31,841 bases of DNA from a virus (taxonomy: Duplodnaviria; Heunggongvirae; Uroviricota; Caudoviricetes). Below, one piece after another: positions 1-31,841 of this stretch. The notes beneath the pieces are model-generated. The model made no database searches, was not told the DNA's origin, and worked only from the letters and a program-made list of their open reading frames with translations. The position numbers and the translations under genes are program-made. How positions within the stretch are numbered: the stretch's first letter is position 1; every line of letters starts with the position of its first letter. The DNA lies in IMG/VR virus record IMGVR_UViG_2558860161_000007, positions 1 through 31,841 of that record. The stretch is one strand, 5' to 3'.

Positions 1-1053
1 ACCAAGGTATGTGAGAAGACCAGCTACATCCTTTCCACTCAAATTGGTAAGCGTATTGTCCAGCGGTTGTTTACCTGCCAGCGCATTAAGCATTGTCGTG
101 GCAAAGTTCGGGTCATTCCCCAGTGCCGCCGCCAGTTCGTTCAGTGTATCCAGTGCAGCAGGTGCAGAACCCACCATTCCTGCAATCGCCGATTTCACAA
201 AAGCCGTAGTGGCAATCTGTGTATTGTTGACCGACTGCGCCGCCGTGGGGGCTGTTGGCGTTCCGGTGAGTGCCGGACTCGACAACGGTGCTTTTAGTGC
301 CAGCGCATTGTTAATGGTGGTACTGAAATTCGGATCATTGTTAATGGCTGCGGCTATTTCTTTCAGCGTGTCCAGCGTGGCTGGCGCACCATTAATAAGG
401 GCCGTCAGTGCCGCCTGTACAAACGCAGTGGTCGCAACCTGCGTGGTATTATTCCCCGCCGCTGGCGTTGGCGCTTTGGGGGTTCCGGTAAATGTCGGGC
501 TGGCTTTTGGCGCGTACTGTGAATGCGGGTCCGGTGCGGCAAGATGTTTTGCCATCTGATCATCCGCGTACACCTTCAGCTCCAGTGCCTTGTCATCCAC
601 ATACTTGCGGGTTGCCAGCACTACAGCAGGGTCGATTTTCAGGGTGATATTGTCCGTGCTGCTGGTAATCAGCACCATGCGCACGGTCTGAGTGCGCCCG
701 CTACCTTCAGCCAGTTGCGGCTTATAGCTTTCCGGGCAGTTGCCCACGGCAATCAATGCCCCGGACTCATCAAACAAGCCCACTTCACGTATCCACCAAC
801 CGCCCTCGTTTTCAGGGATCACCTGTTCGGCAATAATCTGGCTGCTGTTCTGCGGGTCGATATAAAGCATATTCAGCGCAGCCCGGCGTTTCTCATTTAC
901 CAGTGCCGTCTGCTTTGCGTCCGGCGTTGGCAATACTCCACTGCCATCGCCCACCGCCATATGGGTAATTTTTAGCGGCACACCGAGCGCGGCGGCGCTG
1001 GCAAGTTTCGCCGCGCCAATATCCGTCAGCAGGGTATAAAATTTTGTGCTCAT
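1..1053 (-). CDS. H: Tail fibre protein (P2 gpH-like), N-terminal part; 3' end lies beyond the window start
   Basis: Reverse translation from an ATG at ~1053 begins MSTKFYTLLTDIGAAKLA..., resembling the conserved N-terminus of P2-family tail fibre H. The ORF runs off the window edge, and the ATG overlaps the gpI stop. The listed + strand ORF 11..559 is its antisense. Confidence 0.75.
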   Translation of the reverse strand, partial: MSTKFYTLLTDIGAAKLASAAALGVPLKITHMAVGDGSGVLPTPDAKQTALVNEKRRAALNMLYIDPQNSSQIIAEQVIPENEGGWWIREVGLFDESGALIAVGNCPESYKPQLAEGSGRTQTVRMVLITSSTDNITLKIDPAVVLATRKYVDDKALELKVYADDQMAKHLAAPDPHSQYAPKASPTFTGTPKAPTPAAGNNTTQVATTAFVQAALTALINGAPATLDTLKEIAAAINNDPNFSTTINNALALKAPLSSPALTGTPTAPTAAQSVNNTQIATTAFVKSAIAGMVGSAPAALDTLNELAAALGNDPNFATTMLNALAGKQPLDNTLTNLSGKDVAGLLTYLG

Positions 1054-1655
1054 GGATTCACTCTCATTGTGTCAATAACATGGACCGCCCCGCCTTCATG
1101 CGCGGTGCCACCGGAAATAATCGTTTCGTTGATATACGGATAGATCGTGATTTCTTCGCCAAGATAGCTGGCGGCTCCCACCCAATGCGGGCCGCTGGTC
1201 TGCAGATTGATGGACATGCCGATCATGTGGCGGCTACATGGTTTGGCATCGCTTATCAGTCGCTCAAGTTCCAGATAGGTATCTTCAGTGATGCCCTGGT
1301 CCTGCACGCCGATATCCAGGCGAAACGTGCCCGGTGCCTCTCCGGTCTGCCACCACTCAATAATGCGGATCAGAAAGCCGAACGGCTCCACCACCCGCCG
1401 CACGGCACTGGTGGTCCCTTTATGCTGATGAATATAAAAAGCATCCTTCACCACCTGGCGCTTGACGCTTTCTGTCCAGCCCTCGTCCCAGCGATCCACA
1501 GAGAACGCCCAGGCGAGATAAGGCAGGAAACTGACCGGACAGGTTGCCGGATTCCACAAGTCACGAAGCGGCACCTGCAGATCAGAAATCCCGCTGCAGG
1601 TTTGCGCCAGTCGGCGCTCCAGTGAAGTTGAACCCGGTGGCAGCAGACTATTCAT
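1050..1655 (-). CDS. I: Baseplate assembly protein I (P2 gpI-like)
   Basis: 201-aa ORF; DLWNP..C and LAWAFSVDRWDE motifs and overall resemblance to P2 gpI; position between J and H. Confidence 0.85.
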   Translation of the reverse strand: MNSLLPPGSTSLERRLAQTCSGISDLQVPLRDLWNPATCPVSFLPYLAWAFSVDRWDEGWTESVKRQVVKDAFYIHQHKGTTSAVRRVVEPFGFLIRIIEWWQTGEAPGTFRLDIGVQDQGITEDTYLELERLISDAKPCSRHMIGMSINLQTSGPHWVGAASYLGEEITIYPYINETIISGGTAHEGGAVHVIDTMRVNP

Positions 1656-2556
1656 CCGTTCCTCCGTTGGTTACGCTCCACTGCGTACATGATGCGGCCT
1701 GTGTTTTGTTCAGGACCACATCCGCCAGCGGTGAAGCCAGCTCCACACGTTGAACCCCCTCAACATGCAGCGCGGCAAAAATGGCACTACGGCGAATATC
1801 CCGACCAAGCCGCGTCTGACTGGCGATGTACTTCTGCAGGCTGGCTTTTGCCGCTGCCATTACCGGCTCCGCTTCCGGTCCCGGATAGAGAAAAATGGTG
1901 GCTTCCACACGGTACGGGATGATTTCTGCACTGCGAACCGTCAGACGGTCAGCCACCGGGCGGACGTTCTCACTGTTCAGGGCTTTTTCCACCACATCCA
2001 GCAGGTCTTTTTCTGCTGTTCCGTCGCCTTCGCGGCTAAGGACTGTCAGCACCACCTCTGCAGGTGCCGGACTGGTTGCACTGGCATCCGCCACCCGACC
2101 GTCGGCGCTTCGGGCATGAAATTCATAAGCTGCAGTTGGCCCCGCAACTGAAAGCCCCTCAAAGGCTGCAGGCACACGCAGGCGTAACGCTTCATCGCTT
2201 TCCATCACAGCTGCAACGGGCGGCACAGCGTCATCATCAGCAGGCGTCACCGTCAGGCGTTTCACGTTGTAGTTGGCAGCGAGCTGGTCCAGATCGCCGC
2301 CCATCGCGTAAGCCACCATCACCGCCTGCGCGGCTTCGTTAATGCGCTGGCGCAGAAGCAACTCACGGTAAGCGTTCTCCTGCAGCAATTTGGTGACGGG
2401 TTCAGATTCCAGTTCCAGCGTGCGGATCACAGCCTCCTGCTCATCTTTCGGATGAAGCGCCACAAATTCTGCCTTGCGTTCGGCAAGCAGCGTCTCAAAG
2501 TCCGGCACATCCACAATCTGCGGCGCAGGCAACTGCGAAAGGTCAATCACTGCCAT
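1648..2556 (-). CDS. J: Baseplate assembly protein J (P2 gpJ-like)
   Basis: ORF 1648..2595; the homology-consistent start is the internal Met (MAVIDLSQLPAP...) at ~2556; strong resemblance to P2 gpJ along its length. Confidence 0.85.
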   Translation of the reverse strand: MAVIDLSQLPAPQIVDVPDFETLLAERKAEFVALHPKDEQEAVIRTLELESEPVTKLLQENAYRELLLRQRINEAAQAVMVAYAMGGDLDQLAANYNVKRLTVTPADDDAVPPVAAVMESDEALRLRVPAAFEGLSVAGPTAAYEFHARSADGRVADASATSPAPAEVVLTVLSREGDGTAEKDLLDVVEKALNSENVRPVADRLTVRSAEIIPYRVEATIFLYPGPEAEPVMAAAKASLQKYIASQTRLGRDIRRSAIFAALHVEGVQRVELASPLADVVLNKTQAASCTQWSVTNGGTDE

Positions 2557-2902
2557 TCTCTGCTCCTGTTGATACGGAAAGGGACACAGGCACACCGTTA
2601 TTCCGCCGCCCGGTCAGCTCCACCACCATTGAACCGTCAAAATTGCTGTTGATGGTGATGGAATCCAGCGTCAGCCGTGGCTCCCAGCGACTCAGTGCCA
2701 CATACACAGCCGACATGACCTGCAGGCGTAACGCCGGATTTTGTGGCTGATCTATTAAAGCCGACAGCAGGGAACCATATTCCCGGCGGGCAATGCGGCT
2801 ACCCTGCGGTGTCAGCAGAATGTCCCGCACCGACTGGCGCAGATGGTCAATATCAGTAATAGCTTTACCGCTGGTATTGTTCATCCCGCTATAAAGCGTC
2901 AT
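2543..2902 (-). CDS. W: Baseplate wedge protein W (gp25/GPW family)
   Basis: 119-aa ORF between V and J; size, synteny and sequence typical of P2 gpW. Confidence 0.8.
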   Translation of the reverse strand: MTLYSGMNNTSGKAITDIDHLRQSVRDILLTPQGSRIARREYGSLLSALIDQPQNPALRLQVMSAVYVALSRWEPRLTLDSITINSNFDGSMVVELTGRRNNGVPVSLSVSTGAENGSD

Positions 2903-3477
2903 ACCGGACCTCCGGTGGTATCGCCGCCTTTCAGGACGCCAGTATGCTGATGCGCATCAACCACGATCCCGTTAGAACTCATCGCTCCGCCGCCCTGGGT
3001 AACGCCACCATTGATCACCACTTCGCTGTTAATGCGCGTGCGGTCAGCCTCCAGTACAAACTCACTGGTTTTCATGGTGATGTTGTCAGCGGCCTCAATG
3101 ACCATTGATTTGATGCCCCTGACATACCAGCGCCCACTGGCGGGTTCGTATTCAAACCAGCCACCGTCAGGATGTTCTGTCACGCAGGCGTCCGCCGACG
3201 TCGACGGTGGTGCGAACTGATTCGAATAGACAGCGGGCAGCGCAAAGGCCGTCTCCAGATTGCCGCCCAGACTCAGCAGCACCACCTGCTCACCTTCCGA
3301 TGGTCGCCACCATGTGCGGGCATTACCCGCGCGCAGCGTCAGCCAGTTAATCCAGTTGGTTTCAAGGTCGCCCGTTTTCACCCGGCAAAGCCAGTTTTCC
3401 CGGTCCACTTCGGTGACTACACCAGTGCGGATCAGGTTGGTGATAAGGCGCATGATTTCGGTTAATTGTGCGTTCAT
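2899..3477 (-). CDS. V: Baseplate spike/assembly protein V (P2 gpV-like)
   Basis: 192-aa ORF; N-terminal region (TGVV..V....CRV.TG) and C-terminal glycine-rich end resemble P2 gpV; first gene of the V-W-J-I-H block. Confidence 0.85.
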   Translation of the reverse strand: MNAQLTEIMRLITNLIRTGVVTEVDRENWLCRVKTGDLETNWINWLTLRAGNARTWWRPSEGEQVVLLSLGGNLETAFALPAVYSNQFAPPSTSADACVTEHPDGGWFEYEPASGRWYVRGIKSMVIEAADNITMKTSEFVLEADRTRINSEVVINGGVTQGGGAMSSNGIVVDAHQHTGVLKGGDTTGGPV

Positions 3478-3523
3478 AGGGAAAGGTTGCCATCAGGGGA
3501 AGAAAGGCGGCAGTGCTGCAACT

Positions 3524-3541
3524 TGTATCAGTGCTGATACA
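3524..3541. promoter_or_regulatory. TGT-N12-ACA dyad (candidate Ogr/Delta-type late-promoter activator site) upstream of gene V
   Basis: Sequence tgtatcagtgctgataca read directly, ~55 bp upstream of the V start codon. P2-family late promoters carry a TGT-N12-ACA element near -55. Confidence 0.4.
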
Positions 3542-3545
3542 AAGA

Positions 3546-3992
3546 TCATCCCGCCAGCCATTGCAGAATCATGTCGCGGGTCATTGCCTCAACATCATCA
3601 TTTACACCCAGCAGGCGGCGCTCTGCGTAACGGACCTCCGGTCCTTTGCGACTGACGCGATCACGCAGGCCGTAATGGTGAACACGGGCAATACGCTGCA
3701 CCTTGCCTTCAAACTGTACGCTGGCAGAGTCGGCGCTGGCGGCAGTTTTCAGGTATTTTGTGGTGCGCAACTTTGCAAACATCTGACGTTTGATGCGGCC
3801 TTTCTTGCTGCGTGCTGTTACCCTGCGCGGTTCATAACTGCTGCCATCTGGATTGCGCTGCATCCTGATATTCTGCTGCTGTGTCCGGCGCAGTTCCTGC
3901 GCCAGCTGGCGCATCATGCGGCTTCTCGTGGCTGGTTCCAGATTCGCCAGCAAGGCACTCAGCCAGTCGTCCACCTTCTGCAGTTCAGCCAC
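3546..3992 (-). CDS. S: Tail completion protein S (P2 gpS-like)
   Basis: 148-aa ORF; size and position after R and before V; resemblance to P2 S. Confidence 0.75.
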   Translation of the reverse strand: MAELQKVDDWLSALLANLEPATRSRMMRQLAQELRRTQQQNIRMQRNPDGSSYEPRRVTARSKKGRIKRQMFAKLRTTKYLKTAASADSASVQFEGKVQRIARVHHYGLRDRVSRKGPEVRYAERRLLGVNDDVEAMTRDMILQWLAG

Positions 3993-4437
3993 GTTTCACC
4001 GTCCACATTTCTTCAGGTGCATCAGGTTCCGCTATAGCTTCAACGCTCGACACACTGCCGTCAGTGCTGACCAGCACACGTTCCGTCAGTTGCAGGTTCA
4101 GGCTGATATCACAGACATCGTTGCGCAGAATATCCACCTCAAAGGTGAATAGCTTTTCCCGTAACGCCGGGTTATTGATGGCATCGGGCTGGTTATCCCT
4201 CAGCCACAGCAAAACCGGGGCCATCAGCAGATTCTGGTCGCCGCTGAAATCCTCAATCACCGCGTTCAGTGTGTAACGGTACTCCCACGACATGGAGCTG
4301 GCCCCCGTGGCAACCAGCGAACCGTTATCCACAAACAGATGCAGTTTGTCCGGGTTATTGCGGACATAAGGCACCGCTTTATTGAGGGCGTGGCGCAGGG
4401 ATTGTGGTTTGTTCACTGTTTCGCTCCTGACACGCAA
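3985..4437 (-). CDS. R: Tail completion protein R (P2 gpR-like)
   Basis: 150-aa ORF with conserved FVDNGS and YTLN..I.DF.GD segments as in P2 R. Confidence 0.75.
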   Translation of the reverse strand: MRVRSETVNKPQSLRHALNKAVPYVRNNPDKLHLFVDNGSLVATGASSMSWEYRYTLNAVIEDFSGDQNLLMAPVLLWLRDNQPDAINNPALREKLFTFEVDILRNDVCDISLNLQLTERVLVSTDGSVSSVEAIAEPDAPEEMWTVKRG

Positions 4438-4669
4438 TAATCATGTCCACTTTGTCTGCACAGACCGCCCAGGCGGCCTCCGTTTCATCCAGCAACGCGT
4501 TCAGGCCACCGTTAGTGCGCGGCGCTGCCTGTCCCAGCCGACACGGCGTCACTCGCGGACAACCACTGACGGTAAGCTGCACCTCCGGTGAGTGTGGGGC
4601 GTTCCCGCAGCCGGATAATGTCAGCAGGCAAAGGTGTATCAGCCCAGCGGCGTAAATCCTCGTTCTCAC
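4379..4669 (-). CDS. lysC: LysC-like outer-membrane lipoprotein spanin (Rz1-type), starting inside lysB in another frame
   Basis: 96-aa ORF with signal peptide plus lipobox (LLTLSGC) and a Pro-rich C-terminus; it starts within lysB and runs into R, as in P2. Confidence 0.6.
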   Translation of the reverse strand: MRTRIYAAGLIHLCLLTLSGCGNAPHSPEVQLTVSGCPRVTPCRLGQAAPRTNGGLNALLDETEAAWAVCADKVDMIIACQERNSEQTTIPAPRPQ

Positions 4670-4940
4670 GTTTCAGTTCCTCAATCCGGTGTTGTCGTTG
4701 TCTCAGCAGTACACTGGTCTGTTCTGCTTCGGCATAGAGCCGCGCCTGCTCCCGGTTATTGGTTTCAGTCAGAATGGACAGGCTGATAAGCTGGCTGTTG
4801 CTCTTTGCCAGTGCCTGGCTTTTGCTCTGCAGCTCGTCTGCCTGCGTGCTGATGGTCTGGCTGGCATCAGCCAGCCGCCACGTCTGCCAGCCCAGCGCCG
4901 CCAGTAATAACGCCAGCACAACCAGCAGCAACCGGTTCAT
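4512..4940 (-). CDS. lysB: LysB-like inner-membrane spanin (Rz-type)
   Basis: 142-aa ORF; N-terminal transmembrane helix (LLLVVLALLLAALGW) followed by a charged coiled-coil region; located after lysA. Confidence 0.7.
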   Translation of the reverse strand: MNRLLLVVLALLLAALGWQTWRLADASQTISTQADELQSKSQALAKSNSQLISLSILTETNNREQARLYAEAEQTSVLLRQRQHRIEELKRENEDLRRWADTPLPADIIRLRERPTLTGGAAYRQWLSASDAVSAGTGSAAH

Positions 4941-5314
4941 GCTGATACCTGTTGCGCCATCTGATTACGGGTGATCCAGAAGGCAATAACGGTCAGTAGA
5001 TAAAAGACCAGGGTAATAGCCCACCCCGTCCAGGCGAGACTTACGACAATCAGCAATCGCATCACCCAGCTGATAAATACGTTTTCTTTTCGGGTAATTG
5101 TCTTCAGCAAAAATGCCCTCAACTCCTGCCAGAGCGGGCCATTCTTAATTAACGCAGCCAGTGCTACCGGAATTACCGCCCATATCAGTAAACAGGCTAC
5201 CCAAACGCCGGACGCTGCCAGTACCGGAAAAATCCCCTGGGGATACACCATTGCTGCGATTAACAGCGCCATCCATAACATCAGAAACAGCCCGCTGATT
5301 AATTTCTTTTTCAT
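4937..5314 (-). CDS. lysA: LysA-like multi-pass membrane protein (lysis timing)
   Basis: ORF 4937..5386; likely start is MKKKLISG at ~5314, directly after the endolysin stop; several hydrophobic helices. Confidence 0.6.
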   Translation of the reverse strand: MKKKLISGLFLMLWMALLIAAMVYPQGIFPVLAASGVWVACLLIWAVIPVALAALIKNGPLWQELRAFLLKTITRKENVFISWVMRLLIVVSLAWTGWAITLVFYLLTVIAFWITRNQMAQQVSA

Positions 5315-5315
5315 T

Positions 5316-5828
5316 TCAGTTTGCTCCCTGTAAACACCAGGCCATCTCCCGCGCACGGCGGTTATCCAGCCCCTGATTAAACACACCTTTCACATAAACC
5401 CAGCGCGGCAACTGTCGGCACGCATCCGCCCAGCGCCGCTGATTGAGTAATTTCACCAGCGTGGAACTGCAGGCATTGCCCGTTCCCACGTTGAAGGCAA
5501 ACGACACCGCAGCGTCATATACCTTCTGCGGCGGCTGTTGTTTCACACACCTTTCCAGCGCCCGCTCCACACGCAGCACGTTGGAAATCAGTCCTTCTGC
5601 TGCCTGTCGTTCCGTAATGGTTTTGCCGGGAATGACGCCTGACGTGTTACCAATGCCGTCGGTCCAGACGCCCGCGCTGCACTGATACGGCTGCAGACGA
5701 CAGCCTTCGTAATCGGCAATCAGTTTCAGCCCCTCCACGGAGGTGTGAAGCTGCTGAAACCCCGGCAGCGTGGCAGCAATAGCCAGCACGGCCCCGACAA
5801 GGCAGCGTTTAACGATTGATGGATTCAT
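5316..5828 (-). CDS. K: Endolysin, phage lysozyme (T4-lysozyme/GH24-type), with a hydrophobic N-terminal segment (possible SAR anchor)
   Basis: 170-aa ORF; lysozyme-like core (YEGCRL.PY.C.AGVWT.GIGNT) and N-terminal Gly/Ala-rich hydrophobic stretch; position after the holin. Confidence 0.85.
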   Translation of the reverse strand: MNPSIVKRCLVGAVLAIAATLPGFQQLHTSVEGLKLIADYEGCRLQPYQCSAGVWTDGIGNTSGVIPGKTITERQAAEGLISNVLRVERALERCVKQQPPQKVYDAAVSFAFNVGTGNACSSTLVKLLNQRRWADACRQLPRWVYVKGVFNQGLDNRRAREMAWCLQGAN

Positions 5829-6024
5829 AGTCCTCCCGCGAGATCTGCCCGTCGCGCAGAAGCTGGTAGGCTTTGTGTTTGTAGTACCAGTTGATAGCCA
5901 GCATCAGCACACCAATCATCAGGCCGCCCAGCGTTGAGGCATCCTTGATGGACAAATCGCCCAGCCAGGCCAGCACAACGGCGATGCAGTACGTGATAAA
6001 GGCGCTGATTCGCTCAAGCGTCAT
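5809..6024 (-). CDS. Y: Holin (P2 gpY-like)
   Basis: 71-aa protein with two hydrophobic helices and a charged C-terminus, immediately upstream of the endolysin. Confidence 0.7.
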   Translation of the reverse strand: MTLERISAFITYCIAVVLAWLGDLSIKDASTLGGLMIGVLMLAINWYYKHKAYQLLRDGQISREDYESINR

Positions 6025-6027
6025 AAT

Positions 6028-6231
6028 TCAGTCCCATAGCTGGACGGTCTGCACGGTGGTGGTGGTCGGAATGTCCGGCAGCTCCACCTGCAGCCCGTGA
6101 GGTAAAAAGGGGCCATATTCGGCAAGCCCCGGATTTGCCTTCAGTACCTGCTCCGTGACACCCTGCGTGCGCCCGTAATGACGCCAGCAAAGCGCGTCCA
6201 CCGTGTCATACTGATGCGCACGCACTTTCAT
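6028..6231 (-). CDS. X: Tail protein X (P2 gpX-like)
   Basis: 67-aa ORF, the same size as P2 X; synteny between L and the holin. Confidence 0.8.
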   Translation of the reverse strand: MKVRAHQYDTVDALCWRHYGRTQGVTEQVLKANPGLAEYGPFLPHGLQVELPDIPTTTTVQTVQLWD

Positions 6232-6758
6232 CAGATAAGCTCCACTGTGCAGTGCGGCGCATCCTGCACCCGGCTGATAGCCCAGCGGGCGTCACGCCAC
6301 AAATCACCGCTGGATTCCGCCAGTTCCTCGCCTCGCTTCACACCGGATGCCGTGGCGTCATAGTCCTGGTATCGTTCGTTGAGCATGGCGCGTGCCCAGC
6401 AGTAAACCGCGTTGAAATAGTGCTGAATGCGCTCACTTTTGCCGTCCAGCTGTTCCGCCGGAACCTCAGCCAGCGACACATACCCCAGCATCTGCTGACG
6501 TCTGCGAAACTCATACAGCTCTGCGTTGACCTCCGAAATTGCCGACAGCGCAACCTGCTTTAAACGCGGCTGCGTCACCGTGCCGTCAGTGCGCATGACA
6601 CTGCGAAACTCCGACAGGTCCACATCAGGCCAGAACGGCGTATTTCTGATGATTTCCGCCTGTTCCGGTGCCTGTTCTGGCGCAACAAACTTCATGCTGC
6701 TTTCTCCTGAAATAGAGGGCGGTGGACGGGGTTTTGATGTGGCAGTGCCTTTCGCCAC
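6231..6758 (-). CDS. L: Capsid completion protein L (P2 gpL-like)
   Basis: 175-aa ORF (GTG start at 6758); an alternative ATG with a GGAGA Shine-Dalgarno lies at ~6695; conserved NAELYEF and WRD.RWA segments resemble P2 L. Confidence 0.8.
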   Translation of the reverse strand: MAKGTATSKPRPPPSISGESSMKFVAPEQAPEQAEIIRNTPFWPDVDLSEFRSVMRTDGTVTQPRLKQVALSAISEVNAELYEFRRRQQMLGYVSLAEVPAEQLDGKSERIQHYFNAVYCWARAMLNERYQDYDATASGVKRGEELAESSGDLWRDARWAISRVQDAPHCTVELI

Positions 6759-6790
6759 CCCGTGCCGCCCGTGCGCGGGGGCACGTTCTG

Positions 6791-7441
6791 TCAGCGGCTG
6801 TCATTGCGCAGTCTGCGCTCCAGCTGCTGTTTGTCTTTTTTCACGCCACAGCGGGGATCAAGCTGTAACGCATGGTTGAGATGATTAAGGGCGGAAGCCG
6901 GATTGCTTTCACTCAGGACAGCGCCAATCGCTTTATGCAGACGCGCCCGTGACTGGTCCGGCATATCCAGACCGTCTGTCAGCTCCAGCGTCTGCAACAA
7001 CAGATCGGCATCAAAGCCGGTGGCGGCAAGCATTGCGCTCTGCGCGGCGTCTGCCATTTCCTCTGCCAGCACGGTCTGCACGTTGCGGTTACCCAGCGGC
7101 ATCACCCAGCCATGACGCAGGGCATGACGCCCGATCTCCAGCGCCCCGGCATAATCTCCGGCATCAATGCGCCACAGCATCACGTACATCAGCACGTCAT
7201 CCTGTTGAGCGCCTCCGGCAGCCAGGACACCCTCTGCCCAGGCGGCGTACTTCGGCAGCAGCTCCACCTTGATTTCCGCTTTTTTGACCGTGGACTGAAC
7301 GCCCTTGAGACGGCGGCGGTCTTCCGCCAGTTGCAGCAGCATCAGGTCATAGCCCGATGCGTGGCGAACACTGCCGCCCTCGCGGGCGGCCTGTTCAGCC
7401 TGAACGCGCAGGCGATGCTGCCGTGCGGGACTCAGGCTCAT
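6791..7441 (-). CDS. M: Terminase small/endonuclease subunit M (P2 gpM-like)
   Basis: 216-aa ORF in the conserved N-M-L position; resembles P2 M. Confidence 0.85.
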   Translation of the reverse strand: MSLSPARQHRLRVQAEQAAREGGSVRHASGYDLMLLQLAEDRRRLKGVQSTVKKAEIKVELLPKYAAWAEGVLAAGGAQQDDVLMYVMLWRIDAGDYAGALEIGRHALRHGWVMPLGNRNVQTVLAEEMADAAQSAMLAATGFDADLLLQTLELTDGLDMPDQSRARLHKAIGAVLSESNPASALNHLNHALQLDPRCGVKKDKQQLERRLRNDSR

Positions 7442-7444
7442 GGA

Positions 7445-8503
7445 TTACGCTCCGGTTTCGGCTGCGGCGGCGCTGAAATCACCAATCTGGATGTTTTCCA
7501 CCAGTGCGGCGCAGCGGTAGTCCTCAACCACATAGGCTTCATTAACGGATTCAAAGTTTTCAATCCGGTCACGTTTCGGGTTGTCGATAACTGAACGGCG
7601 GCGGGTGTCTTCCTGCCAGTAGATGGACAGGTTATCCAGACGGGTGATCAGCAGCGCATTCGGCGGGAAGAACGGCGCACGCACGGCCTGCAGGCCACCC
7701 ATGCGTTTCTGGCTGATGATCATATCGGCAGCCAGTTTTTCACTGTTTTCCTGCTCTTTGTTGACCAGCGGGAAATACTTGTCAGACAACAGTTCACGAC
7801 CGCAAATCACCACCAGATCGTCATCGTCCTGGTAAACCACGTCGATAAGCTCATTGACGGCATCCATCACCACAGCGTCCAGGTTGGCATATTCGCCACC
7901 TTTCCCGACTTTCACCGCACCCGGAGTGGTTTCACCGCCCGTGGTGGTGCTGCCCATGACGTGATCCGGTGCATCCTCACGGATTTTCTGCAGCCAGCCT
8001 TTGTTCACATCCTGCAGCAGCGGGTTTTCGCTACGGTTGGAGGTTTTCGCACGCTTCACGCCGTTAAAGCCGATCATGATGCGGTCCAGTGCCTGACGTT
8101 TCACGATGGCGTCACGGATGCGCACCTGGAAATCCTGAAACTTCGCCCACAGATCCAGCTTCGCGTAGGTCAGCACCGTGTCAAAGTTGGTCTGCTCGCA
8201 TTTATATTCCACATCGACCATCAGGGTCGGATCGACGGGTTCACGCTCTTTCGCGGTGGTGTCAGTGGTTCCGGCAATGGTGCTGCCAACACCCAGCCCC
8301 AGCAGCTGACCGGACTGCTCAGTCACTGGCGTGACGTTAATCAGCGTCAGGAAAGCGGCGGACTGCTGGATCTGGTCCTCCAGCGTCTGCTGCACAGACG
8401 GCTCCACAGTGAATTTGCTGGACAGTTCTTCAACTGCCACACCGTTCAGACGCGCCAGCTGCTGCAGGTAAGCGTTAAAAGCAAAGCGGGTATTCTTCTT
8501 CAT
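7445..8503 (-). CDS. N: Major capsid protein N (P2 gpN-like)
   Basis: 352-aa ORF, size and sequence typical of P2 N. Confidence 0.9.
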   Translation of the reverse strand: MKKNTRFAFNAYLQQLARLNGVAVEELSSKFTVEPSVQQTLEDQIQQSAAFLTLINVTPVTEQSGQLLGLGVGSTIAGTTDTTAKEREPVDPTLMVDVEYKCEQTNFDTVLTYAKLDLWAKFQDFQVRIRDAIVKRQALDRIMIGFNGVKRAKTSNRSENPLLQDVNKGWLQKIREDAPDHVMGSTTTGGETTPGAVKVGKGGEYANLDAVVMDAVNELIDVVYQDDDDLVVICGRELLSDKYFPLVNKEQENSEKLAADMIISQKRMGGLQAVRAPFFPPNALLITRLDNLSIYWQEDTRRRSVIDNPKRDRIENFESVNEAYVVEDYRCAALVENIQIGDFSAAAAETGA

Positions 8504-8519
8504 CGGGTTTTGTGCTCCA

Positions 8520-9353
8520 TCAGCAATTGGTCAGAGTGTCAGCGGGGGCGTTACCGCCTGTTGCACGCTGGCGGTAGTCCTGGCGGCTGTCTACATGACT
8601 CAGCTTATTCACCAGTTCGTTAAAGGCGGTCTGCTGTGCCTGCAGGGCAGTCTCCAGCTCAGACAGACGTTCTTCCTGCTCAGACAGGGATTTTTCGGTG
8701 CGTGCGCTCAGGTTCTGCTGCTCAGTGGCGACCAGCTCCACGGCCTTATGCACATCAGAGAACCGGGCGTCATCGGACTGCTCTTTTTTGGTAAACAGCG
8801 CCGTGACGCGGGCAAACAGGGACGGTTTGTCGTCCTGGACTTCTTCCAGTTCGATCACCGTTTCCTCTGCGGCGGTAAAGAGATTGGCGGGATTCTGCTT
8901 GCGGTTTGCCAGCGGGTTATGGGCTGCACTGGCGCTGAATGTCAGCATTTCAGTGCCCAGACTGGCAGGGTCATCAGTGGCAGCCAGGCCGACCAGGTAG
9001 GCTTTGCCCGTATCAGCGAACTTCGGGCTGACTTCCATAGAGGTGAATAATTTCTGGCCTTTTTTCACCAGCTCCACCAGGGACTCCGTTGGCTCAACGT
9101 CGGCATACAGCGCCATCTTGCCTGCCAGCGGACCTTCCGTGATTTCTTCAGCAAACAGCGCCGTCACCTTGCCGTAGCGGTTAAAGGTGCTGTCCGGCAG
9201 ATAAGACTTGATGTGCTCAAGGTTAATCAGCGCGGTATACACCGCCGGGTTATAGCTGGCTGCCATCTGTTCCAGCCATTCACGCTGGATTTCGCGTCCG
9301 TCGGTGGTGGCACCTTCCACCCCGATGCGAAAACGCTTTGCTTTCACTGTCAT
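8520..9353 (-). CDS. O: Capsid scaffolding protein O (P2 gpO-like)
   Basis: 277-aa ORF; acidic coiled-coil C-terminus; first gene of the leftward late operon, divergent from P. Confidence 0.85.
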   Translation of the reverse strand: MTVKAKRFRIGVEGATTDGREIQREWLEQMAASYNPAVYTALINLEHIKSYLPDSTFNRYGKVTALFAEEITEGPLAGKMALYADVEPTESLVELVKKGQKLFTSMEVSPKFADTGKAYLVGLAATDDPASLGTEMLTFSASAAHNPLANRKQNPANLFTAAEETVIELEEVQDDKPSLFARVTALFTKKEQSDDARFSDVHKAVELVATEQQNLSARTEKSLSEQEERLSELETALQAQQTAFNELVNKLSHVDSRQDYRQRATGGNAPADTLTNC

Positions 9354-9431
9354 GAGCCGTGCTCCGTTAGAAAAAACTTACTGGAGCCTTATGGTTGCGG
9401 TGATAGGGGCAGTGAAACAATGCGCGGTATT

Positions 9432-9449
9432 TGTACCGACAACCACACA
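9432..9449. promoter_or_regulatory. TGT-N12-ACA dyad (candidate late-promoter activator site) in the O/P divergent intergenic region
   Basis: Sequence tgtaccgacaaccacaca read directly; geometry fits a late promoter for the O operon. Confidence 0.4.
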
Positions 9450-9495
9450 AACCGCAGGCGGGGAAAGCCTTCATTCAAGGCTGTAGGTTTGTGCC

Positions 9496-11262
9496 ATGAA
9501 CACCACACTGACACCCGCAGATCTCGATCCCCGTCGGCAGGCCATGCTGCTGTACTTTCAGGGATACCGCGTCGCCCGCATTGCTGAAATGCTGGGCGAG
9601 AAAGTTGCAACCGTTCACAGCTGGAAAAAACGCGACAAGTGGGGTGACTATGGGCCGCTGGATCAGATGCAGCTCACCACCGCCGCACGCTACTGCCAGC
9701 TCATTATGAAGGAGCACAAAGAAGGGAAAGATTTCAAAGAAATTGACCTGCTGGCGCGCCAGTCGGAGCGCCACGCGCGGATCGGCAAGTTTAACAATGG
9801 CGGCAACGAAGCCGACTTAAACCCTAACGTCGCCAACCGCAACAAAGGCCCGCGCCGTCAGCCGGAAAAGAATGTTTTCACCGATGAGCAGATTGAGAAG
9901 CTGGAAGAAATCTTCCATTCCTCCATGTTTAACTACCAGCGCCACTGGTGGGAAGCCGGAAAAACCAACCGCATCCGCAACCTGCTGAAGTCACGCCAGA
10001 TCGGCGCGACCTTTTACTTTGCCCGTGAAGCCCTGATTGACGCTCTGCTTACCGGACGTAACCAGATTTTTCTTTCCGCCAGCAAGGCACAGGCTCACGT
10101 CTTTAAGCAGTACATCATAGACTTCGCCAAAGAAGTCGAGGTGGAGCTGAAAGGCGATCCGATGGTGCTTCCTAACGGAGCCACGCTTTACTTCCTCGGC
10201 ACCAATGCCCGCACGGCCCAGAGTTACCACGGCAACCTGTATCTGGATGAATATTTCTGGATACCGAAATTCCAGGAACTGCGCAAAGTTGCCTCCGGGA
10301 TGGCCATTCACAAGAAATGGCGACAAACCTACTTTTCCACGCCGTCCAGCCTTACCCACAGTGCCTATCCGTTCTGGTCCGGTGCGCTGTTTAACCGGGG
10401 CCGCGCCAAAGCGGACAAGGTGGATATTGACCTGACCCACAGCAATCTTGCGCGCGGCCTGCTCTGCCCTGACGGACAGTACCGCCAGATCGTCACCGTG
10501 GAGGATGCGGTGCGCGGCGGCTGTAACCTGTTCGACCTCGACCAGCTGCGCATGGAGTACAGCCCGGACGAATACCAGAACCTGCTGATGTGCGAATTTA
10601 TTGACGATTTGGCGTCAGTATTCCCGCTCAGCGAACTGCAGGCATGCATGGTGGACAGCTGGGAAGTCTGGACCGATTTTCAGGCTCTGGCGCTGCGCCC
10701 GTTTGGCTGGCGCGAGGTCTGGATCGGATACGACCCGGCGAAAGGCACGCAGAACGGTGACAGCGCCGGGTGCGTGGTGGTGGCACCGCCAGCCGTGCCG
10801 GGCGGCAAGTTCCGCATTCTGGAGCGACACCAGTGGCGCGGGATGGACTTCCGCGCCCAGGCTGACGCCATTAAAAAACTGACGCAGCAGTACAACGTGA
10901 CATACATCGGTATCGACTCGACCGGCGTTGGTCACGGGGTTTATGAGAACGTGAAAGCGTTCTTTCCTGCCGTGCGGGAGTTTGTCTACAACCCCAACGT
11001 CAAAAACGCCCTGGTGCTCAAGGCCTACGACATCATCAGCCACCGCCGTCTGGAGTTTGACGCCGGACACACTGACATTGCGCAGTCATTCATGGCAATC
11101 CGTCGCGCAACCACCGCCAGCGGCAACCGCCCGACCTATGAAGCCAGCCGCAGCGAAGAAGCCAGCCACGCCGATCTGGCCTGGGCAACAATGCACGCAC
11201 TGTTTAACGAACCGCTGCAGGGCGAATCCGCCAATACCAGCAATATTGTGGAGATTTTTTGA
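9496..11262 (+). CDS. P: Terminase large (ATPase) subunit P (P2 gpP-like)
   Basis: 588-aa ORF, nearly the P2 P length; Walker-A-like KSRQIGAT motif; overall resemblance. Confidence 0.9.
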   Translation: MNTTLTPADLDPRRQAMLLYFQGYRVARIAEMLGEKVATVHSWKKRDKWGDYGPLDQMQLTTAARYCQLIMKEHKEGKDFKEIDLLARQSERHARIGKFNNGGNEADLNPNVANRNKGPRRQPEKNVFTDEQIEKLEEIFHSSMFNYQRHWWEAGKTNRIRNLLKSRQIGATFYFAREALIDALLTGRNQIFLSASKAQAHVFKQYIIDFAKEVEVELKGDPMVLPNGATLYFLGTNARTAQSYHGNLYLDEYFWIPKFQELRKVASGMAIHKKWRQTYFSTPSSLTHSAYPFWSGALFNRGRAKADKVDIDLTHSNLARGLLCPDGQYRQIVTVEDAVRGGCNLFDLDQLRMEYSPDEYQNLLMCEFIDDLASVFPLSELQACMVDSWEVWTDFQALALRPFGWREVWIGYDPAKGTQNGDSAGCVVVAPPAVPGGKFRILERHQWRGMDFRAQADAIKKLTQQYNVTYIGIDSTGVGHGVYENVKAFFPAVREFVYNPNVKNALVLKAYDIISHRRLEFDAGHTDIAQSFMAIRRATTASGNRPTYEASRSEEASHADLAWATMHALFNEPLQGESANTSNIVEIF

Positions 11263-12305
11263 TGAGTGAACCCGAAGCCTTAACCAGCACAACGCTAACA
11301 GAAGCTACGGCACCGAAAAACACAGGCGTAAGTGCCGAGGCTTTCAGCTTTGGCGATCCGATCCCGGTACTGGACCGCCGCGAGCTGCTGGACTATGTGG
11401 AATGCGTACAGATGGACAGATGGTATGAACCGCCGGTCAGTTTTGATGGGCTGGCTCGCACCTATCGCGCCGCCGTACATCACAGCTCACCGATTGCCGT
11501 CAAACGCAACATTCTGACCAGTACATTTATCCCACATCCATTACTGAGCCAGCAGGCATTCAGCCGCTTTGTGCAGGACTATTTGGTGTTTGGTAACGCT
11601 TATCTGGAGAAACGAACGAACCGGCTCGGCGGCATTCTGTCGCTGGAGCCATCGCTGGCGAAATACACCCGCCGCGGGATCGACTTAGACACCTACTGGT
11701 TTGTGCAATACGGTCTAACCACGCAGCCCTACGAGTTCACTAAAGGCAGTATCTTTCACCTGATGGAGCCGGACCTGAACCAGGAAATTTACGGCCTGCC
11801 GGAATATCTGTCCGCCATTCCGTCCGCCTTGCTGAACGAGTCCGCTACGCTGTTCCGGCGTAAATACTACATCAATGGCAGTCATGCAGGGTTCATCATG
11901 TATATGACCGACGCCGCGCAGAACCAGGAGGACGTGAACAACATCCGCCAGGCCATGAAAAGCGCCAAAGGGCCAGGGAACTTCCGCAACCTGTTTATGT
12001 ACTCGCCGAACGGTAAAAAGGACGGCATCCAGATCATCCCGTTATCGGAGGTTGCGGCGAAAGACGAGTTTCTGAACATCAAGAACGTCAGCCGCGATGA
12101 CATGATGGCAGCGCACCGCGTACCGCCGCAGATGATGGGTATTATTCCCAACAATACCGGCGGCTTTGGTGATGTGGAAAAGGCCAGCCGTGTCTTTGTT
12201 CGCAACGAGCTGATGCCGCTGCAGAAGCGACTGCAGGAGCTTAACGACTGGCTTGGCGAAGAAGTGATCCGCTTCGAAGCCTACACATTAGATGTTCAGG
12301 AGTAA
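11259..12305 (+). CDS. Q: Portal protein Q (P2 gpQ-like)
   Basis: 348-aa ORF overlapping the P stop (ATGA); size and synteny as in P2. Confidence 0.9.
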   Translation: MMSEPEALTSTTLTEATAPKNTGVSAEAFSFGDPIPVLDRRELLDYVECVQMDRWYEPPVSFDGLARTYRAAVHHSSPIAVKRNILTSTFIPHPLLSQQAFSRFVQDYLVFGNAYLEKRTNRLGGILSLEPSLAKYTRRGIDLDTYWFVQYGLTTQPYEFTKGSIFHLMEPDLNQEIYGLPEYLSAIPSALLNESATLFRRKYYINGSHAGFIMYMTDAAQNQEDVNNIRQAMKSAKGPGNFRNLFMYSPNGKKDGIQIIPLSEVAAKDEFLNIKNVSRDDMMAAHRVPPQMMGIIPNNTGGFGDVEKASRVFVRNELMPLQKRLQELNDWLGEEVIRFEAYTLDVQE

Positions 12306-12315
12306 CAAAAGAAAA

Positions 12316-12336
12316 AGGCGCTCATATTGAGCGCCT
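12316..12336 (-). terminator. Stem-loop with flanking A/T tracts, likely rho-independent terminator for the leftward cargo operon (possibly bidirectional)
   Basis: Inverted repeat aggcgctca-tat-tgagcgcct; on the - strand it is followed by a T-rich run, immediately after the stop of the 112-aa gene. Confidence 0.5.
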
Positions 12337-12355
12337 CTGCATTTCAGACAAAGTA

Positions 12356-12694
12356 TCAGCAGACGGCATATACACCATCAAATCCAACAGAAGGCACCTT
12401 CTTTGATGCTACTTCATTGCTACGACGCTGGATCACCTTTGCAATACTTTTTAAAATTGAAGGGGATGCATTGCGAACCTTTACCTGGCTCAAAACTTTG
12501 GTTACGCCGAATTTCACAACCAAAACACCAAAGATTTCATCAGAGTATGATTCTGAAATTGAATAAACGCCGCTCAAATCCAAATCAACAAAGTTCCCCT
12601 CATTGATGAGAACTTCAATCTTGTGCCGTTGGGGGATAGCCTGATTGCGCGAAGCCAGGTCACCCTCGGGCAACTTGTATGCAATTTTATTCAT
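12356..12694 (-). CDS. Small STAS-like (anti-sigma-factor-antagonist-like) protein; second gene of a two-gene cargo operon
   Basis: 112-aa ORF; segment FVDLDLSGVYSISESYSDEIFGVLVVKFG resembles the STAS/SpoIIAA-type core; AGGAGG Shine-Dalgarno inside the end of the upstream gene, and its start overlaps that gene's stop. Confidence 0.55.
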   Translation of the reverse strand: MNKIAYKLPEGDLASRNQAIPQRHKIEVLINEGNFVDLDLSGVYSISESYSDEIFGVLVVKFGVTKVLSQVKVRNASPSILKSIAKVIQRRSNEVASKKVPSVGFDGVYAVC

Positions 12695-13815
12695 TACTCT
12701 CCTCCTAACGCCCGCATGATTTCCATAAGTTGAGGGTCATTTTCTTCGTTATCGTAATCTTTATCGATCGCCAGTTCATGAATCTTAAAACGGCATGAAA
12801 TTGCCACACCTGACCACTCTTTATGCAATTCAGTGTAGCTCAATTGATCACCAACTGCCTCTAAGCATACATTTCCTGTAGCCAGTTGCAATTCCCCGTT
12901 GTATGTTTTTACCAATTTCATCAAGTGATATAGACCAAGCCCTTGATGATTATTCTCTTTTTCTTTAACTGCTACCGGAACACTTGCACCAAAGACGCTT
13001 CCACCCATATTGTCATACGGCAATTGCTGTGCCCAATCATCTATCAGATCAGCATGTTTAGATGAGTTACCTTCTTGTATACACCATGCTATGGCATCAC
13101 GATGATTGTCAATTCCTTTGATGCCTGCGCGCCTTAACTCTCTAAAAAACCCCATGCCACAGTCTGCAAGAGCAAACTCAAGATAATGCTCTTTTCCACC
13201 GGTTCTTGGTACTGCCCATTTTTGCGCAAAAGAAAAACCGGTATCCCTACCATGCGACCAGACGTTGTCGTGTAACTCACCAACCACACGTGTGAGATCG
13301 TTTATCCCTTGAGGATAAACCTTCCTCTCAGGGAATGTTAATTGCCTAATACAGCTATTTATACTTGAAGTAGCTGAATCGACTGCTTCAACATTCTTCA
13401 GAGCTGTCACAAGGCTGTAGTTGGTTCCGACATTAACTCTTTTTTGGTCATAACGGTCTTCCCCCCAAACAGCTTTGTGCAGACCAATGGCATTCATGTA
13501 ACCTGCGCCAGGTAAGTTGCAAGCATCTTCTGACAGCTTATTGTGATTTATATAAGCAGCCAAGACAGCAATATAGCCAGGGTGACAATGGTCATTCGGT
13601 AAAAGCAATTTCCCCTCACCACGATCATGAAATATAGCAATGCGGTGAATACCATCTTTTAGACCAAATCCCATTGACCAATCTCCACGAAAAATTTCCC
13701 CTATAATATCGCCTGGGAAAACTGAGCGCAAAGTAAAGCACTTAACCAAGCTTGCGCGCGCTCGTATCCCCGCCACGCCTGCCCGCTTTATGTAGTGGTT
13801 TTCATGCACCTGCAT
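12694..13815 (-). CDS. GHKL-superfamily (histidine-kinase-like) ATPase domain protein; first gene of the two-gene cargo operon
   Basis: 373-aa ORF with N-box-like VVGELHDNVWSHG, G1-like LADCGMGF and G2-like HQGLGLYHL in canonical order. The first ~27 codons overlap the cos-like site; an alternative start at Met48 (~13674) has a GGAG Shine-Dalgarno. The region is lower in GC than flanking phage genes. Confidence 0.6.
   Translation of the reverse strand: MQVHENHYIKRAGVAGIRARASLVKCFTLRSVFPGDIIGEIFRGDWSMGFGLKDGIHRIAIFHDRGEGKLLLPNDHCHPGYIAVLAAYINHNKLSEDACNLPGAGYMNAIGLHKAVWGEDRYDQKRVNVGTNYSLVTALKNVEAVDSATSSINSCIRQLTFPERKVYPQGINDLTRVVGELHDNVWSHGRDTGFSFAQKWAVPRTGGKEHYLEFALADCGMGFFRELRRAGIKGIDNHRDAIAWCIQEGNSSKHADLIDDWAQQLPYDNMGGSVFGASVPVAVKEKENNHQGLGLYHLMKLVKTYNGELQLATGNVCLEAVGDQLSYTELHKEWSGVAISCRFKIHELAIDKDYDNEENDPQLMEIMRALGGE
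13761..13800. other. cos-like site (cohesive-end region) of the P2/186-type prophage
   Basis: Reverse complement reads GGCGTGGCGGGGATACGAG, resembling the 19-nt P2/186 cohesive-end core as I recall it; the flank is homologous to two repeats in the satellite (24567..24640, 24878..24960). Confidence 0.5.
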
Positions 13816-13983
13816 GATCTACGCAAAAGCCCACCAGTTCTGGCGGGCCTTAGCAAAAACGATCCTCAAACGATCATGCGATCTCATGCGGCATAGACAT
13901 GCACTACAGAGCTAACGCCTCGCAAGGGCTCGTTGTTCAACCTTGCTGACGCCAGAAACAAGTTCAGACGCCAGCAACGTTTC

Positions 13984-14217
13984 TTAATGCAGCCAGCTGT
14001 CGTCTTCCCACACCTTCTGCATAATTTTCATCACTTGCTTCCTTTCTTCGTCCAGTTGCAGTCCGGTCAGTTCCACACCGTTAGAGCTACCTTTGCGGAT
14101 ACGAATTACCGTTTTGGGATACAGGGGGCGCAGATTACGGTAAAGCTCGGATTCAAGGGCGTCCAGGGTAGACTGGCTAATCTTCTGCTCTTTATCGATC
14201 ATTATTTCAATGCGCAT
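13984..14217 (-). CDS. DinI-family protein (SOS-regulated; DinI/Tum-C-terminal-like)
   Basis: From MRIEIMIDKEQKISQSTLDALESELYRNL...VWEDDSWL, which resembles E. coli DinI; GAGGTG Shine-Dalgarno before this Met; the ORF track extends it to 14289. Confidence 0.7.
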   Translation of the reverse strand: MRIEIMIDKEQKISQSTLDALESELYRNLRPLYPKTVIRIRKGSSNGVELTGLQLDEERKQVMKIMQKVWEDDSWLH

Positions 14218-14227
14218 AAAAGTCACC

Positions 14228-14416
14228 TCAGCTGATGACATCCATTGAGCGGTTGTATTCGTGGCTTCTGATTTTTGCCATGAGTTCATCAGTCAATTCA
14301 GAAACCCACTGCAGAGCCAGTCCCTTCTCTTCATCACTACACTCACTGGCCGCTACAAGCTTAAGAAAAAAATCAATGCGCTGGAGCTTCAAAGACTCCA
14401 AAAAATAGTCCTGCAT
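14228..14416 (-). CDS. Hypothetical 62-aa protein, first gene of a candidate LexA-controlled operon
   Basis: Small ORF immediately downstream of a LexA-box-like sequence and coupled to the DinI-like gene; no recognisable domain. Confidence 0.45.
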   Translation of the reverse strand: MQDYFLESLKLQRIDFFLKLVAASECSDEEKGLALQWVSELTDELMAKIRSHEYNRSMDVIS

Positions 14417-14456
14417 CTTTCCTCCTATGACACCACACGCAATACTGTATGTATAA

Positions 14457-14476
14457 CCACTGTTTATAATTACAGT
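14457..14476. promoter_or_regulatory. LexA box (SOS operator)
   Basis: cactgtttataattacagta matches CTGT-N8-ACAG with an AT-rich spacer; ~45 bp upstream of the 62-aa gene start (coordinates +/-2). Confidence 0.6.
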
Positions 14477-14569
14477 ATATAATAATCTTACTGATGTAAA
14501 ACGTTTTTTTACGTTTATCAGCCTGATATGCCTGGTATTATTAAGAGCACGAATGGTTAACCATCATAA

Positions 14570-16984
14570 TTAATACAGGTTTCGCCACTTATCATCTTCC
14601 TGCAAACGCTGGTTCCGATAGAAGATACGCAGGCCTGCTCCTGACGGAATACTGCCGCCGCGAAGGAGTAAATCGACCTCTTTCTCGCTACCATCAAACC
14701 CTCTGGACTTCAGCTCATACACGAGCTGCTGTCGCTGATGGTCTGTAATTCGCTGTTTGTAGTCTTTACGCCGTTTCGGTTTAACCAGGTGTAACCTTGC
14801 TGCCAGTTCCCGGCGTTCTTTTTTGCTCATACTGTGCAGGTAATCGTGCAACTCCTTGTCATCCATGCGGGTGATATCCGTTCTGGTATCCCCATCAGCT
14901 GATTTGTCTTTCCCTTGTTGGTTCAAATTTTCAGCAAGGGGACAGTTATTGCCACGAGTCCAAGGGGCGCAAGCGCCCTGGTCGGCTGCCGCCTCCTGAA
15001 CGTCAACGGCCTTACGAACCATTTTCCACTTCACTGCATGAGTGCAGATCTTGCCCTCTGCAATGGGTGACCAGATGCCATAAATACGAATACCGTGATC
15101 GCCATAGGCGGTTGGCTCTTCGTTGATTTCATAAGCGGTTCTGATGAGGTGATATTTGCGGGGAACCAGTACGCCGCCCTGCTTCATGATGTAGGTGGCA
15201 AAACAACCAGCATCAGCAGCAGCCAGGATGGCATCAAGGCGCGGGTTATCCAGTACCGGCGCACCTGCTTTTTTGTCCCCCTTTTGCCTTGCCGCCTGAC
15301 CAGCCAGCAATCGCAGTTCACGGTAAGCCTGACGCCCCGGAATGCCAAAGAAGCGGAATTGCTGAACACGATGCAAAGACGCCCAGGCATTCACGTATTC
15401 AGCGTTATCACGCAGAGATTTACCCGTTTCCTTGCTGATCTCGCCAGCCAGACCACGCCCGTCAATGTTCTTACTGATGTATTTCGCTATGTAGCTTGTC
15501 GGCGTTCCTTTGCGCGGGTTAATCAGCTCAGACTTAAAGCGCGGCCCCGTGTTATTGCCCAGCTCCTCGCGGTCTTCACGGATAGCAAACTTACGCAACA
15601 ATGCTGTAATGGCGCGGCGGTCTTTTTTGCGCATGAAACACAACAGGTGCCAGTGAACTGTGCCGTCGTGATGCGGCTCAGCCACCCGCACGCCATACCA
15701 GCGCAACCCGGCTTTGTGCATCGCCTTACGAAATGCAGCAAACATACCGACCAGATAATCGCTGCTTTGTCTTACCGTCGCATTTGTCCAGGTCGGGTTG
15801 GGCCTGCCGTTGTTGAGCGTGGAATGGAAACGTGACGGACAGGTGATAGTGTAGAAAACGGCGCAGTCACCGCGCATTTCCGCGATAAGCTCCAGACCTT
15901 TAACACAGGCCATCATCTCATTGCGGCGATGCGCAGGGTTGCTGCTGCTGGCGTTTACCACATCCTCCATGTCCAGCGTGTCGCCGTCTTCGTTCACCAG
16001 TTCATGAGAACGGAAAAACTCCAGCGACTTACGGCGCTGCTCACGTTTATGCATCACGGCTTCATAGCTGACATAGGGAGATGCTTTTTTGCTGACCAGG
16101 CAGACAGCACGCAACTGCTCTTCCCGCCATTCGCAACGCATCTTCCATAATTTCCGATACCACCAGTCGGCGCACAGCATACGCGCCAGCGAACCCGGAA
16201 TGAGTTCATAGGGCACGGGTTTACGGCGGTTTCTTTTCCGACGGAGTTGCTCAAACGCAGGTGGGATGACATCCAGACGCAGGGTTTCCGCCGCCACCTT
16301 TTCCCATGTCTTGCGGATTTCTTCTGGCTTAACGTCATCGGTGGCATACAAATCGCCACAAGCTGCATCAAGGCACATGCTCATATGCGCAGCTACCAGG
16401 GTGGACAGGCGTTTCACCTGATCCTGACTCATTTCAGGCAGGATCAGCAGGCCCTCCAGCCCTTGATGGCTTGCCATAAAACGGAAAGAAGCAGACAGCT
16501 GACTGTCACGTACACAATCCAGTCGCTCCAGACATGGCTTAATCGTCTCACGCAAATAGCGGGAATAAGCCTTTGGCCTGCCCAGGCTGCTGAAGTATTC
16601 GATACGTTGCATCAGCGGCTTGCTGATATGGGAAGGCTGGGCGCTGACGTCCGCCAGAATGACCATGTCCGGGTTAAAACGCTGCTGTTCATGCGCCAGC
16701 TTTGCCCGGCTAATGAGCTTATCCTGCTCCATTTCGCGCTGGACAGGATCACGAGATTCATTAAAGAAATAACGCTCCCAGACCTGCTCACTCAGTGCAT
16801 CGCGGCACAGCTGTTCCTGCTCATTATCGGCAGCGTACAGAGTGATCAGGTTTAAAAGTGCAGACTCCGGAGCAACTTCCGCCGGGTCCAGATAAGGGTT
16901 AATGGCCTTTTTCGGGCCGTTCCATGAAAATGCTGCAGCGGCCTCGTTAAAGCCGCTAGAGTTGCTCATATCGTCATGACTCAT
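14570..16984 (-). CDS. A: Replication initiation protein A (rolling-circle endonuclease, P2 gpA-like)
   Basis: 804-aa ORF; HWHLL-type motif ([10 protein letters not shown]) and general resemblance to P2/186 A. Confidence 0.9.
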
Positions 16985-17838
16985 ACACGCACCTCGTACA
17001 CAGCAGAACTATCCACGCCACACGAAGGATCAAATCCCACCCAGCAGCGCGCCCCGGAAACAGCAATGATTTCTGTTGCAGATTTACTCTCGCCAGCCGA
17101 CACGCCGATGCTGCGTTTTGCCTTGATGTAGTGGTGAGTGAAATTTCGATACAGCGAACGGATCAGGGATGTGTCACTGTTAGAAACAATGACTGGATGA
17201 CCTTCTGATGATCGATATTCAAGAACAGATGCCAGGTGATACTGGTCATCTTCAGTGAAGCCGTTAGTGTGATAGCCGGAAAACGTACCGTCATAAGGCG
17301 GATCGCAATACACCACATCCCCCACCTGCAGCATCGCCAGCGTTTCATCAAAGCTGGCGCAGATAAACGTTGCTTGCTGGGCTTTCTCTGCAAATGCGCG
17401 AATTTCTTTTTCAGGGAAATACGGATTTTTATAATTACCGTATGGAATGTTGAAATGCCCGCTCTTGTTATAACGACATAACCCACGGTAACCATGACGA
17501 TTGAGATACAGGAAATATACCGCTTTCATGAAATCAGTAATTTCAGTGGAGTAATTAAACTCCTGCCTTATGTTGTAATAAGCCAACTCCCTGTTTGCTT
17601 CCTCAAATAAAGCTCTGGCACGAGATATAAACGCCTCGCAATCAGCAGCAACCTTTTTATAGAGGTTGATTAAATCAGGATTAATATCCGCAACAAGATA
17701 GCTGGGGTAATCCGTCTCCATCATCACAGCACAGGAACCCGCGAAAGGTTCAACCAGTCGCGGGCCAGCAGGAAGGTGTTTTTTCAGTTCGGACATTACG
17801 GCGGTTTTATTTCCCGCCCATTTCAGGATGGTGCTCAT
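16981..17838 (-). CDS. dam: DNA adenine methyltransferase (Dam-like, N6-adenine)
   Basis: ILKWAGNK N-terminal motif, FAGS motif ([10 protein letters not shown]) and catalytic DPPY; likely start is [11 protein letters not shown] at ~17838 (ORF track 17898). Confidence 0.85.
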
Positions 17839-18062
17839 ACAGCACCCCCGTTGTAATGTTTGCCTTTCAGCTCTGCGATTTCCTGACAGGTAATGCAAAG
17901 CTGCACACCCGGAATGGCACGGCGGCGTGCTGGCGGAATTGGCGCTTCACACTCAACGCAAAGCACGCGGGACACGCCCGGCGTTTTGGCACGGGCAGCA
18001 CGGATATGGCGCTGGCGTTCTTCTTCAACGCGCTGCTGTACGAGATCCATTGCATCAGCCAT
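17835..18062 (-). CDS. TraR/DksA-family C4 zinc-finger protein
   Basis: 75-aa ORF with CVECEAPIP...CITCQ (four-Cys finger), typical of phage TraR-like proteins; overlaps the dam start. Confidence 0.7.
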   Translation of the reverse strand: MADAMDLVQQRVEEERQRHIRAARAKTPGVSRVLCVECEAPIPPARRRAIPGVQLCITCQEIAELKGKHYNGGAV

Positions 18063-18301
18063 TAGTGGATCTCCTGCGCTTCGTTCTGGATTGCTTCAGC
18101 AGTCACACGCAGCAGTTCTGCCGCTTCCACGTGGTTTAGCTGACGGGATGAGATATGACACGCCAGGCTATCAAGGCGAGCTGCCATTGCTTCAGCCCTT
18201 GCCCGGCGTTCTTCCAGACGAGCCTCTGTCAGTAAAATATTAAGCCCTGCGTCATCCGGTCCGGTTTTGGTCGAGAGAGTTTCAATATTACGCATAATCA
18301 A
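18062..18301 (-). CDS. Hypothetical early-operon protein
   Basis: 79-aa ORF co-directional with and tightly packed in the early lytic operon. Confidence 0.45.
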   Translation of the reverse strand: MIMRNIETLSTKTGPDDAGLNILLTEARLEERRARAEAMAARLDSLACHISSRQLNHVEAAELLRVTAEAIQNEAQEIH

Positions 18302-18362
18302 TTCTCCTGAATTTAGATAAAGGGATGCCCGGCGGGTTTACGCCATTAATTTCATTAGTTGG

Positions 18363-18704
18363 TTAATTCGGCATGGTTAGCCGTCTGGGAAATAAGCTCA
18401 CCACTGCACGAAAATGATTCATTGCTTTAATCAACTCCCGCTTTTCGTCAGTGGTCAGCTCATTAATGCTGATGCTATGACGTTCAGCTGGAATTTTTGC
18501 CATAAAGAATATGGCAGCCAGTGCCCGTTTATTTTGTTCGCTATTAATATCCCGTGGATCACGCATATCTTTAATAAACCGTTCAAGCTCTGACTCAATA
18601 TTCAGACCAAAAACTTTCGCCCTTAACTCCGCAATGTGATTAAGTCCATTCAGGCGTTCACCGGGGCTTAATGGAACAGTCGCCGCAGCGCCTTCAATAG
18701 CCAT
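18363..18704 (-). CDS. Hypothetical early-operon protein
   Basis: 113-aa ORF in the early operon between the cII-like gene and dam. Confidence 0.45.
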   Translation of the reverse strand: MAIEGAAATVPLSPGERLNGLNHIAELRAKVFGLNIESELERFIKDMRDPRDINSEQNKRALAAIFFMAKIPAERHSISINELTTDEKRELIKAMNHFRAVVSLFPRRLTMPN

Positions 18705-18868
18705 TTGTTCCCCCGTTTCTTCGTAGATAGTTCTGCCAGCAATTCATCTTGTGAACGGCACGGATGCCAGCGTTTACCATCCTCACCCATGATCCAGCCG
18801 TGACCGTAGTGCATTGCCGGGCTTTGTTTAACAAGCAGCGATGCAAATGATGGTTCTTTCGTAAGCAT
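18668..18868 (-). CDS. Hypothetical small protein
   Basis: ORF 18668..18898 (GTG); more likely starts at the ATG (MLTKEPSF) at ~18868, preceded by GAGGTG. Confidence 0.4.
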   Translation of the reverse strand: MLTKEPSFASLLVKQSPAMHYGHGWIMGEDGKRWHPCRSQDELLAELSTKKRGNKWLLKALRRLFH

Positions 18869-18875
18869 AAGCACC

Positions 18876-19385
18876 TCACAGCAAACCGAATGAAGCACCG
18901 AGGCCAGTCACGGTATCAACTGCACTCGCCATCGCAGGGTTAGCCTGTAAACGGGCCTGCAATGAAACAGCAGTCAGCGCCATCAGTCGTGTTACAGAGT
19001 TAATGCTGCTGATAGCATCACGACGACCTGCACTGGTTTTTACATCGCCAGATACCGCACCTGCAGCAACACGCCCGATCTCTGCGGTTGCACTCATGAC
19101 GTAATGTGGCAGTTTCTCTTTTGCCACCTCATTAATTGGTACGCATGGCAGGCAGTGAATCTGTGCCAGAAAGCCATCTACCAGCGTTGAATCTTCAGTC
19201 AGATCGGTAAGCAACCAGATTTCTGGCGCTGTGAGCTGATGCGGTTGATCTGGGTTGAGTTTGTTTCGCAGTGTCTGAACATTCATTCCTGCACGTTCTG
19301 CCAGCTTCGCCATATTGTGGCGTAGTGCAAAAGCTCTACAGGCTTCATCAAAATGCGGATGTTTGGAAATCTTGTAATCAAACAT
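18876..19385 (-). CDS. cII: CII-like lysogeny-establishment regulator (phage 186 CII family)
   Basis: 169-aa protein beginning MFDYKISKHPHFDEACRAFALRHN..., closely resembling 186 CII (also 169 aa); directly downstream of the Apl-like gene. Confidence 0.75.
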   Translation of the reverse strand: MFDYKISKHPHFDEACRAFALRHNMAKLAERAGMNVQTLRNKLNPDQPHQLTAPEIWLLTDLTEDSTLVDGFLAQIHCLPCVPINEVAKEKLPHYVMSATAEIGRVAAGAVSGDVKTSAGRRDAISSINSVTRLMALTAVSLQARLQANPAMASAVDTVTGLGASFGLL

Positions 19386-19417
19386 GCTGCCCCCTTAGAA
19401 AGTTCTCATAATTGAAC

Positions 19418-19666
19418 TTAGCCACCAACGATGACATTAAAATTGAAATTGGATTGGCCCATGTTTTTCCTGACTTGTTCCTTTTTGTACTCAAGGTAAC
19501 GTATACATACTCTGTCTTTCGGTTTTTCCTTTTTTTCCAAGAACTTAGCGAGCTTACCATTATGAATCATTTGATATACCGAACCGCGAGAGCGGCCTTC
19601 CCATTCCGCGAACTCTGCAGGTGTCGCCATCACTTTTGGTACACGAATTGAAATGTCGTTGCTCAT
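19418..19666 (-). CDS. apl: Apl/Cox-like excisionase and transcriptional regulator (HTH)
   Basis: 82-aa basic protein, first gene of the lytic operon, divergent from the repressor gene. Confidence 0.7.
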   Translation of the reverse strand: MSNDISIRVPKVMATPAEFAEWEGRSRGSVYQMIHNGKLAKFLEKKEKPKDRVCIRYLEYKKEQVRKNMGQSNFNFNVIVGG

Positions 19667-19721
19667 AGTGCAGTATCTCTCGATTAAGGTTTGGTTTATG
19701 TCGTTTTATCTTGTTTTATTA

Positions 19722-19773
19722 GATTCAATATTTGATACATCGAGATACTACGATCCAATATTTGATACGTCAA
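19722..19773. promoter_or_regulatory. Two direct repeats (caatatttgatac) in the repressor/lytic divergent promoter region; candidate operator sites
   Basis: ttcaatatttgatacatc and tccaatatttgatacgtc, ~30 bp apart, between the apl and cI starts. Confidence 0.4.
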
Positions 19774-19785
19774 CAGGATTAAGAA

Positions 19786-20418
19786 ATGATACAGGTAAAA
19801 GCTGGCGAGAATACAGGGGGAAGAGAGGCTATCCATAGACTAATGGCAGCCTATGATTTCAAGTCCAGACAGCAACTTTGCGATCACTTAGGCGCATCAA
19901 AAAGCACTATGGCAAACAGATACTTAAGAGATAGCTTTCCCGCAGAGTGGGTGATTCAGTGCGCCTTGGAAACAGGAGTTTCTTTACTGTGGCTAACCAC
20001 CGGACAAGGCGAACCAGGTTCAAACATTGACCCTAAAAAAAATATCAATTCTGTGAACTCCAGCAGGGTTAAACCTCTTTCTGAGCTTGTATCTCCTGAA
20101 ATTGACAAGGCAACTCTCAACGGTGGTTTATTGGTCGATGCTGGAAAAGCAATCATTGATAGCAGCATACTCCCCTCAGACTCAAGCAACCTGCTGCTGG
20201 TGAGTACTTCTGGTGATTCTTATTTAATAGATCGCAACCAAACACCACCAGTAAATGGTACGTGGTTAGTGGACATCGACGGGATAAAAAGCATTGTAAA
20301 ATTGACACGACTCCCGGGAAACAGATTAGTAGTGCATCAGGATGATTCATCGTTTGAGTGCGAACTGGATGACATTGAGGTAATAGGTCGCGCACTGAAA
20401 ATCATTAAGAGCCTTTGA
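19786..20418 (+). CDS. cI: CI-like immunity repressor
   Basis: 210-aa ORF upstream of and co-directional with int, divergent from apl; the N-terminal region looks like an HTH. Confidence 0.75.
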   Translation: MIQVKAGENTGGREAIHRLMAAYDFKSRQQLCDHLGASKSTMANRYLRDSFPAEWVIQCALETGVSLLWLTTGQGEPGSNIDPKKNINSVNSSRVKPLSELVSPEIDKATLNGGLLVDAGKAIIDSSILPSDSSNLLLVSTSGDSYLIDRNQTPPVNGTWLVDIDGIKSIVKLTRLPGNRLVVHQDDSSFECELDDIEVIGRALKIIKSL

Positions 20419-20419
20419 T

Positions 20420-21445
20420 ATGACCATCAGAAAACAGCCGAACGGAAAGTGGTTATGTGAATGCTACCCAAACGGGAGAGATGGCAAACGCGTACGCAAA
20501 CAATTTGCGACGAAAGGCGAAGCCATTGCGTTTGAGAATTTCACCATGGATGAGGTAAACAAGAAACCTTGGCTGGGAGAAAAGGAAGATCGGCGACAAC
20601 TGTCAGAAGTGATTGAGCAATGGTATTCCCTGTACGGTCAGACACTCGCTGACCCTAAGCGATTAATGGCTAAGTTAAAAATCATTTGTAATGGACTTGG
20701 CGATCCCATCGCTTCTGAATTGACAGCAGGTGATTTCACAAAGTACCGGGAAGCCAGATTAAAAGGTGAGGTCAAAAACGAAGATGGCGTGCTCATGTCA
20801 CCGGTTAAGCCCAGAACGGTGAACCTTGAACAGCGTAACCTATCCTCAGTTTTTGGCACACTGAAAAAGCTGGGACATTGGTCTGCACCCAACCCCCTCG
20901 CCGGTCTGCCAACTTTCAAAATTGCAGAAGGTGAACTGGCGTTCCTTGCTGCTGATGAAATCAAACGCCTGCTTGACGCATGTGCTGAATCTCAAAGTCC
21001 CAGTCTGCTAATGATTGCCAAGATTTGCCTGGCTACCGGGGCAAGATGGAGCGAAGCCGAAAACCTGCAAGGTAACCAGATATCAAAGTATCGAATTACC
21101 TATACCAAAACAAAAGGAAAGAAAAACCGAACTGTTCCTATTTCTCAGGAACTGTATGAAGAATTACCCAAAAACAGAGGAAAGTTATTCACACCATGCC
21201 GAAAGGCTTTTGAGCGTGCGGTAAAACGAGCTGGAATTGAACTACCTGAAGGTCAATGTACCCACGTTCTGCGCCACACTTTCGCCAGTCACTTTATGAT
21301 GAACGGCGGAAACATTTTGGTATTGAGGGATATTTTAGGACACGCTGATATTAAAATGACCATGATTTATGCCCATTTTGCACCGGATCATCTGGAAGAT
21401 GCCGTTACCAAAAATCCACTTCATAACCTCAACTGGCATCGCTAA
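20420..21445 (+). CDS. int: Tyrosine integrase (P2/186 family)
   Basis: 341-aa ORF; C-terminal catalytic region HVLRHTFASHF...LGHADIKMTMIYAH with the conserved R, H-x-x-R and Y; adjacent to the att core. Confidence 0.9.
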   Translation: MTIRKQPNGKWLCECYPNGRDGKRVRKQFATKGEAIAFENFTMDEVNKKPWLGEKEDRRQLSEVIEQWYSLYGQTLADPKRLMAKLKIICNGLGDPIASELTAGDFTKYREARLKGEVKNEDGVLMSPVKPRTVNLEQRNLSSVFGTLKKLGHWSAPNPLAGLPTFKIAEGELAFLAADEIKRLLDACAESQSPSLLMIAKICLATGARWSEAENLQGNQISKYRITYTKTKGKKNRTVPISQELYEELPKNRGKLFTPCRKAFERAVKRAGIELPEGQCTHVLRHTFASHFMMNGGNILVLRDILGHADIKMTMIYAHFAPDHLEDAVTKNPLHNLNWHR

Positions 21446-21562
21446 TAAATGGCGGCATTTTGGCGGCAGAACACTAAAAACAAGTAAAACAAGCAAATAC
21501 AGACTAACACTAACACAATGATTTAAAATAAAAAAATATGATTTTGTTAGTATAAAAATGGT

Positions 21563-21607
21563 ATGTAGGAATTTCGGACGCGGGTTCAACTCCCGCCAGC
21601 TCCACCA
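21563..21607 (+). other. ssrA: Attachment-site core identical in character to the 3' end of tmRNA (ssrA), ending ...GGTTCAACTCCCGCCAGCTCCACCA
   Basis: The ~45-nt atgtaggaatttcggacgcgggttcaactcccgccagctccacca matches my recollection of the enterobacterial tmRNA 3' terminus; upstream is AT-rich phage DNA and the int stop, so only a 3' fragment is present. Confidence 0.65.
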
Positions 21608-21642
21608 AATAATGATCCGGATGTGTCCGGTGAAGTACAGAA

Positions 21643-21677
21643 AGCCCGCATGGCACAAGCCCTGCGGGCTTTTTTGT
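21643..21677 (+). terminator. Rho-independent terminator (likely the native ssrA terminator)
   Basis: Perfect stem agcccgca / tgcgggct with a 12-nt loop, followed by TTTTTTG. Confidence 0.6.
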
Positions 21678-21720
21678 GTCTGTCGTTGTCCGAGGGCATC
21701 CGGCTAAATCCAGTGTTTAT

Positions 21721-21770
21721 TGGTATACGTTTTGGTATACGGTAGGATGTATACCTAAAAGCGTATACCA
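21721..21770. promoter_or_regulatory. Cluster of four GTATAC palindromes upstream of the satellite integrase; candidate regulator or arm-type binding sites
   Basis: tggtatacg, tggtatacgg, atgtatacct and gcgtatacca within 50 bp, read directly. Confidence 0.3.
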
Positions 21771-21791
21771 ATTCATGAAGGAGCGGCCACA

Positions 21792-22991
21792 GTGGCACGG
21801 ACAACTCGCCCCCTAACCAACACCGAAGTTCTGCGCGCGAAAGCGTTAGAGAAGGATCTAACGCTGCATGATGGTGATGGGCTTTTCCTGATAGTGAAAA
21901 CTAGCGGCAAGAAACTCTGGCGCTTTCGCTATCAACGCCCAGCAACAAAACAACGGACTATGATGGGACTTGGTGCTTTTCCTGCCCTTTCTCTTGCTGA
22001 TGCCCGAGGGTTAAGAGCAGATTACCTTGCCCTATTAGCCAACGGAATCGACCCGCAAATTCAAGCTGAAGTTGCAGAGGAACAGCAGCAAATCGCTCTG
22101 GACAGTATTTTTTCGACGGTCGCCGCTAACTGGTTCCAGCTCAAAAGCAAAAGCGTTACCCCTGATTACGCTAAAGATATATGGCGTTCACTGGAAAAAG
22201 ACGTATTTCCAGCTATCGGTGAGACCCCTGTCCAGCAAATCAAAGCCCGAACACTGGTTGAAGCCCTTGAACCGATCAAAGCACGTGGGGCGCTGGAGAC
22301 AGTTCGTAGACTGGTACAGCGTATCAACGAAATAATGATTTATGCGGTTAACACTGGCTTGATTGATGCCAACCCCGCATCAGGTATTGGTATGGCTTTT
22401 GAGAAACCCAAAAAGCAAAACATGCCGACGTTGCGACCAGAAGAATTGCCTAAGCTGATGCGTTCGCTAGTCATGTCAAATCTATCTGTTCCGACTCGCT
22501 GTCTTATTGAGTGGCAACTCCTGACGCTCGTGCGCCCTTCTGAGGCTTCAGGTGCTCGATGGGCTGAGATCGATCTCAATGCCAAACTCTGGACAATTCC
22601 AGCCGAACGAATGAAAGCTAAACGTGAACATATAGTACCTCTATCTACACAGGCGTTAGAGATTCTAGAAGTGATGAAGCCAATCAGTGCTCATCGCGAA
22701 CATGTTTTTCCGAGCAGGAACGACCCCAAAAAATCAATGAACAGCCAAACGGCAAACGCTGCCTTAAAACGCATAGGCTATGGAGGTAAGCTTGTTGCTC
22801 ATGGTCTACGTTCTATAGCGAGTACAGCTCTTAATGAAAATGGTTTTAATCCAGATGTAATTGAAGCAGCATTAGCACATTCGGATAAGAATGAAGTAAG
22901 ACGTGCATATAATCGTTCTACCTATTTAGAACAACGTCATGAGTTAATGAATTGGTGGGGTTGTAAAGTTTGCCCTACCAATTCATTATAA
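21792..22991 (+). CDS. int: Tyrosine integrase (P4/CP4-57 family) of the satellite element
   Basis: 399-aa ORF (GTG start); N-terminal arm-binding-type region (GDGLFLIV...KLWRFRY) and C-terminal catalytic region (AHGLRS...ALAHSDKNEVRRAYNRSTY). Confidence 0.9.
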   Translation: MARTTRPLTNTEVLRAKALEKDLTLHDGDGLFLIVKTSGKKLWRFRYQRPATKQRTMMGLGAFPALSLADARGLRADYLALLANGIDPQIQAEVAEEQQQIALDSIFSTVAANWFQLKSKSVTPDYAKDIWRSLEKDVFPAIGETPVQQIKARTLVEALEPIKARGALETVRRLVQRINEIMIYAVNTGLIDANPASGIGMAFEKPKKQNMPTLRPEELPKLMRSLVMSNLSVPTRCLIEWQLLTLVRPSEASGARWAEIDLNAKLWTIPAERMKAKREHIVPLSTQALEILEVMKPISAHREHVFPSRNDPKKSMNSQTANAALKRIGYGGKLVAHGLRSIASTALNENGFNPDVIEAALAHSDKNEVRRAYNRSTYLEQRHELMNWWGCKVCPTNSL

Positions 22992-23002
22992 GATAAAACA
23001 GA

Positions 23003-24421
23003 TCATACTTTACCGGGGTATGTTTTAAACATACTCCTTAATACGTCAAATGTCTGTTCACCTATGATTGAAAATTCTTTAATCATTTCCATTAAGTTAT
23101 TTCGGCTAATCAAGAAAATATACAAACCTTGATCTTTCGATATTTCTTTCACTCTATCAAGATACTTTTCCTCGGCAGAATTTTCGCAGAATATTAAACC
23201 TATCTTAGAATTACATTCTTCGACTTTTCTAAGTGTAGTATAAATATGTTCCTCGTTCAATTTATGCTGAGGATCAATGACATTTACAACTATCAACTCT
23301 GAAATAATGTTGTACACTGAAAAATCGAAAAAGAAACCTTTCTTAGCCTCATTAATTAATGAAAAGAGGCAGCACTGTTCATCCTCACTTATTAATTTGG
23401 GGTAAAACAAGCTAGGATAGAAGATTGAAATCAATATTTTCTTGTATGCTTTAGTGTAATTACTAAAGTCGTTGTTTTTAATTGATAAATCAATATCTTT
23501 CATTAGATCTTTTATGGGGAGAATTACAGGATCTTCATCCTTATCAAAATCACTATGCGCTAGAGGATTCGGAGGATTAATCTCCAGCTCTTTTTTATAT
23601 TCTTTCAAGGTGTTAGGGTATTTTACGAGCTGAGACTCGATAAATCCCTTAGTCTGACCATACTCATCAATGATACTTGTTGTGGTAACAATCCGCTCCC
23701 CTTTAAGCACTTTAACTAATGCCGAGCCAGAGCTTATCAATTCCTTTTTCATTTCCGGAATAATATGCCTCCGATATAAATCCCTATGTGAATAGATTAT
23801 CTCTTCACGTGCAAGTATCTTAGGAATAAGGATAATCTCCTCGCCTTCATAAACAGGGAGATGAAAACGATTTTTATGCCATTTACTACTAACCTTATCC
23901 CACGTTTTGACTTCTGAAACCTCTTTAGTCTCAATGCCGTAAAATATACAAATATCCTTTGTATATTCTATAAAAAAACCTTTGAGAATATTACAAACTG
24001 AATCCGATATTCGGTCAGAACCAATACCTGGGATAGTCAGAGCTGTATCTTCTAGATCAGTTAATATTCCTGATTTTGCAGCCTGACTACTCTTTAGAGA
24101 ATCCAAAATATCTTCAGCAGTTTTTTCACCAAGAGCAGTTCCGGATGATTCTTTTGTTGAATATCCTAAATGAAAGGCATTGGTCTCTCTTAGTGATGAC
24201 AATAAATAAGCAGCTTTTTTAAAATTATTATTCTTTATAGACGCCATTATTTCTGTAAAATAGTCTTGTAACGCGTAAACTAAATCCTGCCCCCATTGGG
24301 ATTTTAAAACCTTTATAGATGTTGGATCTAAAAAAAACCTTAAATCAGTATGCAGAGGAATATCCAAAAAATCTAACGCTACTTGTCTGCCTTCAACTCC
24401 AAAAGCCTCTGAAAACCTCAT
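23003..24421 (-). CDS. Hypothetical AT-rich cargo protein (~472 aa) in the satellite int-cos hotspot
   Basis: ORF 23003..24448; likely start is the ATG at ~24421 with a GGAG Shine-Dalgarno. GC is markedly lower than its neighbours, it is convergent with int, and I recognise no domain by eye. Confidence 0.55.
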   Translation of the reverse strand: MRFSEAFGVEGRQVALDFLDIPLHTDLRFFLDPTSIKVLKSQWGQDLVYALQDYFTEIMASIKNNNFKKAAYLLSSLRETNAFHLGYSTKESSGTALGEKTAEDILDSLKSSQAAKSGILTDLEDTALTIPGIGSDRISDSVCNILKGFFIEYTKDICIFYGIETKEVSEVKTWDKVSSKWHKNRFHLPVYEGEEIILIPKILAREEIIYSHRDLYRRHIIPEMKKELISSGSALVKVLKGERIVTTTSIIDEYGQTKGFIESQLVKYPNTLKEYKKELEINPPNPLAHSDFDKDEDPVILPIKDLMKDIDLSIKNNDFSNYTKAYKKILISIFYPSLFYPKLISEDEQCCLFSLINEAKKGFFFDFSVYNIISELIVVNVIDPQHKLNEEHIYTTLRKVEECNSKIGLIFCENSAEEKYLDRVKEISKDQGLYIFLISRNNLMEMIKEFSIIGEQTFDVLRSMFKTYPGKV

Positions 24422-24566
24422 GTAACACTCCTTTACAATAATCAACATAAAAACAAGAGCATTCTTATTTTTATAGCAAAGGTGGTTTAATCACAAGATC
24501 TTATGAATTGAGCAACAATAATTATCCCTATTTTTTGAAGCTGACGAACATTTCACGTTGCGTACA

Positions 24567-24640
24567 GAGCTTTCCCCGCCTCGCCTGCACGCCTCGTGGG
24601 TCTGTTTTAATGCAGTTGCTTTGCGAGGCTCAGGCTGCCA
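24567..24640. repeat. cos-like repeat copy 1 (P2-type variant)
   Basis: Reverse complement reads GGCGAGGCGGGGAAAGCTC; homologous to copy 2 and to the helper cos-like region. Confidence 0.5.
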
Positions 24641-24877
24641 CAGACTCGAATACGTCAAGGGAATAGCAGCTTTAGAAGCGACGTAATGAACGCCAGAATG
24701 ACTAGTTTCCTCCACCGCCGGGCGGCCTTTTCTTGCACTTCTCCTGACCACCTCAGGGCTCTCCACGCCCTCGAACAGCACCGCACCACCCACCGACACT
24801 CCCGAGAACCCGCGCAGTACAGCGACGCACTCAGGCCGCGAAATTAAATATAATTAAATACTTTACCGCTGGCGCGC

Positions 24878-24960
24878 AATGCTCTCCCCGCCACGCCTGC
24901 CCGCTTCCCGGGGCGCTTTTAATGCAGGTGCATGAAGAGGCTCAGGCCGCGCCAGTGCTG
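24878..24960. repeat. cos-like repeat copy 2 (variant closest to the resident helper)
   Basis: Reverse complement reads GGCGTGGCGGGGAGAGCAT; the flank (ctgcccgctt...ttttaatgcaggtgcatga) aligns with the helper region at 13761..13815. Confidence 0.5.
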
Positions 24961-25061
24961 GTGCGACAGAGTGTGGAAAATTCAGGGTTTTGCATGCAAA
25001 GCCATGCAGCGTAGGCATGCATGGCTATTTTTATTAAAAAGACGGGTATTTTCGGGGCGTT

Positions 25062-25637
25062 TTATGCGGATTTTTTGCGGGTCTGCGCGGCCTGTCGGCG
25101 CATGAAAATCTGACTCTGTTCAGGCGTATATTTTGCCCGGTTGTCGTCTCTCGATGCTCTGTCAGGCCGGAAACCGATGGTTGTCAGAATGTCGCGATCA
25201 TCCTCTGCGTAATCAATATTTCCTCCGCGGGTTACATAAACGGACAGCGCTTCGCGAACACTGGCGGCCGCCCGGTCGAGAGCACGTTCTCTGACAATGT
25301 CAGGTTGTTCGCTGAGATGCATTAATTCCGGTGCCAGTGCGGCGGCCAGCGCGTCGCCGCTTACCTGCATAAAGGCGTGGAGCTGACACCGGATACTGAT
25401 ACGCTGCACGGCCTCATGTGACCGGATGTACTGCCCGGCCGACTGATTTACCGCCCATTTTTTCAGGTCAATATCATCCCGCAGCGCCTGTGCGGCCTCC
25501 GGTTCATAACGGGTGCAGGTCAGCTCCAGCTCCTTCAGCGCCATTTCTGCCCGCGCCAGTGCTGACTTGCTGCTCATCCAGTCCGATTTATTCTTCTGAC
25601 AGGTTTCAAAGGCCTGTTCCAGTAGTGCTCGTGCCAT
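25062..25637 (-). CDS. psu: Psu-like polarity suppression / capsid decoration protein
   Basis: 191-aa ORF; conserved AGQYIRSHEAVQ.ISIR and ILTTIGFRPD segments, as I recall for P4 Psu (190 aa). Confidence 0.8.
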   Translation of the reverse strand: MARALLEQAFETCQKNKSDWMSSKSALARAEMALKELELTCTRYEPEAAQALRDDIDLKKWAVNQSAGQYIRSHEAVQRISIRCQLHAFMQVSGDALAAALAPELMHLSEQPDIVRERALDRAAASVREALSVYVTRGGNIDYAEDDRDILTTIGFRPDRASRDDNRAKYTPEQSQIFMRRQAAQTRKKSA

Positions 25638-25653
25638 TGTCTTTTCTCCTGAA

Positions 25654-25896
25654 TCAGTGGCGCAGCGATGACCGGGCGCAGTCCAGAATTCGGGGCGGTG
25701 TTTCTGGTACTGTTTGTGGTGGTTCGGGCTTTTCTTCTGCCGGTGGCCGTATCACCTCGTCGATAGACTCGGTGGTGCGAAAGGTTGCGGAGCAAAAGAC
25801 ATTCACGCACTGGAGGTAGCTCTGTTTGACGTTATCTGACAGGTAACGGCTGGTACGGACATGGGCAGCCTGTTTGCAGTACGGGCAGCGCATCAT
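25654..25896 (-). CDS. delta: Delta/Ogr-family zinc-finger late transcription activator
   Basis: 80-aa ORF starting MMRCPYC with CPYC...C..C..CSATF, the hallmark of Ogr/Delta. Confidence 0.85.
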   Translation of the reverse strand: MMRCPYCKQAAHVRTSRYLSDNVKQSYLQCVNVFCSATFRTTESIDEVIRPPAEEKPEPPQTVPETPPRILDCARSSLRH

Positions 25897-26696
25897 GGCT
25901 TAACCCCCCGCGTTTTTTTCTTCTGTGCCAGCTCTTTAGCCCGCGCCATTCTGAGAACAGGGCTTTTATAGAGTTTCATATCCACGCCGGTGAGTGCCGG
26001 ACGGTGAAGCCCAATTTTTGAAATTACTGGTTCATGCTCCATGTTGAATGTGTAGTACCTGCTTTGCGCCAGTACATTCTCACCCAGCTCCTGAATGAGA
26101 ACGTTGTGAGGGTGTTCTTCTCCCTTAATCTCGAGCTCACGCAGACGTAACGCAAATGCGCGCACCAGTGAGGGAGGGATGTCTTTCATCACGGTCGCCC
26201 ACTCATTCCGGGAGTAGGCAGAGAACACCGTAAAATGCGTGCCGACGTACTTATCTCCTGATGTACAGGCGGACAGCATGGTACTGGCCTTATCATCGTT
26301 GAGTTCATCAATCAGGGCGGTGAATTCCTCCGCCAGCTCCCGACCGGCCACTCGCTGACTGTGTTCGGCTTTCAGTTCCGGGGTCATCATGCCGCGCAGT
26401 TCGCGAAAACGGGTACGCCAGTTCTGTTCGGCTTCGGCACTTTCATTCAGGGCGTTCTGACGCTCTTTCTCACTGCGGGCAATGGCCGCATCAATATCAT
26501 TCAGCTTCAGCATGTTTTCCGTGTGCGCGGATTTGGCCTTGCTGAACACATCAAGAGCGTTATTTATCGTGGCCTCGGCGTTCTGGTTTGCTTTCTCGTT
26601 AAGGGTATCCAGTGCGCTGTCAATGGCCGTGCGGATGTTCTCATCCTGCGTGCTGCCGATGGTTTTCATTACTGCGGTAAACAAATCTGGTTTCAT
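25893..26696 (-). CDS. sid: Sid-like capsid size determination protein (putative)
   Basis: 267-aa helical/charged protein in the sid position of the psu-delta-sid operon; assigned by synteny and character, not strong sequence recall. Confidence 0.5.
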   Translation of the reverse strand: MKPDLFTAVMKTIGSTQDENIRTAIDSALDTLNEKANQNAEATINNALDVFSKAKSAHTENMLKLNDIDAAIARSEKERQNALNESAEAEQNWRTRFRELRGMMTPELKAEHSQRVAGRELAEEFTALIDELNDDKASTMLSACTSGDKYVGTHFTVFSAYSRNEWATVMKDIPPSLVRAFALRLRELEIKGEEHPHNVLIQELGENVLAQSRYYTFNMEHEPVISKIGLHRPALTGVDMKLYKSPVLRMARAKELAQKKKTRGVKP

Positions 26697-26770
26697 CGTC
26701 GGGTTCTCTCTGTGTTTTCAACCTGACGCCATTCTGCCGTCCCTCAGACAACAACTCGATTCATTGCCGT

Positions 26771-26788
26771 TGTAGCAGACATGGCACA
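26771..26788. promoter_or_regulatory. TGT-N12-ACA dyad upstream of the sid operon (candidate Psid activator site)
   Basis: tgtagcagacatggcaca, ~83 bp upstream of the sid-like start. Confidence 0.4.
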
Positions 26789-26864
26789 AACAGGACTTAA
26801 AAACCCGGCTGGCCAGAGAAAGGTCGCAGGAAACCCCCTCTCTCTGTTTGTTTTTTTACATATA

Positions 26865-26970
26865 ACTATTCACTACTGTTCACTCAGAATAAAAATATAA
26901 GTAAAACAATAAATTAAAGAGTGAACAGTTGAGAGGGAAGTGTTCACCAACTGTTCACTACTGTTCACTG
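26865..26970. promoter_or_regulatory. Cluster of CTGTTCAC repeats (five or more copies, both orientations) in the satellite divergent regulatory region
   Basis: ctattcactactgttcactcag ... gagtgaacagttgag ... tgttcaccaactgttcactactgttcactgg, read directly. Confidence 0.35.
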
Positions 26971-27247
26971 GTCTGAACATCCCGAATGTAAATTTTATGC
27001 GGTATGTCCTATTAATTCATGCTGTTAGGGTGATTAAATCAATTTGCATTTCACTTTTGAAATCTCCAGTGCCTTATAACTCCTTCCAGTGCCTTTAAAT
27101 GGTCTTGAGTAAAAAAACAGCACCCGTTGTCCCGTGCTTTGTACAATTTCCCCCTGTTGCATTGAGAAAAAATATTCACAAAATAGAGCGCTACCTGATA
27201 CCGGACGGACACGTCCGGATCTCTGCGGATATTAACGAGGTAGCGTT

Positions 27248-27514
27248 ATGCACACAGTTTCATCAGTACCATCGTCCCCCACAACCGCGCACCTGATGCC
27301 GGTTTCAGCCCCGGCTCAGGAACGTTTTTTACGTCTCCCGGAAGTCATTCATCAGTGCGGTCTGTCCCGCTCCACGCTCTACGATTTAATTGCCCGCAAT
27401 GCTTTCCCGGCGCAGGTTTCCCTCGGGGGTAAAAATGTCGCCTGGCTGCAGTCTGAAATCACAGCGTGGATGGCAGAACGTGTCGCGCACCGCAACCGGA
27501 AATACGACGCATGA
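27248..27514 (+). CDS. AlpA/Vis-family HTH transcriptional regulator
   Basis: 88-aa ORF containing [29 protein letters not shown], the AlpA-type helix-turn-helix; GAGG Shine-Dalgarno upstream. Confidence 0.7.
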
Positions 27515-27549
27515 ATCAGAGCCGATTTCACAAAGCCCCTTTTTCTGGC

Positions 27550-27665
27550 TTGCATCCGTTGTGTGTTTCCTGGTACAGTTTTGTCGCTGTCGCAAAATCG
27601 ACAGCCGGGCGTGGAAACCCGAGCAACTCGAAGGCGACACCAGACGCGCCATGCGTCTTTTTTTG
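27550..27665 (+). ncRNA. Candidate small structured RNA (promoter-hairpin-terminator unit) in the satellite immunity-region position
   Basis: TTGCAT-18 bp-TACAGT promoter-like hexamers, hairpin gctgtcg-caaaat-cgacagc, then stem agacgc-gccat-gcgtct followed by TTTTTTT; the long overlapping ORFs here lack convincing starts. Confidence 0.3.
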
Positions 27666-27912
27666 TGTCGCAACTAACGCCACAGAGCGCCAGATAATGG
27701 CGTGGTGTGCGGATCGTCGTGCAGACGTCACTTTGTGTCTCCTGTCCGCAATCGCATATCATGCTGTCATGTCAATGGTAGCTCAGGCGGGGCAGCCCTC
27801 GGGCTGGCCGGTATTCTTCGAGGCCGGTATTTCCACCCCCGTCTGGGCTATCGCCACTGAGCGTGGAAACTCCGGCGATAGCAATAATTTGCTACTCGAA
27901 GGAGGTTGCCTT

Positions 27913-28110
27913 ATGGCTACGACCCTCACTCCGTCTCACCCGCAGTTTGTCTTTGTGTTTGCCGCCGTCCGTCGCGCAGACCGTAAGCCCCGTATCTGTA
28001 TGCTCCGCACCGTTGCCGGTGACGAGCTGGCCGCCCGCCGCACCCTTGTCCGCGAATACGTGCTTTCCCTTGCCGCCCGTCTGCCGGTTCTGGAGGTGTC
28101 ACATGCATAA
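27913..28110 (+). CDS. Hypothetical small protein (65 aa)
   Basis: ATG preceded by a GGAGG Shine-Dalgarno (gaaggaggttgccttATG); terminates with an overlap on the next start. Confidence 0.45.
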
Positions 28111-28402
28111 TAAAAATACCCCTCAGACCGTCTCAGCGCGTCGTGATGACCTTAACCCCATGAAGGAACACCTCAGCATAGAGGCGTACCATAAACTCAA
28201 TCGCGCCAGCGCCGTCTCACAGTTCGTGGGAGGAGATTTGCTGCGCCGTGAACTGAACGGTTTACACCAGCTATACCTGCCGCAGATTTTTAGTTATATC
28301 CATGAGGACGTCAGCTACGTCCTGGAAGAGCTGAAAGCCAAAGGCCTGTGCCGTGACTTTCTCGCCACGACGTCGGGAAACGGAGGTGAGCACCATGTTT
28401 GA
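28103..28402 (+). CDS. Hypothetical protein (99 aa)
   Basis: ATG (MHNKNTPQ...) preceded by GGAGGTG; lies within the longer 27863..28402 track ORF. Confidence 0.5.
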
Positions 28403-28844
28403 TTTCCCTCAGCCGGGTGAAACATATCGCTGTACAGGATTTCCTGATGTGGTGGTGTCGGGCGTGCTGGCCGACGGTATTCCGTGGGATATGCCGTACC
28501 GCTGTCCGGGGCTGGTCTGGAACCCGTACCGGCGCACCTACACCATCCTCATTCGTATTATTGCCGGTGGCAGCATGGCAGAAATTCCGCTCGGTCGTTT
28601 TTTGCGGGACTTTACCTGTGAGCATCCCGACGTATTTAAACGTAACCCTGAAAACCGCCACGCCGTATTACGCGAAATAGCGGCCGACCCGGCATTACAG
28701 CAATACCGGGCGCGGAATATCGATAACTATCCTGACGATATTCCCCCGGTTAAACGTCCGGCGCCGGTGGCGCATAAATGGCGGAATAATTTCAGACCGG
28801 AAACGGAAATAAAACCGGATAACAGCTACCGCCATTATCTGTAA
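28395..28844 (+). CDS. Hypothetical protein (149 aa)
   Basis: ATG ([11 protein letters not shown]...) preceded by GGAGGTGAGC; overlaps the previous stop. Confidence 0.5.
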   Translation: MFDFPQPGETYRCTGFPDVVVSGVLADGIPWDMPYRCPGLVWNPYRRTYTILIRIIAGGSMAEIPLGRFLRDFTCEHPDVFKRNPENRHAVLREIAADPALQQYRARNIDNYPDDIPPVKRPAPVAHKWRNNFRPETEIKPDNSYRHYL

Positions 28845-28915
28845 TTAAAAACGACACCCAAAAATAAAATGTGCGTATCTGCGCAGGGATACGCACGTCC
28901 TCAGGAGACGAAATA

Positions 28916-29176
28916 ATGCCTGTTAACAGTACGGAACGGCCGCAGAATACAAACCAGCCCATCATCAGCCGGGCAGACCTTGAATGTCTCGAACATATGC
29001 GCAACGTCGGCCAGCTCGTCGGCGACCTGATGCAGGTGCAGGACTGCACCTCTTTGCGCCACAACCCGGCGCAGCAACTACAGCTCACCTCGGTGATTTA
29101 CCTCATGACTGCCCGGCTCGACGGCGTGGTCGACCGCTGTAATCAGCGCTGGCTGACCGGGGAGGGCAACGTATGA
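28916..29176 (+). CDS. Hypothetical protein (86 aa)
   Basis: ATG (MPVNSTERP...) preceded by AGGAGA; a perfect hairpin gtgcgtatc-N8-gatacgcac lies just upstream. Confidence 0.45.
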
Positions 29177-29493
29177 AAAAGCCATTAACGCCCGTCTTAC
29201 GCGCCGCGCTCTATCGCCGTGCGGTCGCCTGTGCCTGGCTGACCCTGTGCGAAAGTCAGCACCGCTACCCGCAGCTCACGCTCAGTACGCTGGAAAGCGC
29301 CATTGCGACCGAGCTGGAGGGCTTCTACCTGCGCCAGCACGGCGAGGAAAAAGGCCGCCAGATTGCCTGTGCCCTGCTCGAAGATTTAATGGAAGCCGGA
29401 CCACTCAAGGCCGCCCCGTCGCTGTCCTTTCTCGGGCTGGCCGTGATGGATGAACTCTGCGCCCGCCATATCACCGCACCGGTACTGCACTGA
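29173..29493 (+). CDS. Hypothetical protein (106 aa)
   Basis: Start overlaps the previous stop (ATGA); immediately upstream of the primase gene. Confidence 0.5.
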
Positions 29494-29507
29494 GGGAGAA
29501 AATAACG

Positions 29508-31841
29508 ATGAAAATGAACGTAACGGACACCGTAAAACAGGCGTGCGGCCACTGGCCGCGCATTCTCCCTGCGCTGGGTGTAACGGTCATCAAAAACCGC
29601 CATCAGGCCTGTCCGGTGTGTGGCGGCTCCGACCGCTTTCGCTTTGATGATAAAGAGGGACGCGGGACGTGGTTCTGCAATCAGTGCGGCGCGGGTGACG
29701 GGCTTAAGCTGGTAGAAAAAGTGTTCGGCGTGACCCCGTCAGAGGCCGCCGGGAAGGTGAACGCCGTGACCGGCAACCTGCCGCCGGTTTCCCCGGCGGT
29801 GACTGCGGCCGCAGACGCTGAAACAGAGGCAGACCGCAAAGCGGCGGCCGCGCTGGCCGTAAAACTGACGGAGAAAGCCCGACCGGTCACCGGCAACGCC
29901 TACCTCACCCGCAAGGGCTTCCCCGGCCGGGAATGCCTGACGCTCACCGCCCTGCACAAAACCGGCGGTGTGACGTACCGCGCCGGGGATGTGGTTGTCC
30001 CGCTTTATGATGATAGCGGCGCACTGGTTAACGTCCAGCTCATTAACGCGGACGGTCTCAAGCGCACCCTGAAAGGCGGTCAGGTAAAAGGGGCATGTCA
30101 TATTCTCGACGGAAAAAAAGAGGCGGGAAAGCGGCTGTGGATAGCGGAGGGCTACGCGACCGCGCTCACCGTGCATCACCTGACCGGCGAAACCGTCATG
30201 GTGGCGCTGTCGTCGGTGAACCTCCTTTCTCTGGCGAGCCTTGCCCGTCACACATACCCGGCCTGCCGGATTGTGCTGGCCGCCGACCGTGACCTCAGCG
30301 GCGACGGCCAGACCAAAGCGTCTGCGGCCGCAGAAGCCTGTGAGGGCGTGGTCGCCCTGCCGCCGGTGTTCGGTGACTGGAATGATGCGTATACACAGCA
30401 CGGCGGGGAGGCCACGCGTAAAGCCATGTATGACGCCATCCGGCCACCGGCTGACAGCCCTTTCTCTACCATGAGCGAGGCGGAGTTTACCGCCATGAGC
30501 ACCAGTGAGAAAGCCATGCGGGTGCATGAGCATTACGGCGAAGCGCTGGCGGTGGATGCGAACGGCCAGCTCCTGTCCCGTTATGAGGCGGGCATATGGA
30601 AAATCATTCCGCCGTCGGACTTTGCGCGCGACGTGGCCGGGCTGTTTCAGCGTCTGCGCGCCCCGTTCTCATCGGGAAAAATTGCCTCGGTGGTGGACAC
30701 CCTGAAACTGATTATTCCCCAGCAGGACGCCCCGCCACGGCGGCTGATTGGTTTTCGCAACGGGGTGCTCGATACCAAAAGCGGTATATTCAGCCCGCAC
30801 AGCAAAACGCACTGGCTGCGCACCCTGTGTGACGTGGATTTCACCCCGCCGGTGGAGGGGGAAACGCTGGAGACGCACGCGCCGAATTTCTGGCGCTGGC
30901 TCGACCGCGCCGCCGGTTCGCGTGCCGATAAACGTGACGTGATACTCGCCGCGCTGTTTATGGTGCTGGCGAACCGTTACGACTGGCAGCTCTTCCTCGA
31001 AGTGACCGGTCCCGGCGGCAGCGGGAAAAGTATTCTGGCCGAAATTGCGACCATGCTCGCCGGGGAAGATAACGCCACGTCGGCGACTATCGAGACGCTG
31101 GAATCCCCCCGCGAACGCGCGGCGCTGATTGGCTTCTCGCTGATACGTCTGCCTGACCAGGAGAAATGGAGCGGTGACGGGGCAGGACTCAAGGCCATCA
31201 CCGGCGGCGATGCGGTCTCCGTCGACCCGAAATACCGCGATGCATACTCCACCCATATTCCGGCGGTGATACTGGCCGTGAACAATAACCCGATGCGCTT
31301 CACCGACCGCAGCGGCGGGGTGTCCCGTCGCCGGGTGATAATGCACTTCCCGGAACAGATTGCCCCGGAAGAGCGTGACCCGAAGCTGAAAGATAAAATC
31401 GCCCGGGAGCTGGCCGTCATCGTGCGCCAGCTCATGCAGACGTTCAGCGACCCGATGACCGCGCGCACACTGCTCCAGTCGCAGCAGAACTCCGACGAGG
31501 CACTCAGCATCAAGCGCGACGCTGACCCGACATTCGATTTTTGTGGCTATCTGGAGGCACTGCCCGAGCCTGACGGTATGTATATGGGGAATGCGAATAT
31601 CATCCCGCGACAGCCGCGCCTGTACCTGTATCACGCCTATCTGGTCTACATGGAGGCGCACGGCTACAAGAACACACTCAGCCTGACCATGTTCGGCAAA
31701 GGACTGTCATCGATGCTGAAAGAGTACGGGCTGAATTACGGTAAGCGACGAACAAATCAGGGGATACAGACGAACCTTGCGCTCAGGGAGGAAAGCAACG
31801 CCGACTGGCTGCCCCGGTGCGATGAAACCACCGCGACATAA
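29508..31841 (+). CDS. alpha: Alpha-type primase/helicase (zinc-binding primase domain + TOPRIM-like + SF3-type P-loop NTPase)
   Basis: 777-aa ORF, the P4 alpha length as I recall it; N-terminal CPVCGG...CNQCG zinc motif; central acidic region LAADRDLSGDGQ; Walker A GPGGSGKS; stop at the window end. Confidence 0.9.
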   Translation: MKMNVTDTVKQACGHWPRILPALGVTVIKNRHQACPVCGGSDRFRFDDKEGRGTWFCNQCGAGDGLKLVEKVFGVTPSEAAGKVNAVTGNLPPVSPAVTAAADAETEADRKAAAALAVKLTEKARPVTGNAYLTRKGFPGRECLTLTALHKTGGVTYRAGDVVVPLYDDSGALVNVQLINADGLKRTLKGGQVKGACHILDGKKEAGKRLWIAEGYATALTVHHLTGETVMVALSSVNLLSLASLARHTYPACRIVLAADRDLSGDGQTKASAAAEACEGVVALPPVFGDWNDAYTQHGGEATRKAMYDAIRPPADSPFSTMSEAEFTAMSTSEKAMRVHEHYGEALAVDANGQLLSRYEAGIWKIIPPSDFARDVAGLFQRLRAPFSSGKIASVVDTLKLIIPQQDAPPRRLIGFRNGVLDTKSGIFSPHSKTHWLRTLCDVDFTPPVEGETLETHAPNFWRWLDRAAGSRADKRDVILAALFMVLANRYDWQLFLEVTGPGGSGKSILAEIATMLAGEDNATSATIETLESPRERAALIGFSLIRLPDQEKWSGDGAGLKAITGGDAVSVDPKYRDAYSTHIPAVILAVNNNPMRFTDRSGGVSRRRVIMHFPEQIAPEERDPKLKDKIARELAVIVRQLMQTFSDPMTARTLLQSQQNSDEALSIKRDADPTFDFCGYLEALPEPDGMYMGNANIIPRQPRLYLYHAYLVYMEAHGYKNTLSLTMFGKGLSSMLKEYGLNYGKRRTNQGIQTNLALREESNADWLPRCDETTAT

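Follow-up and report, generated by a model that had tools for sequence, protein, structure and literature searches.

The perfect inverted repeat at positions 3524-3541 is very probably the binding site of an activator of the Ogr/B/Delta family. It would be part of a late promoter of the PV type, which starts transcription at the ATG of the tail gene V and gives a leaderless mRNA. Judged by its sequence and position, the element is an orthologue of the textbook PV promoter of coliphage P2 in a further phage lineage, and its differences from P2 are of degree. We infer binding, activation and the exact start site from a comparison of the window (the whole stretch of 31,841 nucleotides analysed here) with related phages and prophages.

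Genomic context

The palindrome lies between two groups of late genes on the minus strand. Downstream, Pfam searches placed V (2899-3477), the first gene of its operon, which encodes a baseplate spike of 192 aa (Phage_base_V, 5.4e-18, and the GpV Apex motif). It is followed by W (2543-2902; GPW_gp25), J (1648-2556, with an ORF extending to 2595; Baseplate_J) and I (1050-1655; Tail_P2_I), all on the minus strand. H is present with its 5' part (1-1053, minus strand), runs off the left end of the window and owes its name to an E. coli prophage, 98.4% identical, that is annotated in RefSeq. Upstream lie the tail completion gene S (3546-3992, minus strand; Phage_tail_S, 5.4e-42), which is the last gene of the O operon, and R (3985-4437, minus strand; Pfam). 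The placement of the element ahead of a V-W-J-I-H tail operon in the original prediction therefore holds. The spacer between S and V measures 68 bp, and the ATG at 3477 is the furthest-upstream start that the V ORF allows. A terminator scan of 3300-3750 found none between S and V in this compact layout. Read-through from PO would probably add to the transcription of the V operon.

The complete order on the minus strand is H-I-J-W-V-S-R, the lysis genes and X-L-M-N-O. On the plus strand lie P-Q; next in order are cargo genes, the replication gene A, CII (Phage_CP76), CI (Phage_CI_repr and Phage_CI_C) and an integrase. By this gene content, the helper element of the window is a P2/186-like prophage with a P2-type gene order and 186-type immunity (CI, CII). 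Across the S-V region, Klebsiella and Escherichia phages of the genus Elveevirus show 95-97% identity to the window, and Fels-2 and SopEPhi reach about 83%. Related DNA is found in 1312 of 5426 complete E. coli genomes, i.e., about one quarter.

The palindrome and its expected frequency

The predicted activator-binding dyad reads TGTATCAGTGCTGATACA on the plus strand and matches TGT-N12-ACA exactly, at the coordinates and with the sequence that had been given for it. Its arms, TGTATCAG and CTGATACA, are fully complementary around a 2-nt centre, TG (8+2+8), and the additional pair T3523/A3542 extends the repeat to a perfect 20-bp palindrome (9+2+9) at 3523-3542. The earlier wording, a near-perfect palindrome, was if anything an understatement. 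On the minus strand, 4 nt separate the stop codon of S from the dyad, which occupies positions -64 to -47 when counted from the A of the V ATG at 3477. The dyad is centred (3532.5) 55.5 bp upstream of this ATG, in agreement with the proposed distance of about 55 bp.

The bare pattern is not rare: the window contains 10 copies of TGT-N12-ACA, and 7.4 would be expected. The enrichment of perfect inverted repeats is modest, with 5 distinct places that have arms of 8 nt or longer and about 2.5 expected. Since the bare count of TGT-N12-ACA is uninformative alone, an independent weight matrix was used instead. It drew on 20 foreign sites that precede V in relatives, excluded the family of the window itself, and was scanned over both strands of the whole window with 30 shuffles as control. 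The best score in the whole window, 24.0 bits, was obtained for 3545..3520 on the minus strand, and the maximum among the shuffles was 17.9.

Conservation upstream of V

Relatives of V were collected from 240 IMG/VR loci, 80 each for the V proteins of the window, P2 and 186 as queries. The window's V clade was defined by V proteins at least 89% identical. The 75 nt upstream of the ATG were clustered into families that differ at 20 or more of the 75 positions without gaps, which gave 21 distinct upstream families in the window's clade and 56-57 overall. About half of the loci in the window's clade share the 68-bp S-V spacer, and the remainder have wholly unrelated sequence upstream of V. Of the 21 families, 20 are unrelated to the window's own. 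Where S could be located in these unrelated families, an insert of 0.6 to more than 1.5 kb separates it from V, usually a single ORF on the opposite strand, like orf30 of P2. In such insertion-bearing relatives, TGT-N12-ACA adjoins V and is far from S.

The ungapped alignment of the 21 families, anchored at the ATG, recovered the element at a fixed position. T-64, G-63 and T-62 are conserved at 90, 76 and 76%, respectively, A-49 and A-47 at 81%, and A-11 and T-7 at 86% each. The flanks of the dyad are conserved to a lesser degree, with T-66, T-65 and A-46 at 71% each (T-rich 5' of TGT and an A 3' of ACA). No position from -45 to -12 or from -6 to -1 reaches 70% in these families. Conservation resumes exactly at the V ATG and continues from +1 onward, and the ATG itself is found in 100% of families. 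A hexamer of the form xAxxxT starts at -12 in 17 of the 21 families, where the background averages 2.1 per offset. In the full set of 56 families, the hexamer begins at -12 in 38 cases and at -13 in 18; for TGT, the first base is at -64 in 34 families and at -65 in 17.

Closer homologues give a second view of the same element. In Fels-2, SopEPhi, a Yersinia phage and a Klebsiella phage, which are 75-83% identical, TGT, ACA, GGCAAYCTT and CTGCC (-36..-32) are invariant. The -10 block GGCAAYCTT is invariant across six diverged homologous regions. The inner bases of the arms change symmetrically, e.g., to TGTGCCA-CTGC-TGGCACA in Fels-2 and to TGTGTCA-GGGA-TGACACA in the Klebsiella phage; the dyad of the Yersinia phage is asymmetric (TGTGCCA..TGGTACA). 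Taken together with the column composition of the foreign sites, these symmetric changes point to a half-site TGTRYCA, and the consensus for the window's clade can be refined to TGTRYCA-N4-TGRYACA. The pattern fits a symmetric protein site in which exact symmetry is optional, the palindrome of the window being the most symmetric version.

As for the P2- and 186-type V clades, a strict search for N12 mostly failed there, with TGT kept at -65. The right half-site in these clades is nearer (10-11 nt away) or degenerate. Since the PV promoter of P2 and both clades deviate from strict N12, the TGT-N12-ACA consensus looks looser than its name, and the specificity of the activator in the window's clade may be somewhat different from that in the P2- and 186-type clades.

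Putative core promoter and comparison with known systems

The core promoter appears weak, with a recognisable -10 hexamer and a poor -35. The -10-like hexamer CAACCT (3484-3489, minus strand) occupies -12..-7 from the A of the V ATG, inside the conserved block GGCAACCTT, and matches TATAAT at 2 of 6 positions. Its A-11 and T-7 correspond to the two bases that matter most in a -10 hexamer for sigma-70. A weak -35-like hexamer, CTGCCG (3508-3513, minus strand; -36..-31), has 3 of 6 matches to TTGACA and is separated from the -10 hexamer by 18 bp; its role is assigned from sequence and position. The P2- and 186-type clades have TTGCCG at the place of CTGCCG, with ATTGC conserved at -37..-33. Between 3300 and 3750, a scan gave no promoter with a full sigma-70 consensus. 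The lack of such a promoter and the weak matches of both hexamers are expected for an activator-dependent promoter but are proof of nothing alone.

[quoted passage not shown] PV and the site of the window occupy the same genomic place, directly upstream of V-W-J-I-H. According to the P2 reference record, the PV activator site spans 10239-10266 (centre 10252.5) and transcription of the V operon starts at 10308. The V coding sequence begins at 10308 too, so there is no leader, and 55.5 bp lie between the centre and the start. In the window, 55.5 bp also separate the dyad centre from the V ATG. For the other P2 promoters, the distance from site centre to start is 55 bp for PO, 56 bp for PP and 57-59 bp for PF. 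The -10 regions read GCAATCT in P2 and GCAACCT in the window, and both promoters have no strong -35. With motif, S-V position, 55.5-bp distance to the V ATG and gene context all matching, the sequence comparison upholds the reading as a PV-type late promoter that had been put forward.

The two promoters nevertheless differ in several respects. The PV site of P2 is a partial dyad, TGTTGTCTGGTAGTTCTACA, with TGT and ACA 11 or 14 nt apart, whereas the palindrome of the window is perfect (9+2+9) and its spacing is exactly N12. In P2, S and V are separated by the non-essential orf30, and there is a putative terminator after S; in the window, the 68 bp hold no inserted gene. Moreover, the stretch between the activator site and the -10 hexamer is not alignable between the two.

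Coliphage 186 is similar to the window in other ways. Both have the same immunity type, with 186-type CI and CII, and in 186 the spacer between the homologues of S and V is 69 bp, as compact as in the window. The promoter upstream of orf32, the V homologue, has TGT about 65 bp upstream of the ATG and a core homologous to that of the window (xTGCCGC at about -36 and GGCAYCCTT at about -14..-6). Its right half-site is not an ACA at N12 (TGTGTGAACCACCACCGG). The late promoter of orf32 depends on the B protein; it carries no annotation in the 186 record used. Many members of the 186-type V clade, though not 186 itself, have an inverted repeat GCCGCCGG..CCGGCGGC between -35 and -10, which is absent in the window.

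Two further systems share single aspects with the predicted promoter. The Psid and PLL promoters of satellite P4, which are activated by Delta or Ogr, have the same activator family and TGT-N12-ACA element. Promoters of this type, however, drive satellite genes with ordinary leaders and do not lie upstream of tail genes. In phage lambda, the cI mRNA made from PRM, also an activator-dependent promoter, starts with AUG and has no Shine-Dalgarno sequence (PMC4633059). Its activator (CI at -42), its gene and its phage family are unrelated to those of the window, and the mechanism alone is alike.

Predicted transcription start and probable leaderless V mRNA

The original prediction had noted that transcription should start very close to the ATG of V, and this is correct, with the -10 hexamer at -12..-7 and the P2 start on the first base of V. 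Two ways out had been proposed for the resulting puzzle, a very short leader or a V start slightly downstream. The evidence goes beyond the first and favours no leader at all; the second finds no support, as the N-terminus aligns and conservation begins at the ATG. The puzzle is best resolved by a leaderless V mRNA, as in P2.

The start codon occupies 3475-3477 on the minus strand, and A3477 is the predicted +1, based on the promoter geometry and on P2. Given the fixed distance of A-11 and T-7 to the ATG, the start should lie on, or within one base of, the A of the ATG, and of the bases 3478-3476, A3477 alone is a purine. The convergence of unrelated upstream sequences on one spacing argues, independently of P2, for a leaderless V across the whole group.

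The signals for translation point in the same direction. Among 15 late genes, V has the weakest anti-Shine-Dalgarno pairing, -1.8 kcal/mol, while most others range from -5 to -11; W and I have strong Shine-Dalgarno sites. GGAG, GAGG or AGGA was present within -17..-5 in only 2 of 56 promoter families. Leaderless translation requires AUG (PMC4633059), and the ATG in every family fits this requirement. A passage of the same article names P2, with Christie and Calendar 1985 on the late promoters of P2 as its source, as one of the few known cases of leaderless genes in E. coli. A literature search on a leaderless P2 gene V gave nothing direct, and the leaderless status of P2 V is taken here from the RefSeq annotation together with this secondary citation. 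The annotated start site of P2 reportedly goes back to nuclease mapping of the 1980s, in which an error of a base or two is possible.

It is unlikely that the activator site is real and the V mRNA is not leaderless, i.e., that transcription starts a few bases off the ATG and V is translated behind a short leader or from an internal codon (Met9, 3453). The centre-to-start range of 55-59 bp in P2 makes a start up to 4 nt inside the V coding sequence geometrically possible, and AACCTT at -11..-6 is an alternative reading of the -10 hexamer. However, the P2 start falls on the first base of V and, in the passage mentioned above, P2 is cited as leaderless. The conservation of A-11 and T-7 peaks sharply at a single offset, and A3477 is the sole purine in 3478-3476. 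An internal start is disfavoured by the fully conserved ATG and by the N-terminus of V (MN...), which aligns with the V proteins of P2 and 186 from residue 1, residues 1-10 being conserved. The next methionine of V is residue 9, and it is not preceded by a Shine-Dalgarno sequence.

Other possible roles for the palindrome

It is very improbable that the main role of the palindrome lies in the RNA, as a hairpin that terminates the O-operon transcript after S or stabilises its 3' end, and not in a promoter element. The position of the dyad, 4 nt after the S stop codon, and the 9-bp stem that its RNA could form (-7.9 kcal/mol) would agree with such a role, as would the putative terminator after S in P2. 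Furthermore, the arm bases co-vary in Fels-2 and the Klebsiella phage, and symmetric changes fit a hairpin as well as a protein site. Against this, the stem is A/U-rich and is followed by AGUUGCAGC with no U-tract, and the terminator scan made no call for it. The element stays with V, and not with S, in relatives with an insert of 0.6 to more than 1.5 kb. Among the foreign sites, 10 of 20 cannot fold, and their inner-arm complementarity, only 2.15 of 5, compares with 1.25 for chance. The conserved features are TGT/ACA and the distance to the ATG. The scan of 3300-3750 gave one weak terminator-like match, in the end of S (3569-3548), which is within chance expectation. A Rho-independent terminator at the palindrome was rejected, as there is no G+C-rich stem and no U-tract, and the foreign sites do not preserve the stem.

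It is extremely improbable that the palindrome arose by chance, or that it binds an unrelated protein (e.g., of the CRP type), and plays no part in late transcription. Such a reading would be in line with the frequencies given above, both of TGT-N12-ACA and of perfect palindromes with 8-bp arms, and with TGT and ACA as the outer bases of CRP half-sites (consensus TGTGA-N6-TCACA). Against it, the site has the top score in the window for a matrix built from independent sites, 20 unrelated upstream sequences share both the motif and its offset, and the TGT and ACA bases are invariant at 75-83% overall identity. The CRP-type site was rejected on its spacing, 10 nt in the consensus against 12 here, and on the inner bases TGTAT..ATACA.

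Activator genes, satellite and sister sites

Within the window, the only Ogr-family gene belongs to a satellite, and the helper's own ogr would lie beyond the left end, past D. An ogr gene is present at the far end of the prophage that is 98.4% identical over window positions 1-4500, and also in a phage 95.8% identical over the S-V region. The P4-like satellite (21792-31841) adjoins the helper prophage. Its gene for a C4 zinc-finger activator of the Ogr/Delta family (25654-25896, minus strand; 80 aa; Ogr_Delta, 5.6e-18) encodes a Delta-like protein whose four zinc-binding cysteines (CX2CX22CX4C) align with those of P2 Ogr and 186 B. The satellite also carries psu (25062-25637), a sid-like gene (25893-26696), an integrase, two cargo ORFs, alpA, isrK, a C4 RNA and a 777-aa primase/helicase. 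A tRNA/tmRNA scan gave no match; the attachment core, recognised by eye, is a 3' fragment of ssrA only. Weight-matrix matches were found in the satellite at 26771-26788, upstream of the sid-like gene (18.3 bits), and at 27128-27145, upstream of alpA. The ATG of the sid-like gene lies 83.5 bp from the centre of the former site. Delta activates helper late promoters in the P2/P4 system and, by analogy, Delta of this satellite may activate those of the helper in the window.

The helper has a sister site, TGT-N12-ACA at 9432-9449 in the divergent intergenic region between O and P (PO/PP), which by its sequence would belong to the same regulon. It received the second-best weight-matrix score in the window (9428..9453, 21.7 bits). 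Its centre lies 55.5 bp from the ATG of the terminase gene P, with TAGGTT at -12..-7 of that gene. P2 likewise has one shared PO/PP site. The TGT, the ACA and the predicted -10 of this site are invariant in the 80 O-protein relatives fetched; as these are all at least 98% identical and their intergenic regions near-invariant, they add little further information on the PO/PP geometry.

Proposed mechanism and significance

Late in the lytic cycle, the activator would bind the two TGTRYCA half-sites centred at -55.5. It could be either the helper's own Ogr, encoded outside the window, or Delta of the adjacent P4-like satellite. Late activation in P2 works through the alpha subunit of RNA polymerase and is blocked by rpoA109. 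The activator of the window would likewise recruit sigma-70 RNA polymerase to the weak core (CTGCCG at -36..-31 and CAACCT at -12..-7), and transcription would begin at A3477 of the V ATG or within one base of it. With a start at A3477, the V-W-J-I-H(-G) mRNA would be leaderless. V would be translated without a Shine-Dalgarno sequence, and the downstream genes from their own sites.

Measured against the known P2 design, the promoter of the window is ordinary. A bolder reading, which we regard as doubtful, is that PV is a compact portable module, that P is also leaderless in this lineage, and that the perfect palindrome is a high-affinity site for Delta of the satellite. The dyad (-64..-47), the -10 hexamer (-12..-7) and the leaderless ATG may form one unit, which may have been kept or rebuilt in at least 20 unrelated contexts, each time with a new cargo gene between S and V. 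If true, a high-affinity site would let Delta of the satellite at ssrA efficiently switch on the tail genes of the helper.

The finding adds little new biology; it extends the late-promoter design of P2 to Klebsiella and Salmonella phages and carries it over to a type of prophage that about one quarter of the complete E. coli genomes contain. Mildly new is the comparative evidence that V is leaderless across the family. The finding also fixes the start codon of V at 3477 and calls for caution with gene callers, as V, and possibly P, would have no ribosome-binding site by design. The helper prophage and the P4-like satellite lie side by side and share a motif, which would make them a convenient natural system for the study of cross-activation.

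Initiation of the terminase gene P

The arrangement at the start of terminase gene P resembles that at V. The dyad of the PO/PP site, the activator site shared by the divergent O and P genes (9432-9449), is centered 55.5 bp from the P ATG (9496), and the sequence TAGGTT is located at -12 to -7 from this codon (region 9484-9498). Shine-Dalgarno pairing of P is weak, and the start aligns with the P starts of P2 and 186. Taken together, these features indicate that P, like V, may be leaderless in this lineage. In P2, by contrast, the P leader is 23 nt long. The O-P spacer also differs between the two phages, measuring 142 bp in the window and 173 bp in P2.

The sequence at 9490-9507 (TGTGCCATGAACACCACA), at a distance of 58 bp from the PO/PP site, is another strong match to the activator-site matrix, which was built from 20 foreign sites upstream of V. 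It scores 18.8 bits, above the maximum of 17.9 bits obtained over 30 shuffles. The match overlaps the P start codon, and its conservation is confounded by coding constraint.

V promoters and the S-V junction in related phages

In many promoters of the P2- and 186-type V clades (loci L085-L242), a conserved inverted repeat, TTGCCGCCGG-N6-CCGGCGGCA, lies between -40 and -10 from the V ATG. The repeat occupies the spacer that separates the -35-like hexamer from the -10-like one. In these same promoters, the distance from TGT to the right half-site is 10-11 nt instead of 12 nt. The window's clade, in contrast, has neither the spacer inverted repeat nor the shortened half-site distance.

Among relatives encoding a V at least 89% identical, the S-V junction (loci L004-L081, corresponding to 3478-3545 in the window) is a hotspot for the insertion of cargo genes. 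Unrelated DNA of 0.6 to more than 1.5 kb is found there, usually as a single ORF that is 190-480 aa long and encoded on the opposite strand, an arrangement also seen with orf30 of P2. Every insert-bearing relative has a PV promoter of its own. In the window, the junction is free of inserts.

The adjoining P4-like satellite

A P4-like satellite (21792-31841) directly adjoins the P2/186-like helper prophage. It encodes an integrase (21792-22991), psu (25062-25637), an Ogr/Delta zinc-finger protein of 80 aa (25654-25896), a sid-like gene (25893-26696), alpA (27248-27514), the isrK RNA (27586-27663), the C4 antisense RNA (27771-27858), and a primase/helicase of 777 aa (29508-31841). Its regulatory region contains three further TGT-N12-ACA elements, each preceded by CCGT: a Psid-like element (26771-26788) that precedes the sid-like ATG by 83.5 bp, one upstream of alpA (27128-27145), and one immediately upstream of isrK (27560-27577). 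The A+T-rich sid-alpA intergenic region also harbors a cluster of TGTTCAC/GTGAACA repeats (about 26870-26985), e.g., three copies of actgttcact along with inverted copies. This cluster is probably an operator array for some regulator.

Cargo genes occupy known variable positions in both the satellite (23003-24799) and the helper (12356-13815). Those of the satellite are an ORF of 481 aa with a match (2.8e-32) to the PADLOC candidate defence family PDC-M36A and, following it, an ORF of 102 aa that gave no match. The old/tin position of the helper encodes a DUF4325 (STAS-like) protein of 112 aa and another of 373 aa without a Pfam match.

The junction between the two elements is covered to at least 80% in only one of 5426 complete E. 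coli genomes. Between the helper and satellite integrases lies the 3' end of ssrA, the tmRNA gene (about 21563-21612, ...ATGTAGGAATTTCGGACGCGGGTTCAACTCCCGCCAGCTCCACCA), and no complete tmRNA gene is present within the window. This configuration suggests that the two elements share ssrA as their integration site and lie there in tandem.

Follow-up and report, generated by a model that had tools for sequence, protein, structure and literature searches.

A single TGT-N12-ACA dyad as the probable shared activator site of the divergent O and P late promoters in a P2-family prophage

An 18-bp inverted repeat in the O/P divergent region of a P2-family prophage is, judging from its sequence and surroundings, very probably the docking site of the small zinc-finger activators Ogr and Delta. 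We consider it highly likely that this dyad is one single site shared by two late promoters, PO and PP, for activators of the Ogr/B/Delta type, and plausible that the Delta protein of a neighboring satellite could act on it in trans. The window analyzed here is the whole stretch of 31,841 nucleotides in which the original prediction had placed a TGT-N12-ACA element between the O and P genes. Indeed, TGTACCGACAACCACACA was found at 9432-9449, exactly the position first given, and the identity of the gpO and gpP flanks was confirmed as well. By position and sequence, the dyad is the orthologue of the activator site shared by PO and PP in phages P2 and 186, here in an uncharacterized but common prophage clade. 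The element is of an ordinary and well understood kind, the prediction of a leaderless terminase mRNA being the only new angle.

[quoted passage not shown] TGT-N12-ACA is the consensus at four P2 late promoters (PMC3931495), while a variant, TGTTGT-N13-ACAACA, was described in Ralstonia phages (PMC5694545). The late genes of both P2 and P4 are activated by the delta protein of P4 (PMC8628076).

In the mechanism that we propose, an activator would bind 9432-9449, midway between two divergent sigma-70 late promoters with no usable -35, and the bound protein would be positioned some 55 bp ahead of either start. The part of the alpha subunit that is contacted in P2 is its C-terminal domain. On the left, PO (start near 9382-9386) would produce a leadered mRNA for the scaffold, the capsid, the small terminase and the downstream genes; on the right, the first base transcribed from PP (-10 TAGGTT) would be position 9496, the A of the gpP ATG, so that the terminase-portal mRNA would be leaderless. 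The usual activator would be the Ogr homologue of the prophage itself, encoded outside the window, and the Delta of the neighboring satellite could switch on the O/P site in trans. The target had first been described as the late head operon; the O operon would indeed be served, but not the head operon alone, as the same dyad would also serve P-Q, which encodes the terminase and the portal.

We assigned the prophage to the P2 family because its gene order matches that family, with J-W-V-S-R-lysis-X-L-M-N-O on the minus strand, P-Q on the plus strand, then a cargo region, gpA, a CI-type repressor and the integrase. The lysogeny module of this helper, with its CI-type repressor, is 186-like, and the gpO-like protein shares 47-48% identity with P2 O and 186 V. 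The dyad sits within the 142-bp intergenic region 9354-9495 (173 bp in P2) between the scaffold gene (gpO homologue, minus) and the terminase gene (gpP homologue, plus); the coordinates of all features are collected in Table 1. P2 has the same flanking genes, O and P, and likewise no -35 consensus. Its RefSeq record (NC_001895) carries one site, described as "activator binding site; pO, pP promoters", at 3057-3087, and the window, too, has a single dyad that both promoters would share. The center of the P2 dyad, TGGCTTATCACTGACACA, is 55.5 bp from each mapped start (P operon 3016, O operon 3127). A comparison with the PO and PP promoters of P2 had been suggested with the original prediction, and the two layouts superimpose on the P side, reading ACA + 34 nt + TAGGTT + TGTGCC + A in the window and ACA + 34 nt + TAGCCT + TGCCGT + G(+1) in P2. 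The left half-site is TGG in P2, whereas the window has a perfect TGT with TTGT/ACAA flanks. Similarly, 186 (NC_001317, 3798-3817) has a B-protein site, TGGACAACCGCCCACACA, that is shared by p12 and pV and lies between the gpP and gpO homologues as in the window; this dyad is TGG-N12-ACA and continues into ACAAC, again as in the window.

Table 1. Positions of the dyads, promoter elements, genes and integration features in the window; promoter elements and starts are predicted.
Feature	Position	Strand	Remarks
Putative activator-binding dyad TTGTACCGACAACCACACAAA	9431-9451	no strand	core TGT-N12-ACA 9432-9449, center 9440.5; common to divergent PO and PP
gpO-like scaffold/protease gene	8520-9353	minus	phrog_73, E 1e-114; first gene of the leftward late head operon
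gpO Shine-Dalgarno GGAG	9362-9365	minus	8 nt before the ATG (9353); surrounding columns invariant in the 46-sequence alignment
Predicted PO start zone	9382-9386	minus	from geometry; places the dyad center between about -55 and -58, with a leader of some 29-33 nt
Predicted PO -10 CAACCA/AACCAT (O-sense strand)	9391-9397	minus	same place as the P2 PO -10 GAAACT, 34 nt after the dyad
Predicted PP -10 TAGGTT	9484-9489	plus	aligns base for base with P2 TAGCCT, 34 nt after the dyad ACA
gpP ATG	9496-9498	plus	A is 55.5 bp from the dyad center and 7 nt after the -10; predicted PP start
gpP-like terminase large-subunit gene	9496-11262	plus	opens the rightward P-Q operon
Sister PV dyad TTGTATCAGTGCTGATACAA	3523-3542	no strand	center 3532.5, 55.5 bp from the gpV ATG (3477); -10 CAACCT at 3484-3489
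Prophage integrase	20420-21445
ssrA 3' end GGACGCGGGTTCAACTCCCGCCAGCTCCACCA	21578-21609 (context 21445-21792)		ends CCACCA at 21609; between the P2-like and satellite integrases
Satellite (second) integrase	21792-22991
Satellite delta gene	25654-25896	minus	80-aa single-domain Ogr/Delta zinc finger; Cys4, Cys7, Cys30, Cys35
Second satellite dyad TCTGCCGTCCCTCAGACA, one mismatch	26733-26750	no strand	centered near -17.5 relative to the predicted Psid start; P4 Psid is alike
Psid-like dyad TTGTAGCAGACATGGCACAA	26770-26789	no strand	center 26779.5; predicted start near 26724; -10 CAGAAT 26731-26736; sid ATG 26696
PLL-like dyad TTGTCCCGTGCTTTGTACAA	27127-27146	points rightward	predicted start near 27191-27192; 56-nt leader, then 88-aa ORF (27248)

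The O/P intergenic regions of 80 related viral contigs (84-100% gpO identity) were reduced to 46 distinct sequences and aligned. The deposited phages that come nearest to the prophage are Escherichia phage 500465-1 and Cartapus, which belong to the genus Elveevirus and share about 99% identity, together with Klebsiella phage 4LV2017 and Salmonella SopE-phi, SEN8 and RE2010. Conserved -10-like hexamers lie on both sides of the dyad; the starts they predict are 55.5 bp from its center for PP and about 55-58 bp for PO, in agreement with the mapped starts of P2. In the PP hexamer, T-12, A-11 and T-7 are invariant among the 46 relatives (TAGGTT, TATGTT or TAGGCT). By eye, AAGCCT (9465-9470) looks like the TAGCCT of P2, but positional alignment makes TAGGTT the true counterpart. 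As a candidate PP -10, AAGCCT was rejected, its last T being changed in 19 of the 46 relatives and the dyad then falling at about -36. The PO hexamer is weak, with a register that is ambiguous by 1-4 nt; five of its six columns are invariant in the same alignment, and it resembles the PV (CAACCT) and PF (CAACAT) -10 elements of the clade. A sigma-70 consensus scan of 9250-9600 found no promoter, as expected because activator-dependent promoters without a -35 should give none. The initial assignment to the Ogr/Delta type of late-promoter element was thus borne out by the equivalence in position with the P2 (3057-3087) and 186 (3798-3817) sites, by the conservation of the half-sites described below and by these hexamers about 55 bp to either side.

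With a conserved TAKGYT hexamer exactly at the position of the P2 PP -10, and with one site serving both promoters in P2 and in 186, it seems improbable that the dyad is a genuine activator site for one promoter alone (for example PO) while P-Q is transcribed from another start with a short conventional leader. Such a leader is suggested by an AGG located 8 nt before the gpP ATG, where anti-Shine-Dalgarno pairing in the window (AAGG/TAGG) reaches -6.1 kcal/mol, a value similar to that of its own gpO, and by the fact that enterobacteria translate leaderless mRNA inefficiently. However, this pairing is unconserved, roughly half of the relatives having ATG (TATGTT) instead of the AGG, and no conserved -10 candidate was found farther upstream of gpP, where AAGCCT loses its final T and TTCATT is variable.

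The shared activator site is further supported by the way in which the dyad is conserved. All nine columns of the half-sites, TTGT and ACAAA, are invariant in the 46 distinct sequences, while nine of the 12 spacer columns vary and three are invariant (spacers among the relatives include ACCGACAACCAC, GCGGTCGGCCAT, ACGGTAAACCAC, GCCTTTCGCCAT and ACCGCCCGTCAC); over the whole intergenic region, 71 of 142 columns are invariant. Fixed half-sites around a free center are, as a sequence pattern, the hallmark of a dyad bound by a protein that contacts both half-sites. We regard as very unlikely that the repeat is instead an RNA or DNA hairpin (terminator or attenuator) or the operator of an unrelated regulator. 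A consensus scan did detect a 5-bp stem (9425-9438, minus) overlapping the left half-site, but this stem has no proper T-run and is not kept in relatives, and TGT/ACA by itself provides no more than 3 bp of pairing. Neither strand of 9420-9460 folds better than shuffled sequences do (z = -0.5), and a search of Rfam gave no family match at the O/P dyad.

The motif alone proves nothing, since bare TGT-N12-ACA is not enriched in the window: 10 copies are present against 7.39 +/- 2.55 in shuffled sequences, 20 of 100 shuffles reaching 10. Allowing one mismatch, there was again no enrichment (142 copies versus 144 expected). The O/P dyad is a perfect match that extends to TTGT-N12-ACAA (9431-9450), and this longer form occurs four times in the window versus 0.54 +/- 0.77 expected, with 1 of 100 shuffles reaching four. 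Each of the four lies between genes, ahead of a late-type operon (3523-3542, 9431-9450, 26770-26789 and 27127-27146). Cartapus, a complete relative, has exactly three copies of TTGT-N12-ACAA, one each before O/P, V and FI, and the five other bare matches in this genome all come without the TTGT/ACAA flanks. It is hardly credible that the O/P copy reflects the chance appearance of a short degenerate motif and lacks any function in regulation: the bare count (10 versus 7.4) and an apparently accidental copy at 9490-9507 speak for chance, but we take the O/P copy as real because its half-sites are invariant across the 46 relatives around a variable spacer, its position is that of the annotated P2 and 186 sites, and the extended motif is in excess and found only at late-type promoters.

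The copy at 9490-9507, TGTGCCATGAACACCACA, is also a perfect TGT-N12-ACA and lies over the gpP start codon and coding sequence. It was rejected as a candidate site, since roughly half of the distinct relatives have TGG or TGA in place of its TGT, and from this variation it is probably a chance match.

The geometry of the dyad places the predicted PP start on the gpP start codon, as counting 55.5 bp from the center (9440.5) leads to 9496, where the A of the ATG lies. In all 46 relatives the ATG is exactly 55.5 bp from the dyad center, even though residues 2-4 of the protein differ (MNTT, METM, MDMT). The in-frame TAG at 9484-9486 excludes an upstream gpP start, and codons 5-16 show synonymous differences only between the window and one relative (L051), so that translation must begin at the 9496 ATG. 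On balance, we lean slightly towards the interpretation that here, and apparently in most P2-family lineages except P2, 186 and P88, the A of the gpP AUG is the first base of the P-Q transcript. The constant spacing between dyad and ATG was considered as proof of a leaderless mRNA and rejected, because it is just as strict in two leadered clades: the distinct sequences compared, 16 from the P2 clade and 50 from the 186 clade, all show 78.5 bp. This value corresponds to 55.5 bp plus a 23-nt leader, and it is exactly this leader that the clade of the window does not have. Indeed, P2 has a 23-nt leader with a GAGG Shine-Dalgarno before the gpP ATG, and the terminase side of 186 also has a 23-nt leader, unlike the window, where the predicted start falls on the ATG.

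In place of the constant spacing, our case for a leaderless mRNA draws on a comparison across genera and on the contrast in Shine-Dalgarno words. Across the family, an ATG located 55.5-57 bp from the dyad center and 6-7 nt after a -10-like hexamer was found in eight lineages, namely the clade of the window, SEN5, YenM_06.16-2, phiCTX, phiX216, FLC10, Alfacinha3 and a Mannheimia phage; for phiCTX, phiX216 and the Mannheimia phage, the ATG in question is in frame with the annotated start and lies downstream of it. The hexamer followed by 6 nt and an ATG was likewise seen in RSA1, Milagro and a Zymomonas element, although the RSA1 dyad is 50 bp from the ATG rather than about 56. Leaders of 18-23 nt are present in P2, 186, PSP3, Kp4884-2, P88 and Kp4849-1, and no clear dyad was seen near gpP in Smp131 and Shewanella M16-3. 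By this survey of sequences, the leaderless-type layout is common but not universal. All 12 lineages with this layout (the window and 11 others) use an ATG start codon, and none of them carries a GGAG, GAGG, AGGA or GGGGG word in the 20 nt before it; a Shine-Dalgarno word (GAGG or GGGGG) is present in six of the six leadered lineages. In the minimum-energy fold of the predicted PP mRNA, the first 12 nt are unpaired.

A precedent is provided by the PV promoter of P2, where the start of the V operon (10308) is annotated as the first base of the V coding sequence and the activator site is centered 55.5 bp upstream. In the window, PV and PP are alike in this respect, and in Cartapus the PV dyad has the same relation to the gpV ATG; unlike P2, where V alone is so arranged, both V and P are predicted to be leaderless here. 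This precedent rests on the P2 RefSeq annotation, and our literature search found no explicit statement that the P2 gene V mRNA is leaderless. If the P-Q transcript is indeed leaderless, the 18-23-nt Shine-Dalgarno leaders of P2, 186 and P88 would be a derived state, and the database gpP starts of phiCTX, phiX216 and Mannheimia 2256AP1 would have been set too far upstream, within the promoter itself.

Several deposited annotations of this region were also examined. The annotated gpP start and the in-frame ATG are at 430 and 451, respectively, in phiCTX (L245), at 415 and 451 in phiX216 (L251), and at 364 and 400 in Mannheimia 2256AP1 (L250). These deposited starts are 21-36 bp from the dyad center, within the predicted promoter, and the in-frame ATG, at 57.0 bp, fits the geometry; in phiCTX, an N-terminus starting there also agrees in length, judged by eye, with those of homologues. 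In YenM_06.16-2 (L246, 359-454), a "hypothetical protein" coding sequence runs across the O/P promoter region and is probably spurious. In SEN5 (L249, 345-445), the O/P intergenic region spans 99 bp, and 44.5 bp separate the dyad center from the gpO ATG as annotated, too little for a -55 promoter, suggesting either that the start is mis-annotated or that PO is organized differently.

The element beside the prophage is, by its gene content, a P4-like satellite. Like P4, it has sid-delta-psu, an alpha primase and a C4/CI RNA; more specifically, we found Psu (PF07455), an Ogr_Delta protein, an ORF at the sid position, the C4/CI antisense RNA, isrK and a 777-aa alpha-type primase that runs to the window end. 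Rfam matches to isrK (27586-27663, plus, 73.9 bits) and to the C4 antisense RNA (27771-27858, plus, 76.1 bits) are consistent with a P4-type RNA-based immunity region. The satellite Delta matches PF04606 (Ogr_Delta) with 65 bits (cut-off 26.3) and has an intact CX2CX22CX4C motif with all four cysteines. It shares 44% identity with P2 Ogr, 36% with the Ogr of Cartapus and 29-34% with each half of P4 delta, which has two domains in 166 aa, whereas the satellite protein has a single Ogr-like domain in 80 aa. The own Ogr-like gene of the helper clade, outside the window, is found next to gpD in Cartapus (22568-22786), and its product would be the primary activator.

The dyads of the satellite are arranged as in P4, with a perfect dyad centered 55.5 bp before the predicted sid start and the one-mismatch dyad near -17.5. 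In P4, two dyads centered at 9501.5 and 9539.5 precede the sid ATG at 9583, the first of them, 81.5 bp from the ATG, being equivalent to that of the satellite Psid. From the PLL-like dyad to the 88-aa ORF, the distance is 55.5 bp plus the 56-nt leader, the same layout as before P4 orf88. By analogy, the satellite Delta would have to recognize TTGT-N12-ACAA at its own promoters, and, with no more than 36% and 44% identity to Cartapus and P2 Ogr, respectively, its recognition of the helper sites is an assumption, though a plausible one. Transactivation of the O/P site by Delta is plausible and agrees with all the sequence evidence, and it is a reasonable proposal because satellite and helper sites share TTGT-N12-ACAA, with half-sites near TTGTRY.

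Both elements appear to be integrated in tandem at ssrA, as a 3' end of this gene lies between the two integrases and ARAGORN found no intact tmRNA in the window. The satellite thus apparently differs from P4, which integrates at the tRNA-Leu gene leuX. Among 5426 complete E. coli genomes, only one covers at least 80% of the prophage-satellite junction, at 88.5% identity.

Cargo genes were observed in both elements. In the int-psu hotspot of the satellite, two genes are found at 23003-24448 (minus) and 24491-24799 (minus): the 481-aa protein matches the PADLOC candidate defence family PDC-M36A (E 2.8e-32) but has no Pfam or NCBIfam hit, and its 102-aa neighbor has no matches at all. Two further cargo genes (12356-13815, minus) lie downstream of the portal gene, at the position of old/tin in P2. 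The 373-aa protein matched phrog_3364 (function unknown) only, with no Pfam, PADLOC or NCBIfam match, and the 112-aa protein carries a DUF4325 (STAS-like) domain with a weak match to a DrmA region; these two genes could be an uncharacterized defence pair.

In conclusion, late-gene control in a widespread prophage clade of Escherichia, Klebsiella and Salmonella (Elveevirus, SopE-phi-like) very likely follows the P2 model, and exploitation of the helper driven by the satellite is mechanistically plausible, since the adjacent P4-like satellite uses the same activator motif. The analysis offers a stricter search motif, TTGTRY-N8-RYACAA at a fixed distance from the -10, for late promoters of P2-family prophages and P4-like satellites, and it flags probable mis-annotations of terminase start codons. 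If the terminase mRNA is leaderless, enterobacteria, for which few leaderless mRNAs are known, would gain an example conserved across the family, which could help to study the dosing of low-copy packaging proteins.

Follow-up and report, generated by a model that had tools for sequence, protein, structure and literature searches.

What does a pair of low-GC genes do between the portal gene Q and the cos site of a P2-like prophage? An earlier note on this DNA had read the two genes as a candidate undescribed anti-phage module composed of a GHKL ATPase and a STAS-like protein. We followed up that reading in the window, meaning the whole 31,841-nucleotide stretch analysed, from viral record IMGVR_UViG_2558860161_000007. 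The position assigned to the pair, in the Q-cos-A defence hotspot of P2-like phages, proved right: P, Q, cos, DinI-like and A genes were identified, and the cassette lies between gpQ and gpA, adjoining cos. It is an autonomous two-gene moron between cos and a P2-like portal gene, with translational coupling, a terminator and a putative promoter of its own.

Boundaries and expression signals of the cassette

The cassette consists of two co-directional minus-strand open reading frames (ORFs), the kinase gene followed by the STAS-like gene, and these are translationally coupled as had been claimed. The kinase stop codon and the STAS-like start codon share one base in a TAATG overlap (12696-12692), and a GGAGG Shine-Dalgarno sequence stands 6 nt upstream of the second start. 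In the cassette GC content is 0.42-0.44, compared with 0.53-0.60 for the flanking genes P and Q, and a hairpin terminator lies directly 3' of the STAS-like gene, where a terminator scan found a stem of 11 pairs, 6 of them GC; the earlier note had described both features correctly. In the window neither an operon nor a third gene lies downstream: the STAS-like gene is followed at once by the terminator and then by portal gene Q, which is convergent and ends at 12305.

The large ORF had been taken to encode 373 aa, and this needed correction. We dropped the 373-aa version because cos lies inside its 5' part; it is over-extended, and its first 47 codons (13815-13675) cross the site. Positions 13779-13761 of the window read GGCGTGGCGGGGATACGAG, 14 of the 19 bases matching the P2 cohesive end GGCGAGGCGGGGAAAGCAC. 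The flanks align too, and by megablast the cos region is the portion conserved across P2-like phages. The real kinase start is the ATG at 13674, giving a product of 326 aa, because a GGAG ribosome-binding site is present, homologues measure 320-330 aa, RefSeq annotates the identical locus in E. coli JP538 in this way, and the start codon and -10 element are conserved in divergent cassettes.

Upstream of this start we read a putative sigma-70 promoter (Table 1), whose score of 8/12 falls under the consensus-scan threshold. Its -10 element (TATTAT or TATGAT) and the distance from there to the ATG are retained in three divergent cassettes, those of the window, E. coli ESBL15 and soil MAG L008. 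The true feature spans about 12314-13731 instead of 12356-13815. The cassette is 1.4 kb long and sharply bounded.

Table 1. Coordinates of the cassette, its protein domains and motifs, and the neighbouring cos site in the window.
Feature	Position	Strand	Remarks
Intrinsic terminator ending the cassette	12314..12338	-	AGAGGCGCTCA-ATA-TGAGCGCCTTT then TTCTTTTGTT; terminator scan and sequence
STAS-like gene, 112 aa + stop	12356..12694	-	Pfam DUF4325 (PF14213)
Candidate phospho-acceptor serines	S45 12562-12560; S47 12556-12554; S49 12550-12548	-	
Kinase gene, 326 aa + stop	12694..13674	-	Divergent N-terminal alpha/beta domain, then GHKL domain of anti-sigma serine-kinase type
GHKL (Bergerat-fold) kinase domain, residues about 119-300	12775..13320	-	
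G2 box, G245-L248	12942-12931	-	QGLGL
G1 box, D171-G175	13164-13150	-	DCGMG
N-box, E133/N137	13278-13252	-	ELHDNVWSH
Kinase N-terminal domain, residues 1-118	13321..13674	-	Presumed to act in sensing or partner binding; varies more than the rest of the protein
Putative sigma-70 promoter	13703..13731	-	-35 TTGCGC (13731-13726), 17-nt spacer, -10 TATTAT (13708-13703); read from sequence; tentative
cos cohesive end of P2-like prophage	13761..13779	.	Aligned with P2 cosL and cosR; boundary/context, outside the cassette

The kinase and its STAS-like partner

The product of gene 1 is a SpoIIAB/RsbW/VapK-type serine protein kinase of predicted activity, in which the ATP site is intact and the N-terminal domain evolves fast. 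It has the Bergerat alpha/beta sandwich fold, and its closest structural matches are the anti-sigma factors SpoIIAB, RsbW and UsfX, along with SiaB, the kinase of a biofilm partner switch. The N-box, G1 and G2 motifs picked out earlier do occur in the canonical order, with little or no variation across 62 homologues; N137, D171, G173, G175, K206, G245 and G247 of the ATP site are the same in every homologue, and at least 90% keep E133. The ATP lid carries an insertion of about 35 residues (205-245), assigned with low confidence, and neither a DHp nor a phospho-His domain is present in the kinase. At E<=1 the kinase matched nothing in Pfam or NCBIfam, which places it outside the HATPase_c-type families, and PDB sequence searches, both single-sequence and profile, returned nothing meaningful. 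Searching PHROGs with the large protein gave only a family of unknown function; the 441-position profile of PHROG 5816 bears a STAS-like region at its C-terminus.

The small protein matched PF14213 (DUF4325, ‘STAS-like’) over residues 23-80, at 37.6 bits versus a cutoff of 23 (E=1.8e-9). This exceeds the Pfam gathering threshold and upholds the STAS-like fold proposed for it, so that the HMM searches suggested in the earlier note gave a family for the small protein and none for the kinase. PF14213 is present in all 61 homologues of the small protein, and STAS is the sole domain that Pfam detects in its 112 aa. The suggested PADLOC check named no system for the pair: with v2.0.0 models the kinase had no match and the small protein gave only a partial match to the DrmA profile (E=9e-7).

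Three serines of the small protein are candidate phospho-acceptors. Among 44 homologues, S45 and S47 never vary and S49 hardly does, and the two invariant serines would fall where STAS antagonists get phosphorylated. When the protein is aligned with VapS, the STAS antitoxin of VapKSC, serine S48 of VapS meets E48, which is flanked by S47 and S49; judged from such alignments, the identity of the acceptor is ambiguous between the candidates. Gene 2 likely encodes the cognate DUF4325 STAS-like substrate of the kinase.

Distribution and proposed function

The kinase family comprises 162 cluster representatives at E<=1e-30, with lengths uniformly near 320 aa. At every one of the 27 testable loci the kinase gene precedes the STAS gene, the two overlapping or lying a few bases apart. 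All-against-all BLAST of the neighbours uncovered no conserved third gene in these 27 loci, where only P2 backbone genes and integrases recur, and no recurrent partner emerged among 124 neighbouring proteins from Pfam and PADLOC summaries. Both genes are under purifying selection (dN/dS 0.11 for the kinase, 0.07 for the STAS gene); in two MAG loci, the kinase is frameshifted beside an intact STAS gene.

The cassette occurs in 25 of 5426 complete E. coli genomes (about 0.5%), and its hosts extend through Enterobacterales, Pseudomonas, Acinetobacter, Ralstonia and Burkholderia. In P2-like prophages of E. coli and a soil MAG it occupies the Q-cos-A hotspot. Elsewhere it lies between Q antiterminator/Bro genes and the holin gene (a Salmonella lambdoid prophage), between tail-fibre genes (a Xenorhabdus prophage), on Pseudomonas islands that carry either an integrase or AlpA plus a primase, and behind int/attP (phage phiRSA1 and Burkholderia phage vB_SBP7). 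At chromosomal sites in other Gammaproteobacteria the neighbours are mixed, housekeeping genes together with some defence genes.

We consider the phospho-switch reading of the pair well supported and an anti-phage role of the cassette plausible. As a whole, the explanation that we lean towards is a kinase/STAS phospho-switch expressed by the lysogen and acting against superinfecting phages. Homology to VapK/VapS, CapK/CapS and SpoIIAB/SpoIIAA suggests that the kinase would phosphorylate one of the invariant serines, S45 or S47, where STAS helix 2 would begin, and that phosphorylation would flip the STAS protein from one binding partner to another; expression in the lysogen and action against superinfecting phages are suggested by genomic context. 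The N-terminal domain of the kinase probably senses an infection signal as the cue; the analogy with CapK and VapK suggests that this might be ssDNA or DNA damage. Since this domain is not detectably VapK-like, the trigger does not transfer by homology.

The cassette has no effector gene, unlike VapKSC with its PIN toxin and CapKS with its downstream operon, and the defence output is therefore speculative. The kinase could serve as its own effector by phosphorylating or sequestering some factor of host or phage, in the manner of anti-sigma kinases; alternatively, a factor encoded elsewhere may be held by the STAS protein. We hold it possible, if doubtful, that the cassette is an effector-less partner-switching immune system in which the kinase would hold or phosphorylate a transcription or replication factor of the host or the invading phage, the STAS protein would set the switch and the N-terminal domain would sense infection. 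If true, the cassette would be the first case of SpoIIAB/RsbW partner-switching logic serving anti-phage defence with no dedicated toxin.

Addiction could also account for such a layout. A toxin-antitoxin module without a dedicated anti-phage role, with a kinase toxin hitting an essential host protein and a STAS decoy substrate or antitoxin stabilizing the prophage or island, would fit the tight, translationally coupled two-gene operon, its carriage by many mobile elements and the frameshifted kinases beside intact STAS genes; the relative VapKSC acts as a toxin-antitoxin system, its STAS protein being the antitoxin (PMC13373217). We nevertheless regard this as unlikely: the toxin of VapKSC is the PIN protein and not the kinase, the PIN gene is absent here, and validated defence hotspots favour a role in mobile-element conflict, although toxin-antitoxin and abortive infection are not mutually exclusive. 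A decaying, non-working remnant of three-gene VapKSC that lost VapC would share its order of kinase then DUF4325 gene and its distantly homologous kinase domain. This origin is disfavoured, and we assign it a very small probability, given a distinct family with 19-24% identity to VapK, many representatives of uniform length, a two-gene arrangement in every one of the 27 loci, purifying selection on both genes and catalytic residues that are invariant or nearly so.

The structural matches to anti-sigma factors and SiaB, and the lack of an effector gene, as expected with a host-factor target, would also fit lysogenic conversion, in which an anti-sigma/antagonist pair would bind a host sigma or transcription factor and reprogram host gene expression (stress response, biofilm, virulence) to the advantage of the lysogen instead of blocking phages; P2 hotspots also hold non-defence cargo, including cytolethal distending toxin and partition systems. 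Against this, the kinase matches neither Pfam HATPase_c_2 nor any other anti-sigma family, its sequence-level relatives VapK and CapK work in immunity, and the broad host range, from Enterobacterales to Burkholderia, means that lysogenic conversion would need a single conserved host target; we judge it unlikely, slightly more so than addiction. The pair might otherwise sense DNA damage for the element's own life cycle, for example tuning induction, replication or packaging near cos, in the manner of CapK/CapS ssDNA sensing, as its place beside cos and near a DinI-like gene and the ssDNA activation of CapK and probably VapK would allow. However, P2-like prophages are common, yet only about 0.5% of complete E. 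coli genomes contain the cassette. It moves among unrelated phage types and non-phage islands, its STAS protein lacks a DNA-binding domain, unlike CapS, and it ends in its own terminator with no downstream gene to regulate; together these points make a life-cycle sensor quite improbable.

A phospho-switch against superinfecting phages would carry wider meaning. Pairs of GHKL kinase and STAS protein are newly among immune modules, as the CapKS regulator and the VapKSC toxin-antitoxin, and the same kinase-substrate core here moves alone through the defence hotspots of P2-like and lambdoid phages and other mobile elements. Were the cassette to protect against phages, the core pair would suffice for immunity, and the output would come into question, as a kinase effector or a factor captured from elsewhere. 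The cassette is easily cloned, and the reported success rate of untested cargo in the P2 hotspot is high.

Relation to known systems

The P2 hotspot has been experimentally shown to house anti-phage systems (Rousset et al. 2022, PMC9122126), and the exact pair was already catalogued there as system #112, ‘DUF4325’, with 28 occurrences (Table S5B), not among the systems tested in that study. Table S1B of the same work lists, as family 69 of the P4 hotspot, HATPase_c fused to DUF4325. CapK/CapS and VapKSC, whose VapS belongs to the same Pfam family, were published in 2026 as GHKL-kinase/STAS pairs with roles in anti-phage defence, so the earlier description of the cassette as undescribed holds only in part. 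A 2026 preprint on P2/P4 hotspots makes no mention of STAS or DUF4325. Literature naming DUF4325 offered nothing relevant to the cassette, and literature searches for partner switching combined with anti-phage activity, and for the STAS domain with kinase and phage defence, returned no papers. Like the old/tin-type cargo of P2, the cassette lies in the gpQ-cos-gpA variable region, has low GC and is predicted to be expressed autonomously. Its proteins are unrelated to Old and Tin, and the site differs too: old and tin are found on the A side of cos, the cassette on the Q side, which is the left end of the virion genome.

Neither SpoIIAB/SpoIIAA nor RsbW/RsbV showed a sequence-level match to the cassette in Pfam and PDB sequence searches. 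No sigma factor gene lies in or beside the cassette, and no PP2C phosphatase gene lies in it. Relative to SpoIIAB and RsbW the kinase adds a 118-residue N-terminal domain, the gene order is reversed with the kinase first, and the cassette is found on phages and islands whereas the SpoIIAB and RsbW modules belong to a housekeeping stress operon. CapK/CapS pairs a DNA-damage-activated kinase with a STAS-wHTH repressor and sits upstream of CBASS, Bub and Thoeris operons; CapK, and probably VapK, is activated by ssDNA from DNA damage (PMC13373217). Both CapKS and the cassette have a GHKL serine kinase gene immediately followed by a gene for a STAS substrate with a conserved serine. CapK has an extra HTH domain and CapS a wHTH, whereas the STAS protein of the window is a bare 112-aa domain; CapKS governs a downstream operon, whereas the cassette ends in its own terminator facing the convergent portal gene.

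The nearest of the described systems is VapKSC, made up of the VapK kinase, the VapS STAS antitoxin and the VapC PIN toxin. It confers about 2 logs of protection against phage Bas42, for which both the kinase and the serine of the STAS protein are needed (Chambers et al., EMBO J 2026, PMC13373217). VapS is a validated kinase substrate as well as the antitoxin, and its tail is needed to inhibit VapC, the toxin of the system (PMC13373217). VapKSC and the cassette share their order, the kinase directly followed by a DUF4325 protein (E=2.7e-17 for VapS), and each occurs on mobile elements or in a defence setting. VapS (116 aa) and the small protein (112 aa) align in register, residues 25-76 to 25-76. 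A profile of the window kinase aligns to VapK with an hhalign probability of 90% (E=1.4e-6, 132-182 aligned columns), HMMs of the two kinases each match the other's family, and W-x-x-Q-x-G-N-S/T-S/T and GLGL signatures are common to both. The two also differ: the VapC PIN gene is found in 0 of 27 cassette loci versus both VapK loci checked, the window kinase has just 19-24% identity to VapK and an ATP-lid insertion of about 30 residues, and no relation could be detected between its N-terminal domain and the STAS/ssDNA-binding domain that VapK carries. In the cassette family the STAS protein has a variable C-terminal tail, lost in 95-aa Pseudomonas versions, whereas VapS requires its tail. On these sequence comparisons, the cassette kinase forms a distinct sister family of VapK and not the same family, and the cassette is a distant, toxin-less relative of VapKSC.

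Layout of the cassette and its neighbours

A two-gene cassette between portal gene Q and cos was proposed in an earlier note, and its placement was confirmed by alignment to phage P2 and by the end of the convergent portal gene at 12305, directly preceded by the terminator. The cohesive end reads GGCGTGGCGGGGATACGAG in the window versus GGCGAGGCGGGGAAAGCAC in P2, with conserved flanks on both sides. The two ORFs share one base (TAATG), with GGAGG 6 nt 5' of the STAS start, and cassette GC is 0.42-0.44, whereas the terminase and portal genes have 0.53-0.60. Because the co-directional ORFs, their overlap, the lower GC and the hairpin terminator all checked out, the earlier description stands, apart from where the large gene starts.

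The 373-aa reading from 13815 was rejected: cos falls within its first 47 codons, and homologue lengths (320-330 aa), the RefSeq annotation at the identical E. coli JP538 locus (326 aa), a GGAG ribosome-binding site and a -10 element (TATTAT or TATGAT) ~30 nt upstream favour ATG 13674. This -10 element is common to three cassettes with only 63-75% protein identity to each other. The sole match of the 47-codon extension (13675-13815) was a PHROG of unknown function, phrog_28685 (first 22 residues, E=3.6e-9); since the matching residues overlie the conserved cos region, this PHROG probably gathers spurious ORFs called across cos. Bounded at ATG 13674 on these grounds, the unit therefore comprises a tentative promoter, the kinase gene, the STAS gene and the terminator, inserted between cos and Q, an interval of ~140 bp in P2, whose old and tin genes lie on the opposite side of cos.

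Features of the cassette and of the adjacent P4-like satellite
Feature	Position	Strand	Remarks
Large ORF as first read	12694-13815	-	373 aa
Kinase gene, corrected	13674-12694	-	326 aa; start ATG 13674
STAS gene	12694-12356	-	112 aa
Intrinsic terminator	12338-12314	-	11-bp stem then T-run; strong
cos cohesive-end sequence	13779-13761		Alignment of window 13700-13900 with phage P2 ends
Second integrase	21792-22991		P4-like satellite
481-aa ORF	23003-24448	-	Between int and psu
Psu	25062-25637		P4-like satellite
Alpha primase-helicase	29508-31841		P4-like satellite

Two genes lie between cos and replication gene A (13984-14416). One is DinI-like (Pfam DinI, E=1.2e-22) and probably ~77 aa long according to the E. 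coli JP538 annotation; the other is a phrog_698 gene of 62 aa. In those P2-like loci that were examined, both belong to the prophage backbone rather than to the cargo of the cassette. In the E. coli ESBL15 variant L002, a further hypothetical gene (141 aa, 7790-8215, opposite strand) lies between cassette/cos and the DinI-like gene; the window lacks it. The P2-like prophage has a P4-like satellite (21792-31841) as its immediate neighbour. The int-psu interval of this satellite, the P4 defence hotspot, holds an ORF of very low GC (30-36%) that had no match in a Pfam scan and matches PADLOC candidate PDC-M36A (E=2.8e-32).

A STAS-like protein and a predicted GHKL kinase

The STAS-like core suggested for the small protein was upheld by a match to Pfam DUF4325, ‘STAS-like’ (E=1.8e-9, 37.6 bits; cutoff 23), a domain present in 61 of 61 homologues. 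R16, S45, S47, D52, E53, F55 and G56 are invariant, and the motif V-x-S-I-S-E-S-Y-S-D-E-I-F-G-V-L probably marks the passage from strand 3 to helix 2 at which STAS antagonists receive their phosphate. The C-terminal tail (12356-12412) is variable, ~18 residues long and usually Cys-ended (..AVC, ..ATC) in enterobacterial proteins; 95-aa Pseudomonas versions lack it. Residues 14-95 (12410-12655) match positions 314-396 of 1750 in the PADLOC DrmA (DISARM) profile (E=9e-7), a sequence similarity implying that some DrmA proteins may contain a DUF4325-like segment.

HMM searches, which the earlier note had proposed, returned nothing for the large protein in Pfam, NCBIfam or PADLOC scans, and no PDB sequence match was found, profile search included. 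Across 62 aligned homologues, the N-box (ELHDNVWSHG), G1 (EFxLADxGxGF) and G2 (NHHQGLGL) motifs first read from the sequence are invariant or nearly so. An AlphaFold2 model with this alignment as input (pLDDT 86.3, pTM 0.83) gave weak Foldseek matches to the PDB, all those listed being GHKL proteins; an ATP-lid insertion of ~35 residues has low model confidence. Motifs, model and matches thus identify the C-terminal ~200 residues as a predicted GHKL domain of the type found in anti-sigma serine kinases.

Linkage, distribution and prior cataloguing

In 27 of 27 loci (all those fetched whose sequence continues past the end of the kinase gene), a DUF4325 gene directly follows, overlapping or a few bases downstream; phage backbone genes and integrases apart, no other neighbour recurred in the fetched loci. 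The cassette occupies the Q-cos-A position in E. coli and a soil MAG, lies between Q antiterminator/Bro genes and lysis genes in a Salmonella lambdoid prophage, is flanked by tail-fibre genes in a Xenorhabdus prophage, and follows int/attP near the genome end in isolated phages phiRSA1 and vB_SBP7. Pseudomonas carries it in islands beside an integrase, or with AlpA and primase, and Acinetobacter in a small islet. Neighbours in other Gammaproteobacteria are mixed; many are housekeeping genes, and defence genes among them include GajA, a type III methyltransferase, PDC-S20, KAP and STAND NTPases and RelE. The cassette is present in 25 of 5426 complete E. coli genomes, and among 1.84 billion cluster representatives 162 belong to the family at E<=1e-30, with full-length members among the matches listed of about 300-330 aa. 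Both genes are under purifying selection (dN/dS 0.11 and 0.07).

Between the window (12356-13674) and L002 (6003-7315), amino-acid identity is 94% for STAS versus 75% for the kinase (dS 0.43 versus 1.77), with kinase residues 1-60 most divergent (55%). This contrast suggests intra-cassette recombination, or fast evolution at the presumed sensor end. In two metagenome-assembled loci (L014, 9977-10963; L022, 2266-3246), the kinase gene is frameshift-split and the STAS gene intact, which could reflect assembly error or true kinase inactivation.

The gpQ-cos-gpA region is a defined defence hotspot with several validated systems (Rousset et al. 2022, PMC9122126), in agreement with the location first proposed. 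The claim that the pair was undescribed needs tempering: Table S5 of that study includes this arrangement, with WP_016242316, the STAS-like protein of the near-identical JP538 locus, and the identical pair of protein sequences is entered in Table S5B as system #112, ‘DUF4325’ (28 occurrences), although neither sequence appears in its tables of tested systems. Its Table S1B also includes a family of proteins with HATPase_c fused to DUF4325 in the P4 hotspot.

Proposed mechanism and relation to VapKSC and CapK/CapS

With its gene start corrected, the original observation is real, and right in architecture and context. The pair is well supported as a predicted active GHKL serine kinase and STAS substrate, co-evolving and co-moving as a single expression unit. 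By homology, the kinase would phosphorylate S45 or S47 of the STAS protein, changing its binding partner; genomic context suggests a role in anti-phage or inter-element conflict. The cassette contains no effector gene. In CapK/CapS, an ssDNA-activated GHKL kinase phosphorylates a STAS-wHTH repressor, and VapKSC (kinase, STAS antitoxin and PIN toxin) protects against phage Bas42 by ~2 logs (Chambers et al. 2026, PMC13373217).

Alternatively, the kinase could be a toxin and the STAS protein its antitoxin in an addiction module, or the pair could serve as an anti-sigma-like regulator for lysogenic conversion, or could sense DNA damage in the service of the element's own life cycle. A decayed form of VapKSC is disfavoured by the selection on both genes and the consistent two-gene architecture. 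The VapK trigger is not transferable to the window kinase, because its N-terminal domain shows no detectable relation to the VapK domain that binds ssDNA.

VapS and VapK sequences were taken from the AlphaFold 3 file of PMC13373217. VapS matches DUF4325 (E=2.7e-17), and its residues line up in register with those of the window STAS protein of the same family, VapS S48 falling between invariant S47 and nearly invariant S49. The window kinase profile matched VapK and a 35-member VapK family profile (90% probability, E=1.4e-6, 132-182 columns), and each kinase HMM matches the other's family. No similarity was detected between the N-terminal domains, and a PIN gene stands third in both VapK loci checked, whereas the window family has none in the 27 loci. 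Given this distant kinase homology, common DUF4325, unlike N-termini and PIN gene difference, the cassette is a sister family of VapK/VapS, outside VapKSC and CapKS.

Follow-up and report, generated by a model that had tools for sequence, protein, structure and literature searches.

Introduction

The locus described here raises the question of whether a cargo gene of a prophage can be cut in two at the cos site of the phage that carries it. The window (the whole stretch of viral DNA that was analysed, 31,841 nt) contains a gene for a kinase-like protein of the GHKL type, and the longest minus-strand open reading frame (ORF) over this gene was found, as the first-pass annotation had it, at 12694-13815 (373 aa, ATG 13815-13813), with its first codons passing through a cos-like sequence. 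If the ATG at 13815 were used, the gene would span cos, would be split in virion DNA and would be whole only when circularised or as a prophage. An internal start at Met48, about position 13674, had been favoured instead.

Results and discussion

The window holds a P2-family prophage with a map that is inverted relative to that of P2. The terminase gene P (9496-11262, plus strand) is followed by the portal gene, a homologue of P2 Q and 186 W (11259-12305, plus strand; Pfam Phage_portal and PGAP annotation), then by the cargo, cos, a DinI/Tum-like gene (13984-14217, minus strand; Pfam DinI, E = 1.2e-22; a 77-aa CDS in PGAP) that lies on the gpA side of cos and is read towards it, and the replication gene A (14570-16984, minus strand). 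This gene order bears out the earlier placing of the cargo operon between cos and Q, and a distance of 1456 bp separates the cohesive end from the portal stop codon (12305), in accord with the estimate of about 1.45 kb. The tum gene of 186 has the same map position as the DinI/Tum-like gene, and the presence of the latter by cos, together with a CI-type repressor, makes the prophage 186/Fels-2-like rather than strictly P2-like.

The cos-like assignment was examined by homology to P2 and 186 and was upheld. The 19-nt cohesive-end sequence GGCGTGGCGGGGATACGAG, at 13761-13779 (minus strand, 13779→13761), agrees at 15/19 positions with the cohesive end annotated for 186 and at 14/19 with that of P2, and the chance expectation of the core 13-mer GGCGWGGCGGGGA in the window is 0.00. 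The 19-mer is set in a conserved core (13754-13816), which reaches 7 nt (CGCGCGC) towards the portal gene and about 37 nt in the gpA direction. The cos sites of P2, 186 and P4 are described as having 19-nt 5′ cohesive ends within a core of about 55 bp (Ziermann & Calendar 1990, as cited in PMC5694545 and PMC9122126). In the window the 19-nt end is related to GGCG(A/T)GGCGGGGAAAGCA(C/T), the flanking core of about 55 bp is conserved on both sides of the nick sites, and the site lies between the gpA side and portal Q, downstream of the P-Q operon.

The window site was then aligned with those of P2, 186, SEN8, two P2-like elements from other bacteria (L011 and L013) and two sites from a neighbouring satellite. 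Three motifs were kept throughout: TGCAT.AAAAC...AGCGGGCA on the gpA side, GGCG(A/T)GGCGGGGA inside the 19-mer, and (C/T)GCGCGC (YGCGCGC) on the portal side. The cohesive end in the window finishes with the six bases TACGAG, compared with AAGCA(C/T) in P2 and 186, and this is the variant of the Fels-2/SEN8 type. As the window has TGCATGAAAAC instead of TGCATTAAAAC, one TAA is lost and a pseudo-ORF in the window reads on through the site.

Two records of related phages, SEN8 and Cartapus, label this variant cohesive end (…GGGGATACGAG) only as a ‘putative cos site’, and the SEN8 record begins exactly at the 19-mer. The exact nick positions are, therefore, taken from the homology with P2 and 186; staggered terminase nicks at 13760/13761 and 13779/13780 would yield 5′ overhangs. 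The cautious label and the six bases unlike those of P2 and 186 could also be taken to mean that the site has decayed in a defective prophage and is never cut, in which case its overlap with the ORF would be moot. This is very unlikely. The 19-mer is identical in Fels-2, SEN8 and phage records from Klebsiella and E. coli, and the 19-mer with its flank recurs unchanged or almost unchanged in dozens of phage records (Klebsiella, Salmonella, Escherichia, Yersinia) and is also present in about 1,280 E. coli chromosomes. The window retains every position that is conserved between P2, 186 and both satellite sites, and the genes around cos, P and Q for packaging and A for replication, are intact ORFs with strong family matches. 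Judged from its sequence, the segment 13735-13815 holds a cos site of the functional type, and the prophage is a 186/Fels-2-like member of the P2 family.

The gpA-side flank of cos ends in an inverted repeat, CATGCA-GG-TGCATG (13803-13816), that holds the ATG of the long ORF. The two central bases vary, being GG in the window, CC in E. coli EM06-18-14 (L006 3052-3067) and in satellite site A, TG in Citrobacter (L059 2573-2588) and AC in 186, but the arms CATGCA and TGCATG are mostly kept, with one arm base altered in Citrobacter. A variable centre between conserved arms is the pattern of a DNA site, CATGCA-NN-TGCATG, and not of coding sequence. The repeat may be a binding element for terminase or a host factor, and is offered as a candidate. 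A scan of 13500-14000 against Rfam (E ≤ 0.01) gave no RNA family.

The satellite is P4-like and lies directly beside the helper prophage (21792-31841), with genes for an integrase (21792-22991), Psu (25062-25637) and an alpha primase (29508-31841). Two cos-like 19-mers, GGCGTGGCGGGGAGAGCAT and GGCGAGGCGGGGAAAGCTC, are present in it on the minus strand, at 24567-24585 and 24879-24897; they are in direct orientation at a spacing of 312 bp, and each has a TGCATTAAAA flank. When complete E. coli genomes were searched, only the region around the first of these sites was found and no record had both; cargo swapping may have left the cos in duplicate. The hotspot adjacent to the satellite cos contains a 481-aa ORF (23003-24448, minus strand) for which no Pfam or NCBIfam match was obtained. 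A partial match to tmRNA (ssrA) at 21519-21607 is flanked by the integrase genes of the helper (20420-21445) and of the satellite; ARAGORN detected no intact tmRNA or tRNA there. The position of this partial ssrA between the two integrases suggests that helper and satellite integrated in tandem at the ssrA attachment site.

Attention was then given to the part of the long ORF above Met48, a 47-codon extension at 13675-13815 on the minus strand. The first-pass annotation had described about 27 codons as running through cos. An overlap does exist, but it is shorter than this: codons 1-21 are phage backbone that is independent of the cargo, and the 19-mer makes up codons 13-19. The extension is of two kinds of sequence, with a GC content of 0.60 in the backbone part (13753-13815) and 0.42 in the 78 nt (13675-13752) that form the leader and promoter of the cassette. 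The long ORF is likewise matched by PHROGs as two families, phrog_28685 over residues 1-22 and phrog_3364 over residues 48-359. The same backbone ATG and peptide MQVHENHYIKRAGVAGIRARA are found by cos in relatives that carry SEFIR, TIGR02391, Fels-2 STM2723.1 or a variant of the cassette, and in these relatives the frame stops after 22-45 codons.

The ATG at 13815 was searched for a Shine-Dalgarno sequence and none was seen. A few nucleotides before it is the end of the DinI/Tum-like transcript, where RNA folding predicts a hairpin followed by a U-run, resembling an intrinsic terminator (13825-13851, minus strand). The 56-nt segment that includes the hairpin (13815-13870) has a folding energy of -25.7 kcal/mol (z = -4.3), a value reached by 0/200 shuffled sequences, and the hairpin is kept in all relatives. 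Neither translation signals at the upstream ATG nor a promoter above it were found.

The start at Met48 has the features that the upstream ATG lacks. The ATG at 13674-13672 is preceded, 8 nt upstream, by the Shine-Dalgarno sequence GGAG (13683-13686, minus strand), as had been reported, and is 87 bases past the cos cohesive end. In 101/120 homologues the start falls at query residues 47-49, with the sequence MG(L/F)GLKD. Conserved residues upstream of Met48 were sought among the homologues and none were found; a few homologues have extra N-terminal residues and these are unrelated to the extension in the window. The extension itself is shared only by a Citrobacter cluster that is 100% identical and has the same surroundings at cos, and was present in none of 119 non-identical homologues.

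These results were compared with a scan of loci using one genome per species, which gave 46 loci, only 2/46 of them P2-like; 42 independent loci were tabulated. In 41/42 the gene begins no further than about 5 codons from Met48, with the frame open for no more than 7 codons upstream; in one distant locus (L051) the open frame reaches 139 codons above the start. The extension was seen in 0/42, so that homologues with the long N-terminus outside a cos context, which would have spoken for it, did not appear. An E. coli prophage with an 83%-identical cassette and a different leader has many stops in frame above the Met. The description of 13815 as the annotated 5′ end has to be corrected, as in three E. 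coli genomes the RefSeq/PGAP gene encodes 326 aa and begins at the position that corresponds to 13674.

The possibility that the gene does begin at 13815 can be weighed on this evidence. The ORF is open and in frame from that position, and some pipelines call the identical cluster (P0001) in the long form. A run of 47 stop-free codons arises by chance, however, in 6.7% of shuffles and in 10% with uniform codons, so that in 7-10% of cases such a frame would be seen anyway. Codons 1-21 belong to the backbone whatever the cargo, the ATG is without a Shine-Dalgarno sequence and comes directly after a terminator, a conserved promoter lies downstream of it, PGAP uses Met48, and the extension is missing from every non-identical homologue and every tabulated independent locus. 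A start at 13815 is, on these grounds, close to impossible.

A second alternative is a start at an in-frame TTG, either codon 23 (13749) or codon 29 (13731), which would give a protein of 345-351 aa clear of the cohesive end. Both TTG codons are present, but neither has a Shine-Dalgarno sequence, the TTG at 13731 provides the first base of the conserved -35 hexamer described below, and no residues above Met48 are conserved in the homologues; such a start is extremely unlikely. Homologue starts, independent loci, PGAP and the Shine-Dalgarno sequence all agree on Met48, and the preference for an internal start was well founded. The real kinase-like gene is thus taken to be 12694-13674 (minus strand, 326 aa). 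Very probably the 373-codon ORF is a chance in-frame fusion, the real gene starts at ATG 13674 and the cos cut splits nothing. In this explanation a backbone pseudo-ORF (MQVHENHYIKRAGVAGIRARA...) would open at the ATG within the cos inverted repeat, stay open for 47 codons by chance in this cargo context and then meet the gene that starts at ATG 13674.

Other annotations are affected in the same region. In E. coli EcE.CRE.COL, PGAP has a pseudogene (‘hypothetical protein, internal stop’) across cos (L008 2969-3148; equivalent to 13707-13886 in the window), and a 397-aa over-extended form has been deposited for Citrobacter (the P0001 cluster, 59 member sequences). The long ORF, phrog_28685 and the PGAP pseudo-CDS across cos are best regarded as annotation traps.

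A candidate promoter for the cassette was located at 13703-13731 (minus strand), with -35 TTGCGC (13731-13726), a 17-nt spacer and -10 TATTAT (13708-13703). A consensus promoter scan from cos to Met48 at a threshold of 9/12 gave no site, the candidate scoring 8/12, and the promoter call rests on a phylogenetic footprint. The leaders of six cassettes with 58-100% protein identity, from both P2-like and non-phage contexts, were aligned. The leaders are divergent, and the conserved blocks are -35 TTTGC and, 17 nt on, -10 TAT.AT; invariance is otherwise confined to an AAA, the ATG and one G of the Shine-Dalgarno region. The conserved -35 and -10 blocks predict a transcript start near 13696, downstream of about codon 40 of the long ORF. 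From this footprint we infer that the cassette would be transcribed from this promoter.

The borders of the cassette were defined by comparison with relatives. Backbone homology to 86-91 phage records begins at 13747-13755 and, in seven different contexts, stops 7-10 bp past the cohesive end (CGCGCGC[AA]). The other border is at a hairpin terminator between the convergent portal gene and cassette (12314-12338); relatives with other cargo diverge directly after the portal stop, each with its own terminator. The cargo at the same junctions in relatives is SEFIR, TIGR02391, Fels-2 STM2723.1 or SEN8 HNH, so that variable gpA-gpQ genes share the same borders, as in a cos-adjacent cargo hotspot. The GC content of the cassette is 0.43, compared with about 0.54 in neighbouring phage genes. 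The two genes form an imported low-GC cassette with its own Shine-Dalgarno sequence, terminator and predicted sigma-70 promoter, and they fill the classical 186-type cargo slot, which opens 7-10 bp past the cohesive end and closes at the terminator of the portal gene.

As promoter, leader and both genes are on the portal side of the nicks, cos cleavage leaves them intact. The notion of a cargo gene split by cos and rejoined on circularisation was, accordingly, abandoned, gene and promoter both being downstream of the cut, and there is no circularisation-dependent gene at the window cos. That cargo starts 7-10 bp past the cohesive end implies that a cos site of the 186/Fels-2 type keeps little portal-side sequence, and a cargo-slot border known at base level is useful for the automatic delimiting of hotspot cargo.

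The suggestion that the cargo operon is the first DNA to enter a host found no support: a literature search that took in PMC2231350 gave nothing decisive on which end of P2 or 186 DNA is ejected first. The position of the cassette relative to the genome end is not conserved, since another P2-like element (L013) has the same cassette on the gpA side of cos. Small cargo is also seen on that side in close relatives, between DinI and cos: an extra 141-aa protein in E. coli EM06-18-14 (L006 3373-3798), whose N-terminus by eye resembles a signal peptide, and an extra 86-aa protein in Citrobacter (L059 2213-2473). It follows from these that cos accepts insertions on both flanks.

The 326-aa protein has a helical domain at its N-terminus and, besides this, a GHKL (Bergerat-fold) domain like those of SpoIIAB and RsbW. 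The motifs are E133-x3-N137, D171-x-G173-x-G175 and G245-L-G247-L (326-aa numbering), and the residues of the N box (ExxxN), G1 box (DxGxG) and G2 box (GxGL) are invariant in 26 sequences. The fold, too, is a Bergerat fold of the SpoIIAB/RsbW type. Membership of a named profile was not found: there was no match in Pfam (HATPase_c, E ≤ 0.1), NCBIfam or PADLOC, and a profile search of PDB sequences returned nothing at E ≤ 10.

The second gene of the cassette (12356-12694, minus strand) encodes a 112-aa STAS-like (DUF4325) partner and its start overlaps the stop of the kinase gene. It scores 37.6 bits with Pfam PF14213, above the gathering cutoff of 23 (E = 1.8e-9). In its motif DLSGVxSISESYxDE, S47 and D52 are present in 46/46 sequences and S49 in 45/46. 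We take the S47/S49/D52 motif to be at the position of SpoIIAA phosphorylation. The partner adjoins the kinase gene in 45/46 loci and no third gene is conserved. The two proteins are probably, on motif and pairing evidence, a kinase/STAS partner-switching pair. Kinase-substrate chemistry between them would be consistent with the fold, the pairing in 45/46 loci and the presence of Ser47/Ser49.

Two further observations were made on these proteins. The neighbours of non-phage copies include RM, PD-Lambda-1, mads, AriA, AbiLi, PDC and integrases, a list that is no more than suggestive. The STAS-like protein also has a weak PADLOC match to DISARM DrmA (residues 314-396 of a 1750-position model, E = 9e-7), which hints at a DUF4325-like module embedded in DrmA.

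A tentative reading of the cassette, to which we give somewhat less than an even chance, is that it is an autonomous partner-switching module for defence or lysogenic conversion, the kinase phosphorylating or sequestering the STAS protein on infection or DNA damage, and that it has spread in Proteobacteria under its own promoter. Spread of this kind would take the pair, with its kinase of novel N-terminal domain, into integrative elements and defence islands as well as the cos hotspots of P2-like phages, on either flank of cos. No record of a defence test for the kinase/STAS pair was found in the literature, and the cassette is a reasonable candidate for defence screening.

Comparison with known systems

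The map position of the window cos, with the gpA-side genes to one side and portal Q to the other, is that of the cos sites of P2, 186 and P4. The gpA-gpQ region is an established hotspot of P2 (Rousset et al. 2022, PMC9122126), and Table S5A of that paper lists the exact pair WP_016242317 + WP_016242316. The architecture is the same as in that hotspot; the cargo here, however, is a kinase/STAS pair and not a retron, old/tin or similar genes. The retrons Ec67 and Ec86 were described as cargo between cos and the portal terminator in 186-related prophages (Dodd & Egan 1996, as cited in PMC5694545). The cos site and the cargo architecture are, therefore, already known, and the overlap of gene and cos is an artefact of ORF calling. 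Like old and tin of P2, the genes in the window are accessory genes that lie by cos and have a promoter of their own, which in P2 is about 150 bp from the end of the genome, but old and tin are on the gpA side of cos and the window cargo is on the portal side.

The pair differs from SpoIIAB-SpoIIAA and RsbW-RsbV in that the cassette is without a sigma factor. The window kinase has an extra N-terminal domain of about 120 residues that SpoIIAB and RsbW do not have, and the partner belongs to DUF4325 and not, as SpoIIAA and RsbV do, to the canonical STAS family.

A further parallel is CapK-CapS (Chambers et al. 2026, PMC13373217), a pair that precedes an immune operon and in which CapK is HTH-STAS-GHKL and CapS is STAS-wHTH. 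In both cases a GHKL protein resembling an anti-sigma kinase is followed by a STAS protein on mobile or immune loci. The identification of the cassette as CapK-CapS, taken from its description, was nevertheless rejected on domain architecture. In the window the partner is a bare STAS protein of 112 aa, a search for HTH domains gave no hits, and the cassette is followed by the portal gene in convergent orientation, with no downstream operon of the kind that CapK-CapS precedes.

Follow-up and report, generated by a model that had tools for sequence, protein, structure and literature searches.

A split tum operon behind a predicted double LexA operator: the probable SOS induction module of a Fels-2-like prophage

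Introduction

In the 186 family, it is textbook knowledge that SOS induction of the prophage proceeds through an antirepressor and not through cleavage of the repressor. The antirepressor of phage 186, Tum, acts by reversible sequestration of the repressor CI (PMC7708051): once LexA has been cleaved, promoter p95 is derepressed, and the capture of CI by Tum frees the early lytic promoter. The 186 sequence record describes an operon p95-tum-orf97, in which promoter p95 reads TTCACA-18-TACTGT, with TACTGT being at the same time the left arm of the LexA box, and it places a partial terminator (t95a) past tum. The same record annotates inhibition of CI DNA binding for full-length Tum only, while the C-terminal in-frame products are described as modulators of SOS induction.

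In two relatives of 186, tum takes another form. A passage in Lemire et al. states that tum is split in two in Fels-2 and PSP3, citing a 2002 paper and a personal communication from G. E. Christie; the role of the upstream PSP3 gene (tumA) as the antirepressor is a personal communication cited second-hand in that source, where tumB is described as a DinI homologue (PMC3121763). The PSP3 record annotates both genes, with tumA labeled "UV induction of prophage" and noted to resemble the 5' end of 186 tum. The primary study on the Fels-2 tum homologue, by Bunny et al. in 2002, is said to have shown that this homologue causes lexA-null lethality. In a Salmonella strain carrying Fels-2, the DinI-like gene STM2727 was up 5.5- to 14.8-fold after treatment with the mutagen MX, and STM2726, STM2727, and STM2728 behaved as one operon (PMC2225428).

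Two less closely related systems are also relevant. [quoted passage not shown] Colicin genes carry two overlapping SOS boxes to which two LexA dimers bind, which guards against untimely lethal expression (PMC2994835). Here, we describe a locus that is very probably the SOS induction operon of a Fels-2-like prophage of the P2/186 family, that is, a "split tum." The two-gene form is not new, Fels-2 and PSP3 being known examples of it. What we add is a colicin-style double operator, the dispensability of the DinI gene, and an absence of covariation with CI.

Results

Genetic organization of the locus

The window, by which we mean the whole stretch of DNA that was analyzed (31,841 nucleotides), contains a prophage of the P2/186 family, in which, on the minus strand, replication gene A (16984 to 14570, with its stop at 14570; Pfam Phage_GPA, E = 1e-127) is followed by a 153-bp gap, a 62-aa ORF (14228 to 14416), and a 77-aa ORF (13984 to 14217). 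The first ORF is preceded by a Shine-Dalgarno sequence AGGAGG (14421 to 14426) 4 nt before the ATG, which reads AGGAGG(G) in all the aligned loci. The second ORF, which encodes a DinI-like protein, starts 10 nt past the stop of the first in a different frame and has a Shine-Dalgarno sequence of its own (GAGGTG, 14224 to 14229), 6 nt before its ATG and overlapping the TGA stop codon of the 62-aa ORF. The immunity genes found in the window include a 186-type CI, CII (CP76), and Fil, which is the setting expected of a 186-type Tum module.

A sequence-only reading of this DNA had proposed a Tum-like, LexA-controlled module in two-gene form, and the homology of both proteins to 186 Tum, the promoter architecture, and the type of CI all support this proposal. 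Every element it described is present: the 62-aa ORF, the DinI-like gene (MRIEIMIDK...) with its own GAGGTG, the position next to gene A, with the LexA box lying in the 153-bp gap after the gene A stop, and a CTGT-N8-ACAG core, placed about 45 bp upstream of the 62-aa ORF and found to end 43 nt before the ATG at 14416. Two of its points needed amending. The span given for the module (14217 to 14480) takes in only the first base of the DinI-like start codon, the gene itself extending to 13984, and the LexA control site, although correct for the first box, left out a second box that overlaps it (14443 to 14462).

The Fels-2 prophage has essentially the same locus. DNA identity is 95.7% over the stretch bounded by the stop codons of gene A and the DinI-like gene, the 62-aa protein is identical to STM2728 at 60 of 62 residues, both LexA boxes are present, and the order is likewise gene A, module, variable region, and portal gene Q. 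Fels-2 differs from the window in its CI, to which the window CI is only 58% identical, and in the gene downstream of the module, which is STM2726 (732 bp) in Fels-2 but an unrelated two-gene cargo in the window. As a side observation, STM2726 matches 186 orf97 both in length (732 bp) and in position.

PSP3 has the same two-gene layout behind a LexA box and downstream of gene A, and its TumB is 78% identical to the DinI-like protein of the window. In contrast, TumA belongs to phrog_1993 and the 62-aa protein to phrog_698, with weak direct similarity between the two, the PSP3 genes are in frame with a stop codon alone between them while those of the window are in different frames, and PSP3 has a single strong LexA box. 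Phage 186 is alike in that a LexA box covers a TACTGT -10 element, that the module lies downstream of gene A, and that the immunity region is of the CI/Apl/CII/Fil type, but it is unlike the window in having a single LexA box and one fused 146-aa Tum with internal starts in place of two separate genes.

The first gene encodes a homologue of the Tum N-terminal half

The 62-aa ORF is a real gene under purifying selection. Across 32 distinct orthologues, differences at codon positions 1, 2, and 3 number 235, 73, and 655, respectively, and there are 533 synonymous versus 241 non-synonymous codon changes in the annotated frame, with no comparable excess in the other frames. Its product is related to Tum. 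When compared by Smith-Waterman to residues 1 to 70 of 186 Tum, it scored 57 (z = 8.9), a value reached by none of 2,000 shuffles, with residues 6 to 41 aligned to residues 6 to 41 and an N-terminal identity of only about 21%. When a 24-sequence profile of the family was compared using hhalign with a second profile, built from PSP3 TumA, a Yersinia "tum protein," and the 186 Tum N-terminal half, the match had a probability of 97.2% with an E value of 3.9e-11 and spanned residues 6 to 43 on both sides, which identifies the 62-aa protein as a homologue of the Tum N terminus. PHROG matches were reciprocal with Tum: residues 7 to 44 of 186 Tum match phrog_698, to which the 62-aa protein belongs, at E = 2.4e-5, and the 62-aa protein matches phrog_1993, the PHROG of PSP3 TumA, at E = 0.002, as well as phrog_8554. 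The direct Smith-Waterman comparison with PSP3 TumA was weak (z = 2.25).

Pairwise BLASTP gave no alignment of the 62-aa protein with either 186 Tum or PSP3 TumA, and it gave none between PSP3 TumA and 186 Tum. We do not take these misses as evidence against homology because they reflect a sensitivity limit for very short proteins, and three other methods detect the relationship. Searches of Pfam, NCBIfam, and PADLOC returned nothing for the 62-aa protein. The view in the sequence-only reading that this product has no recognizable domain is thus right for Pfam and NCBIfam, but its homology to the N-terminal half of Tum is detectable. Aligning both products to 186 Tum, as that reading had suggested, matches the 62-aa protein to residues 6 to 43 and the DinI-like protein to the C-terminal part.

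An AlphaFold2 model of the 62-aa protein (pLDDT of 90) is a two-helix hairpin, with helices at residues 2 to 23 and 28 to 61. A Foldseek search of this model against the PDB returned generic two-helix hairpins only, all with E > 1, and the fold gives no function. An exhaustive HMMER profile search yielded 87 clusters, nearly all of 50 to 75 aa, which defines a small family, and it did not reach the fused 186-type Tum proteins at library-wide E values. By analogy with Tum and TumA, the 62-aa protein would be the CI-binding antirepressor part of the module.

The second gene encodes a phage DinI paralogue

The 77-aa product matches Pfam DinI (PF06183) over all 63 positions of the profile (E = 6.6e-23), with 81.3 bits against a gathering cut-off of 24.2. 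It corresponds to the last 76 residues of 186 Tum (71 to 146), at about 41 to 42% identity and E = 3e-24, and the DinI-like part of Tum is thus found as the next gene, as expected of a split module. In addition to its similarity to PSP3 TumB, it is identical to Fels-2 STM2726.1 at 77 of 77 residues. It scored 42.7 bits against NCBIfam NF007893, the equivalog model for chromosomal DinI, which has a cut-off of 111 bits, and we therefore consider it a phage paralogue and not the host DinI. Identity to Escherichia coli DinI is about 30%. Considering its membership in the DinI family, this protein would be a modulator of RecA filaments and the SOS response, and it probably tunes the strength or duration of SOS by acting on those filaments.

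The junction between the two genes is conserved in its design. In 21 loci, a stop codon, a G-rich ribosome-binding site, and an ATG are maintained, while the stop codon used and the spacer vary, which argues that the split is old and maintained and not a recent frameshift. The DinI gene is absent from 12 of 33 related loci, in which the small gene is the constant part. The DinI-like protein thus looks like an accessory that is dispensable for the core switch.

The transcript would fold downstream of the DinI-like gene, where a 176-nt stretch has a folding z score of -3.2. Minimum-free-energy and centroid folds place a stem-loop lacking a U-tract directly past the stop codon (13943 to 13977, minus strand), and RNA folding also predicts a terminator-like hairpin with an 11-bp stem followed by UUUU (13823 to 13851, minus strand). 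The latter, which was not flagged by a consensus terminator scan, is likely to be the end or a partial end of the operon. The DNA downstream of the DinI-like gene is also the conserved edge of a variable cargo hotspot.

Two overlapping LexA boxes cover the putative SOS promoter

In the gap downstream of gene A, sequence reading and comparison with 186 define a putative sigma-70 promoter on the minus strand, which a consensus promoter scan did not flag on that strand. Its -35 element would be TTTACA (14495 to 14500), which lies in a conserved island of a 25-locus alignment and whose role as a promoter element is suggested by the annotation of 186 p95, its equivalent. The -10 element, chosen by comparison with p95, would be TACTGT (14472 to 14477), 17 nt past the -35. 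An alternative -10 is TATACT (14474 to 14479), with a 15-nt spacer, and both choices fall inside LexA box 1.

Box 1 (TACTGTAATTATAAACAGTG on the minus strand, 14458 to 14477) contains the sole CTGT-N8-ACAG match of the window (14460 to 14475) and has its best heterology index, and box 2 (CAGTGGTTATACATACAGTA on the minus strand, 14443 to 14462) has the second best. A single match to the motif is unremarkable in 31.8 kb, since 0.44 are expected by chance and 37 of 100 shuffles of the window had at least one; it is position and conservation that carry the weight. When 63,644 positions were scanned, the heterology index was 4.5 for box 1, 7.7 for box 2, and 12.0 for the next site elsewhere, these values being approximate and the index being built from 19 E. 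coli LexA sites. The single boxes of 186, PSP3, and a Yersinia phage score very well, with indices of 0.6 to 0.9. Box 1 lies over the -10 element and box 2 just downstream, so that the predicted promoter is overlapped by LexA boxes.

The two boxes are offset by 15 bp and have one core base pair in common, which is the double-operator geometry of colicin genes. The cea gene of ColE1 likewise has two LexA boxes 15 bp apart sharing one core base pair, with the junction CAGTGGTTATA, and the two junctions are almost identical: ColE1 reads TGCTGTATATAAAACCAGTGGTTATATGTACAGTA, and the window reads TACTGTAATTATAAACAGTGGTTATACATACAGTA. The ColE1 operator was confirmed in NC_001371, where we take the ORF directly downstream to be the start of colicin E1. 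The genes under control are unrelated, and the resemblance is in operator design only, known in the window from its sequence. In both cases, however, the product would kill the producing cell, and tight repression makes sense (PMC2994835). LexA is predicted to occupy both boxes, and, as in colicin operons, this pairing of boxes probably results in tight, late expression.

A LexA box is found at the equivalent place in 32 of 33 related Enterobacterales loci, in intergenic DNA that has otherwise diverged. When 25 intergenic regions were aligned, the only conserved features were the -35 with its A-tract, the ribosome-binding site, and the boxes. Of the 33 loci, 22 carry the second box at a distance of exactly +15 bp, as does Fels-2, whereas only one box is present in those from Pantoea, Erwinia, and Tatumella. 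The sole boxless locus (L038) has its ORF cut to 20 aa.

The module is widespread in Enterobacterales

The 33 related loci were collected with the 62-aa protein as the single query, keeping one genome per species. They come from Escherichia, Citrobacter, Enterobacter, Klebsiella, Raoultella, Kluyvera, Serratia, Pantoea, Erwinia, Tatumella, and other genera, and wherever a locus extends far enough to judge, its small gene is placed between gene A and portal gene Q. Among complete E. coli genomes, 1,125 of 5,426 (about a fifth) contain the module. PGAP calls the small gene "hypothetical protein," PHROGs list it under "unknown function," and one source even has it as "levan regulatory protein." In a Yersinia phage that has no DinI gene, a 60-aa gene is annotated as "tum protein."

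No covariation between the small protein and CI

The 62-aa protein is presumed to target the 186-type immunity repressor CI, a 210-aa protein encoded on the plus strand (19786 to 20418). It consists of Phage_CI_repr (Pfam, E = 4.8e-31) and Phage_CI_C (E = 4.3e-28) domains, and no LexA-like (S24) peptidase domain was found in it. RecA-stimulated self-cleavage of this CI is therefore not expected, and induction is expected to take the antirepressor route. That CI is targeted in the present prophage is suggested by analogy with 186.

We compared pairwise identities in 16 prophages that have all four genes (small protein, CI, gene A, and CII). The values for the small protein do not track those for CI (Spearman rho = 0.05), while rho is 0.47 with gene A and 0.40 with CII; since the pairs are non-independent, p-values overstate significance, but the contrast is clear. 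Median pairwise identity is 86% for the small protein and 42% for CI. Among related loci, identity ranges from 71 to 98% for the small protein and from 34 to 93% for CI, and phages with almost identical small proteins carry CI that are only 46 to 58% identical. Identity to the window CI is 46% for a class of 198-aa repressors and 34% for 186 CI. Within CI, conservation among these prophages is highest in the HTH domain (residues 31 to 75). Since a cognate antirepressor and repressor would be expected to covary, this absence of covariation counts against a strictly cognate pair. We consider it a lead: either the small protein recognizes a CI surface that different immunity types have in common and works on all of them, or immunity regions are simply exchanged by recombination while the backbone stays conserved. 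It is possible, but we hold it rather doubtful, that the 62-aa protein of the phrog_698 type is a generalist antirepressor recognizing the conserved HTH of 186-type CI whatever the immunity class. If this were true, SOS induction of one P2-like prophage could also awaken P2-like prophages of other immunity types residing in that cell.

Discussion

Taken together, our findings point to the following scenario, in which the literature on relatives supplies the antirepressor activity as well as the SOS induction known for the Fels-2 copy, and the induction path would be that of 186 because CI is of the 186 type and has no peptidase domain. In an undamaged cell, LexA dimers would sit on the two overlapping boxes covering the -10 and start region of the sigma-70 promoter, and the operon would be off. 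Upon DNA damage, active RecA would trigger LexA self-cleavage, and the promoter would fire. The 62-aa two-helix protein, as the equivalent of PSP3 TumA, would then bind the 186-type CI and reversibly keep it off its operators, which would free the early lytic promoter and lead to excision and replication of the prophage. The DinI-like protein, equivalent to PSP3 TumB, would probably tune the SOS signal via RecA filaments, and the double operator may ensure that commitment to lysis occurs only after serious damage.

Other explanations of the locus were weighed against this one. The possibility that the operon has no SOS control, with the LexA-like motif having arisen by chance in AT-rich intergenic DNA, was rejected as having next to no likelihood: although shuffled windows often contain such a motif (37 of 100), the match lies in the one 153-bp gap equivalent to the position of the 186 LexA box, a second box lies 15 bp off and the two are the best-scoring sites of the window, the boxes persist in 32 of 33 loci amid diverging flanks, and the Fels-2 copy is mutagen-induced (PMC2225428). 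We equally rejected, as contradicted by the comparative data on a maintained split, the very remote prospect that the module is dead, its two ORFs being what is left of a tum gene that was split recently by a frameshift or a nonsense mutation. The sequence-only reading had itself named a frameshifted single gene as what would overturn it, and in favor of the idea, 186 tum is single and fused and in PSP3 only a stop codon separates two genes in frame. However, the split with its own ribosome-binding site occurs in 21 of 33 loci as well as in Fels-2 and PSP3, and it is kept in at least 21 species-level loci that each have their own ribosome-binding site and ATG. In addition, the first ORF is under purifying selection, the second protein matches its Fels-2 counterpart at 100% identity, and the sole decayed copy (L038) lost both the ORF and the LexA box.

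The operon might also be an SOS-regulated accessory ("moron") unit that tunes host SOS, with the 62-aa protein as a partner or modulator of DinI or RecA in place of a CI antirepressor and prophage induction occurring by another route. The lack of covariation with CI would fit such a role, the fusion of both parts in 186 makes a functional link between them plausible, and Lemire et al. found that dinI deletions had no effect on Gifsy induction (PMC3121763). We nevertheless judge this improbable. The small gene is kept without the DinI gene in 12 of 33 loci, the homologous part of Tum is required for anti-CI activity according to the 186 record, PSP3 tumA is annotated as needed for UV induction, and a CI with no self-cleavage domain makes some antirepressor necessary. 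Somewhat less probable still is that the target of the antirepressor is not, or not only, its cognate CI and that it acts in trans on other P2-like prophages via a shared CI surface. Here, the uncorrelated identities of the small protein (71 to 98%) and CI (34 to 93%), with the CI HTH (residues 31 to 75) best conserved, are what would be expected, a Pantoea prophage (L029) pairs a CI that on inspection resembles 186 CI with a small protein of the 62-aa type, and trans-acting antirepressors are established for Gifsy prophages (PMC3121763). But mosaic recombination of immunity regions against a conserved backbone could give the same pattern without broad specificity, and action in trans would extend the split-tum explanation, which it does not exclude.

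As the SOS induction operon that we believe it to be, this locus shows that what is known of tumA has not been carried into annotation: the small gene, which roughly one in five complete E. coli genomes and many other Enterobacterales carry, goes by labels such as "hypothetical protein." A correct name would single out P2-like prophages that are likely SOS-inducible, and this matters for phage release triggered by antibiotics, for the activation of helpers by which P4-like satellites profit, and for the transfer of cargo genes. The double LexA operator and the absent covariation with CI are modest, testable leads on how tight and how broad this switch may be.

Conservation of the small Tum-like protein across related loci

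The 62-aa small Tum-like protein (14228-14416), a presumed antirepressor of the 186-type repressor CI (19786-20418), was compared together with CI between the window and related loci (L008-L040, 33 loci, one genome per species). Across the 16 prophages carrying the four genes concerned, pairwise identities of the small Tum-like protein show no relation to those of CI (Spearman 0.05) but rise with those of the replication protein A (Spearman 0.47) and CII (0.40). The Pantoea stewartii locus (L029) combines a small Tum-like protein of the window type with a CI that, by inspection, looks like that of coliphage 186. The DinI-like gene that follows the small Tum-like gene in the window was not found by tblastn in 12 of the 33 loci, and Siccibacter turicensis (L038) retains neither the LexA box nor the greater part of the small Tum-like ORF (the loci counted under DinI absence or module decay are L012, L014, L023, L026, L031-L038 and L040). 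In public databases, the small Tum-like protein is named "hypothetical protein" (PGAP) or "unknown function" (phrog_698), and one UniRef entry and a phage record call it "levan regulatory protein"; none of these names carries the tumA assignment made in phage PSP3.

In the early operon, gene A is immediately preceded by a gene for a D12-class Dam-like DNA adenine methylase (16981-17898, minus strand; Pfam E 2.4e-76). A Dam-like methylase gene occupies the same place in Salmonella phage Fels-2, whereas 186 has a PAPS-reductase-like gene at this position instead.

A variable cargo hotspot with a conserved edge

The region between the portal gene Q and the DinI-like gene is a variable hotspot, which in the window holds a cargo of two genes (12356-13815, minus strand). 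Next to the DinI-like gene, a segment at 13752-13983, comprising two hairpins and the first ~22 codons of a listed 373-aa cargo ORF, is kept in nearly all related loci, and all sequence beyond 13752 is replaced. This pattern marks the segment as the fixed boundary of the hotspot. It also suggests that the ORF does not really start at the annotated position, 13815; homologues begin near its M47. The resulting ~324-aa product belongs to phrog_3364 (labelled unknown function) and no Pfam domain was found in it. Its AlphaFold2 model (pLDDT 80.6) gave no more than weak Foldseek matches, all to GHKL ATPases (ParE, GyrB and CheA; E 0.02-0.3). The second gene, overlapping the first by ATGA, encodes a 112-aa STAS-like DUF4325 protein, for which PADLOC returned a weak match to a DrmA segment and nothing else. 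Homologues, labelled "hypothetical", occur in Enterobacterales, Pseudomonas, Acinetobacter and Vibrio, and there is a 100% match in Citrobacter freundii. One possible reading of the two genes is a kinase/ATPase acting with a STAS partner, perhaps in defence.

A P4-like satellite adjoining the prophage

The P2-like integrase gene (20420-21445) is followed directly on its right by a P4-like satellite (21500-31841). The annotation of matching E. coli regions includes an integrase-domain protein, a primase-helicase, Sid, the polarity suppression protein Psu, an Icd-like protein and a LA2681-family HEPN protein. Since this satellite adjoins the P2-like integrase, the window holds a helper prophage and a satellite in tandem.

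Follow-up and report, generated by a model that had tools for sequence, protein, structure and literature searches.

A P2-family prophage and a P4-like satellite in tandem at the 3' end of ssrA

The close proximity of two integrases of different types, separated by a short sequence that resembles the end of the tmRNA gene, raises the question of how two mobile elements came to occupy one gene end and whether their adjacency matters to either of them. In this study, we analyzed the window (the whole stretch of DNA, 31,841 nucleotides long) around such a junction. It is very probable that two unrelated tyrosine integrases each independently inserted their own element at the ssrA 3' end, the left element being a P2-family prophage (the helper) and the right element a P4-like satellite. 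The helper and the junction consist of the following features.

1-21562, unstranded: right part (~21.5 kb) of the helper, a P2-family prophage of the Fels-2/186 type (Pfam and PHROG matches)
20420-21445, + strand: helper tyrosine integrase, Fels-2/P2 type, 341 aa (Int_N and Phage_integrase domains)
21446-21562, + strand: integrase-proximal arm of the helper attP, now in the helper attR (homology to annotated attPs)
21563-21607, + strand: displaced 3'-terminal 45 nt of ssrA (T-arm, acceptor 3' strand, and CCA)
21594-21609, + strand: putative satellite attL core CGCCAGCTCCACCA(AA), nested within the helper 45-nt block
21608-21675, + strand: satellite-borne substitute ssrA trailer (small hairpin, 21617-21630; intrinsic terminator, 21641-21675; from fold and terminator scan)
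21722-21769, unstranded: four of the five GGTATAC copies in the window, all within 48 bp (two direct, two inverted)
21792-22991, + strand: satellite tyrosine integrase, CP4-57 IntA/P4 type, 399 aa (Arm-DNA-bind_3, Phage_int_M, and Phage_integrase domains)

The 45-mer at 21563-21607 on the + strand, ATGTAGGAATTTCGGACGCGGGTTCAACTCCCGCCAGCTCCACCA, reproduces the final 45 nt of enterobacterial ssrA exactly and occurs once in the window. The initial annotation had reported a match to the tmRNA 3' terminus and proposed aligning it to ssrA; the alignment bears the match out, as the 45-mer is identical to the 3' end of intact ssrA, annotated or called by ARAGORN, in E. coli and its relatives, and identity to the intact gene starts precisely at 21563. 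The Rfam tmRNA model aligns confidently over its 3' part only, with a score of 45.9 bits that falls just under the gathering score of 47, and ARAGORN called no tmRNA gene in the whole window. As expected of a displaced fragment in a tandem array in the sense of Islander, the 45-mer lies on the + strand in the same orientation as ssrA and adjoins the helper integrase, at the far end of the helper island. Judged by its sequence, this 45-nt stretch forms the block of identity in the helper attR. The spacing described earlier also holds, with the stop codon of the P2/186-type integrase 117 bp upstream of the fragment (estimated at ~120 bp), a hairpin and T-run at 21641-21675 downstream of it, and the P4-type integrase from 21792 onward. 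Two candidate genes at the junction were set aside: an open reading frame that spans it on the - strand (21335-21658) has no support and was taken as spurious, and an IsrM gene at 21598-21675 was rejected, since the Rfam match skips 273 model positions and covers just 8 nt in addition to the terminator.

The helper genes run from the left in the order tail fibre (cut by the window start), baseplate, lysis, head, terminase/portal, and cargo, and continue rightward with cos, a DinI/Tum-like gene, A, dam, cII, and apl and then cI and int, which agrees with the order in P2-family loci. All those within the window look intact; the tail fibre onward lies beyond it, including ogr, which belongs to the full set of virion and late genes that a functional helper requires. 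CI, CII, an Apl/Cox-like excisionase, GPA, and a P2-family capsid identify the helper as a P2-family prophage with a 186/Fels-2-type switch. The helper arm contains two TGGCGGCA repeats (21450-21457 and 21461-21468), which are putative arm-type integrase sites, followed by an A+T-rich stretch, and its homologues include the annotated Fels-2 attP and that of Yersinia phage MLG42. With the ssrA 3' end beside a P2-type integrase and a Fels-2-homologous arm, the helper has the configuration of an ssrA-integrating Fels-2-type attP. In the MLG42 attP and likewise in the attL carried by E. coli D3, AATAA and a phage-borne terminator follow the ssrA core. The helper resembles Fels-2, SopEPhi, RE2010, and SEN8, P2-family phages that integrate at ssrA, in its attP arm (77-83% identical), its integrase type, the orientation of its integrase-cI end toward the displaced fragment, and its 186-type regulatory genes. 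It differs from them in its cos-proximal cargo, a DUF4325/STAS-like gene and a 355-aa gene, and overall it is closest not to Fels-2 itself but to P2-like prophages of Klebsiella and E. coli, matching Klebsiella records and one E. coli record at 94.6% identity across 92% of its length.

The right element is a complete P4-like satellite with int, psu, delta, sid, alpA/orf88, epsilon, alpha, cos, and CI-RNA (C4), and its features beyond the integrase are as follows.

23003-24448, - strand: hotspot cargo gene between int and cos (DUF8370; match to PADLOC candidate PDC-M36A)
24585 down to 24567, - strand: cos-like site cos-B, GGCGAGGCGGGGAAAGCTC, P2/P4 type
24897 down to 24879, - strand: cos-like site cos-A, GGCGTGGCGGGGAGAGCAT, 186 type
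25062-26696, - strand: sid-delta-psu operon (Pfam Psu and Ogr_Delta; comparison to P4)
25062-25637, - strand: psu, 51% amino acid identity to P4 psu
25654-25896, - strand: delta, 42% amino acid identity to P4 delta
25893-26696, - strand: sid, 29% amino acid identity to P4 Sid
27248-31841, + strand: early, immunity, and replication block (P4 comparison, Pfam, Rfam)
27248-27514, + strand: alpA/orf88 (Pfam Phage_AlpA)
27511-28110, + strand: cI/Ash, enclosing isrK and C4/CI-RNA
27586-27663, + strand: isrK (Rfam, 73.9 bits, above the gathering score)
27771-27858, + strand: C4/CI-RNA (Rfam, 76.1 bits, above the gathering score)
28103-28402, + strand: epsilon, 69% identical to P4 epsilon (PF25738 in identical copies)
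28395-28844, + strand: orf151
29173-29493, + strand: orf106
29508-31841, + strand: alpha primase-helicase, 84% identical to P4 alpha, both 777 aa

Every gene in the P4 core set given by de Sousa and Rocha (PMC8628076) was found in the conserved order, namely int, psu, delta, sid, alpA, epsilon, and alpha. The cargo gene occupies the interval from int to cos, where P4 has its defence hotspot (PMC9122126). Pfam detects Psu, Ogr_Delta, Phage_AlpA, primase-helicase, and integrase domains. Sid has no Pfam or NCBIfam match and was named by comparison to P4 and by a RefSeq orthologue annotated as "capsid size-determining scaffold Sid," from a satellite with 96% identity in the segments that match (window 24901-31841). 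The satellite combines P2-family cos sites with CI-RNA-type immunity, as P4-like satellites do: its two cos cores agree at 18/19 positions each with the 186 and P2/P4 cos sites, and cos-A has an exact 22-mer in common with a cos-like site of the helper at 13767-13788, within a 78-bp homologous region. An open reading frame over cos-B on the - strand (24491-24799) has no support and was taken as spurious. The integrase starts at a GTG at 21792 with GAAGGAG just upstream and scores 594.8 bits against NCBIfam PRK09692 (cut-off 434). The order int, hotspot, cos, psu-delta-sid, alpA, cI/CI-RNA, epsilon, alpha is that of P4. The satellite departs from P4, whose integration site is leuX, in its integrase (only 37% identical to P4 Int), its short delta of 80 aa, and its two cos-like sites, where P4 has one.

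The initial annotation proposed that both elements used the ssrA 3' end as attB. Both do use the same gene end, but the cores appear to be nested: that of the helper would be the whole 45 nt and that of the satellite the last ~14 nt, CGCCAGCTCCACCA. A related satellite in Kluyvera (locus L017), with 84% identity to the window over a stretch that starts at 21594 and reaches into the integrase gene, is preceded by GCCAGCCCACCAA alone, and E. coli ET665 has the same helper type with an empty satellite site, ...CCACCA|ATCATGATTGG. The far end of the satellite in six near-identical copies reads CGCCAGC(-/C)(CA)CCAA, an 11- to 14-nt degenerate core with deletions of 1-4 nt, followed by chromosomal sequence or the native trailer. 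The matching core of the satellite analyzed here, expected ~320 bp past the window end, is probably degenerate as well, as read in these homologous copies only. A core within the terminator had first been suggested by terminator matches of 19-36 nt near the satellite right end (loci L005 and L007); it was dropped, as alignments identified these matches as displaced native ssrA trailer and the true core as CGCCAGC..CCACCAA. The strong terminator that was described after the 45-mer is present, but it is not the native ssrA terminator and travels with the satellite in every context: the trailer at 21608-21675 is identical in all satellite copies regardless of what lies upstream and differs from the native trailer, which is displaced to the far end of the satellite (L005, L007), and from the helper's own terminator. 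The GGTATAC motifs are presumed arm-type sites of the satellite integrase; the same pair occurs on the other arm near the satellite right end, and P4 has annotated attP arm repeats at equivalent positions.

The window contains both integrases and the helper's own ssrA fragment, while the satellite fragment was read only in the six near-identical copies. The helper attL, the satellite attR, and the intact ssrA would all lie beyond the window, and the model reads them from homologous genomes. In this model, the helper attP would carry a duplicate of the ssrA 3' end, 45-50 nt long, with a helper terminator behind it. Integration of the helper would rebuild an intact ssrA at the ogr/tail end, outside the window, and displace the chromosomal 45 nt to the integrase end, where they now occupy 21563-21607. 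The satellite, whether it inserted before or after the helper, would recombine within the last ~14 nt of this same sequence, bringing its own ssrA trailer and terminator (21608-21675) and leaving a short degenerate core ~320 bp past the alpha gene, to the right of the window, of the form ATTCAGACTCCGCCAGC(C)(CA)CCAA and followed by chromosomal sequence. The 45-mer would at once be part of the helper attR and hold the satellite attL core. Each element would have a complete att pair, its own integrase, and an excisionase-type gene (apl in the helper and alpA in the satellite), so each should be able to excise independently, although efficient excision of the satellite is not guaranteed because its second core is short and degenerate.

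Homologous genomes give the parts of this arrangement separately and together. E. coli D3 has the same layout, in the order smpB, intact ssrA, ogr and tail genes, int, the 45-mer, the satellite, and ypjA. The intact ssrA predicted beyond the tail end of the prophage is found there and in a homologous layout in record CP019275, both of them homologues of the locus in the window. Among 5,426 complete E. coli genomes, the junction of helper, 45-mer, and satellite integrase was seen in no fewer than 16. The helper arm with the 45-mer is present in 221 of them, and every listed record of these has two places, as one intact gene plus one fragment would give. Coverage of window positions 17000-31841 stays at or below 70% in all complete E. 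coli genomes, and an exact-pattern scan of species-representative genomes yielded a Kluyvera and a Tatumella contig only. Six other contigs carry the satellite at 99.93-99.98% identity, five times directly 3' of an intact ssrA and once after a different P2-type integrase. These copies differ by 2-7 SNPs in 10.3 kb, and the ssrA loci that hold them have no fewer than three distinct chromosomal flanks. Exact-protein matches point to many other genomes, in which the 10-kb flank from the leftmost complete gene reaches into gene D, ~1.5 kb before the expected attL. The collection lists the exact helper integrase protein in 7,040 index blocks, among them Salmonella-like and E. coli contexts, and the protein is followed by nothing, by Salmonella fljBA, or by non-satellite islands with P4 integrases. 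Both elements are also found without each other and beside unrelated islands at ssrA. For this satellite, the reverse order was found in 0 of 5,426 E. coli genomes with a synthetic junction of the satellite right arm and the helper ogr arm as the query (coverage of at least 80%). One reverse-order case, CAVP773, involves a different P4-integrase island, and there the helper is degraded and its attL is cut to a scarred 13-nt core.

Several other accounts of the junction have to be weighed against independent insertion. That the 45-mer is a chance match, or that an assembly chimera joined two unrelated contigs, is extremely improbable: none of 100 shuffles matched the 45-mer, the identical junction is present in closed E. 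coli chromosomes, and the combination of helper arm and 45-mer is neither chance nor an artefact because it recurs in 221 of the 5,426 complete genomes. It is also very unlikely, though less remotely so, that only the helper is live and that the P4-like region is a fixed, decaying island of the CP4-57 type that lay downstream of ssrA before the phage arrived. Islands with P4 integrases often follow ssrA in E. coli, CP4-57 of K-12 is cryptic (PMC10107115), and the attR cores of the satellite are degenerate. Against decay, all P4 core genes are intact and have P4-like lengths, with an alpha of 777 aa as in P4, CI-RNA/C4 and isrK score above their gathering thresholds, and copies that differ by so few SNPs at different chromosomal flanks indicate recent mobility.

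The suggestion that the two elements are inherited and induced together is not implied by their adjacency, as each occurs without the other and the known helper-satellite cross-talk acts in trans. A stronger form, in which the pair is a selected linked unit that is co-induced or co-mobilised through physical linkage, appears very improbable to us, if marginally less so than decay. The 22-mer and 78-bp homology of cos-A and the helper cos make the pair look packaging-compatible, the helper-then-satellite order recurs in the 16 or more E. coli genomes with the junction and at locus L003, and the opposite order was not found for this satellite among the 5,426 genomes. Yet each element is far more often without the other, the same helper integrase adjoins non-satellite islands (for example, at locus L032), and the integrases and att cores differ, so that no one recombinase can excise both; a 35-kb helper and an 11-kb satellite together would exceed a P2-size capsid. 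The known cross-talk between P2 and P4 (Cox, epsilon, delta/Ogr) works in trans irrespective of position. We therefore favor independent insertion, in which the elements are neighbors because they share a target gene and not through helper-satellite pairing, and the one-sided order follows from nested cores, as the helper would need 45 nt that only the intact gene offers. It is conceivable, but rather doubtful, that the helper-then-satellite order is itself selected, with the helper removing a host cost of satellite induction. The order may not be incidental because only this order leaves full att pairs to both elements and because a helper between ssrA and the satellite puts the satellite attL on a dead fragment. 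With the attL there, satellite excision could no longer leave a scar of the delta-T357 type, which inactivates tmRNA in CP4-57-like arrangements.

The tandem insertion is real but ordinary, at a well-known hotspot where tandem islands have long been documented. Table 1 of PMC10107115, citing Williams 2003, lists elements with P2 and P4 integrases at ssrA, among them Fels-2 (P2 integrase) and Stm27X (P4 integrase) in Salmonella Typhimurium LT2, and PMC4383910 describes tandem arrays at tRNA and tmRNA genes as routine and the tmRNA gene as the most enriched target. As far as this secondary table gives the LT2 layout, the likeness extends to elements with P2- and P4-type integrases at the ssrA 3' end, an own integrase for each, and a displaced ssrA 3' fragment that marks the island boundary; the difference is that the P4-integrase element here is a complete P4-like satellite and not a generic island. 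Like CP4-57, the satellite has an integrase that targets the ssrA 3' end and, in some copies, an attR core without T357 (PMC10107115); unlike CP4-57, it is complete and adjoins a dead ssrA fragment instead of a functional gene. A CP4-57-type rescue switch consists of a P4-type integrase island abutting functional ssrA, in which excision can leave CGCCAGC-CCACCA in the gene. Excision of CP4-57 switches off trans-translation. The satellite in the window abuts a 45-nt fragment and not the ssrA gene, while two satellite-alone copies (L005 and L008) do have the switch feature, with attR = CGCCAGCCCACCA.

The significance of the locus is mainly for annotation. The junction fixes to the base where the prophage ends on its right and where the satellite begins on its left, and it assigns the terminator to the satellite. 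Prophage callers are likely to fuse the two elements into one ~46-kb "prophage." Satellite excision here would act on a dead fragment and so, unlike that of CP4-57, would not switch off trans-translation. Collectively, the locus offers a clear case of tandem build-up at ssrA by different integrases with what appear to be nested cores.

The tandem placement of a Fels-2/186-type helper prophage and a P4-like satellite at the 3' end of ssrA indicates that both elements exploit the same attachment gene. This is what the initial annotation proposed; our analysis supports that interpretation with refinements, and we hold the architecture of the junction with high confidence. The stretch between the two elements contains the following features:

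20420-21445, helper integrase ORF, with its stop 117 bp before the 45-mer
21450-21468, two TGGCGGCA motifs, which recur on the other helper arm
21563-21607 (+), the 45-mer, ATGTAGGAATTTCGGACGCGGGTTCAACTCCCGCCAGCTCCACCA
21641-21675, hairpin and T-run (terminator) following the 45-mer
21722-21769, four GGTATAC motifs, with a further pair on the opposite satellite arm
21792, GTG start of the satellite integrase, with a GAAGGAG ribosome-binding site in front

The described match of about 45 nt to the tmRNA 3' terminus was borne out: the 45-mer is identical to the final 45 nt of intact ssrA genes, annotated or called by ARAGORN, in E. coli and relatives. The window has a single copy, and 100 shuffles gave 0 matches. 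The P2/186-type integrase that was placed about 120 bp ahead of it, and the terminator and P4-type integrase that were described as following it, lie where they were reported. The ssrA sequence in the window is a fragment only. ARAGORN called no tmRNA gene in the window, and the Rfam tmRNA model aligned with high posterior probability over its 3' part only (45.9 bits versus a gathering score of 47). The Rfam model of IsrM, a Salmonella island sRNA, also matched at 21598-21675 (+). Since this match consists of the first 8 nt and the terminator, with 273 model positions skipped, it suggests that the ends of IsrM derive from an ssrA fragment/trailer junction of this sort.

That both elements used the ssrA 3' end as attB holds, but with nested cores of differing length, 45 nt for the helper and ~14 nt for the satellite. 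We compared the junction across satellite copies (alignment A2), the helper attL, attP and window junction (A3), and the right end of the satellite with the empty site (A1 and A4). The identity block between helper and ssrA begins exactly at 21563, and both the attP of the free phage MLG42 and the E. coli D3 attL show it running on through CCA and AATAA to a phage-borne terminator (AAGGGGTTACG...CCCCTTTTT). The far-end core of the satellite is CGCCAGC(-/C)(CA)CCAA, and in a Kluyvera locus only GCCAGCCCACCAA precedes a related satellite (84% identity to the window from 21594 to a point inside the integrase gene); the satellite core is therefore ~14 nt (21594-21607/9), nested in the helper's block. 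In E. coli copies the far end of the satellite is joined to ATCATGATTGG; E. coli ET665, whose helper is of the same type but which lacks the satellite, has this sequence immediately after CCACCA. The strong terminator reported after the 45-mer is present; its owner is the satellite, for which it is a substitute ssrA trailer, because the DNA right of ~21608, small hairpin and terminator included, is identical in all satellite copies regardless of upstream context. The native ssrA trailer and terminator have moved to the far end of the satellite in L005 and L007, two comparison loci from other genomes. The GGTATAC and TGGCGGCA repeats correspond in position to the annotated attP arm repeats of P4, and we consider them putative arm-type sites.

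The helper encodes P2-family capsid, portal, terminase and GPA replication proteins and a 186-type switch consisting of CI (Phage_CI_repr and CI_C domains), CII/CP76, an Apl/Cox-like excisionase and a DinI/Tum-like gene. It shares 94.6% identity over 92% of its length with Klebsiella P2-like prophage records and one E. coli record. The stretch of 117 bp that separates the helper integrase from the 45-mer shows homology to Fels-2 attP, as annotated in that phage's record, and to SopEPhi, RE2010, SEN8 and Yersinia phage MLG42. The gene order runs leftward off the window (int, cI, apl, cII, A, cos, Q, P, O, N, on toward the tail); ~14 kb of the helper, comprising tail genes, D and ogr, therefore lie outside it. 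Between portal gene Q and a cos-like site (13761-13779), a hotspot at 12356-13790 (-) is occupied by a DUF4325/STAS-like gene (112 aa, weak DrmA-region match) and a 355-aa gene (phrog_3364); the pair, also found in E. coli D3, is candidate defense cargo.

The right element is a complete P4-like satellite. Its integrase is of the CP4-57/P4 type (NCBIfam PRK09692, 594.8 bits), and a hotspot gene at 23003-24448 (-) (472-481 aa, DUF8370, phrog_27295) matches PADLOC candidate PDC-M36A (E = 2.8e-32). Further genes and sites are cos, psu, a short delta, sid, alpA/orf88, the cI region, epsilon, orf151, orf106 and a 777-aa alpha; amino acid identity to P4 is highest for alpha and orf106 (84-89%) and lowest for sid and int (29-37%). 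Within the cI/Ash ORF, isrK (73.9 bits) and C4 antisense RNA (76.1 bits) at 27586-27858 (+) both exceed the gathering score; they constitute the P4-type RNA immunity system, which appears intact. A satellite in E. coli E66 (L019 2127-11855), in which RefSeq names sid and epsilon orthologues, is 96% identical over matched segments from psu to alpha, yet its site is tRNA-Leu and its integrase is another, truncated one. The integrase module has thus been swapped between ssrA and leuX sites and is what sets ssrA specificity. The E66 satellite also carries IS100 between delta and sid.

It is plausible that the two elements form a helper-satellite pair. The satellite genes that bear on pairing are delta, sid, psu and epsilon, and satellite cos-A and the helper cos-like site (13767-13788) have an identical 22-mer in common and are homologous over 78 bp. 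The satellite has two cos-like sites within 24567-24897 (-), in direct orientation and 312 bp apart:

cos-A (-), GGCGTGGCGGGGAGAGCAT, 18 of 19 positions identical to phage 186 cos
cos-B (-), GGCGAGGCGGGGAAAGCTC, 18 of 19 positions identical to P2/P4 cos

Their ~70-nt surrounds are 78.6% identical, and two satellite copies (L003 and L004) have an SNP within the cos-A core. The double cos could be a means of using two helper lineages, or it could be the footprint of cos-mediated cargo exchange, as proposed in PMC9122126. Joint induction, which had been read from the adjacency, is not implied by linkage: the elements differ in both integrase and core, and the cross-talk known for P2/P4, through Cox, epsilon and delta/Ogr, works in trans. 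In addition, read-through from the helper's cI-int transcription unit into the satellite integrase would be blocked by the satellite's own terminator, which stands between them.

The distal att copies of this genome lie beyond the window, and the layout was read from homologous genomes. E. coli D3 runs from smpB through intact ssrA, a small ORF, ogr, D, tail and head genes, A, cI and int to two cargo genes, the 45-mer, a P4-type integrase, the satellite up to alpha, a degenerate core and ypjA. The intact ssrA expected past the prophage tail end is thus found in D3 and likewise in CP019275, this genome's own copy being outside the window. The helper arm with the 45-mer occurs in 221 of 5,426 complete E. 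coli genomes, at exactly two places in every record listed, consistent with an intact gene plus a fragment; at least 16 of the complete genomes also have this P4-type integrase, and nine listed records extend from helper genes to satellite alpha.

Adjacency arises where two elements with a shared 45-nt target come together in one chromosome and does not reflect a fixed association, because each element is found without the other. The satellite occurs in six other contigs with 2-7 SNPs over 10.3 kb, in five of them directly after intact ssrA, and these five represent three or more distinct chromosomal flanks; in L003 it lies behind another P2-type prophage, which has an integrase of 343 aa and an additional HNH gene. 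In L005 and L007, presumably from other host genera, the satellite (3 SNPs each) follows intact ssrA, and a giant BapA-like adhesin or a type I secretion ABC/HlyD pair replaces smpB upstream; this near-identity indicates very recent spread between hosts. The exact helper integrase occurs in 7,040 index blocks of the collection, among them E. coli contexts and Salmonella-like ones (fljBA and iro genes downstream), followed by nothing, a serine-recombinase island or a non-satellite P4-integrase island. As both single-occupancy intermediates exist, either order of insertion is compatible with the present junction. A synthetic junction query of 5,426 genomes found no reverse order for this satellite. 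The reverse order is seen in E. coli CAVP773 (L024 13990-14030), where the scarred core (ATTCAGACTCCGCCAGCCCACCA; CGCCAGCCCACCA) of a different, retron-Ec67-bearing P4-integrase island is fused to the ogr-side helper arm; the Fels-2-type prophage there is degraded by an internal deletion that makes gene D abut a cII remnant. This asymmetry fits the nested cores, because the helper needs the 45-nt block, which only the intact gene provides; a P4-type integrase can use either ssrA copy.

The tandem reading is correct and already known in kind, and closed public genomes hold the same helper-satellite architecture. Table 1 of PMC10107115, citing Williams 2003, lists P2-integrase phages (Fels-2, SopEPhi) and P4-integrase islands (CP4-57, Stm27X, others) at the ssrA 3' end, with both integrase kinds entered for Salmonella LT2. 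The Islander paper reported 125 tandem arrays and ranked the tmRNA gene first in target enrichment (PMC4383910), and De Sousa and Rocha described P4-like elements near large prophages (PMC8628076). In satellite-alone layouts, P4-type excision can scar ssrA (T357 lost) and turn trans-translation off (PMC10107115). Here a dead fragment carries the satellite attL; excision would thus no longer be coupled to ssrA scarring, and we infer that the link between satellite excision and loss of trans-translation is absent from this arrangement.

What the first reader, a model, noticed from the sequence alone, without database searches (positions are those of the whole stretch)
23003..24448. AT-rich ~472-aa orphan gene in the satellite int-cos hotspot
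Seen in sequence: a single large ORF, convergent with the P4-type integrase, lies directly between int and the cos-like repeats; its GC is conspicuously lower than everything around it and it has a good Shine-Dalgarno at the Met at ~24421. Established knowledge: the segment between int and cos/psu in P4-like satellites is a variable hotspot that commonly carries anti-phage genes. Inference: a horizontally acquired single-gene effector, possibly abortive-infection type. I see no recognisable catalytic motif by eye.
Basis: partly seen in the sequence, partly recalled or inferred. Interest (0 to 1): 0.75.

Follow-up and report, generated by a model that had tools for sequence, protein, structure and literature searches.

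The report
Nuclease-dead defence-family gene in P4 satellite
The AT-rich gene is real and sits in the known anti-phage cargo slot of a P4-like satellite, but it is not an orphan: it belongs to a large uncharacterised family (DUF8370 / PADLOC candidate PDC-M36A), in a branch whose restriction-endonuclease-like domain has lost every catalytic residue yet is still kept by selection.

Summary
A 472-aa gene (ATG 24421, stop 23003-23005, minus strand) has an AAGGAG ribosome-binding site. Its GC is 0.34, against 0.52 for the window. It converges on a P4-type integrase and lies between int and cos/psu.

"Orphan" is wrong. The identical protein occurs in hundreds of Salmonella assemblies. Relatives 96% identical occur in Klebsiella. 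The family is Pfam DUF8370 and PADLOC candidate PDC-M36A, with 5,136 clusters at 50% identity.

The AlphaFold model (pLDDT 90) shows two parts. The N-terminal domain of about 296 aa has no solved structural relative and carries family-invariant D26, D32, E79, D136, S139 and D140. The C-terminal domain has a restriction-endonuclease (PD-(D/E)xK, Mrr-like) fold.

In 153 relatives the Mrr signature (G-R…D…ExK…Q…D) is 86-100% conserved. In this protein and its whole Enterobacterales clade (at least 46% identity) all seven positions are replaced and vary freely. Both domains are nevertheless under purifying selection (dN/dS 0.10-0.23).

Five of six clade members examined sit in P4 int-psu hotspots. 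A satellite with a 97%-identical backbone carries different cargo.

Best reading: a hotspot-borne anti-phage factor that no longer cuts DNA through its Mrr-like site and works through the conserved N-terminal domain. No member of the family has been tested.

The parts
23003..24421 (-). Coding sequence of the 472-aa DUF8370-family protein (stop codon 23003-23005)
   Evidence: ORF list. Homologs all start at this Met. The exact protein is in public assemblies with a precomputed PF28123 DUF8370 hit. dN/dS is 0.14-0.17.
24428..24433 (-). Shine-Dalgarno AAGGAG, 6 nt upstream of the ATG
   Evidence: Read directly from the sequence.
24470..24478 (-). Possible extended -10 promoter element, TGcTATAAA (inference only)
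   Evidence: Read from the sequence. The consensus scanner, which requires a -35 hexamer, did not list it.
23534..24421 (-). N-terminal domain (aa 1-296; conserved DUF8370 core about aa 1-205). Family-invariant residues: D26 (24344-24346), D32 (24326-24328), E79 (24185-24187), D136 (24014-24016), S139 (24005-24007), D140 (24002-24004), plus Y153, T154, W181 and P200
23006..23533 (-). C-terminal PD-(D/E)xK (Mrr-like restriction endonuclease) fold with a dead active site: L352 (23366-23368), N380 (23282-23284) and I382 (23276-23278) stand where relatives have D, E and K
24560..24643 (.). Distal cos-like repeat just upstream of the gene (75% identical to the conserved cos region)
   Evidence: Repeat finder. 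Alignment with other satellites.
24872..24955 (.). Proximal cos-like repeat, part of the conserved satellite backbone next to psu
   Evidence: E. coli UTME-7 homology starts at about 24851.
21792..22991 (+). P4-type tyrosine integrase, convergent with the gene; one border of the hotspot
   Evidence: PHROG integrase, E 2e-70. Arm-DNA-bind_3, Phage_int_M and Phage_integrase domains in the identical loci.
25062..25637 (-). psu (polarity suppression protein); the other border of the hotspot
   Evidence: phrog_6366, E 4e-62. Pfam Psu in the identical loci.

Best explanation
The gene is exchangeable cargo in the int-cos/psu defence hotspot of a P4-like satellite. The satellite sits in tandem with a P2/186-like prophage at an ssrA remnant, and the source is most likely Salmonella enterica.

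The protein belongs to the DUF8370 / PDC-M36A-like family. The usual design of that family is a conserved N-terminal domain of unknown fold fused to a C-terminal Mrr-type PD-(D/E)xK nuclease. This protein belongs to an Enterobacterales, satellite-borne clade in which the nuclease fold is kept but all seven signature residues are gone. It therefore cannot cleave DNA through the canonical site.

Shown: the fold, the loss of the catalytic residues, purifying selection on both domains, the hotspot location with variable cargo, and the defence-island context of relatives.

Inferred: it still serves as an anti-phage or inter-element competition factor. Its activity would reside in the N-terminal domain. 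That domain holds the most conserved positions of the whole family: an invariant acidic cluster (D26, D32, E79, D136, D140), S139, and a glycine-rich loop at 94-98. This pattern suggests a metal-dependent catalytic or ligand-binding site acting on nucleic acid or nucleotides. The ex-nuclease domain would then act as a structural, oligomerisation or DNA-binding scaffold.
For: Location and variability of the slot: and PMC9122126. Unknown P4-hotspot genes often protect against phage: 6 of 8 did in a 2026 preprint.

Family assignment: PADLOC PDC-M36A E 2.8e-32, precomputed PF28123 DUF8370 on the identical protein, and 5,136 cluster representatives.

Relatives in defence settings: PDC-M36 was defined from genes embedded in BREX, DISARM or type I RM loci. 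A Bacillus plasmid homolog lies between Gabija-like genes (TOPRIM plus UvrD) and McrBC. One relative lies next to an OLD/GajA-like ATPase. Others lie in integrase islands.

Dead active site: D352, E380 and K382 are present in 153 of 198 sequences. The window clade (45 sequences, at least 46% identical) has L/S/R/V/C/K at 352, N/E/S/K/Y at 380 and I/V/L at 382. G347, R348, Q395 and D442 are also lost.

Selection: dN/dS is 0.10-0.14 for the N-terminal part and 0.16-0.23 for the C-terminal part. All N-terminal invariant residues are retained in the clade.

Clade contexts: five of six are P4 hotspots.
Against: No experiment exists for any family member, and PDC systems are explicitly untested candidates. 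The activity of the N-terminal domain is unknown: there is no structural or sequence relative. An invariant acidic cluster is an argument, not proof, of catalysis. Loss of the only recognisable effector site could instead mean loss of defence function and a switch to another role. PD-(D/E)xK enzymes are known to relocate catalytic residues (established knowledge); clade-specific K327, K328 and E358 were not excluded structurally because model coordinates could not be inspected.
Confidence: 0.5

Rival explanations
1. It is an active Mrr-like / type IV restriction-type nuclease that cuts incoming phage DNA. This is the naive reading of the fold match and of the UniRef name of a relative.
Against: All seven Mrr signature positions are substituted: L352, N380 and I382 in place of D, E and K. 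These positions vary freely within the clade, so they are not under constraint. The window protein has no Pfam nuclease hit.
Confidence: 0.07
2. It is a pseudo-nuclease used as a decoy or dominant-negative partner. The satellite-encoded dead copy would co-assemble with, or compete against, intact DUF8370 nucleases of the host or of rival elements. Alternatively it would occupy their DNA target. Either way it would protect satellite or helper DNA, so the gene would be counter-defence or self-protection rather than defence.
For: The dead active site coexists with purifying selection on the fold. Intact sister proteins (36-38% identical) exist in enterobacterial satellite-like elements, for example E. 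coli TK3887. The N-terminal domain, a possible interaction or targeting module, is highly conserved between dead and intact forms.
Against: No co-occurrence data. Intact relatives are very rare in the enterobacterial genomes checked: 1 of 5,426 complete E. coli genomes. The slot is known for defence cargo (PMC9122126).
Confidence: 0.17
3. It is a sensor-and-blocker: the protein still recognises phage DNA or a DNA structure and inhibits replication or packaging by binding alone, without any catalysis.
Confidence: 0.15
4. It is a decaying relic or has a non-defence satellite function such as packaging or cos handling.
For: The catalytic residues are lost. A second cos-like repeat lies immediately upstream of the gene.
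Against: Full-length intact ORFs occur across genera, with dN/dS 0.10-0.23 in both domains. The exact sequence is present in hundreds of assemblies. Satellites with the same backbone lack it, so it is not a core function. One clade member lies in a non-P4 island.
Confidence: 0.08

Closest known systems
PADLOC candidate PDC-M36 (PDC-M36A plus two PDC-M36B genes), from Payne et al., guilt-by-embedding (bioRxiv 10.1101/2024.01.29.577857)
   Same: The N-terminal domain (aa 11-266) matches the PDC-M36A model at E 2.8e-32. The two-domain architecture and length (about 460-480 aa) are the same. Both occur in mobile or defence contexts.
   Different: Only 23-25% identical to a true PDC-M36A (P0043). 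There are no PDC-M36B partner genes. The C-terminal half does not match the model. The catalytic D/ExK is present in PDC-M36A and absent here. PDC-M36 itself is an untested candidate.
Intact solo DUF8370 nucleases of enterobacterial satellites (for example E. coli TK3887 WP_021574992.1, and P0032-P0036)
   Same: 36-38% identical over the full length. Both are solo genes at the edge of satellite-like elements, with the same N-terminal invariant residues.
   Different: They keep GR…D…ExK…Q…D ('GRKRIDITY…VECKNY…DQLSGRF'). The window protein has lost all of these residues.
Mrr / type IV and type IIS restriction-endonuclease catalytic domains (R.BspD6I, FokI cleavage domain, EcoT38I, AF1548)
   Different: Sequence identity is 6-8%. 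There is no catalytic triad, no Pfam Mrr_cat hit, and the N-terminal domain is different and novel.
ERCC1-type pseudo-nucleases (from established knowledge, not tested here)
   Same: Conceptual analogy only: a nuclease fold without catalytic residues, kept under selection as a binding or scaffold module next to a helical DNA-binding-like region.
   Different: No homology was shown. The domain order and biological context differ.

Membership tests
P4-like satellite int-psu/cos defence-hotspot cargo (Rousset et al. 2022, PMC9122126) | Lies between psu (+cos) and int of a P4-like element | tested here: met
   int 21792-22991, gene 23003-24421, cos-like repeats, psu 25062-25637, delta, sid, alpA and alpha primase.
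P4-like satellite int-psu/cos defence-hotspot cargo (Rousset et al. 2022, PMC9122126) | Cargo differs between satellites with a near-identical backbone | tested here: met
   E. coli UTME-7 has a 97.2%-identical psu-delta-sid region but carries a HEPN gene plus a hypothetical gene instead; homology ends at window ~24851.
P4-like satellite int-psu/cos defence-hotspot cargo (Rousset et al. 2022, PMC9122126) | Confers phage resistance when expressed | not testable with these tools
   No experimental data were found for this family.
Pfam DUF8370 (PF28123) | Match to the family model | tested here: met
   The local Pfam copy lacks the model. The precomputed PF28123 hit is recorded on the identical protein in L005-L008 and on all 55 homologs.
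Pfam DUF8370 (PF28123) | Family-invariant N-terminal residues (D26, D32-P33, E79, G94, D136, S139, D140, T154, P200) | tested here: met
   All are present in the window protein and in its clade.
PADLOC PDC-M36 candidate system | PDC-M36A protein | tested here: inconclusive
   The HMM hit (E 2.8e-32) covers only aa 11-266 of 472. A true member (P0043) scores 1e-213 over its full length.
PADLOC PDC-M36 candidate system | Adjacent PDC-M36B small genes (cassette FAM_01399>>FAM_00303>>FAM_00303) | tested here: not met
   The gene's stop is 11 nt from the int stop. tblastn of both B proteins against the window finds nothing with E<1.
Mrr-like / PD-(D/E)xK restriction endonuclease | alpha-beta-beta-beta-alpha-beta nuclease fold | tested here: met
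Mrr-like / PD-(D/E)xK restriction endonuclease | Catalytic D…(D/E)xK (plus the G-R and Q of the Mrr signature) | tested here: not met
   L352, N380, I382, D347, E348, T395 and N442 stand where 153 relatives have D, E, K, G, R, Q and D at 86-100%.
Tai (tail assembly inhibition) proteins of phages, PICIs and P4 hotspots (PMC11364771) | Homology to TaiEcA (phi80 orf63) | tested here: not met
   hhalign probability 0.1%. tblastn against 50,697 phage records found no match. TaiEcA is 204 aa.
(HhH)2 DNA-binding domain | Conserved G-h-G hairpins between helix pairs | tested here: inconclusive

The most novel reading that the evidence does not exclude
The DUF8370 N-terminal domain is a new kind of catalytic or ligand-sensing immune module that suffices for function without any nuclease. 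Alternatively, the satellite clade is a naturally evolved pseudo-nuclease that neutralises or redirects intact DUF8370 nucleases, which would be counter-defence carried in a 'defence' hotspot. Either reading would define a new mechanism and a new fold in phage-satellite-host conflict.
Probability: 0.2. Interest if true: 0.75.

Novelty: new variant of a known kind. Interest (0 to 1): 0.5.

Why it matters
P4 and P2 hotspots are a proven source of new immune systems. This gene stands for a very large family (5,136 clusters at 50% identity) that is catalogued but entirely uncharacterised.

The family offers a natural experiment. Most members keep a textbook Mrr-type nuclease site. One satellite-borne enterobacterial clade has erased it, yet keeps the whole protein under purifying selection.

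That contrast points to the N-terminal domain as the functional core. The domain has no solved relative and carries an invariant acidic cluster. It gives a clean way to test what the domain does by comparing dead and intact paralogs with point mutants.

If the dead form still protects, it defines a non-nucleolytic mechanism. If it antagonises intact relatives, then defence hotspots also carry counter-defence.

Tried and rejected
- **Orphan status:** rejected. There are 55 word-indexed homologs and 5,136 representatives, and the exact protein is in hundreds of assemblies.
- **Local family libraries:** local Pfam and NCBIfam gave nothing useful. PHROGs gave only 'unknown function' families.
- **Literature:** searches for PDC-M36, PF28123 and DUF8370 found no paper. 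The P4-hotspot preprint and its supplements do not mention PDC-M36.
- **E. coli and phages:** no megablast match in E. coli genomes. The distant search found one intact relative only. There was no tblastn match in 50,697 phage records.
- **Tai family:** rejected.
- **HhH reading:** downgraded to a lead, because the G-h-G hairpin is not conserved.
- **Stand-alone N-terminal domain proteins:** most look like frameshifted or truncated products, so they were not used as evidence.
- **'SIR2-like' UniRef name on P0031:** no SIR2 Pfam hit in any member scanned, so it was ignored.
- **afdb50 fold library:** unavailable.
- **Model coordinates:** could not be inspected, so spatial clustering of the invariant acidic residues is untested.

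Full report

Yes. The longest ORF is 23003..24448 on the minus strand, 481 aa. Every homolog begins with the Met at 24421 (MRFSE…). That Met is preceded by AAGGAG at 24428-24433, with a 6-nt spacer. The product is therefore 472 aa.

- GC is 0.30-0.36 across the gene and 0.43-0.55 in the flanks.
- Gene GC is 0.336 and GC3 0.298. The satellite core genes psu, sid and alpha have GC3 0.59-0.74, int has 0.395, and the window GC is 0.524.
- At this composition an open frame of 481 codons has a chance probability of about 2.5e-18.
- dN/dS against three orthologs is 0.14-0.17.
- The stop codon lies 11 nt from the stop of a convergent integrase (21792-22991).
- On the other side lie two cos-like 84-nt repeats, then psu, delta, sid, alpA and the alpha primase. 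This is a P4-like satellite.
- A TGcTATAAA element at 24470-24478 could be an extended -10 promoter. That is inference from the sequence only; the consensus scan did not list it.

**2. Where it sits**

Window 1..~21500 is a P2/186-like prophage. It has the terminase, portal, gpA, Dam methylase, DinI, CI and int genes. A tmRNA 3' fragment at 21519-21607 separates it from the satellite.

In other assemblies the same satellite lies next to smpB/ssrA (L007, L018, L010). The exact protein is recorded from Salmonella enterica of several serovars. Variants 96% identical come from Klebsiella, and the same 90% cluster includes Citrobacter fragments. It is indexed in 396 blocks of the assembly collection.

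The slot is variable. E. coli UTME-7 shares a 97.2%-identical psu-delta-sid backbone, but homology stops at window ~24851 and the cargo is a HEPN protein plus a hypothetical protein. The psu-int interval is the published P4 anti-phage hotspot (PMC9122126). In a 2026 preprint, 6 of 8 randomly chosen unknown P4 cargo loci protected against phages.

**3. It is not an orphan**

- PADLOC matches candidate PDC-M36A at E 2.8e-32, covering aa 11-266 only.
- PHROGs has a full-length family of unknown function.
- All 55 word-indexed homologs carry the precomputed Pfam hit PF28123, named DUF8370 in the contig tables. The more distant ones also carry PF28130, DUF8371.
- An exhaustive profile search finds 5,136 representatives of 50%-identity clusters at E≤1e-3, and 1,285 at E≤1e-30. 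The 150 best listed are mostly 470-500 aa.
- Plasmid homologs occur in Bacillus, Acinetobacter, Rhodococcus and cyanobacteria.

PDC systems are untested candidates. They were chosen because they are embedded in BREX, DISARM or type I RM loci. PDC-M36 is a three-gene cassette. A true example (L011) has a 457-aa A protein followed by two small B paralogs. The window has no B gene.

Other relatives also lie in defence or mobile contexts:
- between Gabija-like genes and McrBC on a Bacillus plasmid;
- next to an OLD/GajA-like ATPase;
- next to a PDC-S02 nuclease;
- in integrase islands.

**4. Anatomy**

AlphaFold2 with 41 homologs gives pLDDT 89.9 and pTM 0.90.

The secondary-structure order of the C-terminal domain fits the PD-(D/E)xK topology:
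- α 319-334
- β 338-346
- β 350-357
- β 376-382
- α 390-402
- β 407-411

**5. The nuclease site is dead in this clade**

I aligned 198 family members. Counts at the three catalytic positions are:

| Position (window numbering) | Residue in most relatives | Count | Window protein |
|---|---|---|---|
| 352 | D | 153 of 198 | L |
| 380 | E | 157 of 198 | N |
| 382 | K | 154 of 198 | I |

The 153 sequences with D-E-K also share G347 (91%), R348 (86%), Q395 (100%) and D442 (88%), which is an Mrr-type signature.

Forty-five sequences lack the triad. Forty-two of them form one clade with the window protein, at least 46% identical to it. All of that clade lack the triad, and these positions vary freely within it (L/S/V/C/R/K at 352; N/E/S/K/Y at 380; I/V/L at 382). 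The nearest sisters (36-38% identical), including a 477-aa protein in a satellite-like element of E. coli TK3887, keep 'GRKRIDITY…VECKNY…DQLSGRF'. The other three sequences without the full triad are distant and partial exceptions.

The domain is nevertheless not decaying. dN/dS for aa 297-472 is 0.16-0.23, and for aa 1-296 it is 0.10-0.14.

Five of six clade members examined lie in P4 int-psu hotspots (window, L001, L014, L015, L018). One lies next to an integrase in a different island (L017).

**6. The conserved core is N-terminal**

Across the family the most conserved positions are S4, D20, D26, D32-P33, F55, E79, L85-G86, G94, D136, S139, D140, Y153-T154, W181, L198 and P200. D136, S139, T154 and P200 are invariant in an 87-sequence sample of 15% mean column identity. 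All are retained in the nuclease-dead clade.

A glycine-rich loop (G94-x-G-x-G98 in most relatives) is the only low-confidence segment of the model. The window protein has a 'PGIG' hairpin between two helices, followed by the invariant DRISD. That G-h-G is not conserved in the family, so a helix-hairpin-helix reading remains a lead only. Both halves of the protein are acidic, pI 5.3-5.5.

**7. Most likely mechanism**

Shown:
- hotspot cargo;
- membership of a defence-associated family;
- nuclease fold without catalytic residues;
- selection on both domains;
- an intact N-terminal core.

Inferred:
- The protein still works as an anti-phage or inter-element competition factor. It would act through the N-terminal domain. 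The invariant acidic cluster and glycine loop of that domain look more like a metal-dependent catalytic or ligand-binding site than like a fast-evolving sensor.
- The ex-nuclease domain would serve as a scaffold.

I put this reading at about 0.5.

Rivals:
- a decoy or dominant-negative pseudo-nuclease acting against intact relatives (0.17);
- a non-catalytic DNA binder and blocker (0.15);
- a relic or satellite housekeeping function (0.08);
- an active Mrr-type nuclease (0.07).

**8. Comparison with known systems and novelty**

The gene works in the setting of P4 hotspot cargo, and it is a member of DUF8370. It is not a PDC-M36 system, because it has no B genes and only the N-terminal half matches the A model. 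It is not a functional member of the Mrr / PD-(D/E)xK nucleases, because the catalytic motif was tested and not met. It is unrelated to Tai.

The sequence itself is already in public databases as 'hypothetical protein'. What is new is the recognition of a nuclease-dead, selection-maintained, satellite-borne clade within an uncharacterised defence-candidate family. I rate it a new variant of a known kind, of moderate interest (0.5).

**9. Limits**

- There are no experiments for any family member.
- Model coordinates could not be inspected, so clustering of the invariant residues and possible relocated catalytic residues (clade-specific K327, K328 and E358) remain untested.
- The AFDB fold library was unavailable.
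- Apparent stand-alone N-terminal proteins look like frameshifted or truncated products and were not used as evidence.

Noticed in passing
window 12356-13815 (-): The adjacent P2/186-like prophage has its own low-GC cargo (GC 0.42-0.48) in the published gpQ-gpA hotspot. It consists of a 373-aa ORF (12694-13815; no Pfam or PADLOC hit, phrog_3364 unknown) and a 112-aa ORF (12356-12694) with a DUF4325 STAS-like domain (E 1.8e-9) and a weak DrmA hit. It may be a two-gene defence candidate.
   Followed up: partly
window 24560-24643 and 24872-24955: Two cos-like 84-nt direct repeats, 75% identical and 312 nt apart. The psu-proximal copy is the conserved satellite cos region. The distal copy lies just upstream of the cargo gene and is present in degenerate form in the 83%-identical ortholog locus L014. 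This suggests the cassette was acquired together with a cos segment.
   Followed up: partly
window 21519-21675: A tmRNA 3' fragment (Rfam E 3e-10) and an IsrM-like terminator stem lie between the P2-like int and the P4 int. ARAGORN finds no complete tmRNA. This fits a tandem prophage-plus-satellite array at ssrA.
   Followed up: partly
L006 12986-13981, L008 12963-14189, L005 12940-15634: In other assemblies with the identical satellite, the junction between the satellite int and the neighbouring prophage carries different extra genes: an HNH_2 protein, a 408-aa unknown protein, or an AAA_15 ATPase plus a D12 methyltransferase. The window has only about 350 bp there.
   Followed up: no
L019 4668-6101 (E. 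coli TK3887): An intact-nuclease relative (477 aa, 36% identical) lies at the end of a different satellite-like element that encodes Ogr/Delta, an Icd-like protein and a DUF927 primase. It is the only hit in 5,426 complete E. coli genomes.
   Followed up: partly
L011 6383-7163: The two PDC-M36B proteins (127 and 129 aa) are paralogs. The second ends in a strongly acidic tail (…EDEDEVEYEDEDEDLDEG). They may be DNA-mimic-like regulators of the A nuclease.
   Followed up: no
protein P0228 (1144 aa): One family representative carries about 690 extra C-terminal residues with a PNP_UDP_1 phosphorylase domain at aa 800-943. This could be a fusion with a second effector or a gene-calling artefact.
   Followed up: no
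L018 3534-4217 (Serratia fonticola): In this P4-like satellite no psu gene is called in the locus. An unannotated 227-aa gene on the opposite strand lies where psu would be, next to the DUF8370 gene.
   Followed up: no

Follow-up and report, generated by a model that had tools for sequence, protein, structure and literature searches.

A P4-like satellite with a presumed working cos and a probable fossil cos copy beside a captured helper arm

Introduction

The closest described counterparts of the locus reported here are the cos sites of P2, P4 and 186 (Ziermann & Calendar 1990, as cited in the available text of PMC9122126, PMC9594776 and PMC5694545), with a 55-bp core of the P2/P4 cos being cited in PMC9594776 and PMC5694545. 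The records of P4 and P2 both contain the cohesive-end sequence GGCGAGGCGGGGAAAGCAC, and positions 1-19 of the phage 186 record, GGCGTGGCGGGGAAAGCAT, are annotated as cohesive end, so the published ends quoted in the preliminary description of this DNA are right.

Directly beside cos, in P2 as well as in P4, Rousset et al. 2022 (PMC9122126) place a hotspot, and in the available text cos is speculated to drive exchange. The accessible parts of this paper, of de Sousa & Rocha (PMC8628076) and of a 2026 NAR article (PMC13586616) describe neither a duplicated cos nor a captured helper left arm, and within the searchable literature neither duplicated or vestigial cos sites nor captured helper arms turned up for P4-like satellites. 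As the source of the rapid cassette swapping, recombination at cos has so far been speculation only. In phiCTX, ctx lies between cos and a Q-like gene. In 186-related prophages, the interval from cos to the portal terminator can be exchanged for other DNA (Dodd & Egan 1996, as referenced in the available text of PMC5694545). Direct repeats of cos as such have precedent. The classical cos duplications of lambda are engineered, yielding chromosomes with two identical and functional sites.

Here we analyze a window of 31,841 nucleotides (IMG/VR record IMGVR_UViG_2558860161_000007), which holds most of a P2-like prophage and then, in tandem, a P4-like satellite, as judged from Pfam matches and gene order. 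Two cos-like repeats lie between psu and the defence cassette of the satellite, hereafter cos1 (cassette side) and cos2 (psu side). As in P4, P2 and 186, cos2 combines a 19-nt G-rich end with a core of ~55 bp and GCATG repeats; it is psu-adjacent, as in P4, and the helper cos lies between gene A and the portal gene, as in P2 and 186. The 19-mers themselves (...AGAGCAT for cos2, ...ATACGAG for the helper cos) differ from those of the type phages. Moreover, while P4 has a single cos with a left side unrelated to helpers, here ~230 nt of helper-like arm and a mutated second cos are present. The cos-to-tW/portal interval is likewise an exchangeable arm in 186-related prophages and phiCTX, yet there the carriers are helper phages, whereas here the copy sits in a satellite. 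With the two-cos chromosomes of lambda the locus shares the direct orientation of the sites and the question of which of them starts and ends packaging; unlike those, the sites here are diverged, 312 bp apart, and one is without recognition elements.

Results

Pfam matches in the helper prophage comprise the gpO scaffold, gpP terminase, gpQ portal and gpA replication proteins, as well as an integrase ending at 21445; with these genes and a cos between A and Q, it is a P2-like (Peduoviridae) prophage. The terminase large subunit (gpP-like; Terminase_6N, Terminase_6C and Terminase_5) occupies 9496-11262 and the portal gene (gpQ-like; Phage_portal) 11259-12305, both on the plus strand, while gene A (Pfam) is at 14570-16984. 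The helper cos 19-mer, GGCGTGGCGGGGATACGAG, is the reverse complement of 13761-13779, with letters exactly as given in the preliminary description, and is flanked by CGCGCGC at 13754-13760. In the satellite, psu, delta, the sid position, integrase and the alpha primase-helicase follow the order of the P4 record, with Pfam matches to Psu, Ogr_Delta, Phage_integrase and primase/D5 domains; the open reading frame at the sid position returned no match in the Pfam search. The integrase (21792-22991, plus strand; Phage_integrase and Arm-DNA-bind_3) is followed by the cassette gene (23003-24448, minus strand; 481 aa, 33% GC), a candidate defence gene matching PADLOC PDC-M36A (2.8e-32) and DUF8370. 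Beyond the repeats lie psu (25062-25637, minus strand; Pfam Psu 1.3e-69), the late gene adjoining cos, with a product 51% identical to P4 Psu, then delta (25654-25896) and alpha, which extends from 29508.

Between the P2-like and satellite integrases, at about 21572-21607, there is a copy of the ssrA (tmRNA) 3' end (...GGACGCGGGTTCAACTCCCGCCAGCTCCACCA), indicating that the tmRNA attachment site took up helper and satellite as a tandem. Another contig, L277, has the same satellite beside a different integrase-bearing island rather than this helper. Just inside the attachment end of the satellite, positions 21598-21675 gave a weak partial Rfam match to the IsrM sRNA (39 bits, far under the gathering score), overlying DNA that resembles a hairpin terminator.

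The two cos-like repeats form one direct-repeat family of 84 nt (24560-24643 and 24872-24955) with 75% identity and a spacing of 312, agreeing with the two ~80-bp homologous repeats ~310 bp apart that had been described initially. Their reverse complements contain GGCGAGGCGGGGAAAGCTC at 24567-24585 (cos1) and GGCGTGGCGGGGAGAGCAT at 24879-24897 (cos2), again with the letters first given. A 92-nt cos profile built from other sites, with cos1 left out, gave scores of 85.0 bits for cos2 (E 3e-24), 65.4 bits for the helper site (E 4e-18) and 48.6 bits for cos1 (E 7e-13). The repeats also align to the P2 and P4 cos regions, part of the comparison first proposed for them; cos1 spans the full 55-bp core and is 89% identical to P2 over 55 nt. 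The two-copy stretch recurs in the independent JGI contig L277 (99.94% over 3595 nt) and in SKEM01001445.1 (L295; 99.99% over 9781 nt), and Logan contig L278 spans cos1 at 100%. Beside both copies, a simple terminator scan flagged a weak hairpin plus T run.

To the psu side, the last 166 nt of P4 (11458-11623), which start where psu ends and include the right cohesive end, align with window positions 24899-25064, and cos2 thus occupies the P4 cos position. Its 19-nt cohesive-end sequence (24879-24897, minus strand), the presumed staggered terminase cut site, fits the core GGCG[A/T]GGCGGGGA...., and the right-end and left flanks conform to AAGCGGGC[A/G] and [T/C]GCGCGC, respectively; the left flank of cos2, TGCGCGC (24872-24878, minus strand), is kept in 81 of 88 satellites. 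The right-flank core (24898-24955, minus strand; ...CATGCACCTGCATTAAAAGCGCCCCGGGAAGCGGGCA) is part of the P2/P4 '55-bp core', according to the alignment of P2, P4 and ST147 and to a profile of 167 sites. This pool of presumed functional sites (136 distinct) comprises the psu-side copies of satellites, the 75 helper-lineage copies and the cos of P2, P4 and ST147-VIM1phi7.1. Over 102 nt cos2 matches the satellite consensus, inside the range of 0-1 mismatches of functional sites.

Between cos2 and psu, ~95-135 nt on the right-end side of the former, a cluster of GCATG-type repeats (24990-25025) has 5 words in the interval, with repeats and palindromes detected. Of 89 psu-proximal sites, 88 have at least four ATGCA/TGCAT words at -62 to -170, while most random stretches of 108 nt have 0, and P2, P4 and the helper lineage carry the same kind of cluster. 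Resembling a terminase small-subunit binding array, the cluster is a candidate part of the terminase recognition signal.

Congruent with a conserved role, GGCGTGGCGGGGAGAGCAT plus TGCGCGC is identical at 26 of 26 positions in all 9 closest genome relatives (Psu 83-97% identity), among whose genera are Intestinirhabdus, Tenebrionibacter, Citrobacter and Kluyvera, and the distance from psu to the cos2-type site is near-constant, at ~168 nt in 7 of the 9. With the cos profile, none of these 9 genome relatives has a second cos-like site, and cos1 is absent from them as well as from 3 IMG/VR relatives with Psu of at least 83% identity. Taken together, the P4 position, the conservation in 9 of 9 relatives, the flanks and the GCATG repeats support the earlier suggestion that cos2 is probably the functional site; we infer that it is the genuine working cos of the satellite, presumably cut to 19-nt 5' ends.

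All 75 relatives of the helper that have sequence in this region (portal at least 88% identical) possess a single site with a 19-mer ending TACGA[G/T], almost always GGCGTGGCGGGGATACGAG plus CGCGCGC. Against the helper cos, cos2 matches at 15 of 19 positions of the 19-mer and 45 of 60 of the core, no closer than P2 and P4 (14/19 and 45-46/60), with cos1 at 13 of 19; the proposed match between cos2 and the adjacent helper consequently fails. The flanking motifs that had been pointed out as common to cos2 and the helper are truly shared, yet they are not specific, occurring in all functional cos sites, and it is cos1 that departs from them. Among 88 psu-proximal sites taken from genomes and IMG/VR, the cos2 19-mer is the commonest satellite type with 49, and the P2/P4 type comes next with 31 (the genome-contig scan with Psu gave 9 loci, and the denominator thus derives mainly from IMG/VR), and the ...TACGAG type of the helper occurs in none of these 88 sampled satellites. 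A further P2-like lineage has the exact cos2 type as its own cos: 13 of 78 IMG/VR loci with the exact cos2 26-mer adjoin portals that share 77-85% identity with the ST147-VIM1phi7.1 portal.

As separate observations on these elements, contig names place the helper lineage and GAGCAT-type satellites together in at least 2 other isolate genomes, once on one contig, and the 38-kb record IMGVR_UViG_2786546178_000003 (L117, L228) combines a helper-lineage prophage with a psu-adjacent GAGCAT-type cos, which may be a tandem like that of the window. Essentially every P2/P4-family cos examined has an array of GCATG-type repeats, three to four in number at intervals of about 10-12 bp, located ~95-135 nt from the cut towards the right end; examples are 24990-25025 in the satellite, 13875-13905 in the helper and 11500-11530 in P4 (L004).

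Turning to cos1, the 19-mer (24567-24585, minus strand) is of the P2/P4 type with the change A18T, thus 18/19 to P2/P4, and keeps the first 13 nt of the core intact; every one of the 136 distinct presumed functional sites has A at position 18. In succession with its flanks, the site reads GAGGCGTGCA, GGCGAGGCGGGGAAAGCTC and TGTACGC. The last of these, the left flank (24560-24566, minus strand), is mutated relative to [T/C]GCGCGC, where C+3 is invariant in 136 of 136 sites and G+4 is present in 135 of 136. The right-flank core (24586-24643, minus strand), homologous to 24898-24955, has A-8G at an invariant column. The flanks hence deviate at the invariant columns -8 and +3 and also at -4 and +4. 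Among the 36 columns that are at least 97% conserved in the pooled sites, cos1 shows 6 mismatches, three of which (A-8G, A18T and C+3T) fall at 100% conserved columns; the 136 distinct presumed functional sites have 0 mismatches in 116 cases, 1 in 18, 2 in one and 7 in one. Beyond the right-flank core, no GCATG-type words are found at -62 to -170, because the DNA on that side is helper-like spacer. Departure from consensus does not prove inactivity, as at 9 of 52 conserved columns the satellite consensus is not matched by the helper's own, presumably functional, cos. We regard cos1 as a probably non-functional or at best feeble duplicate, with residual activity compatible with its letters.

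The spacer between the repeats (24644-24871, minus strand) is homologous to the stretch from cos to the portal terminator of P2-like phages; over 153 nt it shares 78% identity with the left end of Klebsiella phage ST147-VIM1phi7.1, to which helper-like arms in satellites are 72-82% identical. The annotation of phage 186 has a matching layout, with cos, the terminator tW and the portal gene W. At 24713-24735 on the plus strand, a GC-rich hairpin plus T run was read from the sequence and aligned with L003 and 186 as the portal-terminator homologue; this hairpin is not among the calls of the simple terminator scan. For a remnant of the portal 3' end at 24644-24705, nhmmer gave E values of 0.002-0.007 in L032 and L031 and no match in the window, and we retain this feature as no more than possible.

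Copy number of cos in related satellites, which had been suggested as a comparison at the outset, was assessed in 81 satellites with at least 600 nt beyond cos. Helper-like arms are present in 15 of the 81, and a second cos occurs in 9 of the 15 with an arm versus 0 of the 66 without (Fisher p = 2e-8, which overstates independence as the loci are related). One satellite lineage, with Psu about 56% identical to that of the window, regularly has the arm, and includes elements in E. coli 63-2, T28R, TL012 and PKF8. L006 and L007, of the window's own Psu lineage, carry a different arm (5760-5930), 79% identical to the cos-to-tW left end of 186 and lacking a second cos, indicating that helper left arms have been captured more than once.

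By the cos profile, cassette-side copies in relatives score 22-56 bits, versus 65-87 bits for psu-side copies, and range from perfect (L031) through point-mutated, as in the window, and copies with an indel or several core changes (L025, L001, L024 and L032) to barely recognisable ones (L002, GACGTGGCGTGGTAAAGCAC; L027 and L022), with the psu-side copy intact in every locus of this decay series. L294, like L031, has a second copy that seems fully intact, so second sites need not be dead. Furthermore, whether a second copy is P2-like or GAGCAT-like does not depend on the type of the primary copy. Two intact cores at a spacing of about 293-323 nt, the only range scanned, were found in 1 true satellite among 2.9 million IMG/VR contigs and at 7 loci of metagenome records, one being the window's own element; the other 7 of 8 IMG/VR matches were unrelated GC-rich pentamer repeats and were discarded. 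In E. coli PKF8 (L001 5123-5974), an IS1 separates the helper-like spacer from a degraded cos-like site (TGTGTGGCGGGAAGAGCAT+TGCGCGC) on the cassette side.

Comparisons along the locus indicate that the satellite is a mosaic, with a similarity break at the primary cos, cos2. On the psu side it shares 94-98% identity with L006, L008 and L014-L016, which are without the spacer, and similarity to L006-L014 stops at 24853-24872, the left edge of cos2; the spacer in turn shares 74-89% identity with satellites that reach only 66-68% in psu. In the metagenome contigs L289 and L293 the primary cos is of the P2 type, and identity to the window on the psu side is only 73-77%; they share the window's left arm (int, cassette, cos1 and spacer) at 91-94% identity and the very cos1 allele, 19/19 and with TGTACGC. 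As the same cos1 allele and arm thus sit on a different backbone, the mutations of cos1 predate the transfer, in which cos1 was a passenger. With L289, a low-divergence block of about 22500-24720 (roughly 1-5 per 100 nt, locally up to 11) contains the cassette and cos1 and ends inside the spacer, as seen in a sliding profile. We also considered constraint on the cos1 core, which diverges from L289 at 2 of 84 positions versus 29 of 233 in the spacer (p = 0.005), and rejected it: cos1 sits within this larger recent block, so the low divergence is not evidence of selection, nor does it locate a breakpoint at cos1. Megablast of 22990-24660 against 5,426 complete E. coli genomes gave no match to a cassette donor.

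The variable cassette between cos and int is a feature shared with the cos-adjacent hotspots described in the available text of PMC9122126, de Sousa & Rocha (PMC8628076) and the 2026 NAR article (PMC13586616), and likewise the similarity of relatives breaks exactly at the left edge of cos. The helper lineage has such a hotspot too. Its cos-to-portal distance (L095-L174, IMG/VR) varies from about 195 nt to >3.5 kb, placing the hotspot on the portal side of cos, as in satellites, whereas that of P2 is on the gene-A side.

Discussion

The reading that we consider likely is that the satellite carries one functional cos and, in cos1, a recombination fossil behind a captured helper arm. A P2-family terminase would recognise the cos2 region and make a staggered cut, leaving 19-nt 5' ends; the mature DNA would then run from cos2 through spacer, cos1, cassette and int round to psu, with cos1 remaining internal, about 290 nt from the mature left end. 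Regarding the origin, an ancestral satellite may have recombined with a P2-like helper at the only sequence they share, the cos core, to give a cointegrate with two direct cos sites, from which a deletion would leave psu, cos, the helper left arm up to the portal terminator, a second cos and the cassette. The cassette-side copy, being unneeded, would decay differently among descendants, and the left arm (spacer, cos1, cassette and part of int) would finally have reached the backbone of the window by a crossover at the primary cos. Cutting at both sites would generate ends mismatched at 4 of 19 positions, and functional loss of the extra copy would thus be tolerated or even favoured. Cointegrate formation plus deletion is one of several routes to the same product, illegitimate recombination included. 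The initial view of cos1 as a relic remains the best reading, whereas its attribution to a former helper specificity does not, as the evidence ties cos1 to recombination and arm capture.

Aggregated, the fossil copies and arms suggest that cos is the recombination point of these elements. These findings fit the proposal of Rousset et al. (PMC9122126) and the left-arm replacement of Dodd & Egan 1996. Decaying cos copies and helper arms would be the traces left in the sequence when satellites recombined with helpers or with other satellites, the breakpoints lying at cos; surveyed in thousands of elements, this marker can serve to reconstruct exchanges. At the locus itself the practical upshot is ordinary: one working cos, and a probable pseudo-cos for which annotation as a packaging site would be wrong.

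Alternatively, cos1 may remain uncut and nonetheless be useful, either as a cos-homology landing pad for cassette swaps that spare cos2, or as a terminase-binding decoy or regulator. Independence of second-copy and primary type among loci with the same arm is what one expects if cassettes bring or overwrite the second copy, and cassette and cos1 do share one recently exchanged block. In the one pair examined closely, however, the block boundary at about 24720 falls within the spacer rather than where cos1 ends; moreover, a single cos suffices for cassette swapping in 66 of 81 satellites, and the decay series speaks against constraint. We consequently deem a role of this kind unlikely.

It is rather improbable, in our estimate, that both sites are functional, cos1 serving P2-type helpers and cos2 those of the 186 or GAGCAT type. 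cos1 does keep GGCGAGGCGGGGA intact, is 18/19 to P2/P4 and covers the entire 55-bp core, and the second copies of L031 and L294 have perfect 19-mers and flanks. Set against this are the missing GCATG repeats, the three changes at columns invariant in 136 sites, the closest relatives with cos2 alone, the clear degradation of most second copies and the mismatched ends that cutting at both sites would produce. In addition, P4, which has a P2-type end, can reportedly use 186 as helper (Sauer et al. 1982), implying that A or T at position 5 is no specificity barrier, again contrary to two sites with separate helpers. A related and equally improbable idea is that arm-capturing satellites keep a periodically renewed cassette-side cos, as an alternative P2-type packaging site or a dedicated cassette crossover point; if true, defence cassettes could shuttle between satellite and helper without risk to the working cos.

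That cos1 is the working site and cos2 the relic is highly improbable: the sole point in favour is the closeness of cos1 to the P2/P4 19-mer, while cos2 is invariant in relatives, sits at the P4 position and has all conserved elements, and cos1 is absent from the closest relatives. Finally, chance similarity or an assembly artefact can practically be discounted, given the profile E value of cos1, the identical arrangement in the independent assemblies L277 and L295, and homologous two-copy loci in E. coli genomes and IMG/VR.

Preferring the reading of a single working cos with a fossil copy, we conclude with minor features of the helper region. Between its cos and portal gene, at 12356-13700, the helper harbors two low-GC genes, presumably a hotspot cassette. 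The first, of about 327-373 aa, gave no match in the Pfam search, and the second, of 112 aa, matches DUF4325 (STAS-like). The helper open reading frame listed as 12694-13815 overruns the cos 19-mer, and its real start is therefore probably an internal Met near 13677.

Follow-up and report, generated by a model that had tools for sequence, protein, structure and literature searches.

The 18-bp element at positions 26771-26788 of the window, by which we mean the whole 31,841-nt stretch of DNA analyzed here, is very probably the upstream Delta/Ogr-family activator site of a class-I-type late promoter homologous to Psid of P4. This functional reading is based on homology to P4, a fixed 34-nt geometry between the element and a -10-like hexamer, conservation of the half-sites, and gene content. 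We infer the binding of an activator, the position of the transcription start and the activator dependence of the promoter from the sequence.

A P4-like satellite occupies the right third of the window, with the following genes.

21792-22991, plus strand, P4-like tyrosine integrase
23003-24448, minus strand, 481-aa protein encoded between the integrase gene and psu; PHROG 27295, unknown function
25062-25637, minus strand, psu, 191 aa, last gene of the operon; PF07455, 1.3e-69
25654-25896, minus strand, delta, 80-aa single-domain Ogr/Delta zinc finger with the pattern C-x2-C-x22-C-x4-C; PF04606, 5.6e-18
25893-26696, minus strand, sid homolog, 267 aa, first gene of the operon; identified by BLASTP to P4 Sid, PHROGs and RefSeq names
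27248-27514, plus strand, vis/alpA regulator
29508-31841, plus strand, alpha-type primase-helicase

As neither Pfam nor NCBIfam gives a family for Sid, its identity rests on BLASTP to P4 Sid (29% identity, E 2e-22), on its assignment to PHROG 6165 (Psu/Sid-like), and on its close RefSeq relatives, which are named 'capsid size-determining scaffold Sid'. Together with the Ogr_Delta and Psu family matches of the two products encoded downstream, these results bear out the satellite sid-delta-psu operon proposed in the first-pass annotation. The window Delta can be matched to either half of P4 Delta (166 aa), indicating that it is a single-domain form, and it is 43 to 57% identical to Ogr proteins of P2-like phages. 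We take P4-like satellites of the phiR73 type to have the same arrangement, with a short single Ogr-like Delta encoded between sid and psu. Single-domain delta directly follows sid in 55 of 56 related loci; no delta was seen after sid in the remaining one, L058. The 481-aa protein belongs to no Pfam or NCBIfam family. Its gene is at the variable 'hotspot' position of P4-like elements, where near-identical satellites encode a 472-aa DUF8370 protein.

The element reads TGTAGCAGACATGGCACA (= tgtagcagacatggcaca, ttgTAGCAGACATGGCACAaa) and matches TGT-N12-ACA exactly, with TGT at 26771-26773 and ACA at 26786-26788. A pattern search thus returned the string and position that had been reported for it. 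The accompanying distance of ~83 bp to the sid-like start holds if it is taken from the dyad center (26779.5). From there, the distance to the A of the sid ATG (position 26696, minus strand) is 83.5 nt, and from the near edge it is 75 nt. Neither form of the bare motif that was counted shows enrichment in the window. There are 10 exact matches versus 7.39 +/- 2.55 in shuffles (20 of 100 shuffles reach 10), and 142 matches with one mismatch versus 143.9 expected. Because these counts are at chance level, the case for the dyad at 26771-26788 rests on homology and position. Further exact copies are found within genes, at 13271, 13336 and 27560. Another one, at 26962-26979, is built from origin (ori) repeats and is probably no activator site. 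The copy at 9490-9507 covers the start ATG (9496) of the gene for the terminase large subunit; it lies too near that gene for a -55 site and is probably due to chance.

Window positions 26731-27260 align with positions 9018-9550 of the P4 record X51522, the sid-ORF88 region, with 68.6% identity over 530 nt. In the pairwise alignment, TGTAGCAGACATGGCACA is opposite P4 TGTGCCAGCCCTGACACA (X51522 9493-9510), which is itself a TGT-N12-ACA motif upstream of sid. The elements of the proposed promoter are as follows.

26771-26788, minus strand, dyad TGT-N12-ACA (TGTGCCATGTCTGCTACA when read toward sid); proposed Delta/Ogr site of the Psid homolog, center at about -55.5 from the predicted start
26733-26750, minus strand, degenerate second dyad TGT-N12-AGA overlapping the -10; the P4 equivalent is a perfect TGT-N12-ACA
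26731-26736, minus strand, -10-like hexamer CAGAAT (CACAAT in P4), present in all 24 enterobacterial loci described below; putative -10 by its position
26724, minus strand, predicted transcription start, 7 nt past the hexamer

In the sid direction, the order in the window is TGTGCCATGTCTGCTACA, 34 nt, CAGAAT, 34 nt and ATG, and in P4 it is TGTGTCAGGGCTGGCACA, 34 nt and CACAAT. The likeness to P4 Psid thus comprises the homologous dyad position, the TGT-N12-ACA motif, the 34-nt distance to a -10-like hexamer, and the sid-delta-psu operon downstream, with ori repeats and a divergent vis/PLL region on the other side. Homology to the P4 dyad, spacing and downstream genes all argue for the earlier proposal of a Delta/Ogr activator element at Psid, whose binding is predicted. 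The two systems differ in several respects. Eight of the 12 inner bases of the dyad differ in the sid direction, so that TGT, ACA and four inner positions are common; the -10 is CAGAAT in the window and CACAAT in P4; the dyad over the -10 is perfect in P4 and ends in AGA in the window; P4 Delta has two Ogr-like domains in tandem (166 aa), and the Delta of the window a single domain of 80 aa; and the Sid proteins have diverged to the 29% identity given above.

The start at 26724 was placed from this geometry and from the published -55 rule (PMC3152322). If transcription begins there, the dyad center is at -55.5 and the predicted leader before the sid ATG is about 28 nt long. A scan of 26500-27400 for sigma-70 consensus promoters detected none. 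The hexamer at -35 is TCGAGT (3/6 consensus) and that at -10 is CAGAAT (4/6). The absence of a consensus promoter from this region and the TCGAGT at -35 fit an activator-dependent promoter, and beyond that consistency the result of the scan is uninformative. One weak terminator-like hairpin, at 26817-26804, matches chance expectation.

The late promoters PP, PO, PV and PF of P2, which depend on Ogr, are comparable. They share the TGT-N12-ACA consensus, which is centered near -55 as predicted for the window dyad, and a weak core, and their zinc-finger activator belongs to the same Pfam family (PMC3931495, PMC3152322). Unlike the Psid-type promoter of the window, they control structural and lysis genes of the helper. 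The targets of Ogr-family proteins are inverted repeats centered at approximately -55 of late promoters, and these proteins need contact with the RNA polymerase alpha subunit (PMC3152322, where a mutational study of a P4 late promoter is cited).

We then asked how the site compares across related loci. A Sid alignment was made from database homologs and 56 genomic loci were fetched, of which 24 enterobacterial ones were usable. These Enterobacteriaceae loci include Kluyvera, Klebsiella, Kosakonia, Citrobacter, Enterobacter and Phytobacter, and their Sid proteins are 48 to 97% identical. TGT-N12-ACA is present 89 to 92 nt before the sid ATG and exactly 34 nt before CAGAAT in 24/24 of them, the dyad-to-hexamer spacer being that of the window and of P4. 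Among the 26 sequences (window, P4 and 24 loci) there are 16 distinct 18-mers. TGT and ACA are constant in all of them and the left arm, in its extended form TGTG(C/T)CA, changes very little, while the central 4 to 5 bases vary freely. The six TGT/ACA columns are invariant in the 23 unique sequences, compared with only 33% of the upstream columns; the chance that six picked columns are all invariant is approximately 0.001, a naive and rough figure that ignores relatedness. That TGT and ACA remain constant even though the inner bases vary, among loci with Sid identities of 48 to 97% and of 29% for P4, indicates that this copy of the motif is beyond chance. Part of the conservation could stem from an overlapping origin, as the ori feature of P4 spans the region.

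The second dyad, over the -10, has the form TGT-N12-AGA in the window and in all 24 enterobacterial loci, and P4 has the perfect TGT-N12-ACA TGTCCGGTGTACGTCACA there. The conservation of the element at 26733-26750 could merely mirror the -10 hexamer and a GTTGT block. A footprint study of P4 Delta reportedly found a second Delta site near -18 at Psid. With the single-domain Delta as a second cue, we speculate that the clade of the window may use one site where P4 uses two.

On the other side of the dyad, TGTTCAC(T/C) repeats in both orientations are clustered at 26864-26975, and two TCCAGTGCCTT repeats are found in the region 27065-27095. They match in position the type-1 and type-2 ori repeats of P4, which are alpha primase sites; the P4 record annotates the type-1 repeats (TGTTCACC) and, further along, ORF88/vis. 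Two blocks in the stretch that separates the dyad from these repeats, AAAGGTCGCAGGAAA and CTGTTTGTTTTTTTA (26811-26860), are conserved across the window, P4 and most loci. Folding of the conserved block 26790-26862 gave no significant RNA structure on either strand (z +1.2 and -1.1). Beyond the repeats there is a further dyad.

27128-27145, plus strand, TGTCCCGTGCTTTGTACA, second dyad of the satellite; its P4 counterpart in the alignment is the TGT-N12-ACA upstream of ORF88/vis

A -10-like CAAAAT/AAAATA is located 33 to 34 nt downstream of it, ahead of vis/alpA. The aligned P4 site is presumably the late promoter PLL, and the dyad at 27128-27145 likely belongs to another Delta/Ogr-dependent promoter in the satellite.

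A Fels-2/P2-like prophage makes up the left two thirds of the window, and its scaffold-terminase region is 98 to 99% identical to phages 500465-1 and Cartapus. The prophage contains two dyads of helper type.

9432-9449, minus strand, helper dyad ahead of the gene for the head scaffold (8520-9353, minus strand); candidate counterpart of the P2 PO late promoter
3524-3541, minus strand, helper dyad TGTATCAGTGCTGATACA, whose 8-bp arms are perfect, ahead of the baseplate gene (2899-3477, minus strand); candidate counterpart of P2 PV

The latter lies between the tail-completion and baseplate genes. CAACC(A/T) is found 34 nt downstream of both dyads; with CAACCA/CAACCT rather than CAGAAT at the 34-nt position, these core promoters differ in detail from that of sid. 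The PP-type dyad expected for the P/Q operon was not identified in the window. A six-frame scan of the window revealed no Ogr-type zinc finger other than that of Delta. As the sole finger of this type is that of the satellite, the activator gene of the helper has to be outside the window, beyond its left end. Ogr-type proteins of the helper type, such as that of phage Cartapus, are approximately 43% identical to the window Delta over the finger. The exact dyads at expected late-promoter locations and their shared CAACC(A/T) hexamer make it plausible that the satellite Delta acts on the helper late promoters. Activation in the other direction, from helper to satellite, cannot be supported from the sequence of the window alone. 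The reciprocal transactivation sketched in the first-pass annotation is thus plausible, though half documented, with helper-type dyads before the scaffold and baseplate genes on one side and a helper ogr that is absent from the window on the other.

At 21519-21675, the final 89 nt of tmRNA/ssrA (Rfam RF00023, E 2e-10) are followed by an IsrM-like terminator hairpin, and these positions hold no complete tmRNA gene. This ssrA 3' end lies between the Fels-2/P2-like integrase gene (20420-21445) and the P4-like integrase gene. Because a partial ssrA separates the two, the helper-type prophage and the satellite appear to occupy the ssrA attachment site in tandem.

We considered whether the site might be a TGT-N12-ACA found upstream of sid by chance and devoid of function. 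The motif is no commoner in the window than expected (10 versus 7.4, and 142 versus 144 with one mismatch), and other copies fall in genes (13271, 13336, 27560) or in ori repeats (26962), as this explanation would have it. The homologous site in P4, its presence in 24/24 enterobacterial loci with identical 34-nt spacing, and the variable center amid diverged coding sequence nevertheless make chance extremely improbable. The site might also serve another protein or function, namely CRP, the satellite Vis/AlpA or, as a piece of the origin, the alpha primase. The annotated origin feature of P4 spans the region, and the left arm TGTGC resembles a CRP half-site, the CRP consensus being TGTGA-N6-TCACA. 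However, the half-sites are 12 bp apart and not 6, the CRP right-half positions are not conserved, and the type-1 repeats bound by alpha (TGTTCAC) are clustered apart from the dyad, at about 26866-26975. What is conserved matches the Ogr/Delta consensus exactly, and we regard a site for another protein as very unlikely. The CRP and origin readings of 26771-26788 were rejected on the spacing and on the separate place of the alpha-binding repeats.

It is also conceivable, although rather improbable, that the site is genuine but is used by the satellite Delta only, in an autoregulatory loop, and not by the Ogr of the resident Fels-2-type helper; the reciprocal half of the circuit would then be idle in this pair. 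The absence of the helper activator gene from the window, the identity of only about 43% between helper-type Ogr and the window Delta over the finger, and the fact that the helper dyads TGTGTGGTTGTCGGTACA and TGTATCAGCACTGATACA share little with the Psid dyad beyond TGT/ACA would agree with such a restriction. Against it, the TGT/ACA half-sites are common to helper and satellite sites, and in P2/P4 each activator works on both promoter sets, the late genes of both being activated by Delta and by Ogr (PMC8628076).

No TGT-N12-ACA is present at the equivalent position upstream of sid in the Erwinia/Pantoea loci. In the loci of Erwinia, Pantoea and Mixta (L028-L057), the core promoter is kept (CAGAAT, TTGTCC, GCAATGAAATG) in the region about 90 nt upstream of sid, and at the dyad position an 18-mer, either TTGCTGAGCGACAGGCAG or TTGTTCATCGACAGGCGG, takes the place of TGT-N12-ACA. 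The Delta proteins of these loci carry HAKSSRYM...CSCTFKT versus HxRTSRYL...CSATFRT in the clade of the window. With a variant dyad and a variant Delta occurring together, activator and operator may have co-varied between the clades. Joining these observations, one may tentatively propose that operator and activator have co-diverged within the satellite family, the clade of the window keeping the classical P2/P4 code and Erwinia/Pantoea differing from it, but we consider this unlikely on present evidence.

Under the preferred reading, that of an activator site of the Psid homolog, a zinc-finger activator of the Ogr/Delta family would bind the TGT and ACA half-sites, 12 bp apart and centered approximately 55 bp upstream of the start. 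The activator would be the 80-aa Delta of the satellite itself, its cognate protein encoded by the same operon (25654-25896), or an Ogr-type protein of the P2/Fels-2-like helper. Once bound, it would bring in sigma-70 RNA polymerase, by way of the alpha subunit, at a promoter with a weak -10 (CAGAAT) and no usable -35. Late in the helper-assisted cycle, sid, for capsid size determination, delta and psu would be switched on. The product of delta would then provide positive feedback and activate the helper late genes. Since delta is part of the operon, the site would close a positive feedback loop.

The element is a control site of an already understood type and implies no new mechanism. It indicates that the late-gene switch known from P4 for decades persists, with its geometry intact to the base, in a satellite that has only 29% identity to P4 in Sid. 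It supports an annotation rule for enterobacterial P4-like elements, namely TGT-N12-ACA located 34 nt upstream of CAGAAT/CACAAT before sid. It also delimits a promoter fragment (about 26697-26830) of practical use for the cross talk between the satellite and a Fels-2-type helper. If the co-divergence of operator and activator is true, the late-promoter dyads would represent a specificity code that pairs satellites with particular helper lineages, and one perfect site with a single-domain Delta would be the ancestral state, from which P4, with two perfect sites and a tandem Delta, would be derived.
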